Below are positions 1-64,000 of a stretch of 64,000 nt of DNA, piece by piece (positions within the stretch are counted from its first letter, which is position 1; the number at the start of each line of letters is the position of its first letter). The stretch lies in assembly GCA_047967505.1 (NCBI GenBank), contig CM106538.1, one strand, 5' to 3'. The notes under the pieces were generated by a model that ran no database searches, was not told the origin of the DNA, and saw nothing but the letters and a program-made list of their open reading frames with translations. This DNA comes from Dipteris shenzhenensis (Eukaryota). The translations under genes and the position numbers were made by a program.

Positions 1-3000
1 ATCGACCATGCAAAGCATATCGGATGGTGACGATACTTTGCACGCACCTCAACCTATTTGAAACGGAATCGCGTGCAAAGTGAAGCCTCCATCCGATAAG
101 TACTTGTTTGAATAACACACCTAGGACCATGTTTTTTATGGTTGTGCATGACACTAAGGCAAAAACGGTGTTTTATGCTTGATCGACAATGCAAAGCATA
201 TTCGATGGGTACAATACTTTGCACACACCTTTAACTAGGTGGAATTGACTTATATGCAAAGTGGCATGCCCATCCCATAAGTACTTGATCGGATAACATA
301 CCTAGCAGTGTGTTGTTTTACGGATGTGCATGACACTAGATCAAAAATAGTATTTAATGCTCGATCGACCATGAAGGATATCCGATGGGCACAATACTTT
401 TCCTATGCCTCAAACCAGGTGGTATTGAAATGTTCTCAAAGAGGCACACCCATCCGATAAGTACTTGGTCATATAATATACCTAAGGGCGTGTTTTATTA
501 TAGATGTGCATATCACTACGATAAAAATGGTGGATAATGCTTGATCGGCCATGCAATGCATATCCTATGGTCACAAAACTTTGCATGAACCTCAAACTAG
601 TTGAACTAGACTTGCATGCAAAGTGGAGCACCCATCTGAGAAGTACCTGATCGAATAACATACCTAGCAGTGTGTTTTTTTACGGATGTGCATGACACTA
701 AGGCAAAAACGGTGTTTTATGCTTGATCGACAATTTAAAGCATATCCGATGGACACAATACTTTGCACACACCTTCAACTAGGTGGAATTGACTTACATG
801 CAAAGTGGCATTCCCAATCGCATAAGTACTTGATCAGATAACACACCTAGCAGCGTGTTTTTTTACGGATGTGCATGACACTAAGGCAAAAATGGTATTT
901 AATGCTCGATCGACCATGCAAAGCATATCCGATGGGCACAATACTTTTCCTACACCTTAACCTAGGTAGTATTGAAATGTTCTCAAAGAGGCATACCCAT
1001 CCGATAAGTACTTGGTCGGATAACATACCTAAGGGCGTGTTTTTTTGCGGATGTGCATATCACTACCGGAAAAACGTTGTATAATGCGTGATCGACCATG
1101 CAAAGCATATCCGATACAATAATTTGCATGCACCTCAACCTAGTTGAAATGGACTTGCATGCAAAGTAAAGCCCCATCCTATAAGTACTTGTTTGAATAA
1201 CACACCTAGGACCATGTTTTTTTATAGTTGTGCATGACACTAAGGCAAAAACAATGTTTTATGCTTGATCAACAATGCAAAGTATATCCGATGGGCACAA
1301 TAATTTGCACACACCTTAAATTAGGTGGAATTGAATTACATGCAAAGTGGAATTCCCATCGCATAAGTACTTGATCGGATAACACACCTAGCAGCGTATT
1401 TTTTTATGGATGTGCATGACACTAAGGCAAAAATGGTATTTAATGCTCGATCGGCCATGCAAGGGATATCCAATGGGCACAATAATTTTCCTACACCTCA
1501 ACCTAGGTGGTATTGAAATGTTCTCAAAGAGGCACACCCATCCGATAAGTACTTGGTCAGATAACATACCTAAAGGCATTTTTTTGCAGATGTGCATATC
1601 ACTATTGGAAAAATGGTGGATAATGCCTGATCGACCATGCAAAGCATATCCGATGGTGACAATACTTTGCATGCACATCAACCTAGCTGAATTAGACTTG
1701 TGTGCAATGTGGAGCCCCCATCCGATAAGTACTTGTTTGAATAACACACCTAGGACCGTGTTTTTTTATGGTTGTGCATGACACTAAGGCAAAAATGGTG
1801 TTTTATGCTTGATCGACAATGCAAAGCATATGCGATGGGAACAATACTTTGCACACACATTAAACTAGGTGGAATTGACTTACATGCAAAGTGGCATTCC
1901 CATCGCATAAGTACTTGATCGGATAACACACCTAGCAGCGTTTTTTTTAATGGATGTGCATGACACTAAGGCAAAAATGGTATTTAATGCTCGATCGACC
2001 AAGCAAAGCATATATGATGGGCACAATACTTTTCCTACACCTTAACCTAGGTGGTATTGAAATGTTCTCAAAGAGGCAAACCAGTCCGATAAGTACTTGG
2101 TCAGATAACATACCTAAGGGCATGTTTTTTTGCGGATGTGCATATCACTATAGGAATAACATTGTATAATGCATGATCGACCATGCAAAGCATATCTGAT
2201 GGTGACAATACTTTGCACGCACCTCAATCTAGTTGAAAGGGACTTGCGTGCAAACTGGAGCCCCCATCCGATAAGGACTTGTTTGAATAACACACCCAGG
2301 ACCGTGTTTTTTTATGGTTGTGCATGACACTAAGGCAAAAACGGTGTTTTATGCTTGATCGACAATGCAAAGCATATCCGATGGGCACAATACTTTGCAC
2401 ACACCTAAAACTAGATGGAATTAACTTACATGCAAAGTGGCATGCCCATCGCATAAGTACTCAAGTGATCGGATAACACACCTAGCAGCGTGTTTTTTTC
2501 GGATGTGCATGACACCAAGGCAAAAATGGTATTTAACGCTCGATCGACCATGCAAAGCATATCTGATGGGCACAATACTATTCCTATGCCTCAACCTAGG
2601 TGGTATTGAAATGTTCTCAAACAAGCACACCCATCCGATAATTACTTGGTCAGATAACATACCTAAGGCTGTGTTTTTTTGCGGATGTGCATATCACTAC
2701 CGGAAAAACGGTGTATAATGCGTGATCGGCAATGCAAAGCATATCCGATGGTGACAATACTTTGCATGAACTTCAAACTAGTTGAAACCGACTTGTGTGC
2801 AAAGTGGAGTCCCCATATGAGAAGTACTTGTTTGAATAACACACCTAGGACATGTTTTCTTATGGTTGTGCATGACACTAAGGCAAAAACGGTGTTTTAT
2901 GCTTGATCGACAATACAAAGCATATTCGATGGGCACAATACTTTGCATACACCTTCAACTAGGTGGAATTGACTTACATGCAAAGTGGCACATCCATCCC

Positions 3001-4127
3001 ATAAGTACTTGATCGGATAACATACCTAGTAGCGTGTTTTTTTACGGATGTGCATGACACTAGAGCAAAAATAGTATTTAATGCTCGATTGACCATGTAA
3101 AGGATATCTGATGGGCACAATAATTTTCCCACGGCTCAACCTAGGTAGTATTGAAATGTTCTCAAAGAGGCACACCCATCTGATAAGTACTTGGTCAGAT
3201 AACATACCTAAGGGTGTGTTTTTTTGTGGATGTGCATATCACTACGGGAAAAACAGTGGATAATGCGTGATCGACCATGCAAAGCATATCCGATGGTCAC
3301 AATACTTTGCACGCACCTGAACCTAGTTAAAACAGACTTGTGTGCAAAGTGGAGCGCCCATCCCATAAGTACTCGATCGAAGAACATACCTAGCAAGTGG
3401 AGCCCCCATCTGAGAAGTACTTGTTTGAATAACATACCTAGGACCGTGTTTTTTTATGGTTGTGCATGACACTAAGGCAAAAACAGTGTTTTATGCTTGA
3501 TCGACAATGCAAAGCATATCCGATGGGTACAATACTTTGCAAACAACTTAAACTAGGTGGAATTGACTTACATGCAAAGTGGCGTGCCCATCCCATAAGT
3601 ACTTGATCAGATAACATAACTAGCAGGGTGTTTTTTTCTCGTTTTTTTACAGATGTGCATGAAACTAAGGCAAAAATGGTATTTAATGCTCGATTGACCA
3701 TGCAAAGCATATCCGATGGGCACAATACTTTGCTATGCCTCAACCGCAGTGGTATTGACTTGTTTTCAAAGAGGCACACCCATCCGATAAGTACTTGGTC
3801 AGATAACACACCTAAGGGCGTGTTTTTTTACAGATGTGCATATCATTAGGGAGAAAACAGTGTATAATGCGTGATCGACCATGCAAAGCATATCTGACTT
3901 GCATTCAAAGTGAAGCCCCCATCTGATAAGTACTTGTTTGAATAACACACCTAGGACCATGTTTTTTATGGTTGTATATGACACTGAGGCACAAATGGTG
4001 TTTAATGCATGATATACCATGCAAAGCATAGACGATGGGCACAATACTTTGCACACACCTCAACGTAGGTGTTATTGAGTTGCATGCAAAGTGGCATGTC
4101 CATCTGATGAGTACTTGATCGGATAAC
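1..4127 (+). repeat. 182-bp satellite array with ~546-bp three-monomer higher-order repeat (continues off the left edge)
   Basis: GCAAAGCATATCCGATGG recurs every ~181-182 bp; three monomer variants mostly alternate; about 22 monomers. Confidence 0.95.
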
Positions 4128-4184
4128 TTCTCCCACCAATAAATAAAGTATTAATTAAAAATTATAATAAATGAGTAGATTTTG

Positions 4185-7100
4185 TTCCAGGTATGGATGT
4201 GATTTTATGTAGCAAAAAAGAAGTAGTTGCATTTGCTACAATCCATGATCGTGATCCCAATTCAGTTTGCCACTTTTGAAGACTTGGCGAAGATAAGGTG
4301 GCAGTTACTGTATCAAAGATTCTTAGCGCACATGTTGAGCTAAAGTATAAATGTGGAGATATGGAAACACTTGGAGATGTTATGCCCTACAATACATCCA
4401 ACAAATCATTTATAGCATGGGACAAAGATGAGACTTATGCAACAGACATTATCAAGAATACAAAGTGCACCACCTTGGATTTTACTATAGGGGACATTTT
4501 ACAAATGAGATCATTTGCAAATAAGACTGTAGCAGAAGGTGAAGTATTGGGATTTGAATAAGTGGAGCAATGGTCATTTGCACAGATGAGATTCTAAAAG
4601 TCACTCATGATGGTATGGTTGATAACATAACATCCTTATGTGATCCCTACTATGAGGTAGGCAAGAATATGAGATGGAGCATGCAATTTTTAAACATGAG
4701 AAAGAGGCACGTGGTTTTCAATGATAAAGACAAGGTATACTACAATATCAAAGGACCTAAAAAGCGTGCCCATGTGCCAGGCTCTATCACTTCAAATGTG
4801 GATGATTTCAATGTACTCAATTATAGAAGTGACATCTTATCTGGAGTGGATGAGTTCATTGGTTCCAAGAAACAAAATGATTTTAGAAGCGAAGCCTTAT
4901 TTGGGGTGGATGAATTCTTGCACAGTGAGAAGGGCAAAGGTTTCAATGGCAATGTCTTGTCAAGTGTGGATGAGTTCATGCATATTAACAAATCTGGTGT
5001 CAATCAAGCTTGTGGATTTGTGAAAGTCATGCAAGATGTCCCAATGAGCGATGTTCTCTCAGGAGTGGAAGAGTTTCAAGGTTCTCAATACTCTCGTAGA
5101 ATATTGAATTCATTGAATGGTCCTAAGAGTATGTTAAAAATGAGGATGAGATCAAAGAGGATTATTCAATATTTAACTTTGATTGTGATATGGCCAAGGA
5201 TGCAACGGCCAATCATGGATGCTTGGTTACAAACAAATGTGAGGAGAAGAAGTGCATAAATACAGATAACAATGTGCATGAGGAACGAAAACGGTCATAC
5301 ACATGCATGAAGAGAAAGCGAATCTAGGCAGATCCACAAAAGCAACCAAAGAGGAAGAGAGTAATGAAGGAGGAGAACATGTTAAATGCATTGGGATACC
5401 TATGTTGCAAGCGAAGATGTATGCGCTTCATTGATCTTGCAGACATCAGGGAATGTAGAGGACACGTGTGGCAAAGAAGAGGAAGCGAAAATGAATACCT
5501 CCTCACAAGTCTCTCTTGCTTTCTTCAGAATGGCAATAAAAGGCTAAGTTCAAGACAAAAGGTAAAACCTCTCGTAAATGGAAAAAAGATTTGCAATAAG
5601 GCATATCGCAATATTACTGGATTATCCCATGGTACATATTGGGATTTAGTCACCAAGGCAAAGGGCGGCAACAAATTTAGCATTCACGGTAACAGAGGAA
5701 GGTCCAAATCAAGAGTCTCAACTGTCAGGGCAGTAGCAATTTTGCAAGACTTCATACATGAAAATGCTTTAACTCAACCCTAGATATCTACCAAACTCCC
5801 TAACGGTGACGCGATCACTGAAATGCACCTTCCAATGGGCTTGACAAAGCTCGAAGTATTTGACTCTATTGTAGAAAAGCAAAGGCAAAGAGGGGACGCC
5901 GTAGCTTCTTCTCATACTTTGTATACTCTTTGGAAGAAGAACTTTGGATATGCTAAAATCCCAAGGAGGCAAAAATTGTAAAAAAAAACCGAAAATCTGA
6001 TCATGACCTTATTCGACATTCCAGACAAAAATATGCATTTTGGAAGGAGCAAGCTATTTTGCATCCTGATGACTACATGTGCCTTATTGTAGATGGCATG
6101 GATCAGAATACAACAACATTGCCTCGTTTTGTTGCCACTCCACCTAAATTACAAGGAAAGCACTTTCTAAAGACACATCTATGTGGAGTGTTAGTGCATG
6201 GAATTAAGTTCTTTGCAGATATATGGATTGATTCCTTGCATCGACATGATAGCAATAAAGTTGTAACATCTATTATGAAGGCAATTCACAATGTACATGC
6301 AGAAAAAGGTCCCCTACCACCGACTTTGAGAATACAAGCTGATAATTGCTGGCGAGAAAATAAGAATGTACTCATGTTTGCATTTTGCTCCATGCTAGTT
6401 GCTCATCGAATCTTCAATGAGGTCGAATGTGGATTTTTGTATGTTGGGCATACACATGAGGATATCGATCAGGTTTTTAGCACAGTCTCAAGAGAGCTTA
6501 AATGCAAGGATGTGGAGACAATAGATGACTTGGTAAGAAGATGTGGCAGGCAAGTTGGTGGTCGTAAGGAAAGTACAGTATGTGAGAGGCTCGAAAGAAT
6601 GTATGATTGGAAGAGCTTCATTCTACCTTTCATACAAACGGGTGGTGATGCATTGACAGGTCATACCAATCCACACTACTTTCAATTTTTTTTAAAAGAT
6701 GAAAAACCCATAATGCAATGGCAATAGTATTCTCATGATACAAAACCTATACAAGAATTCAATGAGAGGTCTAAATGTGAAATAGAAGGATTAAAAGCAT
6801 TTATTACATACAAAGAGGAAATGCTGGATGGAGATATCCTGATTCGAATCCTATTTGGAGAGAACACACTACCACTGTAATTAACAAGACACGAAATTTA
6901 ATAAAGGACCTTGAGAGAATGCAACGCTCAAAGGATGTCAAGGAAGAATGCAATATGTTTTGGCCAAATGTTCATAACGATTTGCGCCCAGCTCCAGTCT
7001 TTGAAAATGAATTTGTATCATTACTCCCACGTCCATATTGTGATCGAAGAAGAGAGAGTTTATGCCACAAGTAGATATAGAGGTCGATTGTTTTGTTGTG

Positions 7101-7490
7101 GTTCGACCATCAGATGATGAATATGAGAATCTGAAGTTTTGGGTTGCAAAAGTAGTTGATGTGCAAAGAGATGACCAAGGGAGAGCTACAACATTTACAG
7201 CGGTATGGTATGAACCAAAGGGCAGGAAGGAGAATATGGATAACAACACATTGTATACTAATTGTATAATGAAGGAGTGGGTCCCAAATGATGAAGCGGT
7301 CTCACAAGTTTTGATGGAGACAATCATAGTGTCGGCATTCAAGGGCAAAGAAATCAAAGAAGCGCATGGGATATGAGGTAGAAGGAAAAATAAAAATACC
7401 ACAGCAAAGTATTTTGCATATACACAAATTTTTAAGGATGCTCGCCATGGAGGAAGAAGAAGGAGACAGTGCAAATGAAGAATGTCCATG
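4185..7490 (+). pseudogene. Sola-like DDD/E transposase pseudogene, copy 1
   Basis: ORF fragments 4298-7376 contain IVDGMDQ, QADNCWRENKN and GHTHEDIDQVFS. Several stops and internal deletions (near 4180, 5980, 6745) relative to copy 3. Confidence 0.85.
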
Positions 7491-7609
7491 ATTAAAGCTT
7501 TGTATTGAAGTCCATTGATGGAGTTTATTTGGGTACTAGGCAAGAAGCCAATTGACAATTATAATCAGAGTCATCACCTCCTATGTCAAATGAGAGTCAA
7601 AATATGCAC

Positions 7610-7835
7610 TGGATGTCACCCAAGGGTCAAGGCTTGGCAAGACAATAGGGAGTTAATGCAGATGGCACCTGGCAAGGGACTGTCACATTGAGCAATAAGA
7701 CAATGGGGAGTCAATGCACCCAAGGGGCAAGGCTTTTGGCAAGACAAGTGGGAGTTAATGCAGATGGCACCTGGCAAGGGACTATCGTGACATTGAGCAA
7801 TAAGACAATGGGGAGTCAAATTATGCAGATGGCAC
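7610..7835 (+). repeat. Subterminal tandem repeat of copy 1
   Basis: GGGAGTTAATGCAGATGGCACCTGGCAAGGGAC...CATTGAGCAATAAGACAATGGGGAGTCAA is duplicated; expanded further in copy 3 at 62460-62875. Confidence 0.85.
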
Positions 7836-8421
7836 GAATTGAGGCTCTTTAAGAGCAACAATTTAAATTGTAAACATTTGTTCAATCTATATCATTTTAT
7901 ACAAAGACTCCAGCTGAGAGCAACGTCTCTCAATGTAAACATATAATGATAGCTATAATTGCTATTTAATTCTTTGGTTCAATACAAAACTTGGGCCTTA
8001 TGGCATCATGTCTTTTTTCTATTTATTAAAAGTTTTAAAAATTTTGTGTATATTGCGAGTGACAATGTTATTTACATGAAATATTTAAGTCTCCTTTCAT
8101 GGATTTATAAATTTATCACGTCAAGGAAAAATATTGAAAATAGTTAGATTAACAAATAAATTAGGTATAGCTAGAATTTCTAAAATAGGATTATTTCAAA
8201 TTCTTGCATGTTGGTGCAAAAGTATAGTTTGAAAAAACAAGATTTTTATGTGAATATGATAGTGCCACAAAGTGAACTTTTGATTTGGGAAGAATATTTT
8301 CAGAAAGTAAAATTTTGATTTGGGAAGGATATTTTCACAAAGTAAACTTTTCAGTTGGGAAGGATTTTTGGGCTTCATCCAAAAACAACAGAAAAAGTCA
8401 AAAATTAATGAAATAGGTGTT

Positions 8422-8607
8422 GTAAAGTAATATTCGAATCAACGTGCCTACGAGAGAGAAGCCTACCTGATCTTGTGCCTACATTACCGTCTCGAGCTCG
8501 TTGATGTAGAGGCCAAACAAGATAGGTGATAATGGGCACCCTTGTTTGACCCCAATAGTGCTCATGATCTCATTTGTCCATCCAAATCTCGTCTGTCCGG
8601 ACTCCGC

Positions 8608-8610
<3 letters not shown>
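8422..8610 (-). pseudogene. Non-LTR (LINE) reverse transcriptase fragment
   Basis: Minus frame reads GVKQGCPLSPILFGLYINELETVM*AQDQVGFSLVGTLIRILLY, i.e. the QG..LSP.LF motif running up to the Tyr of the expected YADD. Confidence 0.85.
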
Positions 8611-8701
<91 letters not shown>

Positions 8702-8722
8702 ATGAGCATGAGCATGAGCATG
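8610..8722. repeat. (GA)n microsatellite followed by (GCATGA)n
   Basis: About 45 GA units, then GCATGA repeats. Confidence 0.95.
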
Positions 8723-8844
8723 CACACATCTACTACCTATATGTATGCGCATGAAATAAATAAATCAATAAGTATATAAAAGATCTAGCATTGACCTTTG
8801 AAATTAGTTGTAGGTGTGTCAGTATATAAACTAGCTTTTGTTTA

Positions 8845-9110
8845 CATTGAGGATCTTTTGGTTTTGATTTGAATTCCTTGATGAGGGCCACACCCTGATG
8901 ATATACTACCCATTTTCCATCCTCCTAGCAGCCTTGACCTTGGGTAATTCCATTGCCTTTTGGTTCAGTTGAGCTCATGTCAATTCTTCGGTTACCCATA
9001 TCTTGACTACCCCTATCAGCTTGTGAGATTGGCATAGAAGCTTGATTCATATATCTAGTATGTTAAATGTGATTATGGCATGCCCTCTAGAATCATGATT
9101 ATTAGTTGTG
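8845..9110 (-). pseudogene. LINE ORF1-like C-terminal relic
   Basis: Minus frames give IWVTEELT*AQLNQKAMELPKVKAARR..GKWVVYHQGVALIKEFK; homologous to 39160-39390. Confidence 0.5.
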
Positions 9111-10418
9111 GGAGCTATCCCATCTTCATCTTCTTTCGGTCCATCAATGCTAGGGGTGGCTGCTTTGATGTGTTCTAGAGTCTCCTTGTATTTATCCTCA
9201 TCATTGAACACATTGCATTTTCTTCATGCTCCTTGATTCTAGCCTGAATTGTGATTTTATTCATGTTTCTGCTCTTGGGGGCCAATGATGCACCAGCGGT
9301 TAAGGCCCCCTTGGTGGTATGTCCTTGCATAGGGAGAGGGTGTTGAGGTAGCAATTGTAGAGTATAGGGTTTGTCGAGGTTGCAAGAGAAGAAAGGGATT
9401 TTGAGGAGTATTTCTGCTCCATATTGGCCATGGTATGAGTGGAATGAGCAAACTTAGCAAGTCCACCTCGGGCTTGTGATAGCTATCTTTAATGATGTCA
9501 TGATTTGTTTAGGGTTCAATAGTGTAGCAAGTGTGGTGCATGCATGTTTCAGTTCATGAGGATGAACACTAGTTGTGGCCTCACCAATAATGTGGCATAT
9601 GAGATGGATGCATGTTTCAGTGCATAAGGATGCACACTAATAGTGGCCTCACCGATAATTTGGTGGTGGGTGTTTTGCATGCAGCTTTGTTGGAAATACC
9701 TGGATTTTTAATCAAAAGTCATCGATCATCTCCGCTTATTTTTTTGCAATTGAAACACACATGTGGCTCTTTTACAAAGGATTGCACAGTTCTGTAGAAG
9801 ATTGTAGATCAAGTGAGGTCTGCAGACATGAGGTTGATTCGTGTTTAAAAAATTCCATATGTGCAGGTAATTTTATAATGTTTGGTACATTTCAACCATT
9901 GTGGCATGTTTGCAGATGCTAAGCAAGGAGTCTGTCTTAATAGCAGTGACAAAGTGCTCAATGTTGGACAAGTGTAAACTGCATGCAGCTTTAAGGTTGG
10001 CTGTTTTTGCCAGTCATACAGAAGCTGAACTTTTGTCTACTACAACATCATTAAAAAAAATAGAAGCATCAATTTTTGAGTCAAAGTGCAATGGTCATTA
10101 TGAGTTCATCAAGTGATTTCATGTGTTCTCTCTGTATAAAGAGGTCAAACTTGCAAACAAGTTCAGTCGATGAAGTGTTTTTTGGGATGGATGAGATGTT
10201 AGTCAGTGATTCTTTCGACTATAGTCCGAAGGGGTGCCATATATGTTATCTCAAAGAAACGGAGCAGCTTAATTATCAAATCTCATGTGAAAAATTCTCC
10301 CATATTTCAAGCTGTCTACGAGTCTTTTTTTTTTTGCCCTCTAGATTTTTGGTAGCTTGATAAGAATTAACAAAGGATCACTTCTTATTCTAGTTCGTAT
10401 TATGGCTATTATCTGCAG

Positions 10419-12990
10419 TGTTGCAGATCCACAATTTGTCATACTAAACAGGTACATATATAGGAAAAGGCTCGTTTGGAGCCTTGTTCGATGTGCACCA
10501 GTTGTGCAAAACTAGATTTACACTAGAGTATAGGTGTCTAGTAGTGCATTAACCAAAAAAGTTAATTCGAAACAATGAAGTACTGAGGTATACTCATTAC
10601 AGTAGAGGTGGGACTCGGGAGAGCTCCATCCCAAGCCTCCACAGAAAACCTCCAAAATCCCGACACAACAAAGGGGAGAAAAAATTCCCAAATTTCCGCA
10701 ATCTCTCAAAACCCTGTTCATGAGGTGGGAGATGAAGGTCGATCCCAATCCTCACTACTGGTTAATGAAAAACCCAAAAAGGCCTGCTCCTTAAAGATAT
10801 AAGCTATAGCAAAGGAGCATGATGACTTACCGGCATAGTAGGAGGGTGACATTTCACTTTGAGTGTGACGTGCTAGAAACAACTTCAAGAGTGAAAATTT
10901 CTCTAGCATGTAATACACACACCTAATTATCTTGAGGGAGCAACCTATGCTCAAACCATTGAAACACTTGGAGGGAGAAAAGAATGTTCCTTGGACTATC
11001 CTAGGAAAGGGGCACCATCAACCATAGAAGCACAAAGTTAATGGTGTCGTTGCCCGCAAAGGATCTTAAACTCTGGTGTCACAAATTACTCCCAAAACAG
11101 AAAAATACGATCAAAGGGCTCTCCAAATACCAATTCCAATGAGTTGATTGGAGTGCAGTGGGCCCTCAATTATTGGCTGCCCAAGGGGTTGATTGGAGAG
11201 TAGATCTGCTTCACAAAAAACGCTCATGAGCAAGGCCAAATAGAGGGAGTTCCTGCCCCTGTTCAAAAAGCTAGGGACCATTTCTATCTAGTACTGCCTT
11301 GCAAATTGTTCGCAACATATATAGCCATTGAAGCTCTATTATTTAGATAGCATATGGAGAAGCATGACTTGAATGTCATTCACTAATGTCCTTGTTGTTG
11401 GCATCCTTAACATGCACAGTCCTCCCTTGGTGAAGGACCCTTGTCAGGAATACGGAAGCCTCTGAAGCTCTTTGTAAGTCTCATAGATTGTTTCAAGGTC
11501 CATGCATTGAGCAAATCAAGGCTGTATAATTGACTATAGTTGCACAATTGATTAATTCGTTGGTCCAATAGCTGACATCTCTGTACATTGAGACACTATT
11601 TTGTTTAATATAGCGAAAACATTTCTTGATGAAGAGTAGTTCTTCCCACGATCACATTATACATGATTGTTCCTAGCCAAGGCATCACAAATTATATTTC
11701 TTTTTTTCAATATAGTCAATTCAAAACAACTAAGTACCGAGGTATACTCATTACAGCAGAGGTGGGACTCAGGAGAGCTCCATCCCAAGCCTCCACAGAA
11801 AACCTCCAAAATCCTAACACAACAGAGGGGAGAAAAAATTCCCAAATTTTCGCGATCTCTCAAAACCCTGTTCATGAGGTGGGAGACGAAGGTCAATCCC
11901 AATCCTCACTACTGGTTAATGAAAAACCCAAAAAAGCCTGCTCCTTAAAGATATAAGCTCTAGCAAAGGAGCATGATGACTTACCGGTAGAGTAGGAGGG
12001 TGACCTTTCACTTTGAGTGTGACATGCTAGAAACAACTTCAAGAGTGAAAGTTTCTCCAGCATGTAATACACACACCTAATTATCTTGAGGGAGCAACCT
12101 ATGCTCAAACCATTGAAACACTTGGAGGGAGAAAAGAATGTTCCTTGGACTATCCTAGGAAAGGGGCACCATCAACCATAGAAGCACAAAGTTAATGGTG
12201 TCATTGCTGCCCGCGAAGGATCTAAAACTTTGGTGTCACAAATTACTCCCAAAACAGAAAAATGCGATCAAAGGGCTCTCCAAATACCAATTCGAATGAG
12301 TTGATTGGAGTGCAGTGTGCCCTCGATTGTTGGCAGCCCAAGGGGCTGATTGGAGAGTAGATGTGCTTCACAAAAAATGCTCAATAGCAAGGCCGAATAG
12401 AGGGAGTTCCTACCCCTATTCGAAAATCTAGGGACCATTTCTATCTAGTACTGCCTTGCAAATTGTTCGCAACATATATAGCCATTCAAGCTCTATTATT
12501 TAGATAGCATATGGAGAAGCATGACTTGAATGTCATTTACTAATGTCCTTATTGTTGGCATCCTTAACATGCATAGTCCTCCCTTGGCCTTGTTGTGAAG
12601 AACCCTTGTCAGGAATATGGAAGCCTCTGAAGCTCTTTGTAAGTCTCGTAGATTGTTTCAAGGTCCATGCATTGAACAAATAAAGGCTCTATAATTGACT
12701 ATAGTTGCACAATTGATTAATTCGTTGGTCCAATAGTTGACATCTCTGTACATTGAGGCACTATTTTGTTTAACATACAGAAAACATTTCTTGATGAAGA
12801 GTAGTTCTTCCCACGATCACATTATACATGATTGTTCCTAGCCAAGGCATCACAAATTATATTTCTTTTTTTCAACATAGTGAAATGCTATTCAAGAAAA
12901 AGAAAGGAGCTGTACACAACATATCATTTGGGTACTAAAACGCTCATTAGAGTATGAAAGGTGCATCTTGGTCTAAGATGTCTAGACTAT
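10419..12990 (-). mobile_element. Degenerate LTR retrotransposon 3' end (LTR ~10419-11412 plus RNase H remnant), partly tandem-duplicated
   Basis: TGTTG...TAACA ends at 10419 and 11412. Purine-rich CCAAGGGAGG lies just before the LTR on the minus strand. NIICDALAR resembles the RNase H end N.VADALSR. 10561-11714 is repeated at 11715-12881. Confidence 0.6.
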
Positions 12991-13215
12991 ACTCTCTAGC
13001 CATAGGAAAGAGGAAGACAAAAAAGATGTGACAGGGACGTGAGTTTTGTAAGCAAATAAGCTATGACTAAGTTTGTAACCGGTTTGGCCATGGGGGACTG
13101 GCCTAGAGGATCAGTGAGTTCCTGAAAGCCCCTAGTGTTAACATCTAACTGGACACACTGGCTAGACCTAACTGTTAAAATCAAGGCATGGCATCACTTT
13201 GACCTCGTGGAGGGG

Positions 13216-14504
13216 TGTGACGGAGCTAGGAAGTTTTCCCCCGGATAGATTTCTAAGTTTCACATGGGAAGAGGGGTTAAAAAGGATTAAAAGGTTGCCC
13301 CTAGACTGTGTACGAATGTTTGTTATTGGTTAGTGGGGTTAGAGCCTTTAAAAGTTACCCCTAGGAAACTAATGTTTCCTTGGTATAGGGGGTTAGGGGC
13401 ATTAATGTGCCACGTGTCAAAAGTTGCCCCTAGGAAACCAATGTTTCCTTGGTACAGGGGGTTAGGGACATTAATGTGCCACGTGTCAGGATGCAAACCC
13501 ACTTTTGCATCTTCTCTTGCTCCTTGCTGTGCCAAACTTTCTAGAGGTTGTTGGTCAGTGTTTTGCTACTATTTTTCTCTGTTTCCTTGCATCCAGCCCT
13601 ATTGCACGCAACCTGAGTCAAGGAAAACCTTCTGTGATTTGTTGGAGCTCCTCCTGGTGCCTCTCTGCTATTGTACGGCATGTTTTTCAACCTGTATGGA
13701 CTGACAAACAGTCCATATAGACTGTATGGATGGGACCTTGTTTCAGGCGTCCAGTGCTTGCACACATCCCGAGGCTGGTTTCTCTTGCTGCGAATTAGGT
13801 ATTCTGGCTATGAAACTCTATTTGAAGGTCTTGTGGATACCTCAAGGACCTATTCTTGCGAGGAGTAGGTGTTTTTGGTTGCAGCTAGTGCTGTGGGCGC
13901 ACAATCCCAGATTTCTAGCACATTTTCTCTTTGTTTTCACTGTGGGATTGATTCCTAGCTCTCTGTTTTGAGATTCTCTATGGGATTCCTTGGGTCAGTT
14001 GCAATCACCCAGTTACCAGGTTGTTGAGTTCAAAGGATGCCTATGCCTTGCTCTATCAGTTGGCATGCACAGTTTGCCAGTTTAATGCAGTGTGTGCCTA
14101 GTGTGGGCCGATGAACAGTGGTAGCTAGTGGGAATGGTTCAGGGTGGACCCTGGTTATAAGATTGCTATTACTTTTCACTAAAGAAGAATAAAGAAATAC
14201 CACGAGTGGCACCAAGTGTTTGGGGCCAATCGGTGTCACTATGTGATCATTGAGCAGGGGCATTCTAGCCTCACCTATATTTTCTTTTATGCTATTTGAT
14301 GTGGTGTAATTAGTTAGGAGTTAAGTGGCTGTAATTGACAGTGTGTTCAGATATAGTTGTGGTTTACTGCCCTTTGGGGTTTCGAAGGCCGGTTATAGTG
14401 GTTCCATTACCGGGACCACACTCTCTTTCTATAGAAGGTGGGCCTTGGTAACTTTGGGTGAAAAGAAGTGGTTATTGCATCCGTATTACAGCCACAATTT
14501 CACA
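13216..14504 (+). mobile_element. Probable LTR of a Ty3/Gypsy element
   Basis: TGTGA...TCACA termini; degenerate PBS-like TGGTCAGAG at 14512-14520; gag follows; internal 63-bp duplication near 13350-13490. Confidence 0.55.
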
Positions 14505-14539
14505 TTGTGAGTGGTCAGAGACTCTCCATGTAGGAGGAG

Positions 14540-15640
14540 GCAAAGTTGTTAGATGGCCACGAGGAAGAGCCTTATGCTAGTGGTGATGATGCACCTAATG
14601 CGGGATAGCACGTTCCCCTTGAGTCAATGCATGTAGCCCCTCAAGATGAGGAGTCTGATGAGTCAGATGATTTGGATGTAGGACCGGTTGAAAGCTTTGA
14701 TGTATTTGCAACAATTTGATGCTGCATACATCGGAGGTAACTTCACTGAGAGCTCAAAAATAAAAAGGGCCACCACTTTCTTGAAGGGTAATGCCCTTCA
14801 CTAGTAGACTAATTTACTTTTGCAATGAAAAGCTCCCGCAACATGGGTCGAGTTTAAGCAGTTTTTTAAGGCAGCATGGCTGACCACCACGTTTTGAAGT
14901 GGACATTATTACTCAGTGGCATCAACTTAATGCAGAGGTTGCAGAAATTTGGATGAATACAACAAGAAATTTTGGGATGCCTTGTTACCTGTCAGTTCTT
15001 ACTGTCAGGTTCCCTTCTTTGAGCAAGTTGAGAAACACTGTTGAGGACTACCTAAAGAGATAAGGGATTATTGCACAAAAACATAGATGACAAATCTGTC
15101 CCAACTCATAGAGAATGCAAATATAGCATATGCTTTGATGCAGATGGATCAGTGGGTTCAAAAACAGCTTGGGAAACAAAGGTAATGCCAAGGATTTAAT
15201 AAAGGCTAAGTGGTTCGAAAAATCAGCAAAATCAGCCTTTGTTGCAGGCCAAAGGCATGGAAAGCCTTCATCACGACCTCGATTGTCTTCCTAGGAGAAG
15301 CAAGCACTGTTTGAATCCCACAAGTGTTTTATTTGCAAGTAGGAAGGCCATAAAGCGCATGAATGTCCTCATCAGAAGAGGAAGTCTTTTTCAGAGGAAA
15401 AGCATGAACATAAGGAGGGAATGTAAGGCTGGGGGAAAGATTAGGGATCAATTGTGTCTTAGTTTCTTTGATTTGGGAGCTCGAGGGAATTTCATTTCAC
15501 CTGAGATCGTAGCAAAGTTGGGTATACATGTAGAAGATATGGGAGCTTAGTGTGAAGCAAACATTGCTAATCCCGAGTTGGTCACTCTTGTCACTCTGAT
15601 CATCGGGAATTGCAGTTGCATATTCAGAATTATGTGGAAA
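14540..15640 (+). pseudogene. Ty3/Gypsy gag-protease pseudogene
   Basis: FLEGNAL...APATWVEFKQFFKAAW (gag), CFICK*EGHKAHEC zinc knuckle near 15325-15370, FFDLGARGNFIS aspartic-protease motif. Confidence 0.8.
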
Positions 15641-15889
15641 CAATTGACCATGCTCAATCTACATAACAAACTAAGGGAAAAATATAATCATGGATGAACA
15701 AATTACACATACACGCCATTCTTTTGTCCCACCTTGGAATCGCCATGTGAGCTTAAAATTTGATTTTGAAATTGGCATTGAATCGTCCATCATGGAGGAG
15801 TCAATTTATGAATTTAATTTAGTATGTAATGTTCATGACAAAAAGTGAAGTGCAAAATAAATCTTCAATGTGTCAATAAAATGAGCAAA

Positions 15890-16480
15890 TTCTCCTAGTA
15901 TCTAGGATATATATGTGTTTGGGAAAATAGATCGAGAAATTTTGATGATTTTCCTCAATACTAAGCACTTTGTCGATGATTTAAGGAGGCATTGAGTAGG
16001 GCGATGTGTCTTGATTAAATGGGTTTCTTTTTGGCAAGCTTCATTGTCAATTCTCTTTATATTCTCACGAATACTCTTCTATATATGGGTAGGCCGTCCA
16101 TGATGGGGACTATATCGTTATCCATATCTTTCATACTTTTGTAGAGCTCAATAGACTTAATATGCCTTCTTGTCCTTAGAATAAAGTGGGGTTAGTGTTT
16201 ATGCACTCATTTATTGCCTCCATCTTGCTTGGGTTCTTTCCTTCATGGTGTAGCCTTCTAATAGAAGCTCTTACAAAATTTGATGAGTTCCTCAGAATAA
16301 GTGATGAGAACACTGTGCCCACCTATGAGCTACTTCTCCCCTACCTTAGCTCTGACTTTTTGATCTTGATGCAGTAGCTTGCTCCAATGGAGCGAAATTT
16401 GTAGTCATCACAACCACATGTGTGTTTAATAGTAGCTAAGATCTGGTTGTAATAAATTAAATGTGAGAATATTTGATAGA
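15890..16480 (-). pseudogene. LINE ORF2 relic (start of RT region)
   Basis: ELYKSMKDMDNDIVPIMDGLP resembles K.PG.DGL; RHIALLNASL..IDKVL resembles RPISLLN..YKI..K; heavily degraded. Confidence 0.5.
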
Positions 16481-17633
16481 TTTGACCACAACCCTCTTTC
16501 AACTACATCTAGATGCTTTTAAAGAATTTCAATTTTCTTGTTAGATAAAGAAGACTAGATCTAGTAAGAGAGAGGGTGAGAGGGTTCACTAGAGTGTTGC
16601 ATGATAGAGCTAGCATAAGAACTTTTGTTCTAAGCTCCAAATTGAGTTTTGATTATTCCAAGACAATGCAAGACATGTAAGGGATGGATTATTATGGGAT
16701 TCTAGAGAGAGAGCATCAAAACTCATATAATGAACCCAACACTCTTTCATGCTTGTGTTCAACTCACTTTTTGTGTACTTGTGCACTCTCACTCAAGTCA
16801 TTCTATGCCTTGCACTCTCAACTATGTACTAAGTTCATGCTCTTGTTTGCAACCCCTACTCCTAAACCATTTAGTCCTCCTACTCCTACTCTCACTCTTT
16901 CTCCTTTGTACAATTGCAATCACCCATAGTCTCCTTAACCTAATAATCATCCTACTCCTACTAGACTTAATCTTCTCGTTTTGTGCAACTGCAATCACCC
17001 ATGTCCCTTTACACAATCCCTCCTCTTTTCCCATAGTCCCTCCCATAGTCTGTCCCTCTTCTCATTGTCTCTACCTACTTGCTAATTTCTTTCCCTCTTC
17101 TCCCATGTTCTCCTACTACTATTCCACTCCACAATAATATTTCTCAGCTTTAAACTCCTTTTAAACCTAAAATTCTCTTTGATCCCTTACATTCAAAACT
17201 TAGATCTACTCTCACCCTTTTCTCCAATCCCAAATTCATGTTATAAACCTTGAATCCCTATTGATCTAATCTTTTCAATATCAAACTCCTAGATTTTATG
17301 TCTTGAACAAACTCCCCTCTTGATGGAAAAGGAGATGTAATCTTGATTATTTCCCTTCTGTCAACCCAACTATTTTCAATGTTTAAAATTTATTGGGCCC
17401 CAAAATCTCCTTTTAATCCTTACCATGGTGGAGACAAGTTTCTTCTAACCTATCTTAATTCCTTACTTCATTACCCTTTCCTCTTCTCCCTATGTTGTTG
17501 TGCAAATATATATGCTATCCTAGAATAGCACACTGCCATTCGATATCTTGGAAGAGAATAAGGGAAAAAAATTTGGTACTATTTTTCAGAATGAATAATG
17601 CCAATGGAAATGAGAAGTTTGCAAGTGATGAAA

Positions 17634-17659
17634 AACACTTATTTCATTAATTTTGGACT
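17634..17659 (+). repeat. Left terminal inverted repeat
   Basis: Reverse complement of 36143-36168; preceded by TSD GAAA. A second ACTTTTGGACTA motif lies just inside both ends. Confidence 0.9.
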
Positions 17660-17819
17660 TGTCAATGTACAAATTCATTTTTACATATACTTTTGGACTA
17701 GTTTTCAGATAAAATTTAAGAAAAACCCAATCTTCAAAGCACATATAAAATCATAAAAACAAGCATTTTTTAATATATTTTTTAAGGACATGAAATTAAA
17801 ATTTTAAAATTTAACGCAG

Positions 17820-18150
17820 CTTAGATAAGTTACATGAAAAAATAAGATTCAGTAGTTGTAAACTCTCTTAATATGTAATGGTGTTAATAAACACCTTCAA
17901 AAGTTACAGTATTAAAGAAACTCTCACCATATTTATAATAGAATTTGACAAACACCAAAAGTTACAATAAGCCTGAGATAAGTTACACAAAAAAGAGTGG
18001 TTTACAAAAAAAAGAGTGGTTCAGTAATTGTAAACTCTCTTAATATTTATAATAGTGTTTAGGAAACACTTTCAAAAGTTACAAGTGGAAGTAGCAAACT
18101 CTCACAATATTTATAAAGGTGTTGAAAAACACCAAAAGTTACAATAAGAC
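17820..18150. repeat. Subterminal ~155-bp direct duplication
   Basis: AGATAAGTTACA...GTAAACTCTCTTAATAT...AAACACCAAAAGTTACAATAAG occurs twice. Confidence 0.7.
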
Positions 18151-18319
18151 TCTCATTGGAAGGCAAATCTATTTTCAAGACTACATCCTAAATTCAACCC
18201 ATTCAAGAGCTGAGCTCATCTCATCCTCATCAATGTAGTTAAAATTATAGAAGAGAAAGATTGATGAATTTTCTATTTTCAAGCCTTTAGCCTAAATTCA
18301 ACCCATTCAAGAGCTGAGC

Positions 18320-18724
18320 TCATCTCATCCGAGTCTCATCCTCATCGATGTAGTTAAAATTATAGAAGAGAAGTAAGGATTGATGAATTTTCTCCTGCAT
18401 AACACTTTGTTTATTCTGAACGGCTTGCAGTTCCTGGGGTGGAAATCTTCCATAACGAGCCACATGTGAAGATATCTCACTTTGAAAGTCTATCAGCTCT
18501 CTCCTATATGACTGCAATTTATCTATTTTAGTAGTAGCCATACTTATTTTTCTTTTCTCTTCCTTCTCTTAGCCCTTCTGACAAGCAAAGTCATCCTTCT
18601 CGTACTAGGTTAATGGAGCTGGATTTTGCTTTCTCTCCTCTCTCTTTCCTTGGTTCTCGGCAATCCATACTTTGATGCTGCTAATGGCTTGCTCGACAGA
18701 ATCGATTACCTTAAAAAGATCCAT
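18320..18724 (-). pseudogene. Small helical protein A of unknown function (transposon-borne)
   Basis: MDLFKVIDSVEQAISSIKVWIAENQ...APLT*YEK...HVARYGRF...FNYIDEDE in one frame with two internal stops; aligns with 19824-20276. Confidence 0.7.
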
Positions 18725-18737
18725 AAAAATGAGAGGA

Positions 18738-19100
18738 GGAAGGTAATGAGAGTGAGGAAGGTAACTAGAGGAGGTAAGGCAAGATGAAAGGAGTATGCTT
18801 GAGAAGAGGAGGTAAGGCTGCGGGCAAGATGGAAGGAGCAAGCTTGAGGAGCGGAGTAAGGTAAGAAGAGCAAAGTGGAAGAAGTGTTTGCTGCGGGTGA
18901 GATATAGAAGACAAACAAGAGGAGGAAGGTAACGAGAGTGAGGAAGGTAACTAGAGGAGGTAAGGCAAGATGAACGGAGTATGCTTGAGAAGAGGAGGTA
19001 AGGCTACGGGCAAGATGGAAGGAGCAAGCTTGAGGAGAGGAGTAAGGTAAGAAGAGCAAAGTGGAAGAAGTGTTTGCTACGGGTGAGATATAGAAGACGA
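18738..19100. repeat. ~180-bp purine-rich direct duplication
   Basis: GAGGAGGAAGGTAA...GGTGAGATATAGAAGAC occurs twice. Confidence 0.85.
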
Positions 19101-19823
19101 ATGACTACTAGGGGATTTATAGAACTACAGACTCATAATGTGGGATGAAAGATTTAGAATAAAGAATTGGTAGAGGTTGAGATGACTAGATTATCTAAAG
19201 TAACAAATGCTGCAAGACCGTAATGTGAGACATGTGAGACATGTAAGATAGTGAGTACATTGAAATCTATAAAATAAAATGATGGGATGCAAGACCGTAA
19301 TGCGAGACATTTGAGACATGTAAGACAGTGATCAGTACATTGAAATCTATAAAATAAAATGATGGAACACAAGAATGATATAATTATTAGAATCTCATCA
19401 CGAGATATTTTTTTAATATAATATAAGATAGACTTCTTGATGCAAGACCGTAATGCGAGACATGTGAGATGATAGATTTTGAGTACATTGAAATCTATAA
19501 AATAAAGTGATGGAACATAAGAATGATATAATTATTAGATTCTCATCATAAGATATTTATTGTATATAATAAATTAGATTTTCAAAAAAGTAAAACCAAT
19601 TTAATAAATTTAGAGAGGTGAGTTGTTCATTGAGTGAAGTAAAAAATAAAAGACCATAAATGTGAGAGACACATGAGATGATAGATTTTGAATCGGTTTA
19701 AATCTATGAAATAAAGTCATTGAAGACAATAATAATATAATTAGACTCCCTTCTTTCGTCCATCCTAGTCCTTCTACAAGCACATTCTTCGTTTATCACT
19801 CTTAATTTATCACTCCACCCACC

Positions 19824-20276
19824 ATGGATGTCCTTGGCATCGTCGTAGATGTGGAGTCTGGAATCGACAGTCTCAAACAATGGGTTGCTGACCAAGGAGC
19901 AAGGAGAGATGCAAGAATTCGACAAGGCTCTCCACTCACACGGATGGAGAGAGAGGAATTCGATGCACAGAGGCGGATAGAGAGGGAGGAGACTCAGAAG
20001 ATAGCAGAGAGCAAAAGATTTTTACAATGTATTATAAAAGCATGACAAGATGTCTTGGACTTCTTAAGCAACCTACGTTATCGAAGCACTCGGTATGGTC
20101 GATTTGATCGGGATGCTGAAAGAACAATAAAGGCCTCCCAAAGAGATTATAAAGAAACAATCTGTGGCTGTTTGAATTTCTTCCTTCATTGTAATTATGT
20201 TGACGATACGGAAGTGGAGTCCGTGGAAGATTGGATTGCTGAGAAGATAAGAGATACTAATGATGAGATCTTCTAG
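19824..20276 (+). pseudogene. Small helical protein B of unknown function, paralog of A
   Basis: 150-codon frame MDVLGIVVDVESGIDSLKQWVADQ...SPLT...RYGRF...CNYVDDTE with one internal TGA at 20043-20045. Confidence 0.75.
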
Positions 20277-20660
20277 TGTGATCTCGGCCTCTGTGGCCTG
20301 TCCAGTGACTATTTGAATTTCTTCCTTCATTGTAATTATGTTGACGATACGGAAGTGGAGTCCATGGAAGATTGGATTGTTGAGAAGATAAGAGATACTA
20401 ATGATGAGATCTTCTAGTGTGATCTCGGCCTCTGTGGCCTGTCCATCATGATTGCTTGAATTTCTTTCTTCATTGTAATTATGTTGAGGATATGGATGTG
20501 GAGTCTGCGGCCTGTCCATCATGATTGCTTGAATTTCTTCCTTCCTTGTAATTATGTTGAGGATATGGACGTGGAGTCTGTGGAAGATTGGATTGTTGAG
20601 AAGATAAGAGATACTAATTATGAGATCTTCTAGTGTGATCTTGGCCTCTATGGCTTGTAA
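20170..20660 (+). repeat. Tandem duplications of the 3' end of gene B
   Basis: TGAATTTCTTCCTTCATTGTAATTATGTTGA...GAGATCTTCTAGTGTGATC is repeated 3-4 times, partly truncated. Confidence 0.85.
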
Positions 20661-20906
20661 TAGTTTTGTATTCTCTGCAACAAGTCTGGTAGGGCTGAGT
20701 AGATCATATTAGAATTGCTAATACAATTTATTTTTTTAGAATTGCTAATACAATAATAATACAAATTGAATAAATATCATAAGTAAATAAACTAATGTAT
20801 TGTAACATTTGTATTGTAACATTTAACATAAGTTTTAAAAACACTATCATTAGTCAATACAAACAAGATAAAAATCTTCAAGGACTCATGTTTCTTTCTA
20901 CATGTT

Positions 20907-23900
20907 TTACAACTGAATAGAGTCTGATGAGTCCTCTTGAGGCTATGATTCTCTAAGAGTACATTGAGTCTCTATTTCTTGTGTGGATGGTGTACATTGA
21001 GATTCTACTTCTGGTGCAATCGGGATAGACTTAATCTCTTCCTCCTTTGCAAGATGTGATGTTGTAGATGCACATTGAGTCTCTACTTCTTGTGTAGGAA
21101 GAATGCATTGAGTCTCTAATTCAAGTGGAGACTGTAATGCTTCTACTTGAGGCTGTGATGCAGAAGGAGACTAAATTGTCTCTTGTTTTTCTTTGGCTCC
21201 CTCATGTTCTTCATTGAGTCCATCATGTTGTTTTGCAATGGTAGCAGTTAGGTAGTGAACAGTCTTAGCCATAAAATCTTGTAGCTCGAGCTTTGTATAT
21301 GCTTCTATTGAGACATGTTCAAAAATTTCATTGAGGAACAACATGAACTTGTAGGAAATTCTCCACCCACTACTAAACTTGTCTTTCTGCTCCACTGCGA
21401 GGCGTGTTTGGAAATTTGGTTGGTCTTGATGCTCCTTGATTTTCATAATCGCAGAAACTAACTTATTTGTAGACCTGTCCATCATGACATATGACAAAGT
21501 GAATTTGTGTAGTAAATAGTAAGATGTATGTTCATAATGATATGACAAAAGAACACTTACTTGAACACCCCGTGAAAGCGTGTAAATGAATTGACAAACC
21601 AACAATGGTTGTCATCAAGATCCCATACTATCAGGCTCCAATGTGAGCTACATCACCAATAAAGAGCGATAAGATTTATCACAATATTAAGTATTAATTG
21701 ACACAATATTACAAATAAAAGAGTAAAAGAAAGATTGAGATGATACTTACTTCTCATAATATGGCATAAAGATAACTAGCATGCCATCCAAGTCTAAAGG
21801 TTGTAGCATTGAACAAACATCATCTACTGTCTTCTTGGTATCACTAAGTATAGCTGAAAGGAGAGAATCGAGCATACACACGCGATTCTGTACTGATCTA
21901 GGAAAGTGAGATATAACCGTACTGTAGCAATAAATAAACAAATGTTAGAAGCAGATTGAATCAAATGATTGAAGTATCAAGCCAAGAGATGTTCATATCA
22001 AACCTGAGGATGGCCATCATGACTTTGTCATTAGCCTCTTTCAAAGGGTCAGAGAGGATTGTAACTTCCTTGCTACCAAAACACGAGGTTGCTTGCTAAT
22101 GATAACCCTAACCTCAAAAGACCACCACGTTATCAATAAATGCCTTAACGATAGATGACATAAATGCATATAGATGCAAGTATGTATATGTCGACAATGA
22201 GGTTTCACCACCACTCAAATTAAAAATTTGAGCAAGGAGCAAAAAGTAGTTATATCCGACTCTCCACCCACAACTGTGATCATCATGTTACATACTCTAT
22301 TTGATCTTCTAAGTCACCTTCCATTTGCATAAGTGCATCTATAGCACCTACCAACTTTCGAGCCGATCTATACATCAAAATAGAAAACATAAATGAATGT
22401 GCACATTGTATAGGATGCATCTCATTGACGTAATTATGACACAAGTAGGTTATACTTAGTCTGACACATTGCCATGGATAGATGCTATTGAATTGACAAA
22501 GAAACATTGCTTGGCTAAGATGTCCACAATTACCAAGATCCAATGCAAGCTGCTTTATCAATTAAGAATAATTATTATTTGATATAATCCTCCACAATGT
22601 AAGAGATAAGCTAGGTAGGGATTGATACTCACTCCTCGTGATATGCAGTAAAGATAACTCGTGCCGCAGTCAAATCAACAGGTTGCAACCACTTAAAAAC
22701 ATCATCTATGTTCTTCTGCTTATTGCTAAGTACACTAGAAACAAGAGGATCGACCATATATGCACATCTCTGTATATATAGGGAAAGCTGTTCTAAAACC
22801 ATACTGCAATAAAAGGAAAAGAATATTAGCTCATTTGATCCAATGGAAATACAAAAGCATAAAGTCAATAAAAAGTTTATGTCAAACCTAAGGATGGTTA
22901 TTATGACCTTGTCATTAACCTCTTTCTTGAAGTTTATAAGGATTGACGAATAGAAAAGTAAGAGGTTGTTCTCGAACTTGAAGCCTAACTTGAAATGACT
23001 TCTCCATTTGCTGCAAGATATGATTATTTTCTAGAGTCATCAGATGGATAGCCAGAGCAGCTTTGCTTTCTTGAGATGAGCTTTCTATATTCTCTACTCC
23101 AGCTATGTCCTCCTCATCCTCCTCCTTTACCTTCTCCTATAAAAGGATAAAATAATTATGAGATTCAAAATTTTAAATTAATTATAAATTTAAAAATACC
23201 TTTAAATGAATAAAGAAAATTAAACATAAGTTTTCATACCTCTACATATATTCGTGGTCTTTTTATGTAACCTTCTGAGGCAAGATCAGTGTCATATCCA
23301 TCTTCTTCAGCTTCCTTACTATCGCTGGTGTCCTCACTATCATATCCAGAGCTTTCAACATTTTCAACATCTTTCTTGCTCTCATCATACATGACCATCT
23401 CTATGTCAGCATCCTCTTCATGTGAGATCAGACCTTTCTTATCATACTTTGTTGTGAGAGAAGCCACGGTATCAAGGTATTCTAAGCAAGCAGGGCTCTC
23501 AATAATATTTACATGGTGTCCTTTTCTAATAAGAGCTTCAAACAAATGTCCGATGCGACACAATGTGACTTCCCATCCGGATGGCAGCAAAAATTCCATC
23601 ATACTAATTAAAAGATCAGCACTTTTTGCTAGCCTTTCATAGTGATTTACATTGTGATGGAGGGGACTTGGAGCTTCATGCTCTTCTAGCAGTAGTTGCA
23701 ATCTCTTTGCATTCCCTCTTATGTTGTTCTATAAGGAGTGATCATTGTAAGGGCTCTTCATGCACAAGAAAAAGGTTTCAAGACTCTGTATCTTGAGACC
23801 GCATTCTCTCTTGTCCCTTTTTCTTGAGTATATACCATTGTAAATCTTAAGCTCATTGCCATATTGTTTTTCTAGGGTAGCAGACATTTTTTCCTTGTCA

Positions 23901-24995
23901 TCTTTATCAGCAAATATGACTATGTTACATAGTCTCACTCTACCAATGGTGGTATGTAATATTCTGTCAAGGAGTTGACGAATGTTATCCGGTGATATTT
24001 CATAGACAAAGAAAAGCTGAGGCCTCTCCCAAGCAGTGTCGTCGGACAAAAAATCATTCAATGAAACTCCCTTGCACTCAACACTCTTTCCAGACTCTGA
24101 AATGATTTCATGTATGAAAAAAAGCCCTTGTTCAAAGTTTTTTCTTTTCTGAGAGTGTGCGTATTGATGACTTTTTGTGCATATGCATACACATTTTCCG
24201 GATGTCCTATCTTATCTGATGCATGTCGTGTCTCACTCAATTCAATTTCTGTCTGAGATGCATGTGCATGTCCTGTATCATCTGATGCATGTCCTGTCTC
24301 CACCAAATTGAATTCCTGTCTCAGATGTAGATCCCTTTAAGCATCCACGTGTTCAAGACCCTCATCCAATTCTACAATGTGTTCTGTCTCATCCACTCCA
24401 ATTCCTCTCTCATTTGTATTACCATGAACCAGGTCTACATGGCGTGTCTCATCACTTCCTTTCTCATGTGTGGATTCTTGCACGTTAGGTCCCTCCAATG
24501 AAGTTGAACCTTGTTCAATGACACCGTGAAAGCATTCAAGGATAATCTTTGACTGCATTTTTCTTGCTTCCTCAATGGGAAATTCCTCCCACACATGTTG
24601 GAGGATCTCTAATGCAGAAACCAATTCAGGAAATCTAGGTGCTTTTGGCGGCGGCATCACAAAGTGCATTTCATCTTTCTTAGAAAGAAGAAACAATCTG
24701 TTGCTCATTCTTGACTTTGTGTAAATCATCATTGTACTGCTATCTTTTTCAATTTGTATTCCTAGTAAGGTGCCCCCTTGAATCAAATTGCTCTTTGAGA
24801 AAGATACATTTGATGCCCACTCATCTTTCTCCAACTCTCTCTTTGTCATCACTAGAATGAGATTTCCTTTACTTAATACCAAGAACCATGCTTTCTTTGT
24901 TGTGTCAACAACGGTCCAGTTTGTGAAGTCCTTTGGGGCATAAATTCTTCCATTGTATTTGAGTGTCATACCATTGACAAATGCTGTACCATCCT
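20907..24995 (-). pseudogene. Multi-exon accessory gene: unknown N-terminal region plus two tandem Ulp1/C48 (SUMO/ubiquitin-like protease)-like domains
   Basis: Reconstructed exons. Domain 1: EVNDKVI / MVDPL...VIFTAYHE / LHWILVIVD...FFVNS / DDHSCGWRV. Domain 2: EANDKVM / MLDSL...VIFMPYYE / SHWSLIVWD...WFVNS / QKDKFSSGWRI. Introns fall at equivalent positions in both domains; stops and frameshifts present. Confidence 0.72.
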
Positions 24996-25846
24996 ATATT
25001 AAAGCACAACACAAATTTTAGGTACTTTGACAAACTACAATTACTTTGATAAATCAAAAGTACAATGAGTCCCATTAATACACCTCAAGTTTTTATTCTT
25101 CCCAATCGTATAAGTGTCAATTTCATGCTTTGGGAATAGCCTAAAAGGCTTTACAAGGCTTAGACACATGCATAAATGTGAAAAAAAATAAGGATTTACA
25201 ATGATCTCCGAATACAAATTTGAAGTCTGTCAGATATAAGTGCAACATGCTCTGTCAACTCCCGCAACTGATATAAGTGTAAAATTCTCTGTCAACTCCC
25301 ACAACTAGTACAAATATAATCTGCTATGTCTAGTCCCTTAACTGATTCAACTGTAATCTATCATGTCCACTGATACAACTTTTAATCATCTTGAAAGTTT
25401 AAAAGCCTTGATCGTTGCTTAAATGGTAGGGTTGTTGTGAGTGTGAAACCGAATGTGAACGAATGGACTGACTCCGATTAGGAACTAGTTGGGAAATTTT
25501 GAGCATGCTTTGATTGGTTTTTTTGGAGTTCTCTCCTCTAAGGACAAACTAATCTATGCTAATCTAGACTACACCAACCGTCGAAGCGAAGAAAAGCAAG
25601 AAATAATTTATTTTCCATTGTTCTTTTTAATATCCTTAGGTTGCAAATTAAAAGCAAAAATAATCTATTTTCCATTATTCTTTTTAATACACTCAGGTTG
25701 TGAGTTTAAAAAAGATAAAATTTATATTTTCAAAAACTAATTTACTTACAACTCATAAGAATTGAACATTCACATAAATAAGAAGTTAAAATTTTAATAA
25801 ATTTAAATTTAAATAATAAAAACTACAAATTTAATTGGACTCCAAA

Positions 25847-26266
25847 TCCTAAACCCTAAACCCTAAACCCAAACCCTAAACCCTAAACCCAAATCCCCAA
25901 TCCCTAAACCCTAAACTCCCAAACCCTAAACCCTAACTCCCAAACCTTAAAACCCTAAAACCTAACCCCAAAACCTAAAACCCTAAACCCAAACCTCAAA
26001 ACCCTAAACCCTAAACCCTAAACCCTAAACCCAAACCCCCAAACCCTAAACCCTAACCCCCAAATCCTAAACCCTAATCCCTAAACCCTGAATCCCAAAA
26101 CCTAAACCCTAAACCCTAAACCCTAACCCCCAAATACTAACGCCCTAAACACTAACCCCAAACCCAAACCCTAAACCGTAAACCCCTAACCCCTAACCCC
26201 AAACCCTAAGCCCTAACTCCAAAACCCTAAACCCTCATCCCCAAACCTTAAATTCAAACTCCCAAA
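25847..26266 (-). repeat. Interstitial telomeric array (CCCTAAA)n, degenerate
   Basis: About 420 bp of CCCTAAA and variants. Confidence 0.95.
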
Positions 26267-26789
26267 CTCTTTTTTAATTCAAATTAATTTAATTTAATTC
26301 ACAATCATAAGAAGTTTAAACTTTGACAAAGTAAATTCTTATTAGTTTGAAATCACGAAATTTGAAATATAAATAAATTCAATTTAACTTAAAGTTTATG
26401 AAAAAATAACGTAAATTTAAGAAAATAAGACTTAAAATTTTAAAATCACAAAATTTAAAATATAAATAAATTCAATTTAACTTAAAGTTTATGAAAAAAT
26501 AACGTAAAATTAAGAAAATAAGACTTAAAATTACAATTTTAATATTTACCTAGAAGAATATATTAATTCTCCCTAAAAAGAAATAAATTAAAGTAATAAT
26601 AATGAATGTAAGTTAAACTACTTTTAAAATTTTAAAAAATGTAATAAAATTAAAATTATACTTTCTATATTCCAAAACAAAATGCATTTTTGTAAACTAT
26701 ATTTCAAAAAATTTAATTGAGAAATTAAACTAGTAAATTGAAAATGGAAGTGAAACTAATTTTAAATTTAAAAACAAAGGAAAATTTAA

Positions 26790-27010
26790 AATTCAAGTTT
26801 CCACAAGTTTTCCTTTTCGCACATGTTTGTCTTTTCACACTTTTCAAGTTTCCACACGTTTGTCTTTTCAAACACAAGGTTGTCTTTTATCACAATTTTC
26901 AAGTTTCCACATGTTTATCTTTTCAAACACAAGGATTCATAGTTTAAAAAAAGGTGAGAAATTTGAAATTCAAGTTTCCACACGTTTGTCTTTACAAACA
27001 CCAAGGTTTA
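26790..27010. repeat. Short repeated motif TTCAAGTTTCCACA(C/T)GTTT
   Basis: Four or more copies just upstream of the CT tract. Confidence 0.7.
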
Positions 27011-27229
27011 TAGTTTTGTTTGTTTAAGTTTCGACTAAATCACACACCAATCTCCTCTAATATGCCTCATTGATCGTAGCTCCCAAATTCTTCCATCAAA
27101 ACATCTCTCCTTTATCTCTCCTTGATCGTCGCCCACTCATTTCTCCTCCTCATCGGTAAGATTTTCTATCTCTGATCGTACTTTCTCTTGCACCCTCCCT
27201 CTCTAAATTTTCATCTCTTGTCCATCTCT

Positions 27230-27445
27230 TGTCAATCTCTCTCATCTCCTCTCTTCTTCTTCTCTCTCTCTCATGCTAGTACGCTTCTCTCTTCTTCTTA
27301 TCTCTCTCTCTCTCACTCTAGTATGCTTCTCTCTCTCTAGTCTCTCATCTCCCTCTCTTTTTCTCTTCTCTCTCACTCTCTTTCTTCTCCCCTCTGGTCT
27401 ACGTTTCCTCTCATCTTTATTTACTCTCTCCCCTCCTCTTCATTT

Positions 27446-27508
<63 letters not shown>

Positions 27509-29430
27509 CACTCTCTCCTCTCTTTTTCTCTCTCTCTCTCTCACTTGCGCACTGCGCGTCTCTTCTTCTCTCTCGCTCTCCTACTCTCTCCCACTCTCTC
27601 CCACTCTATCTTTCTCTACTTTCTCTCCCACTCCCCTCTCTCTCTTTCTCTCTCATGCTGCCATGGTAGCGCGTCCCTCTCTTTCCCTCCCACTCTCTCT
27701 CGCTCTCCTACTCTTTCTCTCCTCTCTCTCCCACTTCCTCTCTCTCCCACTCCCTCTCTCGCGGTGCCCATGCCCCTCTCTCTCCCTCCCACTCTCTCTC
27801 TCTCTCGCTCTCCTCTCTCTCCCACTCCTCCCACTCTCTCTCTCTCTCGCGCCCCTCTCTCCCTCCCTCTCTCTCCCTCCCCACTCTTTCCCTCCCCCCC
27901 CTTGCGCTGCGCCTCCCCCCCTCTCTCTCTCCCCACTCTCTCTCTCCCCCCCCTCTCTCGTGTGCTACCGTGGTAGTGCGCCCCTCTCTCCCTCCCCCTC
28001 TCTCTCTCCCCCCTCCCGCTGTGCCTCCCCCCCTCTCTCTCTCTCTCCCCACTCTCTCTCTCCCCCCCTCTCTCTCTCACGCACTGCTGTGAGAGAGAGA
28101 GGGGGGAGAGAGAGAGGGGGGGAGGCCGCTGCCGCGAGACAGAGGGGGGGGAGAGAGAGAGTGAGGGGCGCGCTGTCATGGCAGCGCACGAGAGAGAGAG
28201 GGGGGGAGAGAGAGAGGGGGGGGAGGCCGTTGCCACGAGAGAGAGGTGAGAGAGAGTGAGGGGTGCACTGCCCCCCCCCTCCCCTCTCTCTCCCCCCCTC
28301 TCTCTCTCTCGTGCTACTGTGGCAGCGTGCCCCACTCTCTCTCTCCCCCCTCTCTCTCGTGACAGTGGCCTCCCCCCTCTCTCTCTCTCCCCACACTCTC
28401 TCTCCCCCCCTCTCTCTCTCTCACGCTGCCGCGGTAGTGTGCCCTTCACTCTCTCTCTCCCCCCTCTCTCTCGCGGTAGCGGCCTCCCCCCCTCTCTCTC
28501 TCCCCACTCTCTCTCTCCCCCCTCTCTCTCTCACATGCTGCCGCGGTAGCGGCAGCGTGCCCCTCTCTCCCTCTCCCTCTCTCTCCCCCCCTCGTGCTGC
28601 GCCTCCCCCCCTCTCTCTCTCGTGCGTTGCCGCCGTAGCGTGCCCCTCTCTCCCCCCCTCTCTCCCTTCCCACTCTCTCTCTCCCCCCTCGTGCTATGCC
28701 TCCCCCCCCCTCTCTCTCTCCCCACTCTCTCTCTCCCTCCCCTCTCTCTCTCGCGTGTTGCCATGGCAGCGCACCCCACTCTCTCCCTCCCTCTCTCTCC
28801 CCCCCTCTCTCTCTCTCTCCATCCCGTTGGGCCTCCCCCCCTCTCTCTCTCTCCCCCTCTCTCTCTCGCGGTCTCTCTCTCTCCCTCTCGGCACTCCTTT
28901 CTCTCTCTCTCTCTCCCTTCTTTTCTCTCTCTCTCTCTCTCTCTCTCTCCCTCTCGGTACTCCTTTCTCTCTCTCTCCCCCTCCCTCTCTCGCGCTCTCT
29001 CTCCTTTCCCTCTCTCCCTTTCTCTCTCTCACCTCTCTCTCCCTCTCATCTCTCCCATCTCCCGCAGCCCTCTATCACTCTCTCTCCCTCTATCTCTCTC
29101 ACATCTCTCTCCTCTCGTGTGGTCTCTCTCTCTCTCTCTGTCTCACGAATCTCTCCCTCCCTCCCTCTCTCTCTCCTCTCACGGCCCCCCTCTCTCTCTC
29201 TCCTCTCGCGCGGCCCTCCCCTCTCTCTCTCTCTTTTACCTCTCACCCTCTCTATCTCTAAACGTCTCTCCTCTCTCTTTCTCTCTCTCTCTAAAAGTCT
29301 CTCCTCTCTCTCCCTCTCTCTTTCTCCCTCTCTCTCTCTTTTGTTGCCGAGGCAGCAAGACTCTCTCTCTTATAATCTCTCTCTAAAAGTCTTTCCTTCA
29401 CATTTCTCTCTCTCTAAGTTCTCTCTCTAT
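27230..29430. repeat. CT/GA-rich micro/minisatellite with an internal inverted segment
   Basis: Near-pure pyrimidine plus strand with short GC-rich spacers; 28090-28260 is the same unit in reverse orientation. Confidence 0.95.
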
Positions 29431-29669
29431 AATAAAATTTCAAAGAATACAAATTAAAAAAAAAGTACTTGGAAAAAAGTTGAGATCTATGCTTGTGCTT
29501 GCTTTTGCTCTTCCTCCTCTTTTTGCTTCTCCTCTTGCTCTTCCTTGTTGAAATGAGAGAAACAATGAGAGAAGGAGAGTATATATAAGAAAAACCAGGG
29601 TTTTAAGTGCTTCTCTCTCATTGGTCCTTCTATATCATTATCTCCTCTCCCATTGGCCTCTCCATTAGA

Positions 29670-30575
29670 TTATCTTCTCTCCCTCTCCCACCCACTCCCA
29701 TCCTCCCACCCCATTCCCACTCCCACCCCCATCCTCCCACCCCACCTCCCCCATTCCCACTCCCTCTCCCACTCCCACACCCATGCCCATTCTTCCACCT
29801 TCCCCATTCCCACTCCCTCTGCCACTCCCATCCTCCCACCCCACCCCTCCCACTCCCACTCCCATTCTCCCACCCTCACCCCACCCCCATCTCCCCCATT
29901 CCCACTCCCTCTCCCACTCCCACTCCCATTCTCCCACGCACTCCCATCCTCCCACTTCCACCTCTCACTCCCACTCCCATCCTCCCACCCCCACCCCTCC
30001 CCCCCCCATTCCCACTCCCACTCCTATTCTCCCACCCCTTTCCTCCCACCTCACCCCTCCCACTCCCATCCTCCCACTCCCTCTCCCACTCCCACGCCCA
30101 ATTTACCACCCCCACCTCCCCCATTCCCACTCCCTCTCCCATCCTCCCACCCAACCCCTCCCACTTCCACCCCCACCTCCCCCATTCCCACTCCCTCTCC
30201 CACTCCCATCCTCCCACCCCACCCCTCCCACTCCCACCCCCACCTCCCCCATTCCTACTCCCTCTCCCACTCCTATCCTCCCACTCCCCACCCCTCCCAA
30301 TCCCACTCCCATCCTCCCACCCTCACCCCACCCCTACCTCCACCATTCCCACTCCCTCTCCCACTCCCACTCCCACTCCCATTCTCCCACCCCGACCCCC
30401 ACCTCCCCCATTCCCACTCCCTCTCCCACTCCCACTCCCACTCCCATCCTCCCACCCCCACCCCCACCCCCACCGCCCCCATTCCCACTCCCTCTCCCAC
30501 TCTCCCTTTCTCCCACTCTCCCTTTCTCCCACTACCACCCTCCCAACTCCCACTCCCATTCCCACATTCCTATTA
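29670..30575. repeat. (CCCACT/CCCATT)-type C-rich minisatellite
   Basis: About 900 bp with almost no G on the plus strand; the minus strand reads as GGGAGT-like repeats. Confidence 0.95.
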
Positions 30576-30647
30576 TCAATTCCACTACTACTTATGAATT
30601 CTAATTAAAACTATTACTTAAATAAATGATATTACTGAAAACACTCA

Positions 30648-31575
30648 TAGGATTTAAGGTTTAGGATTTGGTGGTTTGGGTTTAGGGTTTGGGGTTTGAT
30701 GAGCTAGGGTTTAGGGTTTGTGAGTTAGGAATTAGGCTTTGTGAGTTAGGGTTAGGGTTTAGGGTTTGTGAGTTAGGGTTTAGGGTTTGGTGGTTTGGAT
30801 TTAGGGTTTGAGGGGTAGGGTTTAGGGTTTAGGGTTTAAGGTTTGGGAGTTAGGGTTTAGGGTTCAGGGTTTGAGGGTTAGGGTTTAAGGGTTAGGGTTT
30901 AGGGTTTGGTTGTTTGGGTTTAGGGTTTAGGGGGTAGGGTTTAGGGTTTAGGGTTTGGGGGTTAGGGTTTAGGATTTAGGGTTTAGGGTTTAGGGTTTGA
31001 GGGGTTAGGGTCTAGGGTTTAGGGTTTGGGGGTTAGGGTTTAGGGTTTAGGGTTTGGGAGTTAGGGTTTAGGGTTTGGGTGTTAGGGTTCAGGGTTTAGG
31101 GTTTGGGAGTTAGGGTTTAGGGTTTGGGAGTTAAGATTTAGGGTTTTTATTGGTTAGGGTTGAGGGTTTAAAGAGTCAAGATTAACATTTATTGTTTAGG
31201 GATTAGGGATTATGAGTTAGGGTTTAGGGATTAGAGTTTACGAGTTTAGGTTTAGGTATTAGGGTTTAGGGTTTAAGGGTTAGGGTTTAGGAATTAGAGT
31301 TTTAGGATTAGGATTTTGGGATTAGGGATTAGGGGTTAGGGTTTACAGATTAGGATTTAGGGGTTTAGGATTTAGATTTAGGAATTAGGGTTAAGGATTT
31401 AGGGCTTAGGGTTTAAGGGTTTAGGAATTAGGGATTAGTGTATAGAATTTAGGGTTTAGAAATTACGGGTTAGGGTTTAGGGTTTAGGAATTAGGGTTTA
31501 TGGTTTCAAGGGTCAAATTAGGGTTTAGGGTTTGGGGGTTAGGGTTTAGGGTTTAGGGTTTAGGGTTTAGGGTTT
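30648..31575 (+). repeat. Interstitial telomeric array (TTTAGGG)n, degenerate
   Basis: About 930 bp of TTTAGGG and variants, with near-perfect units at the right end. Confidence 0.95.
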
Positions 31576-31667
31576 GATTAAATTTTTAAACAAGATCTAG
31601 ATTTTTAAATCATTAATAAAGTAGATTATTGAGAAGAGACTAATGTTCTTTATAATGGTTGTTACAG

Positions 31668-34600
31668 CTTGTTTGCAAAGGAAACTCACAAAGGAGATGG
31701 CTACAAAATTTATTCTGGGGATGGACGTGATTCTATGTTGCAAAAGAGAAGTAGTTGCATTTGCTACAATCCATGAAAGTGATCCAAATTCTATTTATCA
31801 CTTTAGAAGACTTGGCAAAGATAAGGTGGCGGTTATCGTATCAAGGATTCTTAGTGCACATGTTGAGCTAAAGCATAAGTGTGGGGATATGGACATCCTT
31901 GGAGATGTTATGCCCTATAATACTTCCAACAAAGCATTTATTGCATGGGACAGAGATGAGGCTTATCCAACACATGTCATCAGGAATACAAAGTGCATAT
32001 CTTTGGATTTTAGAGTGGGAGATATTTTACAAATGTTATCATTTGCAAATAACAATGTAGCAGAAGGTCAAGTCTTAGGATTTGAACAAGTGGAACACTG
32101 GACATTTGTGCAGACGAGAATTCAAAAAGTTACTGATGATGGTATGGATGATAACTCAATGTCATTGGATGGTCCCTACTATGAGGTAGGTAAGGATTTG
32201 AGATGGAGCATGCAATTTTTAAAGATTGGAAAGACTCGGCATGTGGTTTTTAATGATAAACATAACTACAACATCAAAGAATTGAAAGAATATGCCAATG
32301 TACCAAGCTCTATTCCTTCAGAGATGGATGATTCCAATGCACTCAACTATAGCACTGACGTCTTATCAGAAGTCGATGAGTTCATTGGTACCGAGAAAGA
32401 AAAATATTTCACAAGTGATGCCTTATCCGGGGTGGGTGGATGAGTTCATGCACATTGAGAACTTGGGCAAAGATGTCAAAAGTGATATATTTTCAAGCAT
32501 GGATGGCTTCATGGATACTAATAAAGTTCTTGGAGTCAAACCAAGTAACTATGGAAATCATGCACGATAGTATAATGAGTGATGTTCTCTCTGGAGTAGA
32601 GGAGTTTCAAGACTATGGAGTTATGAAATCCATAGAAAGTGCATCAATGAGTGACGTTCTCTCAGGAATAGATGAGTTTGAAGATCATTCTGGACACTCT
32701 ATCACCACTGACTATGGAGTTATGAAATCCATAGAAAGTGCATCAATGAGTGATGTTCTCTCAGAAATAGATGAGTTTGAAGATCATTCAGGACACTCTA
32801 ATGCCATTGTGACAAGTGGTTCTACGATTGTATCAAAAGTAGGGATGAGATCAACAAAGGACTATTCAGTATTTGACTTTGATTGTGAAATAGTTAATGT
32901 TACAAATGGTTTGACGAATGTATCAAAAGCAAGGATGACATCAACAAAGGAATATTTAGTATTTGACTATCAGAGTGATAAGATCAAGGATGCAACATCT
33001 CATGAAAACAATGTGACAAATAAATCTTACAAGGAGAACTACACAAATCCAAATAAGAATGTACAGAAGGTCCCAAAACGGACATACAAATGCATGAAAA
33101 GACAACGAGTCTAGGCAGATCCAGAAAAGCAACCAAAGAGAATAAGAGTAATGAATGAAGATGTTATGCTAAAAGCAATGCGATCTACATGCTGTAAGCA
33201 TACATGTATGCGATCCATTAACTTACATGACATCAAGGGTTGTAGAGAACATGTCTGGCAAAGGAAAGGAAGTAGAAGAAATGAATACCTACTCATGAGA
33301 TTGTCTTGCTTTCTTGTAAATGATAAGAGAAGGCGAAGTTCAGGACAGCAGATAAGGCCTTTTATAAATGGAAAAAGTATTTGCAATAATACATATCGCA
33401 TTATTACACGATTATCACATGGCACATATTGGAATTTGGCTAATAAAGCAAATTATGGAGTTAAATTTAACATTCATGGAAACATAGGAAGGCCCAAAAC
33501 AAGAGCCTCAACGGTTGTGGCAATAGCAATTTTGAAAGATTACATTTATGAAAATGCTTTACCGCAACCCCACCTATCAGAAATTCATCTTCTGATAGGT
33601 TTGACCAAAAAAGAAGTATTTAACTCTATTGGAGAAACACAGAGGCAAAGAGGGCATGCACCGGCATCTTTTCATACTTTGTATACTCTTTGGAAAAAAA
33701 GCTTTGGACATGTTAAAATCCCAAAGAGGCAAAAAATGTCAAAGTGCAACGACTGTGATGATCTAAAGTGAGCACTTGAGAGTGCAACATCTCTAGAACA
33801 AAAAGAAGCTTACAAAAAAAAGAGAGAATTTCATTATGGACTTGTTTGACATTCTAGAATAAAATATGCATTTTGGAAGGAGCAAGCTATTTCTCACCCA
33901 AATGAGTACATGTGCATTATTGTAGATGGTATGGATCAAAATACAACAACATTACCTCGATTCGTTAACACTCCACCTAAGCTACAAGGCAAATACTTTT
34001 TAAAGACACATCTATGTGGAGTGTTAGTGCACAGATTTAAGTTTTTTGCAGACATATGGATTGATTCCTTGCATCTACATGATAGCAATCAAGTGTAACA
34101 TCCGTTATGAAGGTAATTCACAATGTACATGCAGAAAAAGGTCACCTACCAGCAACTTTGAGAGTACAAGCAGACAATTGCGGACGAGAGAATAAGAATG
34201 TACTCTTCTTTGCATTTTGCTCAATGCTAATCGCTCATAGAATCTTCAATGATATTGAAGTTGGGTTTTTGTTGGTTGGGCACACACATGAGGATATCGA
34301 TCAGGTATTTAGCACAGTTTCAGGAGAACTAAAACACAAGGACATGGAGACGATGGATGACTTGATAAAAAAATGTGGGAGGAAAGTTGGTGGCCATAAG
34401 GAAGGAACAATATGCTCAATGGTTGAGAGGATGTATGATTGGAAGAGCTTTATTCTACCTTTCATACAAAAAGGTGGTGATGCCCTGATAGGTCATAGCG
34501 CTCCACACTATTTTTGCTTTTTCTTAAAGGATGAAAAACCAGTGATGCAATGGCAACACTATTCTCTTGATACAAAATGGGAACCTGAAGAACCTTACTC

Positions 34601-35393
34601 TCTCTTAACTTCAATCCCGAGCAAAGAAATGCATCCAACATGGGCTCCTATAAAAGAATTCAGCGAGAAATCCAAAGGTGAAATAGAAGGCTTAAAAGCT
34701 TTTATTACATACAAAGAGGAAATGCTCTGGAGATTTCCTGATTGGAAGCCCTCTTGGAAGGAACACACTATTGTTGTAATTAGCAAGACCCACCAATTGA
34801 TAAAGGACCTTGCAAAAATACGAGAAGATGATATTAAGATAGAACGGCCTTTATTTTGGCCAAATGTTGGTAATGACTTGCGTCCAGCATGTGGTCTCTT
34901 TGAAAATGAGTTTGAATCGTTGCTCCCACGTCCATATTGTGGACCCAAGAAGGGAGAGTTTATGCCACAAATAGACATAGATGTCCATTGTTTTGTTGCA
35001 GTTCGACCATCGGATGATGAACATGAGAACGTGAAGTTTTGGGTTGCGAAAGTAGTTGACGTGAGCATGGATGACCAGGGGAGAGCTACAACATTTACAT
35101 CGGTATGGTATGAGCCAAGGGGTAGGAAGGAGAACCAAGATAACAGTACATTGTATAGTAGTTGTCTGAAAAAGGAATGGGTCCCAAACCATGATGCAAT
35201 TTCAAGACTTTCCACAGAGACAATCATAGTATCCTGGAAATCAAGGTCAAAGAAAACAAAGAAGCACATGGGGTATGATGTAGAAGACAAAATAAAATTA
35301 CCGCAACCAATTATTACGCACATTATAGAGTTCATAAAGATGCTCACCCAGGAGGAAGTAGAAGGAGATAGCGCAAATGAAGAATGCCCATGA
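31668..35393 (+). pseudogene. Sola-like DDD/E transposase pseudogene, copy 2 (~1,200 aa if repaired)
   Basis: ORFs 31643-35393 join via a few stops and frameshifts. Motifs CCKHTC, KCNDC, IVDGMDQ, QADNCGRENKN, GHTHEDIDQVFS, C-terminal FWVAKV...WYEP. Confidence 0.85.
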
Positions 35394-36142
35394 TAACACC
35401 ATTCAAATATCGAGCAAGAGTGAAGGTGGTGGTGGTAGTCAGATGAGAGTGAATGAAGATGGCACCCAAGCGACAAGTGATGATAGAAAGGACATTCTGA
35501 ACAAGCAAATGTTTGGATCGCTCATTTCTATGATCATGATAGAAAAGGACATTCAAACAAGCAAATGTTTGGATCGCCCATTTGTACTAAACTCATTGTA
35601 AAGGAAAAATTAAATTATTGAAAAGGCCACAAGAGATCCTTTGTACAAAGACTCATCCAGAGCAATATTTGTTGTAAAACTTATGACATGATAATGTAAA
35701 ATTGCAAGCATAGCCATTGCTATTTTTTGGAGTACAAAAGAGGCTTCCATCATGTTTCATGTCTATATAAACCTTTTAATTTCTTGAATATTCAAGAGTG
35801 TTATAGTTTTCTGCATTGAAAGTAAAAAGAGTCTTACAGGTCTCTTATGTATACAATTTTAAAATGTTGTGAATCCTCAATAGCATGGTTTTTCATGGAT
35901 TTAAACTAATAACTCAGATTTTTTATTTTAAGAATATGATTCTTATAAACAAGAAATACAAATTTAGGATTTAATAGTAGTTTTTGCATTATTTGTACAA
36001 CATTGTAGAGAGATATTTTGAAATGTATTATGTGAAAATGATAGTGCCAGAAAGTAAACTTTTGATTCTTGAATGACAATTTCATAAAGTAAACTTTTCA
36101 TTTGGGAAGGATTTTAAGGAATAGTCCAAAAGTAGACATATG

Positions 36143-36168
36143 AGTCCAAAATTAATAAAATAAGTGTT
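36143..36168 (-). repeat. Right terminal inverted repeat
   Basis: Followed by TSD GAAA; nearly the same end at 8421 and 63443. Confidence 0.9.
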
Positions 36169-36279
36169 GAAAGTAATTTTCAAGAGAGCATTACTCTAGG
36201 GGAAGTTGTGTAATTAAAGAAAGTATCATAGCGCACTTAGGCATTATGCTTTGGAAGTGTCTACATGTAAAAATCTAGG

Positions 36280-36785
36280 TCATGAGTGTATCCCAATGAG
36301 AAATAATCCTATATTGGTGCTTGCATCCAATTTGAACAACCTACCTTTTGGCAATAATTGTACAATCTGTAACCCTTGCTCAACCATTTGATTAATAAAG
36401 GCCAAATTCTTTGGGATAGAAGGCATATATAAGATATTTGACATCGATTTTCCTCTTGCCATTATGCATCACCAATAGCACACTACCAACACGAGTGATA
36501 GCATGCTGAATATCATTCTATGATATAATCATTTACTTTCATTGGTTTCATATGCTCAAACCACTCACCAAGCCAAGTCATGAGATTTAATGCTCCAGAA
36601 TCCATATGCCATGTTTTGTCACTGTCTCCATGTGTGATCATGGAGCCCACTATGTACTTCATGGCAAACAAATGATTTGTAGCATCATGTACTCTACCCC
36701 CTCTCAAATCATTTTGTTTGTGATAACAATCACGAGCGAAATGGCCAAACTTCCCACGATAATGATATTCCATATTTTGCATGGA
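36280..36785 (-). pseudogene. Ty1/Copia gag-knuckle / protease relic
   Basis: GKFGHFARDC (zinc knuckle), WHMDSGA (protease), ILYMPSIPKNL. Confidence 0.8.
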
Positions 36786-36789
36786 TGAT

Positions 36790-38450
36790 TGTTAGCCTTA
36801 CCAATGACCTCGTGACAAAAGATGAAGAGGGGAGAGGAGAAGAGTGGAGATGAGGAGAGAGGGCACAGCTAGAGAGCACACCATAAATGACTAACTATAC
36901 ACTACATTTAGTTGCAAATGTAGAATATATACAAACCCTTTTAGGGTTAGGTTTAGGGCATCTAACACTTTCCTTTTTAGCACTCTATATGTGTTAGTGC
37001 TATGCACATATGATCATATGATGTTGAGCACGGTTTTTCAACACCTTCCCTCAAGATCAACATCATGAAGTAGGCCTTCCCTCTAGATGATGATTCTGAG
37101 GAATCGAAGAAGGACTGAGCATTACATTCCATCACACCCCCTTAATGGGTATGTCCTTCCTCTGCATCAAACCAAGAGCTTATCGGTGCTTCTCAAACAA
37201 CTCTTTACCTAGTGGTTTGGTAAAGATGTCTGCAACATTTTCTTTGCTATCACAATGCTGCAGTGTGATGTCACTTAAGTAACACTCTTTCTCTGATGAA
37301 GTACTCTCTGACATCAATGTGCTTTGTCTTGGAGTGATACTATATTCTTGGCCAATGCTTGACTCGATTGATTATCACAGTATATTGTTGTTGGCTTTGA
37401 TTCATCAAAGTAGTGTGTTTTTGACAATAGCCTTCAAGAACCTGTAGTGAGTGCTCTATATGTTGCTTCAGTGGAAGACATAGAAACAGTTGTCTATTTG
37501 ACAAGCATGATATAGCATCTTGATCAAGGAAAAATGCATATCTATGAGTCGATCTCGTGGTCTCATGATCTCTGGCATAGTCAGATCCATGCAACCTTAG
37601 ATGACTTTCTCTGTATTGTATTCCAAACTGTCTTGTATCTTTGATGTATCTTAAGACTCTTTTGGTTGCATTCCAGTGAGATAGCTTTGGATTTGACATA
37701 AACTGTGCAAGTGAACTTATTGCATAACAAATATATGACCGTGTGATAGTCAGATATATAAGAGATCCAATGAGTTGTCGATAGTACCTGTCATTGACAA
37801 TAAGCTTTTTTGAATCTTTTGTAAGTTTCAAACTCTGTTCGCGATCGATGATGGGAGTGGATGCAATCTTGCAATCTATCATATGAAACTTCTTTAGGAG
37901 ACTGTCAACATATTTCAGTTAATTCATAAAGGTGCTGTCTGAATCTCTTCAGAACTCAATTCCAAGACAATAGTGAATAAGTCCAAGATCTTTCATGTTG
38001 AACTCTGCAAATAATTCTTGTTTCAATTTCTTGATGAATCTATCCTTGCTTCCGGTCACAATCACAGATCATCTACGTACAAAAGTGCAATAGTAATGTC
38101 TTCCCCTTAAACTTTGTAGTAAAGAGTATGATCTGCATTGGATTTCATGTATCCTAGATTAGCAAAATACTTGTTGATTCTGTTATACCAAATTTTGGGT
38201 TCTTGCTTTAAGCCATAGAGGCCTTTTTTTGAGATGGCAAACTTGATTCTCTTTTCCTGCTTCAACATTACTTGCTGGTTGGTGCATGTAGACTTCCTCC
38301 TCGAGGTAACCATTGAGAAAAGCATTCTTGACATTGAGTTGGTATACATTCCATCTGCTGAGTGTCACTAGTGATATCAAGAACTGTATGGAATCCATCT
38401 TTGCTACTAGAGCATAAGTCTCATCATAGTCTTGACCATATTGCTACCAT
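36790..38450 (-). mobile_element. Ty1/Copia RT-RNase H relic with PPT and probable 3' LTR
   Basis: QLNVKNAFLNG.LEEEVYM.QP, LYGLKQ.P..WY, YRQLIGSLIYLTITR; PPT-like TTAAGGGGG before TG near 37135-37145 on the minus strand. Confidence 0.85.
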
Positions 38451-39159
38451 GATGTTATGACAAGTGCATAACACAATGGATTGCAAAGCTAATTGGTTAG
38501 GCATGCAAATACCCAAATTGAAATATTTATGGAGCATTAAAAAAGTGTTGTGCCATTTTGATGATAATTGCAAGGAAAAACACATAGAATTATGGATTGT
38601 ATCTGCAAAAAAAACCCATGCCTCTAGCACAAGCCATTGTTTTCAAGCATCTTCTTACTTTAAAAAACAAAAAATGCATTTGCTTGGTTGTAGTAGAGAA
38701 CCCATTGTACCCAATCCTCATCACTCTCATCTAGTTGCTTTATTTTTCTAAAGGCCTTATGACACTTCTTTAAAATAACTTGTGTCATTTCCCATCAATG
38801 ATCCCAAATTGAAATGCACCATTTCAAGTAAAATCGAGCAATATGTTGGCAAAGTGCAAGCCTGTATGCAAATATTGGGCCTAATACAAGCATGCTAACT
38901 AATGAATAGAGCATGTATTAAATTATTGCACATTGTTGAGATCACCCAAATCTATGCTTGGTAAAGCTTTGCAGAGTTTTTCACGGGTCTCTTCCCAAGA
39001 ATCCTCTACTTCATTCTAGTTGTCTAGTAGTCCTCCAATCCTAAGCTTCTTTGAGTTGAGCAGCCTTTCAGCTTGCTCCTTTTCTTCCTTTTGTAGTCGT
39101 GTAGAGTTTAAGGAGCTCTTTACTTCTCCTTTCATCAAGATTCAAGAGTGCAGGGAATT

Positions 39160-39390
39160 CTTATCTTCGAGTCAAGGGCTGAAAGAATGCAAGTTCTTAG
39201 ACAATCCAACAAGTTGAAAGGTCTACAAGTGTGGATTGTAGAGTAACTCACAAAGAATCAGCTAAGGAACAAAAGCTTAGAACTAGCAAAGGTGAAGGTG
39301 GCTAGAAAAGAAGGCAAATGGGTTGTCTATGAAGATGGCAAGGCTTTGATCAAGGATTTTAAAGTTAAAACGACAGACCTTCAGTTATAG
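39160..39390 (+). pseudogene. LINE ORF1-like C-terminal relic
   Basis: ERMQVLRQSNKLKGLQVWIVE*LTKNQLRNKSLELAKVKVARKEGKWVVYEDGKALI; homologous to 8845-9110. Confidence 0.5.
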
Positions 39391-41904
39391 CTGATGTATG
39401 GTCTACATTTGTTTTCTTCTTCTTTGGTTTATTGGTTGAACTAGGTGTAAAGGGAATTTGACATGGTTATAACTTTTCTTTTGAGACACAAGGCAAAAAC
39501 ATTTTTTTTCTCAAAAAAATAAAAAACTACACCATAAGGAGAAGTGTTTGATGTAAGGAAGAGATTCTATACAAGGAGGAATTCATAGATTGTTGTCAAT
39601 GCTCCGGTCGGTGTGAGCTGCAAGATATCATTAATTGCTAACATGGAGGCTCAAATAGTCCTAAAGAACCAGCCATATATTGATACCTTGCAACATTTGA
39701 AGTCCCAATAACTTAATTTTGGGCAACCAAGTAAGCCAGCCCCAAGACTTATGAAAGGTCATGCAGATCGCCAAAATAGAAATGTAAGTATTCCTACTTT
39801 TTTATTGCTATATTTGTCCATGAAATTTTTAAATATATATTTTTTTCAAGTTTCAAGTTTGTTTCCTCACTTATTTTAGAGAATGGATCTAATGCCACCA
39901 CACTAGTGCCATTCTGACTCTACTCTCTTTGCAGACAGTGATCTTGTCACCACAATGTAAATATCTTGAGTCAAAGTACAGTTGACCATTTATCTGATCA
40001 TAATTAAAGAGTTTTCATATGTGTTAATTATGGTTAAAGAGTTCTTTTAATTGGTCAAAGAAGTGAATACGGTCAAAGGTACTTGAATCTGATCAAGTAA
40101 GCCTGATTTCAGTCAGGGAGACTTGGTTTATTACCAAGAGGGTTAACTGTGGTTAACCAGAGAACCACAAAGCTAACTACGATCAGAGAGTGTTGACTTC
40201 GGTCAATGATACTTGGCATACGCCAAGAGGGTTAACTATGGTTAACCAAGATGTGCCAACTTCGGTTGGAGAGTTGTGGACTTGGAGTGGGTCGCTTGGG
40301 CAGGAATTGGTACATCGATCCCTCCATCATCTTATAGACCCCAGAGGGAGCGGTATGATGCCTTTGGATTTGGGAGGTTATACTCTTATGTGACATTCAG
40401 TGGGACCCAGGAGAGTGGTTTTGGCACATGGTATAGGACACTCAGACTGGATAGAGGTCTCCTTCTCGTATACCACTCGCATCGGCCATCGTCTATAACT
40501 AGAGGCAACAACATGGTCCCCTTCGAGGGAGAGACACTCGATAGAGCAAGATGTCCCAACAGAGGTCATAGGCCAATTTTCACCCCATATTTGGATGAGT
40601 TAGCATCCGCAAAAGATCCCTTACTTCTTCTGGTTGTTGGCGCAGGGTCTACCCATCAGCCCCTGGCTAGAGCAGATGCAGGTTGATGGCAGATGCATTG
40701 GTTGTAGGGAGGGAGTTTTGGAAACCATCCCGCACTATTTCTGAGGCTGCCACGCTGCACAGTGGATTTAGTTGACGACCCTCAGGATTGTTGCTAGCAT
40801 ACAGATGACGAGCAAGGATTTCATGTGGGGGATGGTGGCCTAGCTCATGGAGGGAGGCCACGCCTTTGCGATCGACCCTGTCACGCTGGCTTACAAGATA
40901 CATGGACAGCAGGCTTCCTGGATTGAGATCCATGACACACTTCAGCCCACCTGTTCATGCCCACCAGCTCTCTCGGAGGATGGTGTTTCGGAGACCGAAC
41001 CGTCCTAGCATCATTGCCTAGAACGTATGGGTGGTTAGATGCAGCAAGGTGATGAGGCGCCAGTTGATCCCTTCGACGGCTACTCTAGTAGCCATCTGGT
41101 AGGATATTATCTTCACATTGTAGGCCATTTGGGAGCACGGTACTCCAAGCTCGAGAGTGACTGTCGAGAGGCAGGAGCGCTTCTTGCCAGACATGGTCGG
41201 TAGGAGTTTTCTACACCCTTTTGGTGAGGGGTACTATTTGGGAATATAGACCACTATGGTTGCTAGCTCCTGTTTTGGACTCTCTATAGGTGATGAACTG
41301 TGAGATTCGGAAACAAATGGTTGTTCTTGTAGCTAACAACCGTTTCTTTTCTTGGTTTTCATCAACAACTCTTGTTGGAAGCTGGTTGTATGGTTTTTTC
41401 AAGCATTAATAGAATTTACTTCTTCATGCCAAAAAAAATAGGAGGAGGAGGAGCAAAGTGCTCACCACAGAGCATCCACGGCAATGGATTGCTATGGATT
41501 TTTAAATTCTTTGGTGAAGCTTGTTTAACTCAGATTGCTGCAATATATTCTCGGGCATTTTGTGAACTGTTCTACCCCTGTCTCTCTCTCTTGAGTTTGG
41601 GTTCTATCTTGTGGAGACATAAGGCCAAAAGTTTTGAATTACAACATTCCCTGCTCCTCTCATAGGTTATTCCATTGCACACACCTTAGCCATCTATTGT
41701 ACCACGACGTGGAAAAACTAGCCACAAAGAGTAGGTTTTTTTCCAACACGTGAGTCTTGGCTGTGATCTAGCCCAGAAGTTCAAATACTGGCTGCCAGGG
41801 CTTCACTCTCGCTTGGAGAACCGCCACCATAGTACCGAAACACCAAGCAAGGGCTCCCATGGATACTTGGAACTACCGCAATCTCATGATGGCCAAGAGT
41901 GCAT

Positions 41905-43056
41905 ACTAGAGATAGATCAATACCTTCACAGAGGCACAGGGGCAATGGCCTTTGGGATAGGTTAGGTTCCAGAGACAGCACTCTACGCTATACCATTCTT
42001 AAAGACTAGATAATCTAATGAGGAAATTGCCTTATACAATTTAACATCATTTAATATTTCAGCATTCTAATGAAACGTAGTCACTAGTAGGGATTGTAAA
42101 AATGTACGCATTATGCCTTTCACATGGCACATACCAAATGAGTTGGAGACCAAATCTTGCGTGGATGTACATCTAGGGTAGCCTAAGAGCCGTGCAGAAT
42201 TTGATCCCCAATAGACAAGTCCACATGCATATTTGGTTAGTACGTGCACCATTTTTCATGCGTAGTCACTAGTAGGGATTGTAAAAATGTAGCATTATAC
42301 CTTCCACGTGGCACATACCAAATGAGTTGGAGACCAAATCTTGCGTGGATGTAGGTCTAGGGTAGCCTAAGAGCTGTGCAGAGTTTCATCCCCAACAGAT
42401 AAGTCAAGATGCATATTTGGTTAGTACGTGTGCCATTTTTCATACGTAGTCACTTGTAGGGAGTGCTTGCAAAAATGTATGCATTATACCTTCCACATGG
42501 CACATACCAAATCAGTTGGAGACCAAATCTTGCATGGATGTAGGTCTAGGGTAGCCTAAGAGCCGTGCAAAGTTTCATCCCCAATAGATAAGTCCATGTG
42601 CATATTTGGTTAGTACGTGCGCCATTTTTCATACGTAGTCACTAGTAGGGATTGTAAAAATGATGCATTATACTTTCCACGTGACACATACCAAATCAGT
42701 TGGAGACCAAATCTTGCATGGATGTAGGTCTAGGGTAGCCTTAGAGCTGTGCAAAGTTTCATCCCCAACAGATAAGTCCATGTGCGTATTTGGTTAGTAC
42801 ATGCACCATTTTTCATGCGTAGTCACTAGTAGGGATTGTAAAAATGTACACATTATACCTTCCATGTGGCACCAAGATATATGGGTCTATACTAGAGAGA
42901 GATCAATATCTTCACAAAGGCACAAGGTTAATAGGCTTTGGGATAGGCTAGGTTCCAGAGATAGCACTCTACTCTATATCATTATTCATAGACTAGATAA
43001 TCTACTAAGGAAGTTACCTTATACAAACATCATTGTATATTTAAACATCTAATGAA
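41905..43056. repeat. ~185-bp tandem repeat (about 4.3 copies) flanked by ~170-bp direct repeats
   Basis: CGTAGTCACT(A/T)GTAGGGA at about 42076, 42261, 42446, 42634 and 42818. Flanks ATACTAGAGA..GATCAATA...CTAATGAA at 41905-42073 and 42888-43056. Confidence 0.9.
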
Positions 43057-44129
43057 CAAAAATTTAATCTTGCAATTGAAGATGGAGATAAATGACATTC
43101 ATCAATGTGTATCTCAAAACACATGAAAGTCTCTCATACCCCCAATCTAGATTCATTCCATTAATTTATGCCGCAATCACACAAAAAAAGGTAAAGTCTC
43201 CTTATCATGATCATGTACAAAGACTTAGCATTGACCTTTAAAGTATCTTTTGCATCATTGAACCGAAATTATATCATATCCATAAGTTCATTGTATGAAA
43301 AGATAAAATCTCATTACAATCTTGGATCTGCAACTATTCGGCTAGAGACCATATACAATCCATGCACGGCCACACGATCAAATGGCCATCGACGATCCAT
43401 GTAGAGTGCCAAAAATGCATCGTGGGATCTCTATAATCATCCAATGGCCTGCGATCAACCCTTTTTATGGCAATTAGATCTTACAAAGATCTAATGGTTA
43501 TTAGCCAACCCGCCTTGTGGGAGTCACCCGCCATCAACGACATTAACGAAAGACAGTAGCTCCCCATGGCCATTGGATCATGTATGATCCAATGGATCAT
43601 ATTGATCCATTGAATTCCATTTACCCTTTAACATGTAATTCGATTTACATGGAGTGGGACCATTTTCTCCACCAATGAGGAGGAAGGAGAAATCCTCCAT
43701 GTTTTTAATACTCCAGCCTCCTCATTGGCCTAGAGGTTAATCCAAATTCTTAAGGGCCTAATGCAAGAGGCCCTTTATGAGTACAAAGTTCCCAGAATGG
43801 CATCGCCATGTTCTCGCTTGCCATGAACACCACCAAAAAGTTCCACATTGTGTCTCATGAGCTTGCGGTGGATGGTTCACACTTGGGCTACGCACTCAAA
43901 ACACACACAAGGCCAAGAAATTTTCTTTCAAAATTCAGAAGGCCTCTTTTTAATGGGACTTCATCCTCACACCATTATTAGAATGCGACATGATACTGCA
44001 GATCTAGTGGTTCCATTCCTTCAAGATTGTCAAAGCATCACTTGAACGGTATTTCTCTGATTTCCCACATCCAAGTAGCCCGAGCTGTTCACAAAGGTGT
44101 AATGTGTGCACTAGTGTAAGTCCGCTGCC

Positions 44130-44374
44130 TCAGGGGGGTCACTATGTATAAACCCTCTATATCACGTGCGTTCAAGGCCTATATTTAAAGTCCCTTATCC
44201 GTAAAAAATTTCATTAATAAAATGTACCCCTTTTCTATACAAATCTGTAAATTTTTTCCAAAATTATTTTAGATAGTCCCTTATGTATATTTATTTCTGT
44301 AAATTTTAGAAATAAAAAAAATCCTTCTGTTGAACTCACGTGATAGGGTTACATATGATGAGTGATCCCCCCGA
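44130..44374. mobile_element. MITE with 10-bp TSD (Mutator-like by TSD length)
   Basis: GTCCGCTGCC at 44120-44129 and 44375-44384. Imperfect TIRs TCAGGGGGGTCAC...TATCACGTG.GTTCAA; AT-rich core. Confidence 0.75.
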
Positions 44375-44419
44375 GTCCGCTGCCAACTGAATTCAATGTA
44401 GCCAGCTCCTCGTTTGGGG

Positions 44420-45960
44420 TAGGCCATGGCTAATCTCATCCAAGATTTTCAAGATATCATGCTCCAGGACGATCCACCACCACAGCTTCTGCCTCACAAA
44501 CTCGAGGATCATCGCATTGAGTTAGTCCCAGGCTCTACCCCTCCCAGTAAGTTTTTGTATCAATTGGAGGCAAAGTTAGAACAACAGCTCACTCAGTTAT
44601 TACGTACTCGATTTATCCAACCATCCTTATCGCCTTTTGAGGCTCCAATTTTATTTGTCTAGAAAAAGGATAAGTCAGCACGATTATGGGTCGACTACAA
44701 GGCACTCAATAAAATTATGAGTAGCAATAAGTTTCCAATGTCCTGCATAGAGTACATCTTAAAGCGCTTGAACGGTGCAAATATTTTTCTACGATAGACC
44801 TTAAGAGCGGTTATCATCAGGTCTGAATATTTGATGCGGACATCCCAAAGACAACATTCAAGATAGAGAGAGCTCATTACAAGTTTGTGGATGTTCTCAC
44901 TGGGCATATAACAATGTGCCTATTCATCATTTTAGATGATATCTCGATCTTCTCAACCACACACTTAAAGGATGTGCGAAAAGCTCTCCAGCTTCTATGC
45001 AACAATCAATTATATTTAACTGCCAGAAAGAGTGAGTTCAAACTGATAGAAATCCTATATCTGGGTTATATCATCAATGCCAATGGCATTAGCTTGGACC
45101 TCGAAAATGCTTAAGCAATTGCAAGCTAGACAATCCCCATGACAACTCAAGAGATTCGATCTTTTGTAGGGCTTTGTTAGGTCTACAACTCTCACATGCC
45201 CAATTTCTCCACCACATCAGCACCCTTAACAGATCTACTAAAAGTGATTAAGACACGTAGGCAAAAGATTTCTATCAAAGCGCAGCTTTGCAAGCCTTCC
45301 ACGATCTGCAGTGGTTCGCCACTACAGCTCCTATTATGACAATAGCATCTTGAGATGATCCATTCTTGGTCATCACAAATGCAAGCAATGTGGCCATCCA
45401 GGATAGTTTTACACCAAAAAGAAAGACTTGTGGCATACTATAGCAGAAATCTCAATGATGCTAAAAAGAATTGCTCGGTCTAAGACAAATAACTACTCGG
45501 CATGATCTAAGCATTGAAGCACTGGAAGCCGTTCCTTCTTGGATGGACTTTCATGGTCAAAACAAACCATCAAGCCTTACAATGGCTGCAAACAAACGGC
45601 TAGCACAGAAGACGTAGCTTGCTTATTTATCAAGTATTGGTATCCGATTGGAGGATTGCCATGGACCATTACTATGGACATGGATTCCAAATTCACCTTG
45701 CATCTCAGGAGAGAGCTCCAAATGTCCAATGCATTCGATCCACAAATTGACGGGCAATCAGAGGCATGTAATCAATTGGCATTTGACATACTAAAATATT
45801 ATTGTCATGATGCTCAGTTAAAGTGGGAGTAATACACTTGGTATCTAAAGGGGATTCCAAATTCACCTCGCATCTCTGGAGAGCCTTGTTCGAAAACTTT
45901 CGTACCAAGCTCCAGATGTCCAATGCATTCCATCCACAAATTGACAGGCAATCAAAGGGA
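44420..45960 (+). pseudogene. Ty3/Gypsy pol relic (RT, RNase H, integrase)
   Basis: DHRIELVPGS, FIQPSLSPFEAPILFV, VDYKALNK, DLKSGYHQ, LDDI.IFS, YLGYII, ITMDMDSKFT, PQIDGQSE. Confidence 0.88.
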
Positions 45961-46149
45961 GGTGCACCCTGATTGGCTTCCTTAGTGTGGTGATAAGGCC
46001 CTTTACACACCTCGTCCTCCCTTCACCTCTCTCTAATGCAACTCCATTGTATGCCTGCAGACAACAAAAGCCTCTTTAATTGCCTTGCACAGTGGTCTAC
46101 ATTTACCGTGTGGGCTATGACCAATGTACATCAAAAGTTTACATGTAAG

Positions 46150-47000
46150 TGCATGATCAGGCATGCGAATACCCAATGTGAAATATTGTAGGCATCAAAG
46201 AAACATTGCACCATTTTGTTGATAGTGCAAATAAGGTAAAAAATGTCTAGATGTGGAATTGATCTTCCTTTATTTGCAAAACTCTGCAACTTTGGTGTAA
46301 GCCAGTGTTTTCAAGCATGGTCTTGCTCATGACTACAAAATCCATCGTTGCCAATCTTTTGAACTATCATCTTGTAGGTGCTTCAATCTTTTGAAAGCCT
46401 TTCTACGCTCCTCTAAAAGATGTTGTGCCATTCTCCAATCCATGATTCCAAAACGACATGCACCACTTTGAGTAAAATCAAGCAAGATGTTGCTAGGATG
46501 CAAGTCTATGTGAAACCGTTAGGCCTGATGGGATAGTGCTAGTCTAGCCATGAGAGCATGGATAAGATGATGCAATTAGCACAAAGAAAAGTCAATTCTT
46601 TGCAGCATGTCTTTTGAGCCTTTGATTGCATCCTCTAGTTCTTCTTCTACTTGTGACACCTTCTTTGCTCCTCCCTTCACGTGTGCATCAACTAAAGGAC
46701 CCTTCATTAAATGACAGCTAGAGGAAAAATTGTGACAGGCTCCCACCATGGAATATGGTGTGATTGTCCAAGGGGGCTCTTCTAAGGTAGCAACAACAAC
46801 TCTTGTGAGCACAGGGTGTGCTATTTGCATTGCCACCTCTCTTTGTGCTTCTCATCTATATGAGCACCAACATTGCCCTATACTACTTGCCAGCATACTA
46901 GTAGTGTTGTAACAAACTGAGACAGCCTACTAGACAAACCCAATCGATGATCTCACAATTTCTTTACCTCAAAAGATCTCTTGCTCTATGATAAATGTCA
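46150..47000 (-). pseudogene. Protein kinase domain pseudogene
   Basis: In order across frames: YAGK (subdomain II), EAQREVAMQIAHP (III/IV), PY..GGSL (V), HIDLHPSNILL (VIb), FGIMDWRMA (VII), HWLTPKL (VIII), LDIFYL (IX). Confidence 0.7.
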
Positions 47001-49037
47001 CAAAAATCACATTCTTATGTGACTAGGTTGCTACTTTAGCTTTTATGTGGTACATCTAAGAATGCTTCCTTTCAAGACTACATCCTGTCCTTTCTCCTCT
47101 TGCCTAGTTCGCGTCTCTACCATTCCAAACCTTAAGGCCAACTTCTTCTCCTAGCTCTCAATTCTACGGCCCTTCTAATGGAATAGTCACATAAGAAATG
47201 TGAATTTTGCAACATTTATCATAGCAAGAGATCTTGTGAAGTTTGGAGGATGTTACTTTTATGCACAACCCATAATGCATCCAATACTGCATTGACATCA
47301 TTACCAAATAATGCTCTTTTAATACACATTTCCTCAAACTGTACATGTACACTACTAATTTGGGATTCAAGCCAAAGAAATGTATCAGACTTCCAATTCA
47401 CCATGCTAACAAGCTCACAGGTTGGGGCATCTTGTTATAGCATATTGTTTGTGTCATTGTATAACCTTTATCTTGAAATTACACAACCTATTAGTGCTTT
47501 CTATTATGCTCTAAAATGACTTCTTAAGCTTGGAAACAATCAAACATGGGGTGTGATTTCTTGAGAATGGTTATGAATTGACCACCCTGTGGGATCAGAG
47601 GACCTTGGCAAGATATTTTATTGTTGGGTGTGCCAATTAGGGTGGGGCATTTTGAAATCTTTAGAAGAATTTGCCACGGATGTAGAGGGAAAGTCCACGG
47701 TGTCATTTTGATAGGCCGGAGAGCATTGGGCGACTCTCTTAGTAGGTCACTATGGCTCTCTTATTAGGCACTAAAGGAGGGGCTTGCGATGGTGGAAAGT
47801 TATCCCAAAATTGTCAAAAATCTTGTGACAAAAGGCTTGAAGACGTTTAGGGAGATTTGGGACCCGAAAATGGGAAGTGGATGCCCATGGAAAGCATTAC
47901 CAGTAGATTTTTCTCTCTAGTTGGGAAACATCTATGATGAGAGACTTCATGGGGAGAATCAAGGAAGACTGGCCGACTAGTTGCTCTCTAAAACATACTG
48001 ATGACTTCAGAGGATTTGCAATGCCTTTAGGAAAGTTGCTTTATAGGTGCTCTCCAAAAGACTTGAGACCTCCAATGTCCTTTTGGGCACTCTCAAAATT
48101 ACGCATACTGTGGAAGTTGCACGCTTCGTGGAATCACCCTCCCCCAAAAGAAACCCTACATACACGCATTGAAAAGTGAGTGATCATTGGTCTTTGCTCA
48201 CATCTCCTTGGATCCATTCGAGTCTTGAAGGGAGCCTAAGGTTTGAGTGATTAATGTGATGCTAACATATTCCAATATTGCCCATTCCACCAATAATGGT
48301 ATTGGACCCAATGTGTTTGACAAGTAAAAACACATGTTATCATGCGAGTAATGGCTAGTGGGGGTAATGAAACATTTGTGTTGCATCAAAATCATGAAAG
48401 TGACTTGCACCATAAGATGGTTGACAAATTGTAAATATGCAATGGGACCAACAATGGTGAATGAACATGATTACTCTTGGTGGTGGGCTGTACTAGAGAT
48501 TGGGCAACCATGTGATGTTGATTGGCTATTGATGTGAAGAAACAAATACAAAGACCTTTTCCCACACCATTTGAACTTGAGTTGCAAAAGAGTCCCATTC
48601 AAGAACCCTCAAATTTAGTCAAAAGATCCACTCTCTCCTTCGTATAATACCCTTGGAAACCAATGATTTCGCTGAAGTCCCCACTCGGCTCGCCTATTAT
48701 CTGAAGTTCAAACCATTGTTTTTTCACATGCCTACTTCTCACTATTGATTACTCTTTATCCAAGTTTTAACTTGGAGTCACACACCAGCCCCCTTTAAAC
48801 TAGGCCTTAAACTCACACCCTAGACTAAGACATATGAATTACTATTATAAATTTGCAAATATTTCAATAACAATCCAAATAACTTATGGTCCTTCAAACT
48901 TCACATGAAAAAGTTTTTTATTTTTTAATTGCAACCCCCAAAACCTTCCAATTTTATTTTTCATTGTTTAGCAATTCTCACATGACACCCAAGACGTTCA
49001 TTATATAAAAGCCCCATACAATGATGTGTGCATTGAA

Positions 49038-49250
49038 GGGGTATTTATATACCCCTTATATCGCTTATGTATATATATTTCATGTAAGTCCACAAGATTG
49101 TTGCAGAATGCATGTGCTATCAAAGATATTGCTCAGTGAAATTGGGATTTATATACCCCTTATATCCCTTATGTATATATATTTTGTGCAAGTCCACAAG
49201 ATTGTTGCAGAATGCATGTGCTATCAAAGATATTGCTTAGTGAGATTGAA
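49038..49250. repeat. ~105-bp tandem duplication
   Basis: ATTTATATACCCCTTATATC...CAAAGATATTGCT.AGTGA occurs twice. Confidence 0.85.
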
Positions 49251-49545
49251 ATCCCAGTGGCAGTGGGCCCCAGTCGCACTGGGCACCCTCTCTATGTTGT
49301 AGACTGGAATAGTCACTCATGATGTGTTTCCTGAATTCCTAGTTTTGCACGCTCCACCTTTTGACCGAAGTTGCAAGAAGAGTGCAAGGAAGAAAGAAAT
49401 GGTCAAGAGGGATAGAAGATGAAGTAGTGAAGGAAATGGAATAGTGGAGGCTTGAGATTGCAAGGGAGAACAAAACGTTCGAGAGGGATATCAGAGGAAA
49501 CGGTTAAGGGAATGGAATAGTCAAGTAACTGTCAAGGTGAGAACC

Positions 49546-52500
49546 AATCGACTTACATGCAAAGTGGCACTCCCATCCCATAAGTGCTTAATCGGATTAC
49601 ATACCTTGGAGCGTGTTTTTTTATGGATGTGCATGACACTAGAGCAAAAATAGTATTTATTGCTCGATCGATCATGCAAAGGATATCCGATGGGCACAAA
49701 ACTTTTCGTACACCTCAACCTAGGTGGTATTGGAATGTTCTCAAAGAGGCACACCCATCCGATAAGTACTTGGTCAGATAACACACCTAAGGGCGTGTTT
49801 TTTTGCGGATGTGCATATCACTCGGGAAAAAATGGTGTATAATGCATGATCGACCATGGAAAGCATATCTGATGGTGACAATACTTTGCACCCACCTCAA
49901 CGTAGTTGAAATAGACTTGCGTGCAAAGTGGAGCCCTCATCCGGTAAGTACTTGTTGAAATAACACGCCTAGGACCGTGTTTTTTCATGGTTATGCATGA
50001 CAGTAAGGATAAAACGGTGTTTTATGCTTGATCGACAATGCAAAGCATATCCGATGGGCACAATACTTTGCACACACCTTCAACTAGGTGGAATCAACTT
50101 ACATGCAAAGTGGCATGCCCATCCCATAAGTGCTTGATTGGATAACATACCTAGCAGCGTGTTTTTTTACGGATGTGCATGACACTAGAGCAAAAATAGT
50201 ATTTAATGCTCGATCGACCATGCAAAGGATATCCGATGGGCACAACACTTTTCATACACCTCAACCTAGGTGGTATTGAAATGTTGTCAATGAGGCACTC
50301 CCATCCGATAAGTACTTGGTCAGAAAACACACCTAATGGCGTGTTTTTTTGTGGATGTCCATTTCACTAGGGAAAAAATGGTGTATAATGCTTGATGGAC
50401 CATGCAAAGCATATCCGATGGTGACAATACTTTGCATGCACCTCAATGTAGTTGAAACAGACTTGCGTGCAAAGTGGAGCCCCCATCCGATAAGTACTTA
50501 TTTGAATAGCACACCTACGTCCACGTTTTTTGACAGTTGTACATGACACTAAGGCCAAAAACGGTGTATAATGCGTGATCGACCATGCAAATCATATCCA
50601 ATGGTGAAAATACTTTGCACGCACCTTAATGTAGTTGAAACAGACTTGCGTGCAAAGTGGAGCCCCCATCCGATAAGTACTTGTTTGAATAACACACTTA
50701 GGACCGTGTTTTTTCATGGTTGTGCATGACACTAAGGGAAAAACGGTGTTTTAGGCTTGATCGACAATGCAAAGCATATCCGATGGCACAATACTTTGCA
50801 CACACCTTCAACTAGGTTGAATTCACTTACATGCAAAGTGGCACGCCCATCCCCTAAGTGCTTGATCGGATAACATACCTAGCATCGTGTTTTTTTACGG
50901 ATGTGTATGACACTAGAGCAAAAATAGTATTTAATGCTCGATCGACCATGCAAAGGATATCTGATGGGCAAAATACTTTTCGTACACCTCAACCTAGGTG
51001 GTATTAAAATGTTCTCAATGAGGCACACCCATTCGATAAGTATTTGGTAAAATAACACACCTAATCGCGTGTTTTTTTGCGGATGTGCATACCACTAGGG
51101 AAAAAACGGTGTATAATGCGTGATCGACCATGCAAATCATCTCCGATGGTGAGAGTACTTTGCACACACCTCAACGTAGTTGAAACGGACTTGCGTGAAA
51201 AGTGGAGCCCCCATCCGATAAGTACTTGTTTGAATAACACACCTAGGACCGTGTTTCTTCATGGTTGTGCATGACACTAAGGCAAAAACGGTGTTTTATG
51301 CTTGATAGACAATGCAAAGCATATCCGATGGGCACAATACTTTGCACACACCTTTAAATAGGTGGAATTGACTTACATGCAAAGTGGCACACCCATCCCA
51401 TAAGTGCTTGATCGGATAACATACCTAGCAGCGTGTTTTTTTACGGATGTGCATGACACTATAGCAAAAATAGTATTTAATGGTCGATCGACCATGCAAA
51501 GGATATCCGATGGGCACAATATTTTTTGTACACCTCAACCTAGGTAGAATTGAAATGTTCTCAAAGAGGCACACCCATCCGATAAGTACTTGGTCAGATA
51601 ACACACCTAAGGGCGTGTTTTTTTGCGGATGTGCATATCACTAGGGAAAAAATGGTGTATAATGCGTGATCGACCATGTAAAGCATATCCGATGGTGACA
51701 ATAATTTGCAAGTACCTCAACATAGTTAAAATGGACTTGCATACAAAGTGGAGCCCCCATCCGATAAGTACTAGTTTGAATAACAGACCTAGGACCGTGT
51801 TTTTTCATGATTGTGTATGACACTAAGGCAAGAACGGTGTTTTATGCTTGATCGACAATGCAAAGCATATCCGATGGGCACAATACTTTGCACACACCTT
51901 TAACTAGGTGGAATTGACTTACATGCAAAGTGGCACGCCCATCCCATAAGTGCTTGATCAGATAACATACCTAGCAGCGTGTTTTTTTACGGATGTGCAT
52001 GACACTAGAGCAAAAATAGTATTTAATGCTCGATCGACCATGCAAAGGATATTCGATGGGCACAACACTTTTCGTACATGTCAACCTAGGTGGTATTGAA
52101 ATGTTCTCAATGAGGCACACCCATCCGATAAGTACTTGGTCAGATAACACACCTAATGGGGTGTTTTTTTACGGATGTCCATATCACTAGGGAAAAAATG
52201 GTGTATAATGCGTGATGAACCATGCAAAGCATATCCGATGGTGACAATACTTTGCACGCACCTCAACATAGTTTAAAAGGATTTGCGTGCAAAGTAGAGC
52301 CCCCGTCCGCCGATAAGTACTTATTTGAATAACACACCTACAGCCGTGTTTTTATATGGTTGTGCATGACACTAAGGCAAAAACGGTGTTTTATGCTTGA
52401 TCGACAATGCAAAGCATATCTGATGGGCACAATACTTTTCACACACCTTCAACTAGGTGGAATTGACTTACATGCAAAGTGGCACGCCCATCGCATAAGT

Positions 52501-55500
52501 GCTCGATCGGATAACACACCTAGCAGCGTGTTTTTTTACAGATGTGCATGACACTAGAGCAAAAATAGTATTTAATGCTCGATCACCTAGGTTAAGGTGT
52601 ACGAAAAGTATTGTGCCCATCGGATATGCTTTGCATGGTCGATCGAGCATTAAATACTATTTTTGCTCTAGTGTCATGCACATCCATAAAAAAACACGCT
52701 GCTAGGTGTGTTATCTGATCAAGCACTTATGCGATGGGGGTGCCACTTTGCATGTAAGTCAATTCCTTCTAGTTGAAGGTGTGTGCAAAGTATTGTGCCC
52801 ATCGGATATGCTTTTCATTTTCGATCAAGCATAAAACACCGTTTTTGCCTTAATGTCATGCACAACCATATAAAAACACGGCCGTAGGTGTGTTATTCAA
52901 ATAAGTACTTATCCGATGGGGGCTCTACTTTGCACACACATCTTTTTCAACTACGTTGAGGTGCGTGCAAAGTATTGTCACCATCGGATATGCCTTGCAT
53001 GGTCGATCACGCATTATACACCATTTTTTCCCTAGTGATATGGACATCTGCAAAAAAACACGCCATTAGGTGTGTTATCTGACCAAGTACTTATCGGATG
53101 GGTGTGCCTCTTTGAGAACATTTCAATACCACCTAGGTTGATGTGTACGAAAAGTGTTGTGCCCATCGGATATCCTTTGCATGGTCGATCGAGCATTAAA
53201 TACTATTTTTGCTCTAGTGTCATGCACATCCGTAAAAAAACACGCTGCTAGGTATGTTATCCGATCAAGCACTTATGGGATGGGTGTGCCACTTTGCATG
53301 TAAGTCAATTCCACCTAGTTAAAGGTGTGTGCAAAGTATTGTGCCCATCGGATCTGCTTTGCATTGTTGATCAAGCATAAAACACCGTTTTTGCCTTAGT
53401 GTCATGCACAACCATGAAAAAACACGGTCCTAGGTGTGTTATTCAAACAAGTACTTATCGGCTCGGGGCTCCACTTTGCACGCATGTCTGTTTTAACCAC
53501 GTTGAGGTCTGTGCAAAGTATTGTCACCATCGGATATGATTTGCATGGTCGATCACGCATTATACACCGTTTTTTCCCTAGTGGTATGCACATCCGCAAA
53601 AAAAAACGCACCTTAACTAGTTGAAACGGACATGCGTGCAAAGTGGAGCCCCCATATGATAAGTACTTGTTTGAATAACACACCTAGGACCATGTTTTTT
53701 CATGGTTGTGCATGACACTAAGGAAAAAATGGTGTTTTATGCTTGATCGACAATGCAAAGCATATTCGATGGGCACAATACTTTGCACACACCTTTAACT
53801 AGGTGGAATTGACTTACATGCAAAGTGGCACGCCCATCCCATAAGTGCTTGATCGGATAACATACCTAGCAGCGTAATTTTATACGAATGTGCATGACAC
53901 TAGAGCAAAAATAGTATTTAATGCTCGATCGACCATGCAAAGGATATCCGATGGGCACAACACTTTTCCTACACGTCAACCTAGGTGGTATTGAAATGTT
54001 CTCAAAGAGGCACACCCATCCGATAAGTACTTGGTCAGATAACACACCTAATGGCGTGTTTTTTTGCGAATGTCCATATCACTAGGGAAAAAATGGTATA
54101 TAATGCGTGATCGACCATGCAAAGCATATCCGATGGTGACAATACTTTCCACACACCTCAACATAGTTGAAATGGACTTGCGTGCAAAGTGGAGCCCCCA
54201 TCCGATAAGTACTTATTTGAATAACACAGCTACGGCCGTGTTTTTATATGGTTGTGCATGACACAAAGGCAAAAACAGTGTTTTATGCTTGATCGACAAT
54301 GCAAAGCATATCTGATGGGCACAATACTTTGCACACACCTAAACGTAGTTGAAACAGACTTGCGTGCAAAGTGGAGCCCCCATCCGATATGTACTTATTT
54401 GAATAACACACCTAGGGCCGTGTTTTTATATGGTTGTGCATGATACAAAGGCAAAAACGGTGTTTTATGCTTGATCGACAATGCAAAGCATATCCGATGG
54501 GCACAACACTTTTCCTACACATCAACCTAGGTGGTATTGAAATGTTCTCAAAGAGGCACACCCATCCGATAAGTACTTGGTCAGATAACACACCTAATGG
54601 CGTGTTTTTTTGCGGATGTCCATATCACTAGGGAAAAAATGGTGTATAATGCGTGATCGACCATGCAAAGCATATCCGATGGTGACAATACTTTGCACAC
54701 ACCTCAACGTAGTTGAAACGGACTTGCGTGCAAAGTGGAGCCCCCATCCGATATGTTTCTATTTGAATAACACAGCTACAGCCGTGTTTTTATATGGTTG
54801 TGCATGACACAAAGGCAAAAACGGTGTTTTATGCTTGATCGACAATGCAAAGCATATCCGATGGGCACAATACTTTGCACACACCTTCAACTAGGTGGAA
54901 TTGACTTACATGCAAAGTGGCATTCCCATCGCATAAGTACTTGATTGGATAACACACCTAGCAGCGTGTTTTTTTATGGATGTGCATGACACTAAGGCAA
55001 AAATGGTATTTAATGCTCGATGGACCATGCAAAGCATATCCGATGGGCAAAATACTTTTCCTACACCTTAACCTAGGTGGTATTGAAATGTTCTCAAAGA
55101 GCACACCCATCCAATAAGTACTTGGTCAGATAACATACCTAAGGGCATGTTTTTTTGCGGATGTGCATATCACTACGGGAAAAACGTTGTATAATGCGTA
55201 ATCGACCATGCAGAGCATATCCGATGGTGACAATACTAGTTGAAATGGACTTGCGTGCAAACTGGAGCCCCCATCTGATTAGTACTTGTTTGATTAACAC
55301 ACTTAGGACCGTGTTTTTTCATGGTTGTGCATGACACAAAGGCAAAAACGGTGTTTTATGCTTGATCAACAATGCAAAGCATATCCGATGGGCACAATAC
55401 TTTGCACACACGTTCAACTAGGTGGAATCGACTTCCATGCAAAGTGGCACGCCCATCCCATAAGTGCTTGATCGGATAACATACCTAGCAGCGTGTTTTT

Positions 55501-58500
55501 TTACAGATGTGCATGACACTAGAGCAAAAATAGTATTTAATGCTCGATCGACCATGCACATGTTTTTTTGCGGATGTGCATATCACTACGGGAAAAACGT
55601 TGTATAATGCGTAATTGACCATGCAGAGCATATCCGATGGTGACAATACTTTGCACGCATCTCAAGCTAGTTGAAACGGACTTGCGTGCAAACTGGAGCC
55701 CCCATCCGATAAGTACTTGTTTGATTAACACACTTAGGACCGTGTTTTTTCATGGTTGTGCATGACACTAAGGCAAAAACGGTGTTTTATGCTTGATCGA
55801 CAATGCAAAGCATATCCGATGGGCACAATACTTTGCACACACCTTCAACTAGGTGGAATTGAATTACATGCAAAGTGGCACACCCATCCCATAAGTGCTT
55901 GATCGGATAACATACCTAGCAGCATGTTTTTTTTACGGATGTGCATGACACTAGAGTAAAAATAGTATTTAATGCTCGATCGACCATGCAAAGGATATCT
56001 GATTGGCAAAATACTTTTCCTACACCACAACCTAGGTGGTATTGAAATGTTCTCAAAGAGGCACACCCATCTGATAAGTACTTGGTCAGATAACACACCT
56101 AAGGGCGTGTTTTTTTGCGGATGTGCATACCACTAGGGAAAAAACGGTGTATAATGCGTGATCGACCATGCAAATCATCTCCGATGGTGAGAGTACTTTG
56201 CACACACCTCAACGTAGTTGAAACGGACTTGCGTGAAAAGTGGAGCCCCCATCCGATAAGTACTTGTTTGAATAACACACCTAGGACCGTGTTTCTTCAT
56301 GGTTGTGCATGACACTAAGGCAAAAACGGTGTTTTATGCTTGATCGACAATGCAAAGCATATCCAATGGGCACAATACTTTGCACACACCTTTAAATAGG
56401 TGGAATTGACTTACATGCAAAGTGGCACGCCCATCCCATAAGTGCTTGATCGGATAACATACCTAGCAGCGTGTTTTTTTACGGATGTGCATGACACTAT
56501 AGCAAAAATAGTATTTAATGCTCGATCGACCATGCAAAGGATATCCGATGGGCACAACACTTTCGTACACCTCAACCTAGGTGGTATTGAAATGTTCTCA
56601 ATGAGGCACACCCATCTGATAAGTACTTGGTCAGATAACACACCTAATGGCGTGTTTTTTTGCGGATGTCCATATCACTAGGGAAAAAATGGTGTATAAT
56701 GCGTGATCGACCATGCAAAGCATATCCGATGGTGACAATACTTTTCATGCACCTCAACGTAGTTGAAACGGACTTGCGTGCAAAGTGGAGCCCCCATCTG
56801 ATAAGTACTTATTTGAATAACACACCTACGGCCGTGTTTTTATATGGTTGTGCATGACACAAAGGCAAAAACAGTGTTTTATGCTTGATCGACTATGCAA
56901 AGCATATCCGATGGGCACAATACTTTGTACACACCTTCAACTAGGTGGATTTGACTTACATGCAAGGTGGCATTCCCATCGCATAAGTACTTGATCGGAT
57001 AACACACCTAGCAGCGTGTTTTTTTACGGATGTGTATGACACTAAGGTAAAAATGGTATTTAATGCTCGATCGACCATGCAAAGCATATCCGATGCGCAC
57101 AATACTTTTCCTACAGCTTAACCTAGGTGGTATTGAAATGTTCTCAAAGAGGCACACCCATCCGATAAGTACTTGGTCAGATAACATACCTAAGGGCATG
57201 TTTTTTTGTCGATGTGCATATCACTATGGGAAAAACGTTGTATAATGCGTAATCGACCGTGCAGAGCATATCCGATGGTGACAATACTTTGCACGCATCT
57301 CAACCTAGTTGAAACGGACTTGCGTGCAAACTGGAGCCCCCATCCGATAAGTACTTGTTTGATTAACACACTTAGGACCGTGTTTCTTCATGGTTGTGCA
57401 TGAAACTAAGGCAAAAATGGTATTTTATGCTTGATCGACAATGCAAAGCATATCCGATGGGCACAATACTTTGCACATAGCTTCAACTAGGTGGAATTGC
57501 CTTACATGCAAAGTGGCACTCCCATCCCATAAGTTCTTGATCGGACAACATACCTAGCAGCGTGTTTTTTTACGGATGTGCATGACACTAGAGCAAAAAT
57601 AGTATTTATTGCTCGATCGATCATGCAAAGGATATCCGATGGGCACAACACTTTTTGTATGCCTCAACCTAGGTGGTATTGAAATGTTCTCAAAGAGGCA
57701 CACCCATCCGATAAGTACTTGGTCAGATAACACACCTAAGGGCGTGTTTTTTTGTGGATATGCACATCACTAGAGAAAAAATGGTTTATAAGCCGTGATC
57801 GACCATGCAAAGCATATCCGATGGTGACAATACTTTGCACACACCTCAAACTATGTAGTTGAAAGGGACTTGCGTGCAAAGTGGAGCCCCCATCCGATAA
57901 GTACTTGTTTGAATAACACACCTAGGACTGTGTTTTTTCATGTTTGTGCATGACACTAAGGCAAAAACAGTGTTTTATGCTTGATCCAAAATGCAAAGCA
58001 TATCCGATGGGCACAATACTTTACACACACCTTCAACCAGGTGGAATTGACTTACATGCAAAGTGGCATTCCCATCGCATAAGTACTTGATCGGATAACA
58101 CACCTAGTAGCATGTTTTTTTTACGGATGTGCATGACACGAGCAAAAATAGTATTTAATGCTCGATTGACCATGCAAAGCATATCCGATGGGAACAATAC
58201 TTTTCCTACGCCTTAACCTAGGTGGTATTGAAATTTTGTCAAAGAGGCACACCCATCCGCCGATAAGTAGTACTTGGTTAGATAATACCTAAGGGCGTGT
58301 TTTTTTGCAGATGTGCATATCACTATGGGAAGAACGTTGTATAATGCGTAATCGACCATGGAGAGCATATTCGATGGTGACAATACTTTGCACACATCTC
58401 AACCTAGTTGAAACGGACTTGCGTGAAAAGTGGAGCCCCCATCCAATAAGTACTTGTTTGATTAACACACTTAGGACCGTGTTTTTTCATGGTTGTGCAT

Positions 58501-58776
58501 GACACTAAGGCAAAAACGGTGTTTTATGCTTGATCGACAATGCAAAGCATATCCGATGGGCACAATACTTTGCACACACCTTCAACTAGGTGGAATTGAC
58601 TTACATGCAAAGTGGCACACCCATCCCATAAGTGCTTGATTGGATACCATACCTAGCAGGCTCGTGTTTTTTTATGGATGTACATGACACTAGAGCAAAA
58701 ATAGTATTTAATGCTCGATCGACCATGCAAAGGATAACTTGGTATGTCCATCTGATGAGTACTTGATCGGATAACT
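49546..58776 (+). repeat. 182-bp satellite array (~50 monomers) with 546-bp higher-order repeat and an internal inversion
   Basis: Equivalent spurious ORFs recur 545-546 bp apart (51077/51623, 54064/54610, 56115/56660/57206); about 52585-53610 is reverse-complemented. Confidence 0.95.
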
Positions 58777-58871
58777 TCTGCCACCAATAAATTAAGTACT
58801 AACTCAATATTATTATAAATGAGTAGATTATTAAAAAGAGACTAATATTTATGTAATTGTTGCTACTGCAG

Positions 58872-61800
58872 CTTGCTTGCGAAGGTCTCTCACAAAGGAG
58901 ATGGCTATAGATTTTTTTCCAGGGATGGATGTGATTTTATGTAGCAAAAGAGTAGTTGCATTTGCTACAATCCATGATAGTGATCCCAATTCAGTTTGCC
59001 ACTTTCGAAGACTTGGCGAAGATAAGGTGGCAGTTACTGTATCAAAGATTCTTAGCGCACATGTTGAGCTAAAGTATAAATGTGGAGATATGGAAACACT
59101 TGGAGATGTTATGCCCTACAATACATCCAACAAATCATTTATAGCATGCAACAGACATTATCAAGAATACAAAGTGCACCACCTTGGATTTTACTATAGG
59201 GGACATTTTACAAATGAGATCATTTGCAAATAAGACTGTAGCAGAAGGTGAAGTATTGGGATTTGAACAAGTGGAGCAATGGTCATTTGCACAGATGAGG
59301 ATTCTAAAAGTCACTGATGATGGTATGGTTGATAACATAACATCATTTTGTGATCCCTACTATGAGGTAGGCAAGAATATGAGATGGAGCATGCAATTTT
59401 TAAACATGAGAAAGAGGCACGTGGTTTTCAATGATAAAGACAAGGTATACTACAATATCAAAGGACCTAAAAAGCGTGCCCATGTGCCAGGCTCTATCAC
59501 TTCAAATGTGGATGATTTCAATATACTCAATTATAGAAGTGACATCTTATCTGGAGTGGATGAGTTCATTGGTTCCGAGAAACAAAATGATTTTAGAAGC
59601 GAAGCCTTATCTGGGGTGGATGAATTCTTGCACAGTGAGAAGGGCAAAGGTTTCAATAGTGATGTCTTGTCAAGTGTGGATGAGTTCATGCATATTAACA
59701 AACCTGGTGTCAATCAAGCTTGTGGATTTGTGACAGCCATGCAAGATGTCCCAATGAGTGATGTTCTCTCAGGAGTGGAAGAGTTTCAAGGTTCTCAATA
59801 CTCTCGTAGAATATTGAATTCATTGAATGGTCCTAAGAGTATGTTAAAAATGAGGATGAGATCAACAGAGGATTATTCAATATTTAACTTTGATTGTGAT
59901 ATGGACAAGGATGCAACGACCAATCATGGATGCTTGGTTACAAACAAATGTGAGGAGAAGAAGTGCATAAATACAGATAACAACGTGCACGAGGAACGAA
60001 AACGGTCATACATATGCATGAAGAGAAAGTGAATCCAGGCAGATCCACAAAAGCAACCAAAGAGGAAGAGAGTAATGAAGGAGGAGAACATGTTAAATGC
60101 ATTGGGATATCTATGTTGCAAGCGAAGATGTATGCACTTCATTGATCCTGCAGACATCAGGGAATGTAGAGGACACGTGTGGCAAAGAAGAGAAAGCAAA
60201 AGAAATGAATACCTTCTCAAAAGTCTCTCTTGCTTTCTTCAGTATGGCAATAAAAGGCTAAGTTCAAGGCAAAAGGTAAAACCTCTCGTAAATGGAAAAA
60301 GGATTTGCAATAAGGCATATCACAATATTACTGGATTATCCCATAGTACATATTGGGATTTAGTCAGCAAGGCAAAGGGCGGCAACAAATTTAGCATTCA
60401 CGGTAATAGAGGAAGGTCCAAATCAAGAATCTCAACTGTCAGGGCAGTAGCAATTTTGCAAGACTTCATACATGAAAATGCTTTACCTCAACCCCATATA
60501 TCTACCAAACTCCCTAACGGTGATGCGATCACTGAAATGCACCTTCCAATGGGCTTGACAAAGCTCGAAGTATTTGACTCTATTGCAGAAAAGCAAAGGC
60601 AAAGAGGGGATGCCGTAGCTTCTTCTCATACTTTGTATACTCTTTGGAAGAAGAACTTTGGATATGTTAAAATACAAAGGAGGCAAAAAATGTCAAAGTG
60701 CAATGTCTGTGATGATTTAAAGCGAGCGATTGAGAGTGCAACATGTCCAAATCAAAGGGAATTATACAAAAAAAACCAAAAATCTCATCATGACCTTATT
60801 CGACATTCTAGACAAAAATATGCATTTTGGAAGGAGCAAGCTATTTCGCATCCCGATGACTACATGTGCCTTATTGTAGATGGCATGGATCAGAATACAA
60901 CAACATTGCCTCGTTTTGTTGCCACTCCACCTAAATTACAAGAAAGCACTTTCTAAAGACACATCTATGTGGAGTGTTAGTGCATGGAATTAAGTTCTTT
61001 GCAGATATATGGATTGATTCCTTGCATCTACATGATAGCAATCAAGTTGTAACATCTATTATGAAGGCAATTCGCAATGTACATGCAGAAAAAGGTCGCC
61101 TACCACCGACTTTGAGAATACAAGCTGATAATTGCTGGCGAGAAAATAAGAATGTACTCATGTTTGCATTCTGCTCCATGCTAGTTGCTCATCGAATCTT
61201 CAATGAGGTCGAATGTGGATTTTTGTATGTTGGGCATACACATGAGGATATCGATCCGGTTTTTAGCACAGTCTCAAGGGAGCTTAAATGCAAGGATGTG
61301 GAGACAATAGATGACTTGGTAAGAAGATGTGGTAGGCAAGTTGGTGGTCATAAGGAAAGTATAGTATGTGAGAGGCTCGAAAGAATGTATGATTGGAAGA
61401 GCTTCATTCTACCTTTCATACAAACAGGTGGTGATGCATTGACAGGTCATACCAATCCACACTACTTTCATTTTTTTTAAAAAGATGAAAAACCCATAAT
61501 GCAATGGCAACAGTATTCTCATGATACAAAATGGGAACCTGAAGAACCTTACAGTCTCTTAACTTCAATTCCCAGCAAGGAAAGGTATCCAACATGGGCT
61601 CCTATACAAGAATTCAATGAGAGGTCTAACTGTGAAATAGAAGGATTAAAAGCATTTATTACATACAAAGAGGAAATGCTCCGGAGATATCCTGATTCGA
61701 AGCCTACTTGGAGAGAACACACTACCACTGTAATTAACAAGACACGAAATTTAATAAAGGACCTTGAGAGAATGCGAGGCTCAAAGGATTTCAAGGAAGA

Positions 61801-62347
61801 ATGCAATATGTTTTGGCCAAATGTTCATAACGATTTGCGCCCAGCTCCAGTCTTTGAAAATGAATTTGTATCATTACTCCCACGTCCATATTGTGGACCG
61901 AAGAAGAAAGAGTTTATGCCACAAGTAGATATAGAGGTCGATTGTTTTGTTGTGGTTCGGCCATCGGATGATGAATATGAGAATGCGAAGTTTTGGGTTG
62001 CAAAAGTAGTTGATGTGCAAAGAGATGACCAAGGGAGAGCTACAACATTTATAGCGGTATGGTATGAGCCAAAGGGCAGGAAGGAGAATATGGATAACAA
62101 CACATTGTATACTAATTGTATAATGAAGGAGTGGGTCCCAAATGATGAAGCGGTCTCTCAAGTTTTGACGGAGACAATCATAGTGTCTTGGCATTCAAGG
62201 GCAAAGAAATCAAAGAAGTGCATGGGATATGAGGTAGAAGGAAAAATAAAAATACCACAGCAAACTATTTTGCATATACACGAATTTTTAAGGATGCTCG
62301 CCATGGAGGAAGTAGAAGGAGATAGCGCAAATGAAGAATATCCATGA
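58872..62347 (+). pseudogene. Sola-like DDD/E transposase pseudogene, copy 3 (best preserved)
   Basis: About four lesions (near 59150, TGA at 60030, near 60945, near 61478); same motifs as copies 1 and 2. Confidence 0.88.
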
Positions 62348-62459
62348 TTAAAGCTTTGTATTGAAGTCCATTGAAGGATTTTATTTGGGTACTAGGCAAG
62401 AAGCCAATCCAAGACAATTATAATCAGAGTCATCACCTCCTATGTCAAATGAGAGTCAA

Positions 62460-62875
62460 AATATGCACTGGATGTCACCCAAGGGTCAAGGCTTGCCAAG
62501 ACAATAGGGAGTTAATGCAGATGGCACTTGGCAAGGGACTATCACATTGAGCAATAAGACAATGGGGAGTCAATGCACCCAAGGGGCAAGGCTTGGCAAG
62601 ATAACTTGTGGGAGTTAATGCAGATGGCACCTGTATTTTGCACTGGATGTCACCCAAGGGTCAAGGCTTGGCAAGACAATAGGGAGTTAATGTAGATGGC
62701 ACCTGGCAAGGGACTATCGCATTGAGCAATAAGACAATGGGGAGTCAATGCACCCAAGGGGCAAGGCTTGGCAAGACAAGTGGGAGTCAAATTATGCACA
62801 TGGCACCTGGCAAGGGACTGTCGTGACATTGAGCAATAAGACAATGGGGAGTCAAATTATGCAGATGGCATGAAT
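62460..62875 (+). repeat. Subterminal tandem repeat of copy 3
   Basis: Expanded version of 7610-7835. Confidence 0.85.
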
Positions 62876-64000
62876 TGAGGCTCTTTAAGAGCAACAATTT
62901 AAATTGTAACATATGTTCAATATAAAGACTCTAGCTGAGAGCAACGTCTCTCAATGTAATCATATAATAATAGCTATAATTGCTATCATACCTCTTTGGT
63001 TCAATACAAAACTTGGGTCTTATGGCATCATGTCTTTTTTCTATTTATTAAAAGTTTTAAAAATTTTGTGCATATTGCGAGTGACAATGTTATTTTCATG
63101 AAATATTTAAGTCTCCTTTCATGGATTTATAAATTTATCACGTCAAGGAAAAATATTAAAAATAATTAAATTAACAAATAACTTAGATATAGCTAGAATT
63201 TCTAATATAGGATTATTTCAAATTCTTGCATGTTGGTGCAAAAGTATAGATTGAAAAAACAATATTTTTATGTGAATATGATAGTGCCACAAAGTGAACT
63301 TTTGATATGGGAAGAATATTTTCAGAAAGTAAAATTTTGATTTGGGAAGGATATTTTCACAAAGTAAAGTTTTCATTTGGGAAGGATTTTTGGGCTTCGT
63401 CCAAAAACAACACAAAAGTTCCAAAATTAATGAAATAGGTGTTAAAAGAAGGACTACAATTTCCTTGGTTTATGACCAAAATAGTGCTAAAATAACTCCA
63501 ACGATCCCACCATTGTGGTTGCATGGAGATACATCTAGAAAAATACAATTAAAATTTCAAAAAATGCAATTGATGATATGGCCCTTGAGGGGTCCCCTCA
63601 ACATGCCATTTTATCTCGTCACATCCTAGATATTGTATAATGCACATAGGTATGGCCCTCGCCCCTAAAGGGGACCCCTCAAGGGCCATATCATCAATTG
63701 CATTTTGCTTGGTTGCACAATGGAATACATTTTCCTTGGTACACAAATATATAAATCCAAGAAACAGCGTGGTAACTTTCATAGATCTCCTCCCATAATA
63801 CATAAAAATAGGTAACGGAGCTATAACTCCAAGAACTAGCGTAGTGATCTCTCTAAGACAACCTTGAATTCTGGGCAATGACAGGTGGTCATGCCAGAGA
63901 CTATGCTGAGATGATGCTCAGAATGATAGATTGTGTCCCATTATTACGCAAAAAACTAGCATGGTGGTCTCTCTAAGGCAACTTATGATTTGCATGGGCT

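Follow-up and report, generated by a model that had tools for sequence, protein, structure and literature searches.

A probable 18.5-kb TIR transposon of the DUF7869-transposase clade, best placed as Sola-like, with a multicopy left arm in Dipteris shenzhenensis

Ulp1-like protease genes are reportedly carried by the plant MULE (Kaonashi/KI-MULE) and CACTA transposons, as Hoen et al. in 2006 and others are said to have described, and host gene fragments are taken up by TIR transposons in the Pack-MULE type of capture. Among the Sola elements, Sola2 and Sola3 reportedly differ from Sola1 in target preference, as Bao et al. are said to have found in 2009. Excerpts of the Sola literature give element sizes of 2-9 kb, with some over 15 Kb, and TIRs of 11-1124 bp (PMC10741241, PMC4455052, PMC3845634); the statement of the initial annotation that the known Sola elements are much shorter than the locus described here is contradicted by the elements over 15 Kb (excerpt of PMC10741241). 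The hallmark of Sola1 is, in the excerpt of PMC3845634, a preference for AWWT targets, and Sola is named in excerpts of two sources among the few TIR superfamilies reported from moss (PMC10741241, PMC9033089). In our literature search neither an Ulp1-like passenger gene nor a fill of telomere or satellite repeats was found described for Sola, and the name DUF7869, a family without described function, was not found.

The window analysed in this study is a stretch of 64,000 nucleotides of Dipteris shenzhenensis DNA without any N, in which the focal element occupies positions 17634-36168 (18.5 kb) and carries a 26-nt TIR at each end, at 17634-17659 on the plus strand and at 36143-36168 on the minus strand. 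The two TIRs agree at 25 of 26 positions, with a single mismatch at position 12 (C/T) and no further extension, and GAAA stands on both flanks (17630-17633 and 36169-36172). A duplication of 5 bp is not consistent with the flanks, and the probability of two flanking 4-mers agreeing by chance at this base composition is 0.0046. Both the 26-bp TIRs and the 4-bp target site duplication (TSD) of the initial annotation are thus borne out. The termini read AACAC...GTGTT. A search of the window for the terminal pattern, allowing up to 3 mismatches, gave 4 occurrences vs 0.00 expected (100 shuffles). The subterminal repeat CTTTTGGACTA, found at 17690-17700 (plus strand) and at 36122-36132 (minus strand), repeats the inner part of the TIR and is a putative transposase-binding site; of the five exact matches to TTTTGGACT in the window, four lie no more than 70 nt from one of the element's ends. 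On the left, a contig of the public run X2 matches from exactly 17634 with 38 unmatched nt preceding, and the 588 nt of flank before 17634 have zero depth in all four public runs. From this anatomy and general DDE/D chemistry, a transposase of about 1,200 aa would bind the conserved terminus AACAC.TATTT.ATTAATTTTGGACT together with the subterminal TTTTGGACT repeats, excise the element and insert it at a target opened by a staggered cut of 4 bp, which would leave GAAA on each side. We consider it reasonably probable that a cut-and-paste TIR transposon of the DUF7869-transposase clade, best placed as Sola-like, inserted once to give 17634-36168 and has since decayed, the element being composed of three layers; a single TIR-bounded insertion with a 4-bp duplication and a DDE/D-type transposase, as first proposed, is supported.

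The right 4.5 kb would represent the canonical part of the family, namely the transposase gene and the right end. The transposase gene relic (31697-35393, plus strand) is a single exon of about 1,200 codons whose frame is shifted twice and interrupted by at least 3 in-frame stops, and its DUF7869 core contains the motifs DGMDQ, DNCGRENKN and GHTHEDIDQ. Its match to Pfam DUF7869 (PF25273; E 2.4e-41, 141.9 bits) lies above the gathering cut-off of 26 bits and confirms the family that had been suggested as an example for a Pfam check. Three acidic motifs are conserved in the transposase, and in an alignment of 22 proteins the acidic positions D46 and D49 (DGMDQ), D129 (DNC), and E168, D169 and D171 (HEDID) are invariant or nearly so. 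No protein found exceeds 43% identity to the window transposase, and a profile search of the PDB sequences gave no match. The right arm recurs twice more in the window, as copy A (4176-8421, plus strand) and copy C (58822-63443, plus strand), of which C shares 95-97% identity with A and about 79% with the focal copy; the transposase of copy C also matches DUF7869 above the gathering cut-off (E 1e-51, 175.7 bits). In each of the three right arms the shared sequence ends precisely at the terminus, and the flanks beyond are unrelated. None of the three transposase genes in the window is intact, and the focal copy is dead. No left terminus of copies A and C was found within the window (up to 7 mismatches in 26).

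Distant relatives in metagenome contigs (DUF7869, E 5e-55 to 6e-68) include 17 loci that carry the same terminus downstream of the transposase gene. The consensus of 21 ends is AACACATATTTAATTAATTTTGGACT, to which the left TIR of the focal element is identical at 24 of 26 positions. One relative, L011, is TIR-bounded (25/26) with a perfect ATAT on both sides; L023 represents the same ancestral insertion with flanks ATAT/TTAT, and L054 is without duplication, so that a perfect 4-bp duplication is found in only 2 independent insertions, the focal copy and L011. The focal copy is an unusual member of this family, not a new kind of element.

The DUF7869 clade is best placed as Sola-like from the 4-bp duplication and the predicted acidic triad, a placement made by likeness to descriptions of Sola. 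The focal element has in common with Sola the TIRs, the 4-bp TSD, a putative DDD/E-type transposase (here judged from acidic motifs in the sequence, the triad of Sola lying on an RNase H-like fold) and a moss-like or plant setting. That the transposase belongs instead to another superfamily, either AcademX or an as yet unnamed DUF7869 superfamily, is in our judgement somewhat unlikely. It is favored by the target sites, since among the presumptive targets only 2 of 20 right-flank 4-mers fit the AWWT of Sola1 vs 0.6 expected (0.032 each) and the focal GAAA does not, but the preferences of Sola2 and Sola3, as noted above, are reportedly other than that of Sola1. It is also favored by AcademX, which includes large elements with 3-4-bp duplications like the focal one (excerpt of PMC10045372), and by the named relatives of DUF7869, which are Mytilus proteins, bivalves being described as rich in Academ elements (excerpt of PMC10294476). 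The two Academ lineages, however, encode a helicase and a nuclease (excerpt of PMC10045372), and in the sequence scanned, namely the transposase ORFs, where DUF7869 was the only family, and the six frames of the left arm, neither a nuclease nor a helicase family was detected; the report of Sola from moss likewise speaks for the Sola-like placement. If this placement within a TIR clade is true, DUF7869 gains a role as the catalytic core of transposons with a sharply conserved 26-nt terminus and 4-bp duplications. The piggyBac superfamily, of which the target is TTAA, was rejected: TTAA is present in 1 of 20 flanks, the element has a GAAA TSD and AACAC...GTGTT termini, and no match to a piggyBac Pfam family was found. 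The termini of piggyBac are 5'-CC..GG-3' with a 4-bp duplication in the excerpt of PMC10045372.

The left 8.2 kb would be passenger DNA specific to the lineage, multicopy in its own right and moving with the left terminus. The initial annotation had gone further and claimed a fixed four-gene layout with its own accessory system, that is, a dedicated lineage in which the transposase, a double Ulp1-like gene and two small paralogs are a conserved set carried as a unit; we regard this as unlikely. In its favor, the left arm recurs: in public runs of two studies, compared over a stretch ending at 25800, contigs cover 28 of 30 bins in run X1 and 27 of 30 in X2 with diverged copies of 80-99% likeness, indel variants included. 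Because of this cover, and because one of the copies starts exactly at 17634, the left arm is, as judged from sequence comparison, multicopy family DNA, and it is not the one-off nested insertion that had been allowed for at the outset. The content of the arm varies, however, for in contigs of 3 of the 4 runs 39 nt stand in place of 19598-20809, the 1,212 nt which hold one of the small paralogs, and at 24202, the point of the frame change in the long ORF relic, a further copy is longer by 1,646 nt. Against a fixed layout stand further the absence of left-arm homologs in all 80 related loci and, within the window, the 182-bp satellite which precedes copies A and C in place of the left arm; no left-arm homology was found upstream of these copies, nor does the left arm show other homology anywhere in the window. 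Among the relatives with the same terminus some are compact (4.3-4.6 kb), and the single long one, L011 (11.3 kb), carries between terminus and transposase extra DNA with an unrelated NIF-phosphatase fragment instead. In the run contigs, compared up to 25800, no second copy with the left arm joined to a transposase arm was found.

The gene relics of the left arm bear on the same claim. The small ORF relics 'a' (two blocks, 18320-18730, minus strand; no Pfam family) and 'b' (19806-20276, plus strand; inside the variable 19598-20809) are paralogs that are alike at the protein level only, with 30% over 56 aa (E 2e-9) and 36% over 39 aa (E 8e-10). This retention of protein similarity without DNA similarity speaks for past coding constraint on the pair, in favor of a multi-gene lineage. 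Also in favor of that lineage are the two tandem Ulp1-like units, unit 2 (21302-22062) and unit 1 (22218-22946), both on the minus strand, which are paralogs with 69% nt identity over 385 nt and four shared exon-like blocks (a-d), and between which dN/dS is 0.42. Both units match Peptidase_C48 (PF02902) as the only family, in the His/Asp block and at the same profile positions 94-120, with E 0.0044 and 17.3 bits for unit 1 and E 0.24 and 11.7 bits for unit 2, each below the gathering cut-off of 20.7 bits; the motif HW(I/S)L(V/I)V.D is found in both. No catalytic Cys or Cys box was recognized in the units, blocks a and d gave a Pfam match in none of the 4 peptides, whole-frame Pfam scans gave no Peptidase_C48 in the Ulp1-like frames, and PDB searches of three frames gave no C48 chain. 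The tandemly duplicated relic is probably derived from an Ulp1/C48 protease gene. The long ORF relic (23234-24993, minus strand; 2 stops, 1 frame change), the largest of the arm, is without a Pfam family. Against the multi-gene lineage, this relic has no relatives among 1.84 billion representative proteins, and of 6,063 candidate proteins none scored with the Ulp1-like frame; the left-arm 'genes' have no detectable relative in the protein collections searched, and six-frame Pfam scans of the arm gave nothing at E 0.1 or better. Of the four gene relics claimed, the transposase stands as DUF7869 and the tandem units and the small pair stand as real paralogs, but the Ulp1 label rests on sub-threshold matches; the fixed layout is left unsupported by the copies that miss paralog 'b', the satellite before copies A and C and the compact relatives.

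The passenger reading of the left arm finds a likeness in Kaonashi/KI-MULE and CACTA, TIR transposons in which a C48-like gene, likewise duplicated and in decay, accompanies or replaces the transposase; the focal element differs in its DUF7869 transposase, its 4-bp TSD and a C48 assignment below the Pfam threshold. With Pack-MULEs it shares foreign DNA between terminus and transposase, as exemplified by the NIF-phosphatase fragment of L011, but the focal passenger is 8 kb long, multicopy and without a detectable host relative, and the transposase gene is kept. If the assignment is true, one more superfamily is known to carry Ulp1-like passenger genes.

The middle 5.7 kb would be secondary fill, made of inverted degenerate telomere-like arrays around low-complexity DNA. 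A degenerate (AAACCCT)n array (25844-26252; 58 copies, 76% matches) and, in inverted orientation to it, a degenerate (TAGGGTT)n array (30648-31575; 131 copies, 71% matches) flank a core (26253-30647) in which AT-rich tandem repeats give way to about 3.4 kb of low-complexity, CT-rich sequence ((CT)n and CTCCCA units; GC 0.59 at 28-30 kb), and the telomere-bracketed core described at first is real. Such foreign fill could point to a chance composite, and so could the frequent lack of a left end to go with a right end, as in copies A and C of the window and in the relatives, where 13 of 17 distinct loci gave no left-end candidate in up to 13 kb of upstream sequence (6 mismatches in 24 nt allowed). 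In such a composite the left arm with its terminus would come from one insertion and the transposase arm on the right from another, 18.5 kb apart, and the two would never have been mobile as a unit, but this is most improbable in view of the identical GAAA on both flanks and of focal termini that agree with each other at 25 of 26 positions while those of copies A and C differ from them at 2-3.

Keeping to the single insertion, a wider and rather doubtful proposal is that the DUF7869 (Sola-like) lineage spreads an 8-kb accessory arm, coding for an Ulp1-type protease in duplicate and for small proteins specific to the lineage, and that the spot upstream of the transposase may serve as a landing pad or seed for tandem arrays, the transposon then carrying or nucleating satellites and interstitial telomere repeats. 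The acquisition of an accessory arm would then parallel that by MULE and CACTA in flowering plants and would have been reached independently. If true, the three window copies with arrays at the same pre-transposase spot provide a small testable lead on how, where chromosomes are rich in repeats, transposons come to be associated with satellites and interstitial telomere repeats; no major open question is altered, the copy itself being dead. In the focal copy about 120 nt separate the end of the array (31575) from the ATG of the transposase (31697). The homology shared by the three right arms sets in immediately behind the arrays, no more than about 100 nt before the ATG, and the 182-bp satellite of copies A and C lies at the same spot as the telomere-like fill of the focal copy.

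At 17634-36168 lies an insertion of 18.5 kb, now dead, that belongs to a Sola-like DUF7869 transposon and is composed of a canonical right arm carrying the transposase (the right ~4.5 kb), a multicopy and lineage-specific left arm (the left ~8.2 kb), and a secondary fill of arrays. The element, hereafter the focal copy, is bounded by 26-nt TIRs (17634-17659 and 36143-36168, inverted, one mismatch) with GAAA outside both, the chance agreement of two random flanking 4-mers being 0.0046 at the composition of the window. The terminal pattern was found four times in the window at up to 3 mismatches and never in 100 shuffles, and 4 out of 5 exact matches of TTTTGGACT sit at element ends; CTTTTGGACTA recurs as an inner repeat, 56 nt in from the left end and 36 nt in from the right. 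The anatomy described in the initial annotation (TIRs, GAAA duplication and telomere-like arrays around a core) is thus present in the sequence. A second left terminus was sought in the window with as many as 7 of the 26 positions allowed to differ, and none was found; no paralogous empty site was detected in the window or in the related loci.

Terminus search and self-comparison identified two further right arms on the same strand, copy A at 4176-8421 and copy C at 58822-63443, which share 95-97% identity between themselves and ~79% with the focal copy; their transposase frames are broken too. All three right arms lose their homology precisely at the terminus, past which their flanks are unrelated, so that the right boundary is fixed independently of the TIR. 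Over ~15 nt past the right terminus (8422-8440 and 36169-36186), copies A and B (the focal copy) share a similar sequence, G(T)AAAGTAAT.TTC, which also resembles the AAAGTAAA.TTTT repeats in the subterminal region of the element itself; this likeness could reflect target preference or chance. Copies A and C have the satellite junction in common, their right flanks are unrelated, and neither has a left terminus in the window. Their origin as one segmental duplication was rejected, since nothing is common in the flanks beyond the terminus.

The transposase of the focal copy is one collinear, intronless gene, as traced by tblastn with intact relatives as queries, starting at 31697 and disrupted by 2 frameshifts and at least 3 stops. 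ORFs 33850-34098 and 34086-35393 match Pfam DUF7869 (E 2.4e-41), a name for which no mention was found in the literature searched. Three acidic motifs, DGMDQ, DNCGRENKN and GHTHEDIDQ, stay invariant or nearly so when as many as 21 relatives are aligned, a pattern that, judged from the alignment, fits a predicted DDE/D triad; a PDB profile search with the transposase alignment gave no match. The nearest proteins found are 29-43% identical and unnamed, except for 'uncharacterized' proteins of Mytilus.

Scanning metagenomes returned 492 relatives; the 80 loci retained are all distant, for the most part with 25-37% identity across the matched region. The same terminus stands downstream of the transposase in 17 distinct loci (consensus of 21 ends, AACACATATTTAATTAATTTTGGACT), and this conserved terminus offers a lead linking DUF7869 to transposition. 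Both ends were recognized in L011 (11,273 bp, TIR match 25/26, flanks ATAT and ATAT), in L023 (4,642 bp, TIR match 26/28, flanks ATAT and TTAT), which represents the same ancestral insertion as L011, and in L054 (4,294 bp, TIR match of 16 nt, no flank duplication). L011 exceeds its sister locus L023 by 7.6 kb (1776-9436), whose minus strand includes a NIF (CTD-phosphatase-like) fragment at E 1.3e-14; this extra DNA has the look of either a part of a host gene that was captured or an insertion nested in the element. For most right-ended loci no left end was found within 2-13 kb upstream; L006, L018, L031, L034 and others combine a well-conserved right terminus with no left terminus across 5-13 kb upstream. 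In some loci a pair of right-type ends points the same way (9246 and 12474 in L031; 4081 and 12380 in L034). A scan of prokaryote genomes yielded only 6 weak loci (L081-L086), all in MAG assemblies: five, on contigs of 1.5-6.4 kb, are probably eukaryotic contaminants, and L086 lies on a 733-kb Nitrospirales MAG contig with 69 residues matched at 44%.

For placement in a superfamily, the focal element was set against published descriptions. Sola elements, as described in PMC10741241, belong to the DDD type, make 4-bp duplications, have TIRs of 11-1124 bp, measure 2-9 kb, 'some over 15 Kb', and occur in Physcomitrella; large size is already on record for the superfamily. Among superfamilies with duplication lengths taken from PMC10045372, AcademX (3-4 bp), piggyBac and Ginger1 (4 bp each) are alternatives, but the transposase ORFs matched none of the nuclease, piggyBac and integrase families in Pfam, and the termini of the focal family differ from CC..GG. 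From this comparison with published descriptions we lean, with some reserve, towards membership of Sola. The AWWT target is described as the hallmark of Sola1 in PMC3845634, but only 2 of 20 presumptive targets of the focal family carry it, so that the element, if a Sola, is not a typical Sola1.

The left arm was followed in contigs from four public sequencing runs compared with positions 17000-25800 of the window. The 588-nt flank before the element had zero cover in all four runs, and the element was covered in 28 out of 30 bins in run X1 and 27 out of 30 in run X2, which come from two studies, by contigs 80-99% alike; in one 285-nt contig the match starts exactly at 17634, preceded by 38 unmatched letters. 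Contig cover, uncovered flank and match start together indicate that the left arm is multicopy DNA starting at the focal terminus. In contigs of three runs, 19598-20809, including one of two small paralogous ORF relics (paralog b), is swapped for 39 nt, and one contig carries 1,646 extra nt at 24202, the site of a frame change in the window copy. These variants indicate that the gene content of the left arm is not fixed and that the window copy is internally deleted; the fixed four-gene accessory system envisaged in the initial annotation was accordingly not borne out. Left-arm homologs were found in none of the 80 kept loci, and elsewhere in the window nothing resembles the left arm, whether compared as DNA or in translation. 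No RNA data were present among the listed public runs holding it.

With respect to gene content, neither the six-frame translation of the left arm (E 0.1 or better) nor its ten separate ORFs matched any Pfam family. The largest ORF relic runs at 24993-23234 on the minus strand, and its part 24058-24993 gave 0 matches by HMMER among 1.84 billion representative proteins. Two tandem Ulp1-like units (22946-22218 and 22062-21302) have four exon-like blocks in common, with donor sites after block b reading GTGAGT and GTAAGT. The third block, HW(I/S)L(V/I)V.D, matched only Peptidase_C48, at profile positions 94-120 in both units, with scores of E 0.0044 (17.3 bits) and E 0.24 (11.7 bits), both below the 20.7-bit cut-off; blocks a and d had no Pfam match. 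Per-frame PDB searches gave only chance-level matches (E 0.39 or worse) and no protease, and in a word-index protein search with the Ulp1-like frame 0 of 6,063 candidates scored. Between the two units dN/dS is 0.42, with 40, 34 and 49 differences at the three codon positions in 366 nt. The units are read as a probable but unproven C48-derived relic, and they provide a lead in that a further superfamily may carry a Ulp1-like passenger. The two small ORFs, a and b, lie on opposite strands and are paralogs at the protein level only.

Between the arms, two inverted telomere-like arrays, (AAACCCT)n at 25844-26252 and (TAGGGTT)n at 30648-31575, enclose 4.4 kb of low-complexity DNA made up of AT-rich repeats and ~3.4 kb of CT-rich sequence. 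Both arrays are degenerate (71-76% matches) and therefore old. They are oriented as in linear-chromosome ends, C-rich strand first and G-rich last. Within the core are long (CT)n tracts at 27236-29339 and ~140 copies of a CTCCCA-like hexamer at 29679-30565; a similar tract, of (GA)n type, flanks copy A near 8610-8700. A misassembly may lie at the core. A scaffolding gap was rejected, as the window is without any N, and a palindrome extending past the telomere-like arrays was likewise discarded, the match there being only 9-10 nt, AT-rich and at chance level.

The homology of the three right arms starts at most ~100 nt upstream of the transposase start codon, which in the focal copy is ~120 nt beyond the array end at 31575; upstream of this start stand the telomere-like arrays in the focal copy versus a 182-bp satellite in copies A and C. 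The satellite arrays (1-4127 and 49546-58739, higher-order periods of ~364 and ~546 nt) each stop 50-170 nt short of a right-arm copy, and the shared position of the arrays in the three window copies is a further lead. The second satellite array includes an inverted segment of ~1 kb (52584-53609). The idea that arrays upstream of the transposase typify the whole clade was rejected: telomere-like runs occurred in 0 of the 80 related loci, and arrays of any kind of at least 600 nt in only 3.

Across the whole window, Rfam and tRNA scans gave 0 hits, and six ORFs of the flanking regions had no Pfam match. A 192-aa ORF at 37340-37918 on the minus strand, with no Pfam family at E 0.01, resembles on visual inspection the C-terminal portion of a polyprotein of Copia type.

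Follow-up and report, generated by a model that had tools for sequence, protein, structure and literature searches.

Exon structure of a gene with two tandem repeats

Two repeats of ~200 residues each are encoded at positions 22,960-21,174 on the minus strand of the window, by which we mean the whole 64-kb stretch of DNA that was analysed. They are preceded on the same strand by a long exon of about 585 codons (23240..24993; recognised from its reading frames), for which neither Pfam nor protein searches found a known family or relatives and for which single-sequence AlphaFold models of two frames reached pLDDT values of 36 and 45, too low for a structure search. An acceptor-like site at 24994-24995, upstream of this exon, implies that the gene has at least one more 5' exon. 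The long exon is followed by a 103-nt GT-AG intron in phase 0 (23137..23239; placed from its splice-site context) and by an exon read in two overlapping frames that carries an acidic linker and the start of domain 1 (22888..23136; ...QPLTFLF / NFKKEVNDKVIITILR). Domain 1 continues through exon 2 (22633..22803), with 56 full codons that cover the helical part preceding the His strand, through the His exon (22456..22549; His 22545-22543, Asn 22494-22492, codons checked) and into an exon that holds both the end of domain 1, including a Cys codon, and the start of domain 2 (22004..22367). Domain 2 is completed by its own exon 2 (21751..21921; from intron mapping and tblastn), again with 56 full codons, by its His exon (21561..21647; His 21643-21641, Asn 21592-21590, codons checked) and by a last exon (21171..21474) that ends in a TAG stop at 21173-21171. 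Directly after this stop and in phase with it lies a 75-codon open frame with a repeated ETQC motif (20946..21170, minus strand), in which copies of the gene differ by indels of 3 nt and of 4+5 nt; this frame may be a lost C-terminal extension of the gene.

Each domain is interrupted by three introns (22887-22804, 22632-22550 and 22455-22368 in domain 1; 22003-21922, 21750-21648 and 21560-21475 in domain 2), all of which are GT-AG introns in phase 2, with a size range of 82-103 nt. Because no RNA run is among the six listed public sequencing runs that contain parts of the gene, these junctions are without read support. The first-pass annotation had proposed that the repeats share their intron positions and arose by internal duplication, and both proposals hold: the three introns are homologous in the two repeats, with all three positions retained, and the repeats are 41% identical across 162 aligned residues, with a local alignment score of 289 compared with a mean of 30.3 (sd 5.4, maximum 61) for 500 shuffles. 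Exon-to-exon tblastn comparisons also connected the two repeats, with E values of 1.5e-10 for exon 2 of domain 1 against exon 2 of domain 2, 1.5e-5, and 5e-7 for the last exon of domain 2 against the paralogous Cys region of domain 1. By sequence, the two repeats are true paralogues. A tblastn search of the 64-kb window with every exon found no further copy of the repeat.

Likeness of the repeats to Ulp1/C48 proteases

With the exons scanned separately against Pfam, PF02902 (Peptidase_C48) was the sole family returned for either His exon, with an E value of 0.0097 and 16.2 bits for domain 1 (profile positions 96-120) and an E value of 0.62 and 10.3 bits for domain 2 (profile positions 95-119), all single exons lying below the PF02902 cut-off of 20.7 bits. 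Pfam found no C48 match for the two exons 2 or for the two last exons on their own, nor for the stop-to-stop frames of the gene, the latter a result of their differing in frame from the His exons. All 12 matches to solved structures at E <= 10 were C48 proteases (ChlaDUB1/2, SENP2), aligned on the His strand, and a profile of the Cys region compared with the PDB returned no C48 structure and an unrelated match at E 1.4. Next to these single-exon results, a profile of the two spliced repeats was aligned by hhalign with a reference set of 14 Pfam-verified C48 domains that is bacterial and narrow (E. coli ElaD and 13 further domains from Pseudomonadota). The two-repeat profile matched this set with a probability of 88.8% (P 2.5e-6) and a score of 46.3 over 116 columns, which none of 200 column shuffles reached (maximum 27.9) and which compares with 11.0 for the reversed query. 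The alignment pairs HW with HW, FVNS with hYDs, Gln with Gln, and Cys/Ser with Cys. Aligned alone, domain 1 reached a probability of 28.6%, and domain 2 a probability of 12% over only 31 columns around His-Asn; a custom HMM of the bacterial C48 domains gave weak scores of 10.4 bits for domain 1, exceeded by one of 4,000 shuffles, and 4.6 bits for domain 2. The description of both repeats as Ulp1/C48-like, which had been made from the letters of the DNA, is supported by the His-exon matches, by the uniform set of solved structures and by the comparison of the spliced repeats with verified C48 domains.

The motifs on which that description was based were all recovered on the minus strand where they had been placed. 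Domain 1 contains LHWILVIVD (His-Trp codons 22545-22540), FFVNS (Asn AAT at 22494-22492) and DDHSCGW, in which the Cys codon TGT at 22272-22270 aligns with the C of dCG. Domain 2 contains SHWSLIVWD (His-Trp codons 21643-21638), FVNS (Asn AAT at 21592-21590) and KFSSGW, in which AGT (Ser) at 21371-21369 occupies the Cys position, six residues after a Gln (CAG 21389-21387). The reported contrast between a Cys in domain 1 and a Ser in domain 2 is thereby reproduced at codon level, as is the replacement of the triad Asp in both domains by an Asn that lies 17 residues past the His, at the usual place of the Asp. The Gln of domain 1 is deleted in the window copy, and a contig from one public sequencing run, here called X1, keeps it (..KQNDDHSCGW). 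Of note, the Ser of domain 2 may be private to the window copy.

The arrangement corresponds to that of Ulp1/SENP proteases (yeast Ulp1, PDB 1EUV), with which the repeats share the HW strand, the order of His, third triad residue, Gln and nucleophile, and a profile match of 116 columns. The Ulp1 residues given in bioRxiv 10.1101/2025.11.21.689808 (His514, Asp531, Gln574 and Cys580) yield spacings equal to those found here, namely 17 from His to the third residue and 6 from Gln to the nucleophile. In contrast to Ulp1/SENP, the domains described here have Asn for Asp in both cases, Ser for Cys in domain 2 and GW after the nucleophile position, occur as two in tandem and stay below the Pfam cut-off in every single-exon scan. 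The bacterial C48 domains share the pattern GTHWSLLLVD..YHYDS..QQ.N.YDCGVFV with NSHWSLIVWD..FVNS..Q.....SSGW and DLHWILVIVD..FVNS..SCGW of the window at about 14% identity across aligned columns (E. coli ElaD and the 13 others); unlike the window domains, each of them stands alone in a large bacterial protein and retains both Asp and Cys. In the literature searched, we found no description of tandem or duplicated Ulp1/C48 domains.

Decay of the window copy and its relatives in public runs

At least eight stops or frame breaks make the window copy a pseudogene, from which the protein cannot be produced; those in domain 1 had escaped the first-pass annotation. In the upstream long exon, the frame is interrupted by TAA at 24339-24337 and TAG at 23731-23729, and a T run has lost one T at 24116/24117. 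The exon of the linker and domain 1 has a 14-nt deletion at 22946/22947, while the His exon of domain 1 ends in an in-frame TAA (22458-22456) and, judged by the phase of domain 2, has a length that is off by one base. Further downstream, a 20-nt deletion at 22283/22284, just ahead of DDHSCGW, causes a frameshift and the loss of the Gln codon, and a 7-nt deletion at 22076/22077 disrupts the start of domain 2; near the T run at 22119-22116, within exon 22004..22367, we infer an additional frame change. Two other accounts of these breaks were tried and rejected. The TAA before HDDHSCGW is not a mutated Gln codon, as 20 nt are present there in another copy, and an extra micro-intron before KE(V/A)NDKV is not needed, as the frame change is explained by the 7- and 14-nt deletions.

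Five lesions of the window copy are missing from other copies of the gene in public DNA runs, which carry the 20, 14, 7 and 1 nt lost here and are without the TAA at 24339-24337, an extra base at 24337 in another copy abolishing this stop. The extra T at 24116, present in X1 and in a second run, X2, rejoins the two upstream frames. Translated by hand, an X1 contig with the 14 extra nt joins the frames of the linker and domain 1 in frame, X1 contigs with the 20 nt read ...QIEYVTCPAAKQNDDHSCGW, with Gln six residues before Cys, and X1 contigs with the 7 nt read ...QPRVLTFGSKEVTILSDPLKEANDKV. In total, 26 contigs of X1, whose assembly amounts to just 1.95 million letters, aligned to the gene and fall into four likeness classes (1, 9, 10 and 6 contigs) that range from at least 99% to below 90%. 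X2 contributed up to four contigs at one place and is a metagenome, X1 alone counting as one organism; many diverged copies in one genome were thus found, on run X1. The copies diverge in their upstream parts, with loose ends at 23744 (X1 and X2) and 1.6 kb of extra sequence at 24202. Of about 220 differences between copies, 28 coding ones were listed after selection by support; 13 of these are synonymous (binomial P 0.011 for an expectation of 25% and 0.049 for 30%), which suggests past constraint on the gene.

Protein and contig searches returned no relatives within the libraries covered. The first upstream frame (218 aa) had no match in a representative library of 1.84 billion proteins; word-index protein searches found nothing, neither with the last exon among entries of near or longer length nor with the 164-aa frame before the linker among longer ones; and the Atlas gave no usable match for the last exon or for a 160-aa frame. 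Similarly, no related locus was found for the last exon in metagenome contigs or for the transposase in viral contigs, and plasmids gave no tblastn match to the His exon.

Neighbouring transposases and interpretation of the locus

The window also contains three units with a DUF7869 transposase (PF25273, E 3e-54 to 2e-41), A at ~4174-8421, B at 31620-~36180 and C at 58822-63443; we found no mention of DUF7869 in the literature searched. The protease gene lies 12.7 kb past the end of unit A and 6.6 kb ahead of the start of unit B, on the opposite strand. Two telomere-type arrays stand head to head, and the starts of the gene and of unit B each lie immediately outside one of these. Between 8.4 and 21.2 kb, no further transposase family was found. 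The presence of three such units within 64 kb and the shared position beside the arrays would fit an accessory gene of a DUF7869 ("Sola-like") transposon, the 4.5-kb units having arisen by deletion from a larger autonomous element that also carries the protease gene. This explanation is quite improbable in our view: the units, about 4.2-4.6 kb long, have a common 5' start, A and C an identical 3' end and B a similar one about 4.5 kb on, and all three exclude every part of the protease gene; tblastn with every exon found no second copy of the gene beside A, B or C; and no inverted terminal pair spanning 8.4-26.3 kb was found, although the ends of a single-copy insert would not be recognisable in one window. 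The first-pass annotation had inferred capture by a Sola-like element; in this window the proposal is not supported, as the shared ends of the units leave the gene outside and no inverted pair was found to enclose it.

We also considered that the gene belongs to a non-mobile host family of Ulp-like proteases spread by segmental duplication, with the window copy as a dead paralogue in a repeat-rich region. The introns are of a normal plant type, and termini, a target-site duplication or a transposase were not found with the gene in the window, both of which speak for such a family; against it stand the 26 diverged contigs in the small X1 assembly, the different upstream parts of the copies (23744 and 24202) and the lack of relatives in protein searches, which would be odd for a conserved host protease, and we judge it rather unlikely. 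A far less probable possibility, which we rejected, is that TAA and TAG encode glutamine here, under the genetic code 6 that some green algae use, and that the gene is unbroken. Two of the six listed runs with parts of the gene are labelled algae metagenome, and the frame past the TAG stop continues to a TGA; however, the 435-codon frame of transposase B uses CAA/CAG 12 times and TAA or TAG not once, the frameshifts persist under code 6, in-frame TAA/TAG sites of unit C correspond to Leu rather than Gln in A and B, and of the stops themselves, the TAA before HDDHSCGW stems from the 20-nt deletion, while another copy lacks the TAA at 24339-24337.

We consider it likely that the locus represents one decayed member of a gene that has introns and many copies, whose intact version would encode a cysteine isopeptidase in domain 1 and which belongs to a repeat family other than that of DUF7869. 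An intact version would comprise ~1,000 residues, made up of the ~585-codon upstream region, the acidic linker and a tandem pair of Ulp1/C48-like domains (clan CE). Domain 1 of intact copies would be an active cysteine isopeptidase that acts on a ubiquitin-like modifier; domain 2 would either bind without catalysis or be a serine variant of weak activity. The gene would be part of a repeat family, probably of a mobile element with its ends outside the view and distinct from the neighbouring DUF7869 units. Asn as third triad residue is compatible with activity because the clan-CE protease pS273R of African swine fever virus uses Asn together with His and Cys (His168, Asn187 and Cys232 in PMC9866604, one sentence of which gives Asp187). 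By these reported residues, pS273R differs from the domains described here in a His-Asn distance of 19 rather than 17 and in being a viral single-domain enzyme that processes polyproteins.

A more specific version, which we regard as doubtful, is that the intact protein is an accessory protein of a mobile element in which an active Asn-triad isopeptidase is fused to a Ser-substituted sister that holds a modifier without cleaving it, making the protein a reader and eraser of silencing marks. Domain 2 would then bind and retain a modifier of the SUMO or ubiquitin type, or else a host protein that carries a modification, and the putative pair would strip silencing-related modifications at the element's own chromatin. 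The first-pass annotation had put forward a pair of active and pseudo-protease acting against silencing, an idea that stays hypothetical, the window copy being a pseudogene. The value of the window copy is limited by its being dead, by a carrier element that is not visible and by a Ser that may be private. If a Cys + Ser tandem family is real, it would be a natural experiment in which an enzyme stands beside its inactive or altered twin, and it could be used to probe what Ulp1-like domains bind and cleave.

According to PMC13317346 and PMC2836005, transposons of plants and animals have repeatedly acquired Ulp1-like domains, whose role there is still unknown. These sources describe ULP-like genes in plant elements, namely KAONASHI in non-TIR Mutator-like/VANDAL elements and others in elements of melon, rice and grapevine, as well as Ginger1 transposases that bear Ulp1 domains. 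Unlike these cases, the gene described here was not found linked to a Mutator, Ginger or other transposase or to element ends, its C48-like domain is tandemly duplicated and its upstream region matches no known family. As far as these sources describe them, it resembles KAONASHI and Ginger1 in having a C-terminal C48-like domain, in being a repeated gene unlike those of the host and in having copies at varied stages of decay.

Two tandem repeats with likeness to Peptidase_C48

The first-pass annotation had described two tandem Ulp1/C48-like protease domains differing in Cys and Ser, and all motifs that it quoted were recovered on the minus strand. Domain 1 has His-Trp at 22545-22540, Asn at 22494-22492 and Cys (TGT) at 22272-22270, while domain 2 has His-Trp at 21643-21638, Asn at 21592-21590, Gln at 21389-21387 and, at the position of the domain 1 Cys, Ser (AGT) at 21371-21369. 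Three introns interrupt each repeat at positions that correspond between the two (following ..ILR, ..Y(H/Y)E and ..HG..); all have GT-AG borders, are in phase 2 and span 82-103 nt. The domains are 41% identical over 162 residues, with a local score of 289 (500 shuffles: 30.3 +/- 5.4, maximum 61), and in tblastn the exons of one repeat matched the partner exons (E 1.5e-10, 1.5e-5 and 5e-7) and nothing else across the 64-kb window. Based on this score, the tblastn pairing and the homologous introns, the proposed internal duplication with retained intron positions is real.

When Pfam was searched with the His exons alone, i.e. the exons with the HW strand (30 and 28 residues), Peptidase_C48 was the sole family returned out of 24,736 (domain 1, E 0.0097, 16.2 bits; domain 2, E 0.62, 10.3 bits), and both exons matched its profile at the same positions, 95-120; the remaining exons, scanned singly, gave no C48 match. 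A two-row profile of the His exons searched against solved structures returned 12 sequences at E <= 10, all of them C48 proteases, including ChlaDUB1/2 and SENP2, aligned on the catalytic His strand. We also compared the spliced repeats with 14 C48 domains picked by the Pfam model from bacterial genomes. In hhalign, the two-repeat profile matched this set with a probability of 88.8% (P 2.5e-6, score 46.3, 116 columns), pairing HW with HW, FVNS with hYDs, Gln with Gln and Cys/Ser with Cys; the best of 200 column-shuffled queries scored 27.9 and the reversed query 11.0. Separately, domain 1 scored 30.7, aligned through His, Asn and Cys, and domain 2 scored 27.3, aligned around His-Asn only, each above all 60 shuffles. 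A plain HMM of the bacterial set gave weak scores (10.4 bits for domain 1, exceeded by one of 4,000 shuffles, and 4.6 bits for domain 2). Judged by these profile matches, we conclude that both repeats are probably diverged C48-like domains, as had been claimed.

The spacing of the residues, 17 from His to Asn and six from Gln to Cys/Ser, equals that in yeast Ulp1, for which passages of bioRxiv 10.1101/2025.11.21.689808 give His514, Asp531, Gln574 and Cys580. The reported replacement of Asp by Asn holds for both domains, with Asn aligned at the third triad place, and has a clan CE precedent in pS273R, whose residues are given in sections of PMC9866604 as His168, Asn187 and Cys232, with one sentence writing Asp187.

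A decayed copy of a repeated gene

The window copy is a dead, pseudogene copy of a repeated gene. On the minus strand, its upstream part, one long exon (24993-23240), is interrupted by two stops (TAA at 24339-24337 and TAG at 23731-23729) and by a shift of frame at a T run (24123-24117). Domain 1 shifts frame at 22946/22947, carries a TAA in frame at 22458-22456, and shifts frame again, with a TAA, directly before HDDHSCGW, and the start of domain 2 has two breaks, near 22119-22116 and at 22076/22077; from exon 2 through its stop, domain 2 is unbroken.

We compared contigs from four public DNA runs with 20900-25100 and found other copies that are 80 to over 99% alike to the window copy. They carry nucleotides missing from the window copy: 20 nt at 22283, reading ..QIEYVTCPAAKQNDDHSCGW, which supplies the domain 1 Gln, stretches of 14 nt (at 22946) and 7 nt (at 22076), a T at 24116 (two runs) and a base that abolishes the TAA at 24337; translated by hand, every one of these differences rejoins the two frames of the window. 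The 20 nt rule out an origin of the TAA before HDDHSCGW by mutation of a Gln codon, and a further micro-intron is ruled out because the nucleotides present in the other copies restore the frame. Reading TAA and TAG as Gln (genetic code 6) is likewise excluded: the frameshifts persist under this code, a 435-codon transposase frame in the window lacks both codons, and one TAA/TAG codon in a further transposase unit (unit C) aligns with Leu in its two relatives (units A and B).

At the codon at 22538 (minus-strand ATC), Ser replaces Ile in other copies from three runs. These copies read HWSL, the form also present in domain 2 and in C48 domains of bacteria, so HWIL in domain 1 of the window is a derived state. 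Coding substitutions account for 28 of the best-supported 40 among ~220, and synonymous changes make up 13 of the 28 (P 0.011 for an expectation of 25% and 0.049 for 30%, in these selected, best-supported rows), which hints that the family may have evolved under constraint. One run (X1), whose assembly totals only 1.95 million letters, yields many diverged contigs, which points to a high-copy repeat. The listed runs with parts of the gene included no RNA run.

Upstream parts vary between copies: loose ends occur at 23744, and one X1 contig matches both flanks of 24202 with ~1.6 kb more between them, reflecting either a deletion in the window copy or an insertion in the X1 copy of the upstream exon. 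Beyond the gene's TAG stop, 75 further codons (20946-21170, minus) can be read in phase and include a repeated ETQC motif, and copies differ here by indels of 3 nt and 4+5 nt; this TAG may be one more lesion, with the true C-terminus further on.

We found no relatives of the 585-codon upstream region: Pfam and word-index protein searches returned nothing, its first 218 residues had 0 matches among 1.84 billion representative proteins, and an Atlas search gave no usable match. Single-sequence fold predictions were too poor for use.

DUF7869 units and known transposon-borne Ulp1-like genes

The window contains three DUF7869 transposase (PF25273) units, A (~4174-8421), B (31620 to ~36180) and C (58822-63443). 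Sequence likeness is ~95% between A and C and ~80% between B and either of them; all three begin to match at a common point, A and C also stop matching at a common point, and B has a corresponding 3' piece. These shared ends therefore define a unit of ~4.2-4.6 kb without the protease gene, which lies on the opposite strand, 12.7 kb right of A and 6.6 kb left of B. Because the units exclude the gene, no inverted pair enclosing it was found in the window, and no other transposase family was found near it, the suggested capture by a Sola-like element is not supported in the window.

Ulp1-like domains are well known from transposons: in Arabidopsis, Mutator-like elements carry the KAONASHI genes, melon, rice and grapevine have similar elements, and Ginger1 transposases are a further case; their function is described as unknown in passages of PMC13317346 and PMC2836005. 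The window gene differs from these genes in that its domain is duplicated in tandem, both domains have Asn, the second has Ser, and its upstream region is without relatives. A narrow phrase search found no mention of a tandem or duplicated Ulp1 or of two C48 domains in the library of papers searched, which leaves novelty unproven. At the level of sequence, the observation of two tandem C48-like domains with Cys and Ser is confirmed, as an anciently duplicated pair within one pseudogenized copy of a multi-copy gene.

Repeat landscape of the window

The window is eukaryotic and plant-like, combining GT-AG introns that are short and AT-rich with copia fragments, a satellite and long TTTAGGG-type arrays. 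Copia-type RVT_2 reverse-transcriptase fragments (E 1.5e-16 and 1.8e-6) occupy 38110-38443 (minus), between unit B and the second of two large arrays of a 182-bp satellite (1-4158 and 49546-58736), in which the block 52584-53609 is inverted relative to its neighbours. Downstream of the gene lie a 141-bp tandem repeat (20164-20505), with a 211-codon open frame on the minus strand (20076-20708) that has no family match, and a 186-bp repeat (18732-19098); a 184-bp repeat lies at 42075-42872. Two plant-type telomere arrays, (AAACCCT) x58 at 25844-26252 and (TAGGGTT) x131 at 30648-31575, are oriented head to head around a 4.4-kb block that is mostly CT- and CCCTCT-rich (~27.2-30.6 kb; GC up to 0.59), and could have arisen through an interstitial fusion of telomeres, insertion of a linear piece or joining during assembly. 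We note that a tandem array immediately precedes each DUF7869 unit (the 182-bp satellite for A and C, the TTTAGGG array for B), and that the gene likewise starts outside the other telomere array, at a distance of ~850 bp.

Follow-up and report, generated by a model that had tools for sequence, protein, structure and literature searches.

The locus considered here raises the question of whether a DNA transposon may hold an interchangeable position for large tandem arrays directly upstream of its transposase. The window, which is the whole 64,000-nucleotide stretch of Dipteris shenzhenensis DNA that was analysed, contains three plus-strand copies of a DUF7869-family DDE transposon, with 3' ends at 8421, 36168 and 63443, all of them decayed and each with frame breaks of its own (at least six in copy 1). 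A tandem-repeat array lies immediately upstream of every copy, a 182-bp satellite in two cases (copies 1 and 3) and a telomere-like repeat in the other. Copies 1 and 3 are 93.3-97.2% identical in four BLAST blocks, and copies 2 and 3 are 74.9-82.7% identical by BLAST. The arrangement is that of a variable 5' region adjoining a conserved module, which extends from the ORFs to the 3' end, with one satellite junction copied together with the module. The modules and their 3' subterminal repeats are as follows.

4128 to 8421, plus strand: copy 1, with spacer, broken ORFs, 3' non-coding part and a 3' terminal inverted repeat (TIR) ending in GTGTT (BLAST, alignments)
31621 to 36168, plus strand: conserved module of copy 2, in which ORFs with an N-terminal and a DUF7869 transposase portion precede 3' non-coding DNA and the 3' TIR (PF25273, 141.9 bits)
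58822 to 63443, plus strand: conserved module of copy 3, up to and including its 3' TIR (...AATAGGTGTT; PF25273, 175.7 bits)
8266 to 8369, plus strand: 35-bp subterminal repeats of copy 1, the counterpart of the copy 3 set
near 36050 to 36112, plus strand: 35-bp subterminal repeats of copy 2, two units
63288 to 63391, plus strand: three 35-bp 3' subterminal repeats of copy 3 (TRF)

A search with the 35-bp repeat pattern returned seven sites, every one of them at the three 3' ends. The modules of copies 2 and 3 score above the cut-off of Pfam PF25273 (DUF7869), which is 26 bits. Within the DDE catalytic triad, the D in QxDNC and the E in GHTHEDID are invariant and the D in DGMDQ is nearly so (alignments of 9 and 11 sequences), and the D-to-E spacing is short, at about 40 residues. 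The predicted fold of the transposase (pLDDT 61.5) gave weak Foldseek matches (E=5e-4 to 5e-2) to PIWI, IstA, Mu, Mos1 and integrases, and a profile search of PDB sequences returned a chance match only (E=0.28). In domain score, triad and RNase-H-like fold matches, and in having TIRs and a candidate 4-bp target-site duplication, these elements resemble the DDE transposases of Pfam DUF7869. The N-terminal part of about 500 amino acids (31625-33111) appears to be lineage-specific, as it has no tblastn counterpart in the comparison set of 80 related loci. A literature search found no mention of DUF7869 in the papers covered. Among 17 other ORFs of the window none exceeded the Pfam cut-offs, and for the gene-like minus-strand ORFs at 21171-24993 none of 882 candidate homologous proteins scored and tblastn found no match in the 80 related loci.

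All three window copies and eight related loci keep the same 3' end (...AATTAATnAAATAnGTGTT), the flanks diverging immediately after it, and a 19-nt form of this end occurs in 26 of the 80 loci; judged by this comparison, the true 3' end of the family is ...GTGTT. Family-wide termini, AACAC...GTGTT, are newly defined here, with the three window 3' flanks starting at exactly that base, and they make elements of this DUF7869 family annotatable. Copies 1 and 2 have 13 nt in common in their 3' flanks (p=0.0075), which could place the terminus further out. The 4 bp outside both ends read GAAA/GAAA in copy 2, ATAT/ATAT in L011, and ATAT/TTAT in L023 (the same locus type as L011), but L057 shows no duplication (AAAT/CATA). 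The target duplication is probably 4 bp long. A 4-bp target-site duplication is a trait of the Sola superfamily. The available portions of PMC5751038, a bioRxiv DDE survey, PMC12973397 and PMC4455052 offered no sequence criteria for superfamilies.

For copy 2, a probable 5' end can be recognized far upstream of the ORFs, and the following features belong to it.

17630 to 17633, plus strand: candidate left target-site duplication of copy 2, GAAA, the same 4-mer as at 36169-36172
17634 to 17662, plus strand: 5' terminal inverted repeat, AACACTTATTTCATTAATTTTGGACT... (BLAST-short E=4e-7 to the 3' end of copy 2)
17634 to 36168, plus strand: probable complete copy 2 element, 18.5 kb, with TIR pair and GAAA/GAAA flanks
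25844 to 26252, plus strand: degenerate (AAACCCT)n array (TRF period 7, 58.4 copies, 76% matches)
27236 to 30565, plus strand: CT-rich low-complexity tracts between the telomere-like arrays, (TC)n, C-rich and (CTCCCA)n (TRF)
30648 to 31575, plus strand: degenerate (TTTAGGG)n array adjoining the copy 2 module (TRF period 7, 131 copies, 71% matches)
31576 to 31620, plus strand: copy 2 spacer, 45 bp, AT-rich
36169 to 36172, plus strand: candidate right target-site duplication of copy 2, GAAA

A pattern search for the 5' TIR found four sites in the window, and the sole plus-strand site, at 17634, is the closest match to the 3' end of copy 2, pairing with 36168 over 28 of 29 nt. Four CAAAAGTTAC motifs follow it at 17898-18133, and a second motif, TACTTTTGGACTA, is shared only with copy 2. 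Since this sole 5' TIR pairs with the 3' end of copy 2 and the pair is bordered by GAAA at either end, copy 2 is probably a complete 18.5-kb element that encloses the telomere-like arrays, which supports the original prediction in part; the target-site duplication is one 4-mer pair in the window, with a chance of roughly 1 in 100-200. The variable 5' region of about 14 kb contains both arrays and the CT-rich tracts, and the arrays are opposed in orientation, as seen from the inverted matches between 30648-31575 and 25844-26252. A TIR-like site at 25820, just before the AAACCCT array, scored 23 against a background of 24-25 and was discarded as noise, and a longer direct repeat around copy 2 beyond GAAA was not significant (p=0.46).

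The enclosure of these arrays within a TIR pair with a candidate target-site duplication favors the view that the arrays are internal cargo, that is, that the element has an array position just upstream of the ORF, filled with telomere-like or satellite repeats depending on the subfamily, and that transposition spreads the arrays. We consider this view unlikely overall. It gains from the nearly equal distances between array and module, as AGTAGATTATT starts at 31621 in copy 2, where 31575 is the last base of the TAGGGTT array, and at 58822 in copy 3, where the last satellite base is 58775; the resulting spacers of 45 and 46 bp agree with the distance of about 45 bp given in the original prediction. 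The satellite side of the comparison involves the following features.

1 to 4127, plus strand: satellite array upstream of copy 1 (TRF period 182, 18.7 copies, 74% matches)
4101 to 4131, plus strand: junction 31-mer of copy 1, exact CATCTGATGAGTACTTGATCGGATAACTTCT, in common with copy 3
49546 to 58775, plus strand: 9.2-kb satellite array preceding copy 3 (TRF)
58732 to 58777, plus strand: tandem duplication, specific to copy 3, of the piece next to the junction, with a 37-bp step
58749 to 58779, plus strand: junction 31-mer of copy 3, exact CATCTGATGAGTACTTGATCGGATAACTTCT, identical to copy 1
58776 to 58821, plus strand: copy 3 spacer, 46 bp, AT-rich, with a TATAAAT-like motif at its end

The array of copy 1 continues past the left end of the window and is irregular over its final 0.7 kb or so, and that of copy 3 includes an inverted block (52587-53608). 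A 546-bp higher-order register is present in both, which also speaks for internal cargo. On the centromere-like character suggested in the original prediction, the features observed are the monomer length of 182 bp and this 546-bp higher-order repeat. The common array-end junction that had been proposed for copies 1 and 3 is confirmed by the exact 31-mer. Its first 27 bases have 12 matches in the window at up to three mismatches, against 0 expected from shuffled sequence; two are exact and the other ten have three mismatches. As the exact junction is unique to copies 1 and 3, it has a single origin and does not merely reflect matches in similar monomers. The junction 9-mer GGATAACTT is found at 4121, at 58732 and 58769 (two occurrences at copy 3) and at one unrelated minus-strand site, and the spacers of copies 1 and 3 are 87% identical. 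Copy 1 lacks 84 bp near its 5' end that copy 3 has at about 58830-58905, so that the stretch AGAGACTAAT...CAG|CTTG, quoted in the original prediction, is confined to copies 2 and 3. Three of the six sequencing runs contain part of the window, with no RNA run among those three; in runs X1 and X2 one junction-bridging contig each, among those listed, has copy-1-like letters without the 84-bp deletion of copy 1, and other forms of the junction may exist. Directly after the junction phase GGATAAC the satellite reads ACACCTA, which equals TIR bases 2-8 and is possibly a coincidence.

On the right side, the homology of copies 1 and 3 ends at 8421 and 63443, exactly at the family-wide terminus GTGTT, and beyond it no similarity was detected by BLAST or by local alignment (p=0.997), of the copy 3 flank only 557 bp being visible within the window. 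The 3' flanks of all three window copies differ from the last base of GTGTT on, and this divergence exactly at the true 3' end makes it less likely that copies 1 and 3 are simply a segmental duplicate; the original prediction had likewise taken the difference in right flanks as an argument against this. The same array-element junction thus stands at two sites with differing 3' flanks, and its uniqueness, together with unrelated flanks starting at the terminus, supports the conclusion that the satellite junction was copied along with the transposon. This pattern also fits internal cargo.

A local duplication of copies 1 and 3 independent of the transposase, whether by unequal crossing-over, ectopic recombination between arrays or segmental duplication, would explain the shared junction as well, with the right-flank difference being due to a later insertion or deletion and the adjoining arrays being a by-product of heterochromatin, in which arrays are dense. 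In its favor, the two copies are 54.6 kb apart on the same strand with the same satellite before each, satellite makes up about 20% of the window with simple repeats in addition (TRF), and the arrays rearrange actively, as judged from the inverted block at 52587-53608, local identities of up to 99% and the 37-bp junction duplication of copy 3. The flank of copy 3 contains a repetitive palindrome with loose-ended contigs, and because only 557 bp of it are visible, a later insertion exactly at the end of copy 3 is possible. However, the homology stops at the very nucleotide that eight related loci set as the end, a coincidence with a chance of about 1 in several thousand, and the right flank of copy 1 left no trace after copy 3 or elsewhere in the window. 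A local duplication is rather improbable.

The left side of copies 1 and 3 bears on the cargo view in the opposite direction. No 5' TIR was found by pattern search between 36169 and 58775, a span of 22 kb before copy 3; for copy 1 the 5' side falls outside the window. The left edge of the copy 3 array adjoins unrelated purine-rich DNA. As no 5' end lies within this distance, the satellite is not shown to be enclosed cargo; the proposal that the satellite moved as part of the element holds for the co-copied junction with its unrelated 3' flanks and falls short for the array as a whole. Specific sharing on the left is limited to the junction piece of about 37 bp. The best identities between the two arrays are 88-94% at scattered offsets, compared with 91-99% within the array of copy 3, and no in-register diagonal stands out at the 93-97% identity of the element, which counts against the cargo view. 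Rapid array turnover could have wiped out the register.

Nor does the 546-bp satellite unit match the element or any of the 80 related loci, and the copy 2 spacer has no detectable homology to those of copies 1 and 3 (p=0.93 and 0.84), although at 45 bp homology could simply escape detection. A defined slot for interchangeable repeats, as first envisaged, is not borne out by these spacers: the feature that coincides in the two lineages is, on the alignments, the start point of homology and not a slot. The contig depth of the element is similar to that of its flanks, which suggests a family of 3-4 copies, and that of the satellite is 10-40 times deeper; summed contig depths are a poor measure of low copy number, and the family is probably very low-copy. 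With such depths and with no sequence shared between satellite and element, internal cargo loses further ground, as does the suggestion that the family is a vehicle for satellite birth and dispersal.

Among the related loci, the 5' TIR is kept in just 3 of the 12 relatives with more than 5.5 kb of upstream sequence. Arrays of at least 200 bp, all shorter than 0.9 kb, are found on the upstream side of 5 of 15 non-redundant loci and on the downstream side of 8 of 19, so there is no upstream excess in the relatives; this weakens the cargo view and runs counter to the idea that the family tolerates or selects a large array at this position. In the distant relative L026 a degenerate AAACCCT array ends exactly at the start of the 5' subterminal repeats, and a telomere-like tract lies upstream of another, L006; both cases are compatible with internal cargo. 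That the 5' region varies among the relatives is supported by L011, which carries an insertion of 7.7 kb when compared with L023, by L031, whose homology to L023 begins at the same point, and by the few 5' TIRs that are kept.

The arrays might alternatively be flanking DNA, if the transposon prefers to insert at or beside arrays or if broken 5' ends were capped by telomere-repeat addition. The position of the L026 array fits this, as do the imperfect direct repeats of about 21-24 bp around L011 and L023 (p=0.0007 and 0.009), as if these had inserted into a small tandem repeat, and the absence of a recognizable 5' TIR from most relatives. Yet the 3' side of all three window copies is without array sequence, which rules out simple insertion into arrays; one monomer variant is common to copies 1 and 3, which are thus not independent insertions; and the proximal array of copy 2 is enclosed by the TIR pair of 17634 and 36168. 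The flanking-DNA reading is accordingly very improbable. Decidedly unlikely, too, is a real recurrent 5' tie to arrays, above all of the telomere type, in the DUF7869 transposons of green plants, which would become carriers of array seeds after a satellite swap; it draws on copy 2 together with L026 and L006, both distant relatives. In that case the transposon might land on arrays, or be capped by them, by preference, or the arrays might serve a function in the 5' region, for instance as protein-binding telomere motifs near the promoter, and one lineage would have exchanged its telomere-like array for the 182-bp satellite before moving the junction to a new site.

The preferred reading, of a decayed low-copy transposon with a variable 5' region, to which satellite was joined once and then copied to a second site, is given an even chance as a whole. 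The units would be decayed copies of a low-copy cut-and-paste DUF7869 DNA transposon with ends 5'-AACAC...GTGTT-3', and with a conserved module in which a short AT-rich leader containing a TATA-like motif precedes the ORFs, followed in turn by about 1 kb of 3' non-coding sequence with the 35-bp repeats and by the 3' end. The fast-changing region between the 5' end and the ORF would gather foreign and repetitive DNA. In copy 2, the two opposed arrays are probably halves of one interstitial telomere-like array, separated by an inversion that had one of its breakpoints within it. In the common ancestor of copies 1 and 3, a single event may have put the 182-bp satellite in place of all sequence before the leader, or joined the two, and the resulting unit, consisting of the module and no less than 37 bp of satellite, would later have been copied to a second site with the 3' cut exactly at the terminus. 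Such copying could have occurred through transposase action with a 5' end within or beyond the satellite, or through one-ended transposition with the other side resolved by recombination in satellite DNA. A need to preserve the core promoter may explain why the arrays end some 45 bp before the module. Of this account, the layout of the parts, the single junction, the exact 3' ends and the TIR pair of copy 2 are direct observations. Against this account, spacers of 45 and 46 bp are odd for independent rearrangements and fit a real fixed position.

Most known cases in which mobile elements are linked to satellites involve retrotransposons, Helitrons or foldback elements. In the window, a classical DDE/TIR transposon of an undescribed family apparently underwent terminus-precise copying while fused to a satellite of nucleosome length, and its sister lineage, represented by copy 2, encloses telomere-type arrays. 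In Ac/Ds-type alternative or composite ('macrotransposon') transposition, one end of an element acts together with a second end that is remote or cryptic, and the intervening DNA is moved. Such a process would yield a transposase-precise 3' end with foreign DNA, here satellite, on the 5' side; unlike in that system, a partner terminus or matching target duplication of copy 3 was not found in the window. If co-mobilization holds genome-wide, the locus is a concrete and datable case of a satellite seed reaching a new site; if it does not, it is a worked example of an over-readable pattern, in which a conserved module and a fast-changing 5' region in repeat-dense chromatin give rise to look-alike 'slots'.

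As far as the available part of the source goes (PMC7004042), Tat/Ogre LTR retrotransposons have a hypervariable tandem-repeat region in the 3' UTR that is a source of plant satellites. The window resembles them in having a fixed non-coding compartment with lineage-variable tandem repeats beside a conserved coding module, a setting proposed in that part as a satellite cradle. Tat/Ogre elements are described there as RNA-copied LTR elements, with short arrays born inside the element and satellites that share its sequence, whereas the window has a DDE DNA transposon, a satellite dissimilar to it and arrays of 4-9 kb, and in it only the telomere-like arrays of copy 2 are seen to lie between two ends. 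Satellite-like repeats on DNA transposons are reported, in the accessible sections of the respective papers, for the Tetris foldback element of Drosophila virilis (PMC4079207) and for Helentron-borne satDNA-like arrays of the Pacific oyster (PMC7492417). With these the window has in common the physical linkage of a DNA transposon to arrays and the idea of array-seed dispersal, but those elements are, in the same sections, abundant, often non-autonomous and dispersed in many copies, and the window shows three decayed copies in a span of 60 kb, with apparently few others in the genome, and a single junction event.

A literature search on transposons with telomeric repeats returned nothing relevant. 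The telomere-like arrays of copy 2 resemble the interstitial telomeric repeats of plants in being degenerate AAACCCT/TTTAGGG (71-76% matches), 0.4 and 0.9 kb long and far from a visible chromosome end, and differ from them in lying inside a TIR pair, opposed around a 4.4-kb CT-rich segment.

The DNA of the window is of plant type (AAACCCT/TTTAGGG arrays, G+C 40%), and one element is present in it as three plus-strand copies. In a BLAST comparison of 58737-64000 with the window, copy 1 (4176-8421) was recovered as four blocks of 93.3-97.2% identity, and copy 2 (31620-35394) showed 74.9-82.7% identity to the copy 3 region. Pfam DUF7869 was identified in the ORF pieces (141.9 and 175.7 bits, cut-off 26), and three acidic residues, D in DGMDQ, D in QxDNC and E in GHTHEDID, vary hardly or not at all in an alignment with database relatives; the model of one relative, P0001 (pLDDT 61.5), gave weak Foldseek matches to RNase-H-like PIWI, IstA, Mu, Mos1 and retroviral integrases. 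As all three copies carry frame breaks of their own, none is intact. An in-frame TGA occupies an equivalent place in copies 2 (33112-33114) and 3 (60030-60032) despite ~80% likeness, and divides the conserved transposase part from a lineage-specific N-terminal part of ~470 aa; the arrangement could reflect two ORFs, an intron or read-through. The term 'DUF7869' was not found in the papers searched.

A transposase-alignment scan of metagenome contigs gave at least 597 pattern matches, at least 499 of them confirmed by tblastn, and the best 80 of the latter (protein identity 25-52%) constitute the related loci L001-L080. Since the 3' ends of relatives are strikingly conserved (...AATTAATTAAATATGTGTT; a 19-nt form at up to 3 mismatches in 26 of these best 80), and each copy continues differently after GTGTT in eight related loci and the three window copies, 8421, 36168 and 63443 are the true 3' termini. 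Each window copy has a right flank of its own, with divergence setting in exactly at the terminal base (p=0.997 for any similarity between copies 1 and 3). This is the strongest argument against plain segmental duplication of copies 1 and 3. Local duplication without transposase appears unlikely. The right flanks of copies 1 and 2 have 13 nt in common (p=0.0075, ten comparisons made), with G(T)AAAGTAAT(A/T)TTC directly past the terminus (8422-8437 and 36169-36181), and that of L006, a distant relative, resembles the copy 2 flank (p=0.026), which may reflect a target-site preference or a few extra terminal bases. The copy 3 flank contains a perfect 38-bp inverted repeat, a MITE-like palindrome (63561-63706); contigs from two runs match its arm only and then continue into other sequence, and the palindrome is therefore repetitive in the genome. 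Directly downstream of copy 2, minus-strand ORFs (36513-37918) resemble a decayed Ty1/copia polyprotein in translation, with no Pfam match.

A single inverted form of the terminus is present in the window (17634-17662; four sites in all, none expected by chance). Because its best match is the copy 2 3' end (28 of 29 nt), the two share a second motif, TACTTTTGGACTA, four CAAAAGTTAC motifs following it mirror the 3' subterminal GTAAACTTTTG repeats, and GAAA lies directly outside both the 17634 and 36168 ends, copy 2 most probably extends over 18.5 kb (17634-36168). The 14-kb 5' region of this element contains:

Arrays and tracts in the 5' region of copy 2
25844-26252, (AAACCCT)58 array
27236-30565, CT-rich tracts
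30648-31575, (TTTAGGG)131 array (TAGGGTT, 131 units, 71% matches), upstream of the transposase

The opposed orientation of the telomere-like arrays would be expected if a single array had been broken internally by one inversion. Between them, the CT-rich tracts form more than 3 kb of strand-asymmetric low complexity, composed of (TC)n, C-rich 112-133-bp units and (CTCCCA)n. A chain of six minus-strand ORFs (92-218 aa) at 21171-24993, inside the 18.5-kb element, is without Pfam family, database homologue or counterpart in the related loci. Outside the element, the stretch separating copy 1 from the 5' TIR at 17634 contains a 1.17-kb tandem duplication (10554-12881, 94% identity).

The positions of the arrays are as first noted: AGTAGATTATT is found at 31621, 45 bp past the end of the TAGGGTT array (31575) of copy 2, and at 58822, 46 bp past the last 182-bp satellite base (58775) of copy 3. 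Exact matches to the junction 31-mer lie at 4101 and 58749; its first 27 bases have 12 window matches at up to 3 mismatches; as only the two junctions match exactly and the remaining 10 have 3 mismatches each, a single junction event was inherited by copies 1 and 3. Just inside the junction copy 1 has lost 84 bp, and a 37-bp tandem duplication of a junction piece is private to copy 3 (GGATAACTT at 58732 and 58769). The satellite array of copy 1 extends past the window edge, and that of copy 3 starts at 49546, where it borders unrelated purine-rich DNA. Both have a common 546-bp higher-order register. Between them the best identity is 88-94% at scattered offsets, against 91-99% within array 3, and no diagonal was found at the element's 93-97% identity. 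A 546-bp satellite unit resembles neither the element nor any of the best 80 of at least 499 related loci. Insertion targeted to arrays, or capping by them, is considered very improbable. Within the 9.2-kb array of copy 3, a 1-kb satellite block (52587-53608) is inverted, an example of an inversion whose two breakpoints both fall in an array. A separate 184-bp tandem repeat (42075-42872, 4.3 copies, 90% matches) has a weak 57% match to the satellite (E=7e-4) and may be its distant relative.

The telomere-like arrays of copy 2 probably lie within a terminus pair. Enclosure of the satellite in an element is not supported, as a search for the inverted terminus upstream of copy 3 found no 5' terminus anywhere in 36169-58775. 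A defined slot is not upheld, the 45- and 46-bp spacers of the two lineages having no detectable homology (p=0.93 and 0.84), although that of their 3' non-coding DNA is still detected (z about 7). By eye the spacers are alike only in the last ~10 nt (TATA-like ATTATAAAT/ATTAATAAA), and the coinciding feature is the start of inter-lineage homology, just upstream of the first ATG.

Relatives have an equivalent anatomy, a conserved ORF-3' module with an unstable 5' region. Complete relatives (L057, L023) are 4.3-4.6 kb long, and L011, of the same locus type as L023, reaches 11.3 kb through 7.7 kb inserted into its 5' half, at the site where the homology of L031 to L023 begins. Of the 12 loci whose upstream sequence exceeds 5.5 kb, only 3 retain a recognisable 5' TIR (4 including a 6-edit candidate in L034). 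Arrays of at least 200 bp, all below 0.9 kb, occurred upstream in 5 of 15 and downstream in 8 of 19 loci with enough flank, and no family-wide upstream compartment emerged among the 39 non-redundant loci. The proposal that the array is cargo and the element its vehicle seems improbable, though the probably enclosed arrays of copy 2 would agree with it. Telomere-type tracts upstream in two distant relatives stand out as a lead: in L026 (2435-3536 and 6060-6489) a degenerate AAACCCT array ends exactly where ~50-bp 5' subterminal repeats start, with a second tract 3 kb further upstream, and in L006 a tract lies upstream of the transposase (4160-4540). L011 (669/11941) and L023 (7830/12471) are each bordered by imperfect direct repeats of ~21-24 bp (p=0.0007 and 0.009), as an insertion into a small tandem repeat would produce; as their flanks are shared, they represent one insertion in duplicated or allelic DNA.

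We give an even chance to a reading in which the 5' region of the element would be variable, copy 2 would be complete with its telomere-like arrays enclosed, the ancestor of copies 1 and 3 would have undergone a single satellite-junction event, and the satellite-joined unit would later have been duplicated by an event terminus-precise at the 3' end. The closest published parallels are a hypervariable compartment of tandem repeats in Ogre/Tat retrotransposons, from which Lathyrus satellites originated (PMC7004042), and satellites associated with DNA transposons, for example Tetris (PMC4079207) and arrays carried by Helentrons (PMC7492417).

Abundance was compared in three public runs as contigs.

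Rough summed contig depths in two of the runs
X1: last satellite monomer 796; junction bin 41; element 24-154; 3' flank, no value
X2: last satellite monomer 334; junction bin 20; element 4-28; 3' flank 20-28

These rough depths, in which contigs of the copy 1/3 type are about 2-3 times as deep as those of the copy 2 type, point to a family with a few members and to a satellite located largely away from the element. The junction is bridged by one contig each in X1 and X2, with copy-1-like letters and without the 84-bp deletion of copy 1. These contigs represent an additional copy or else a polymorphism.
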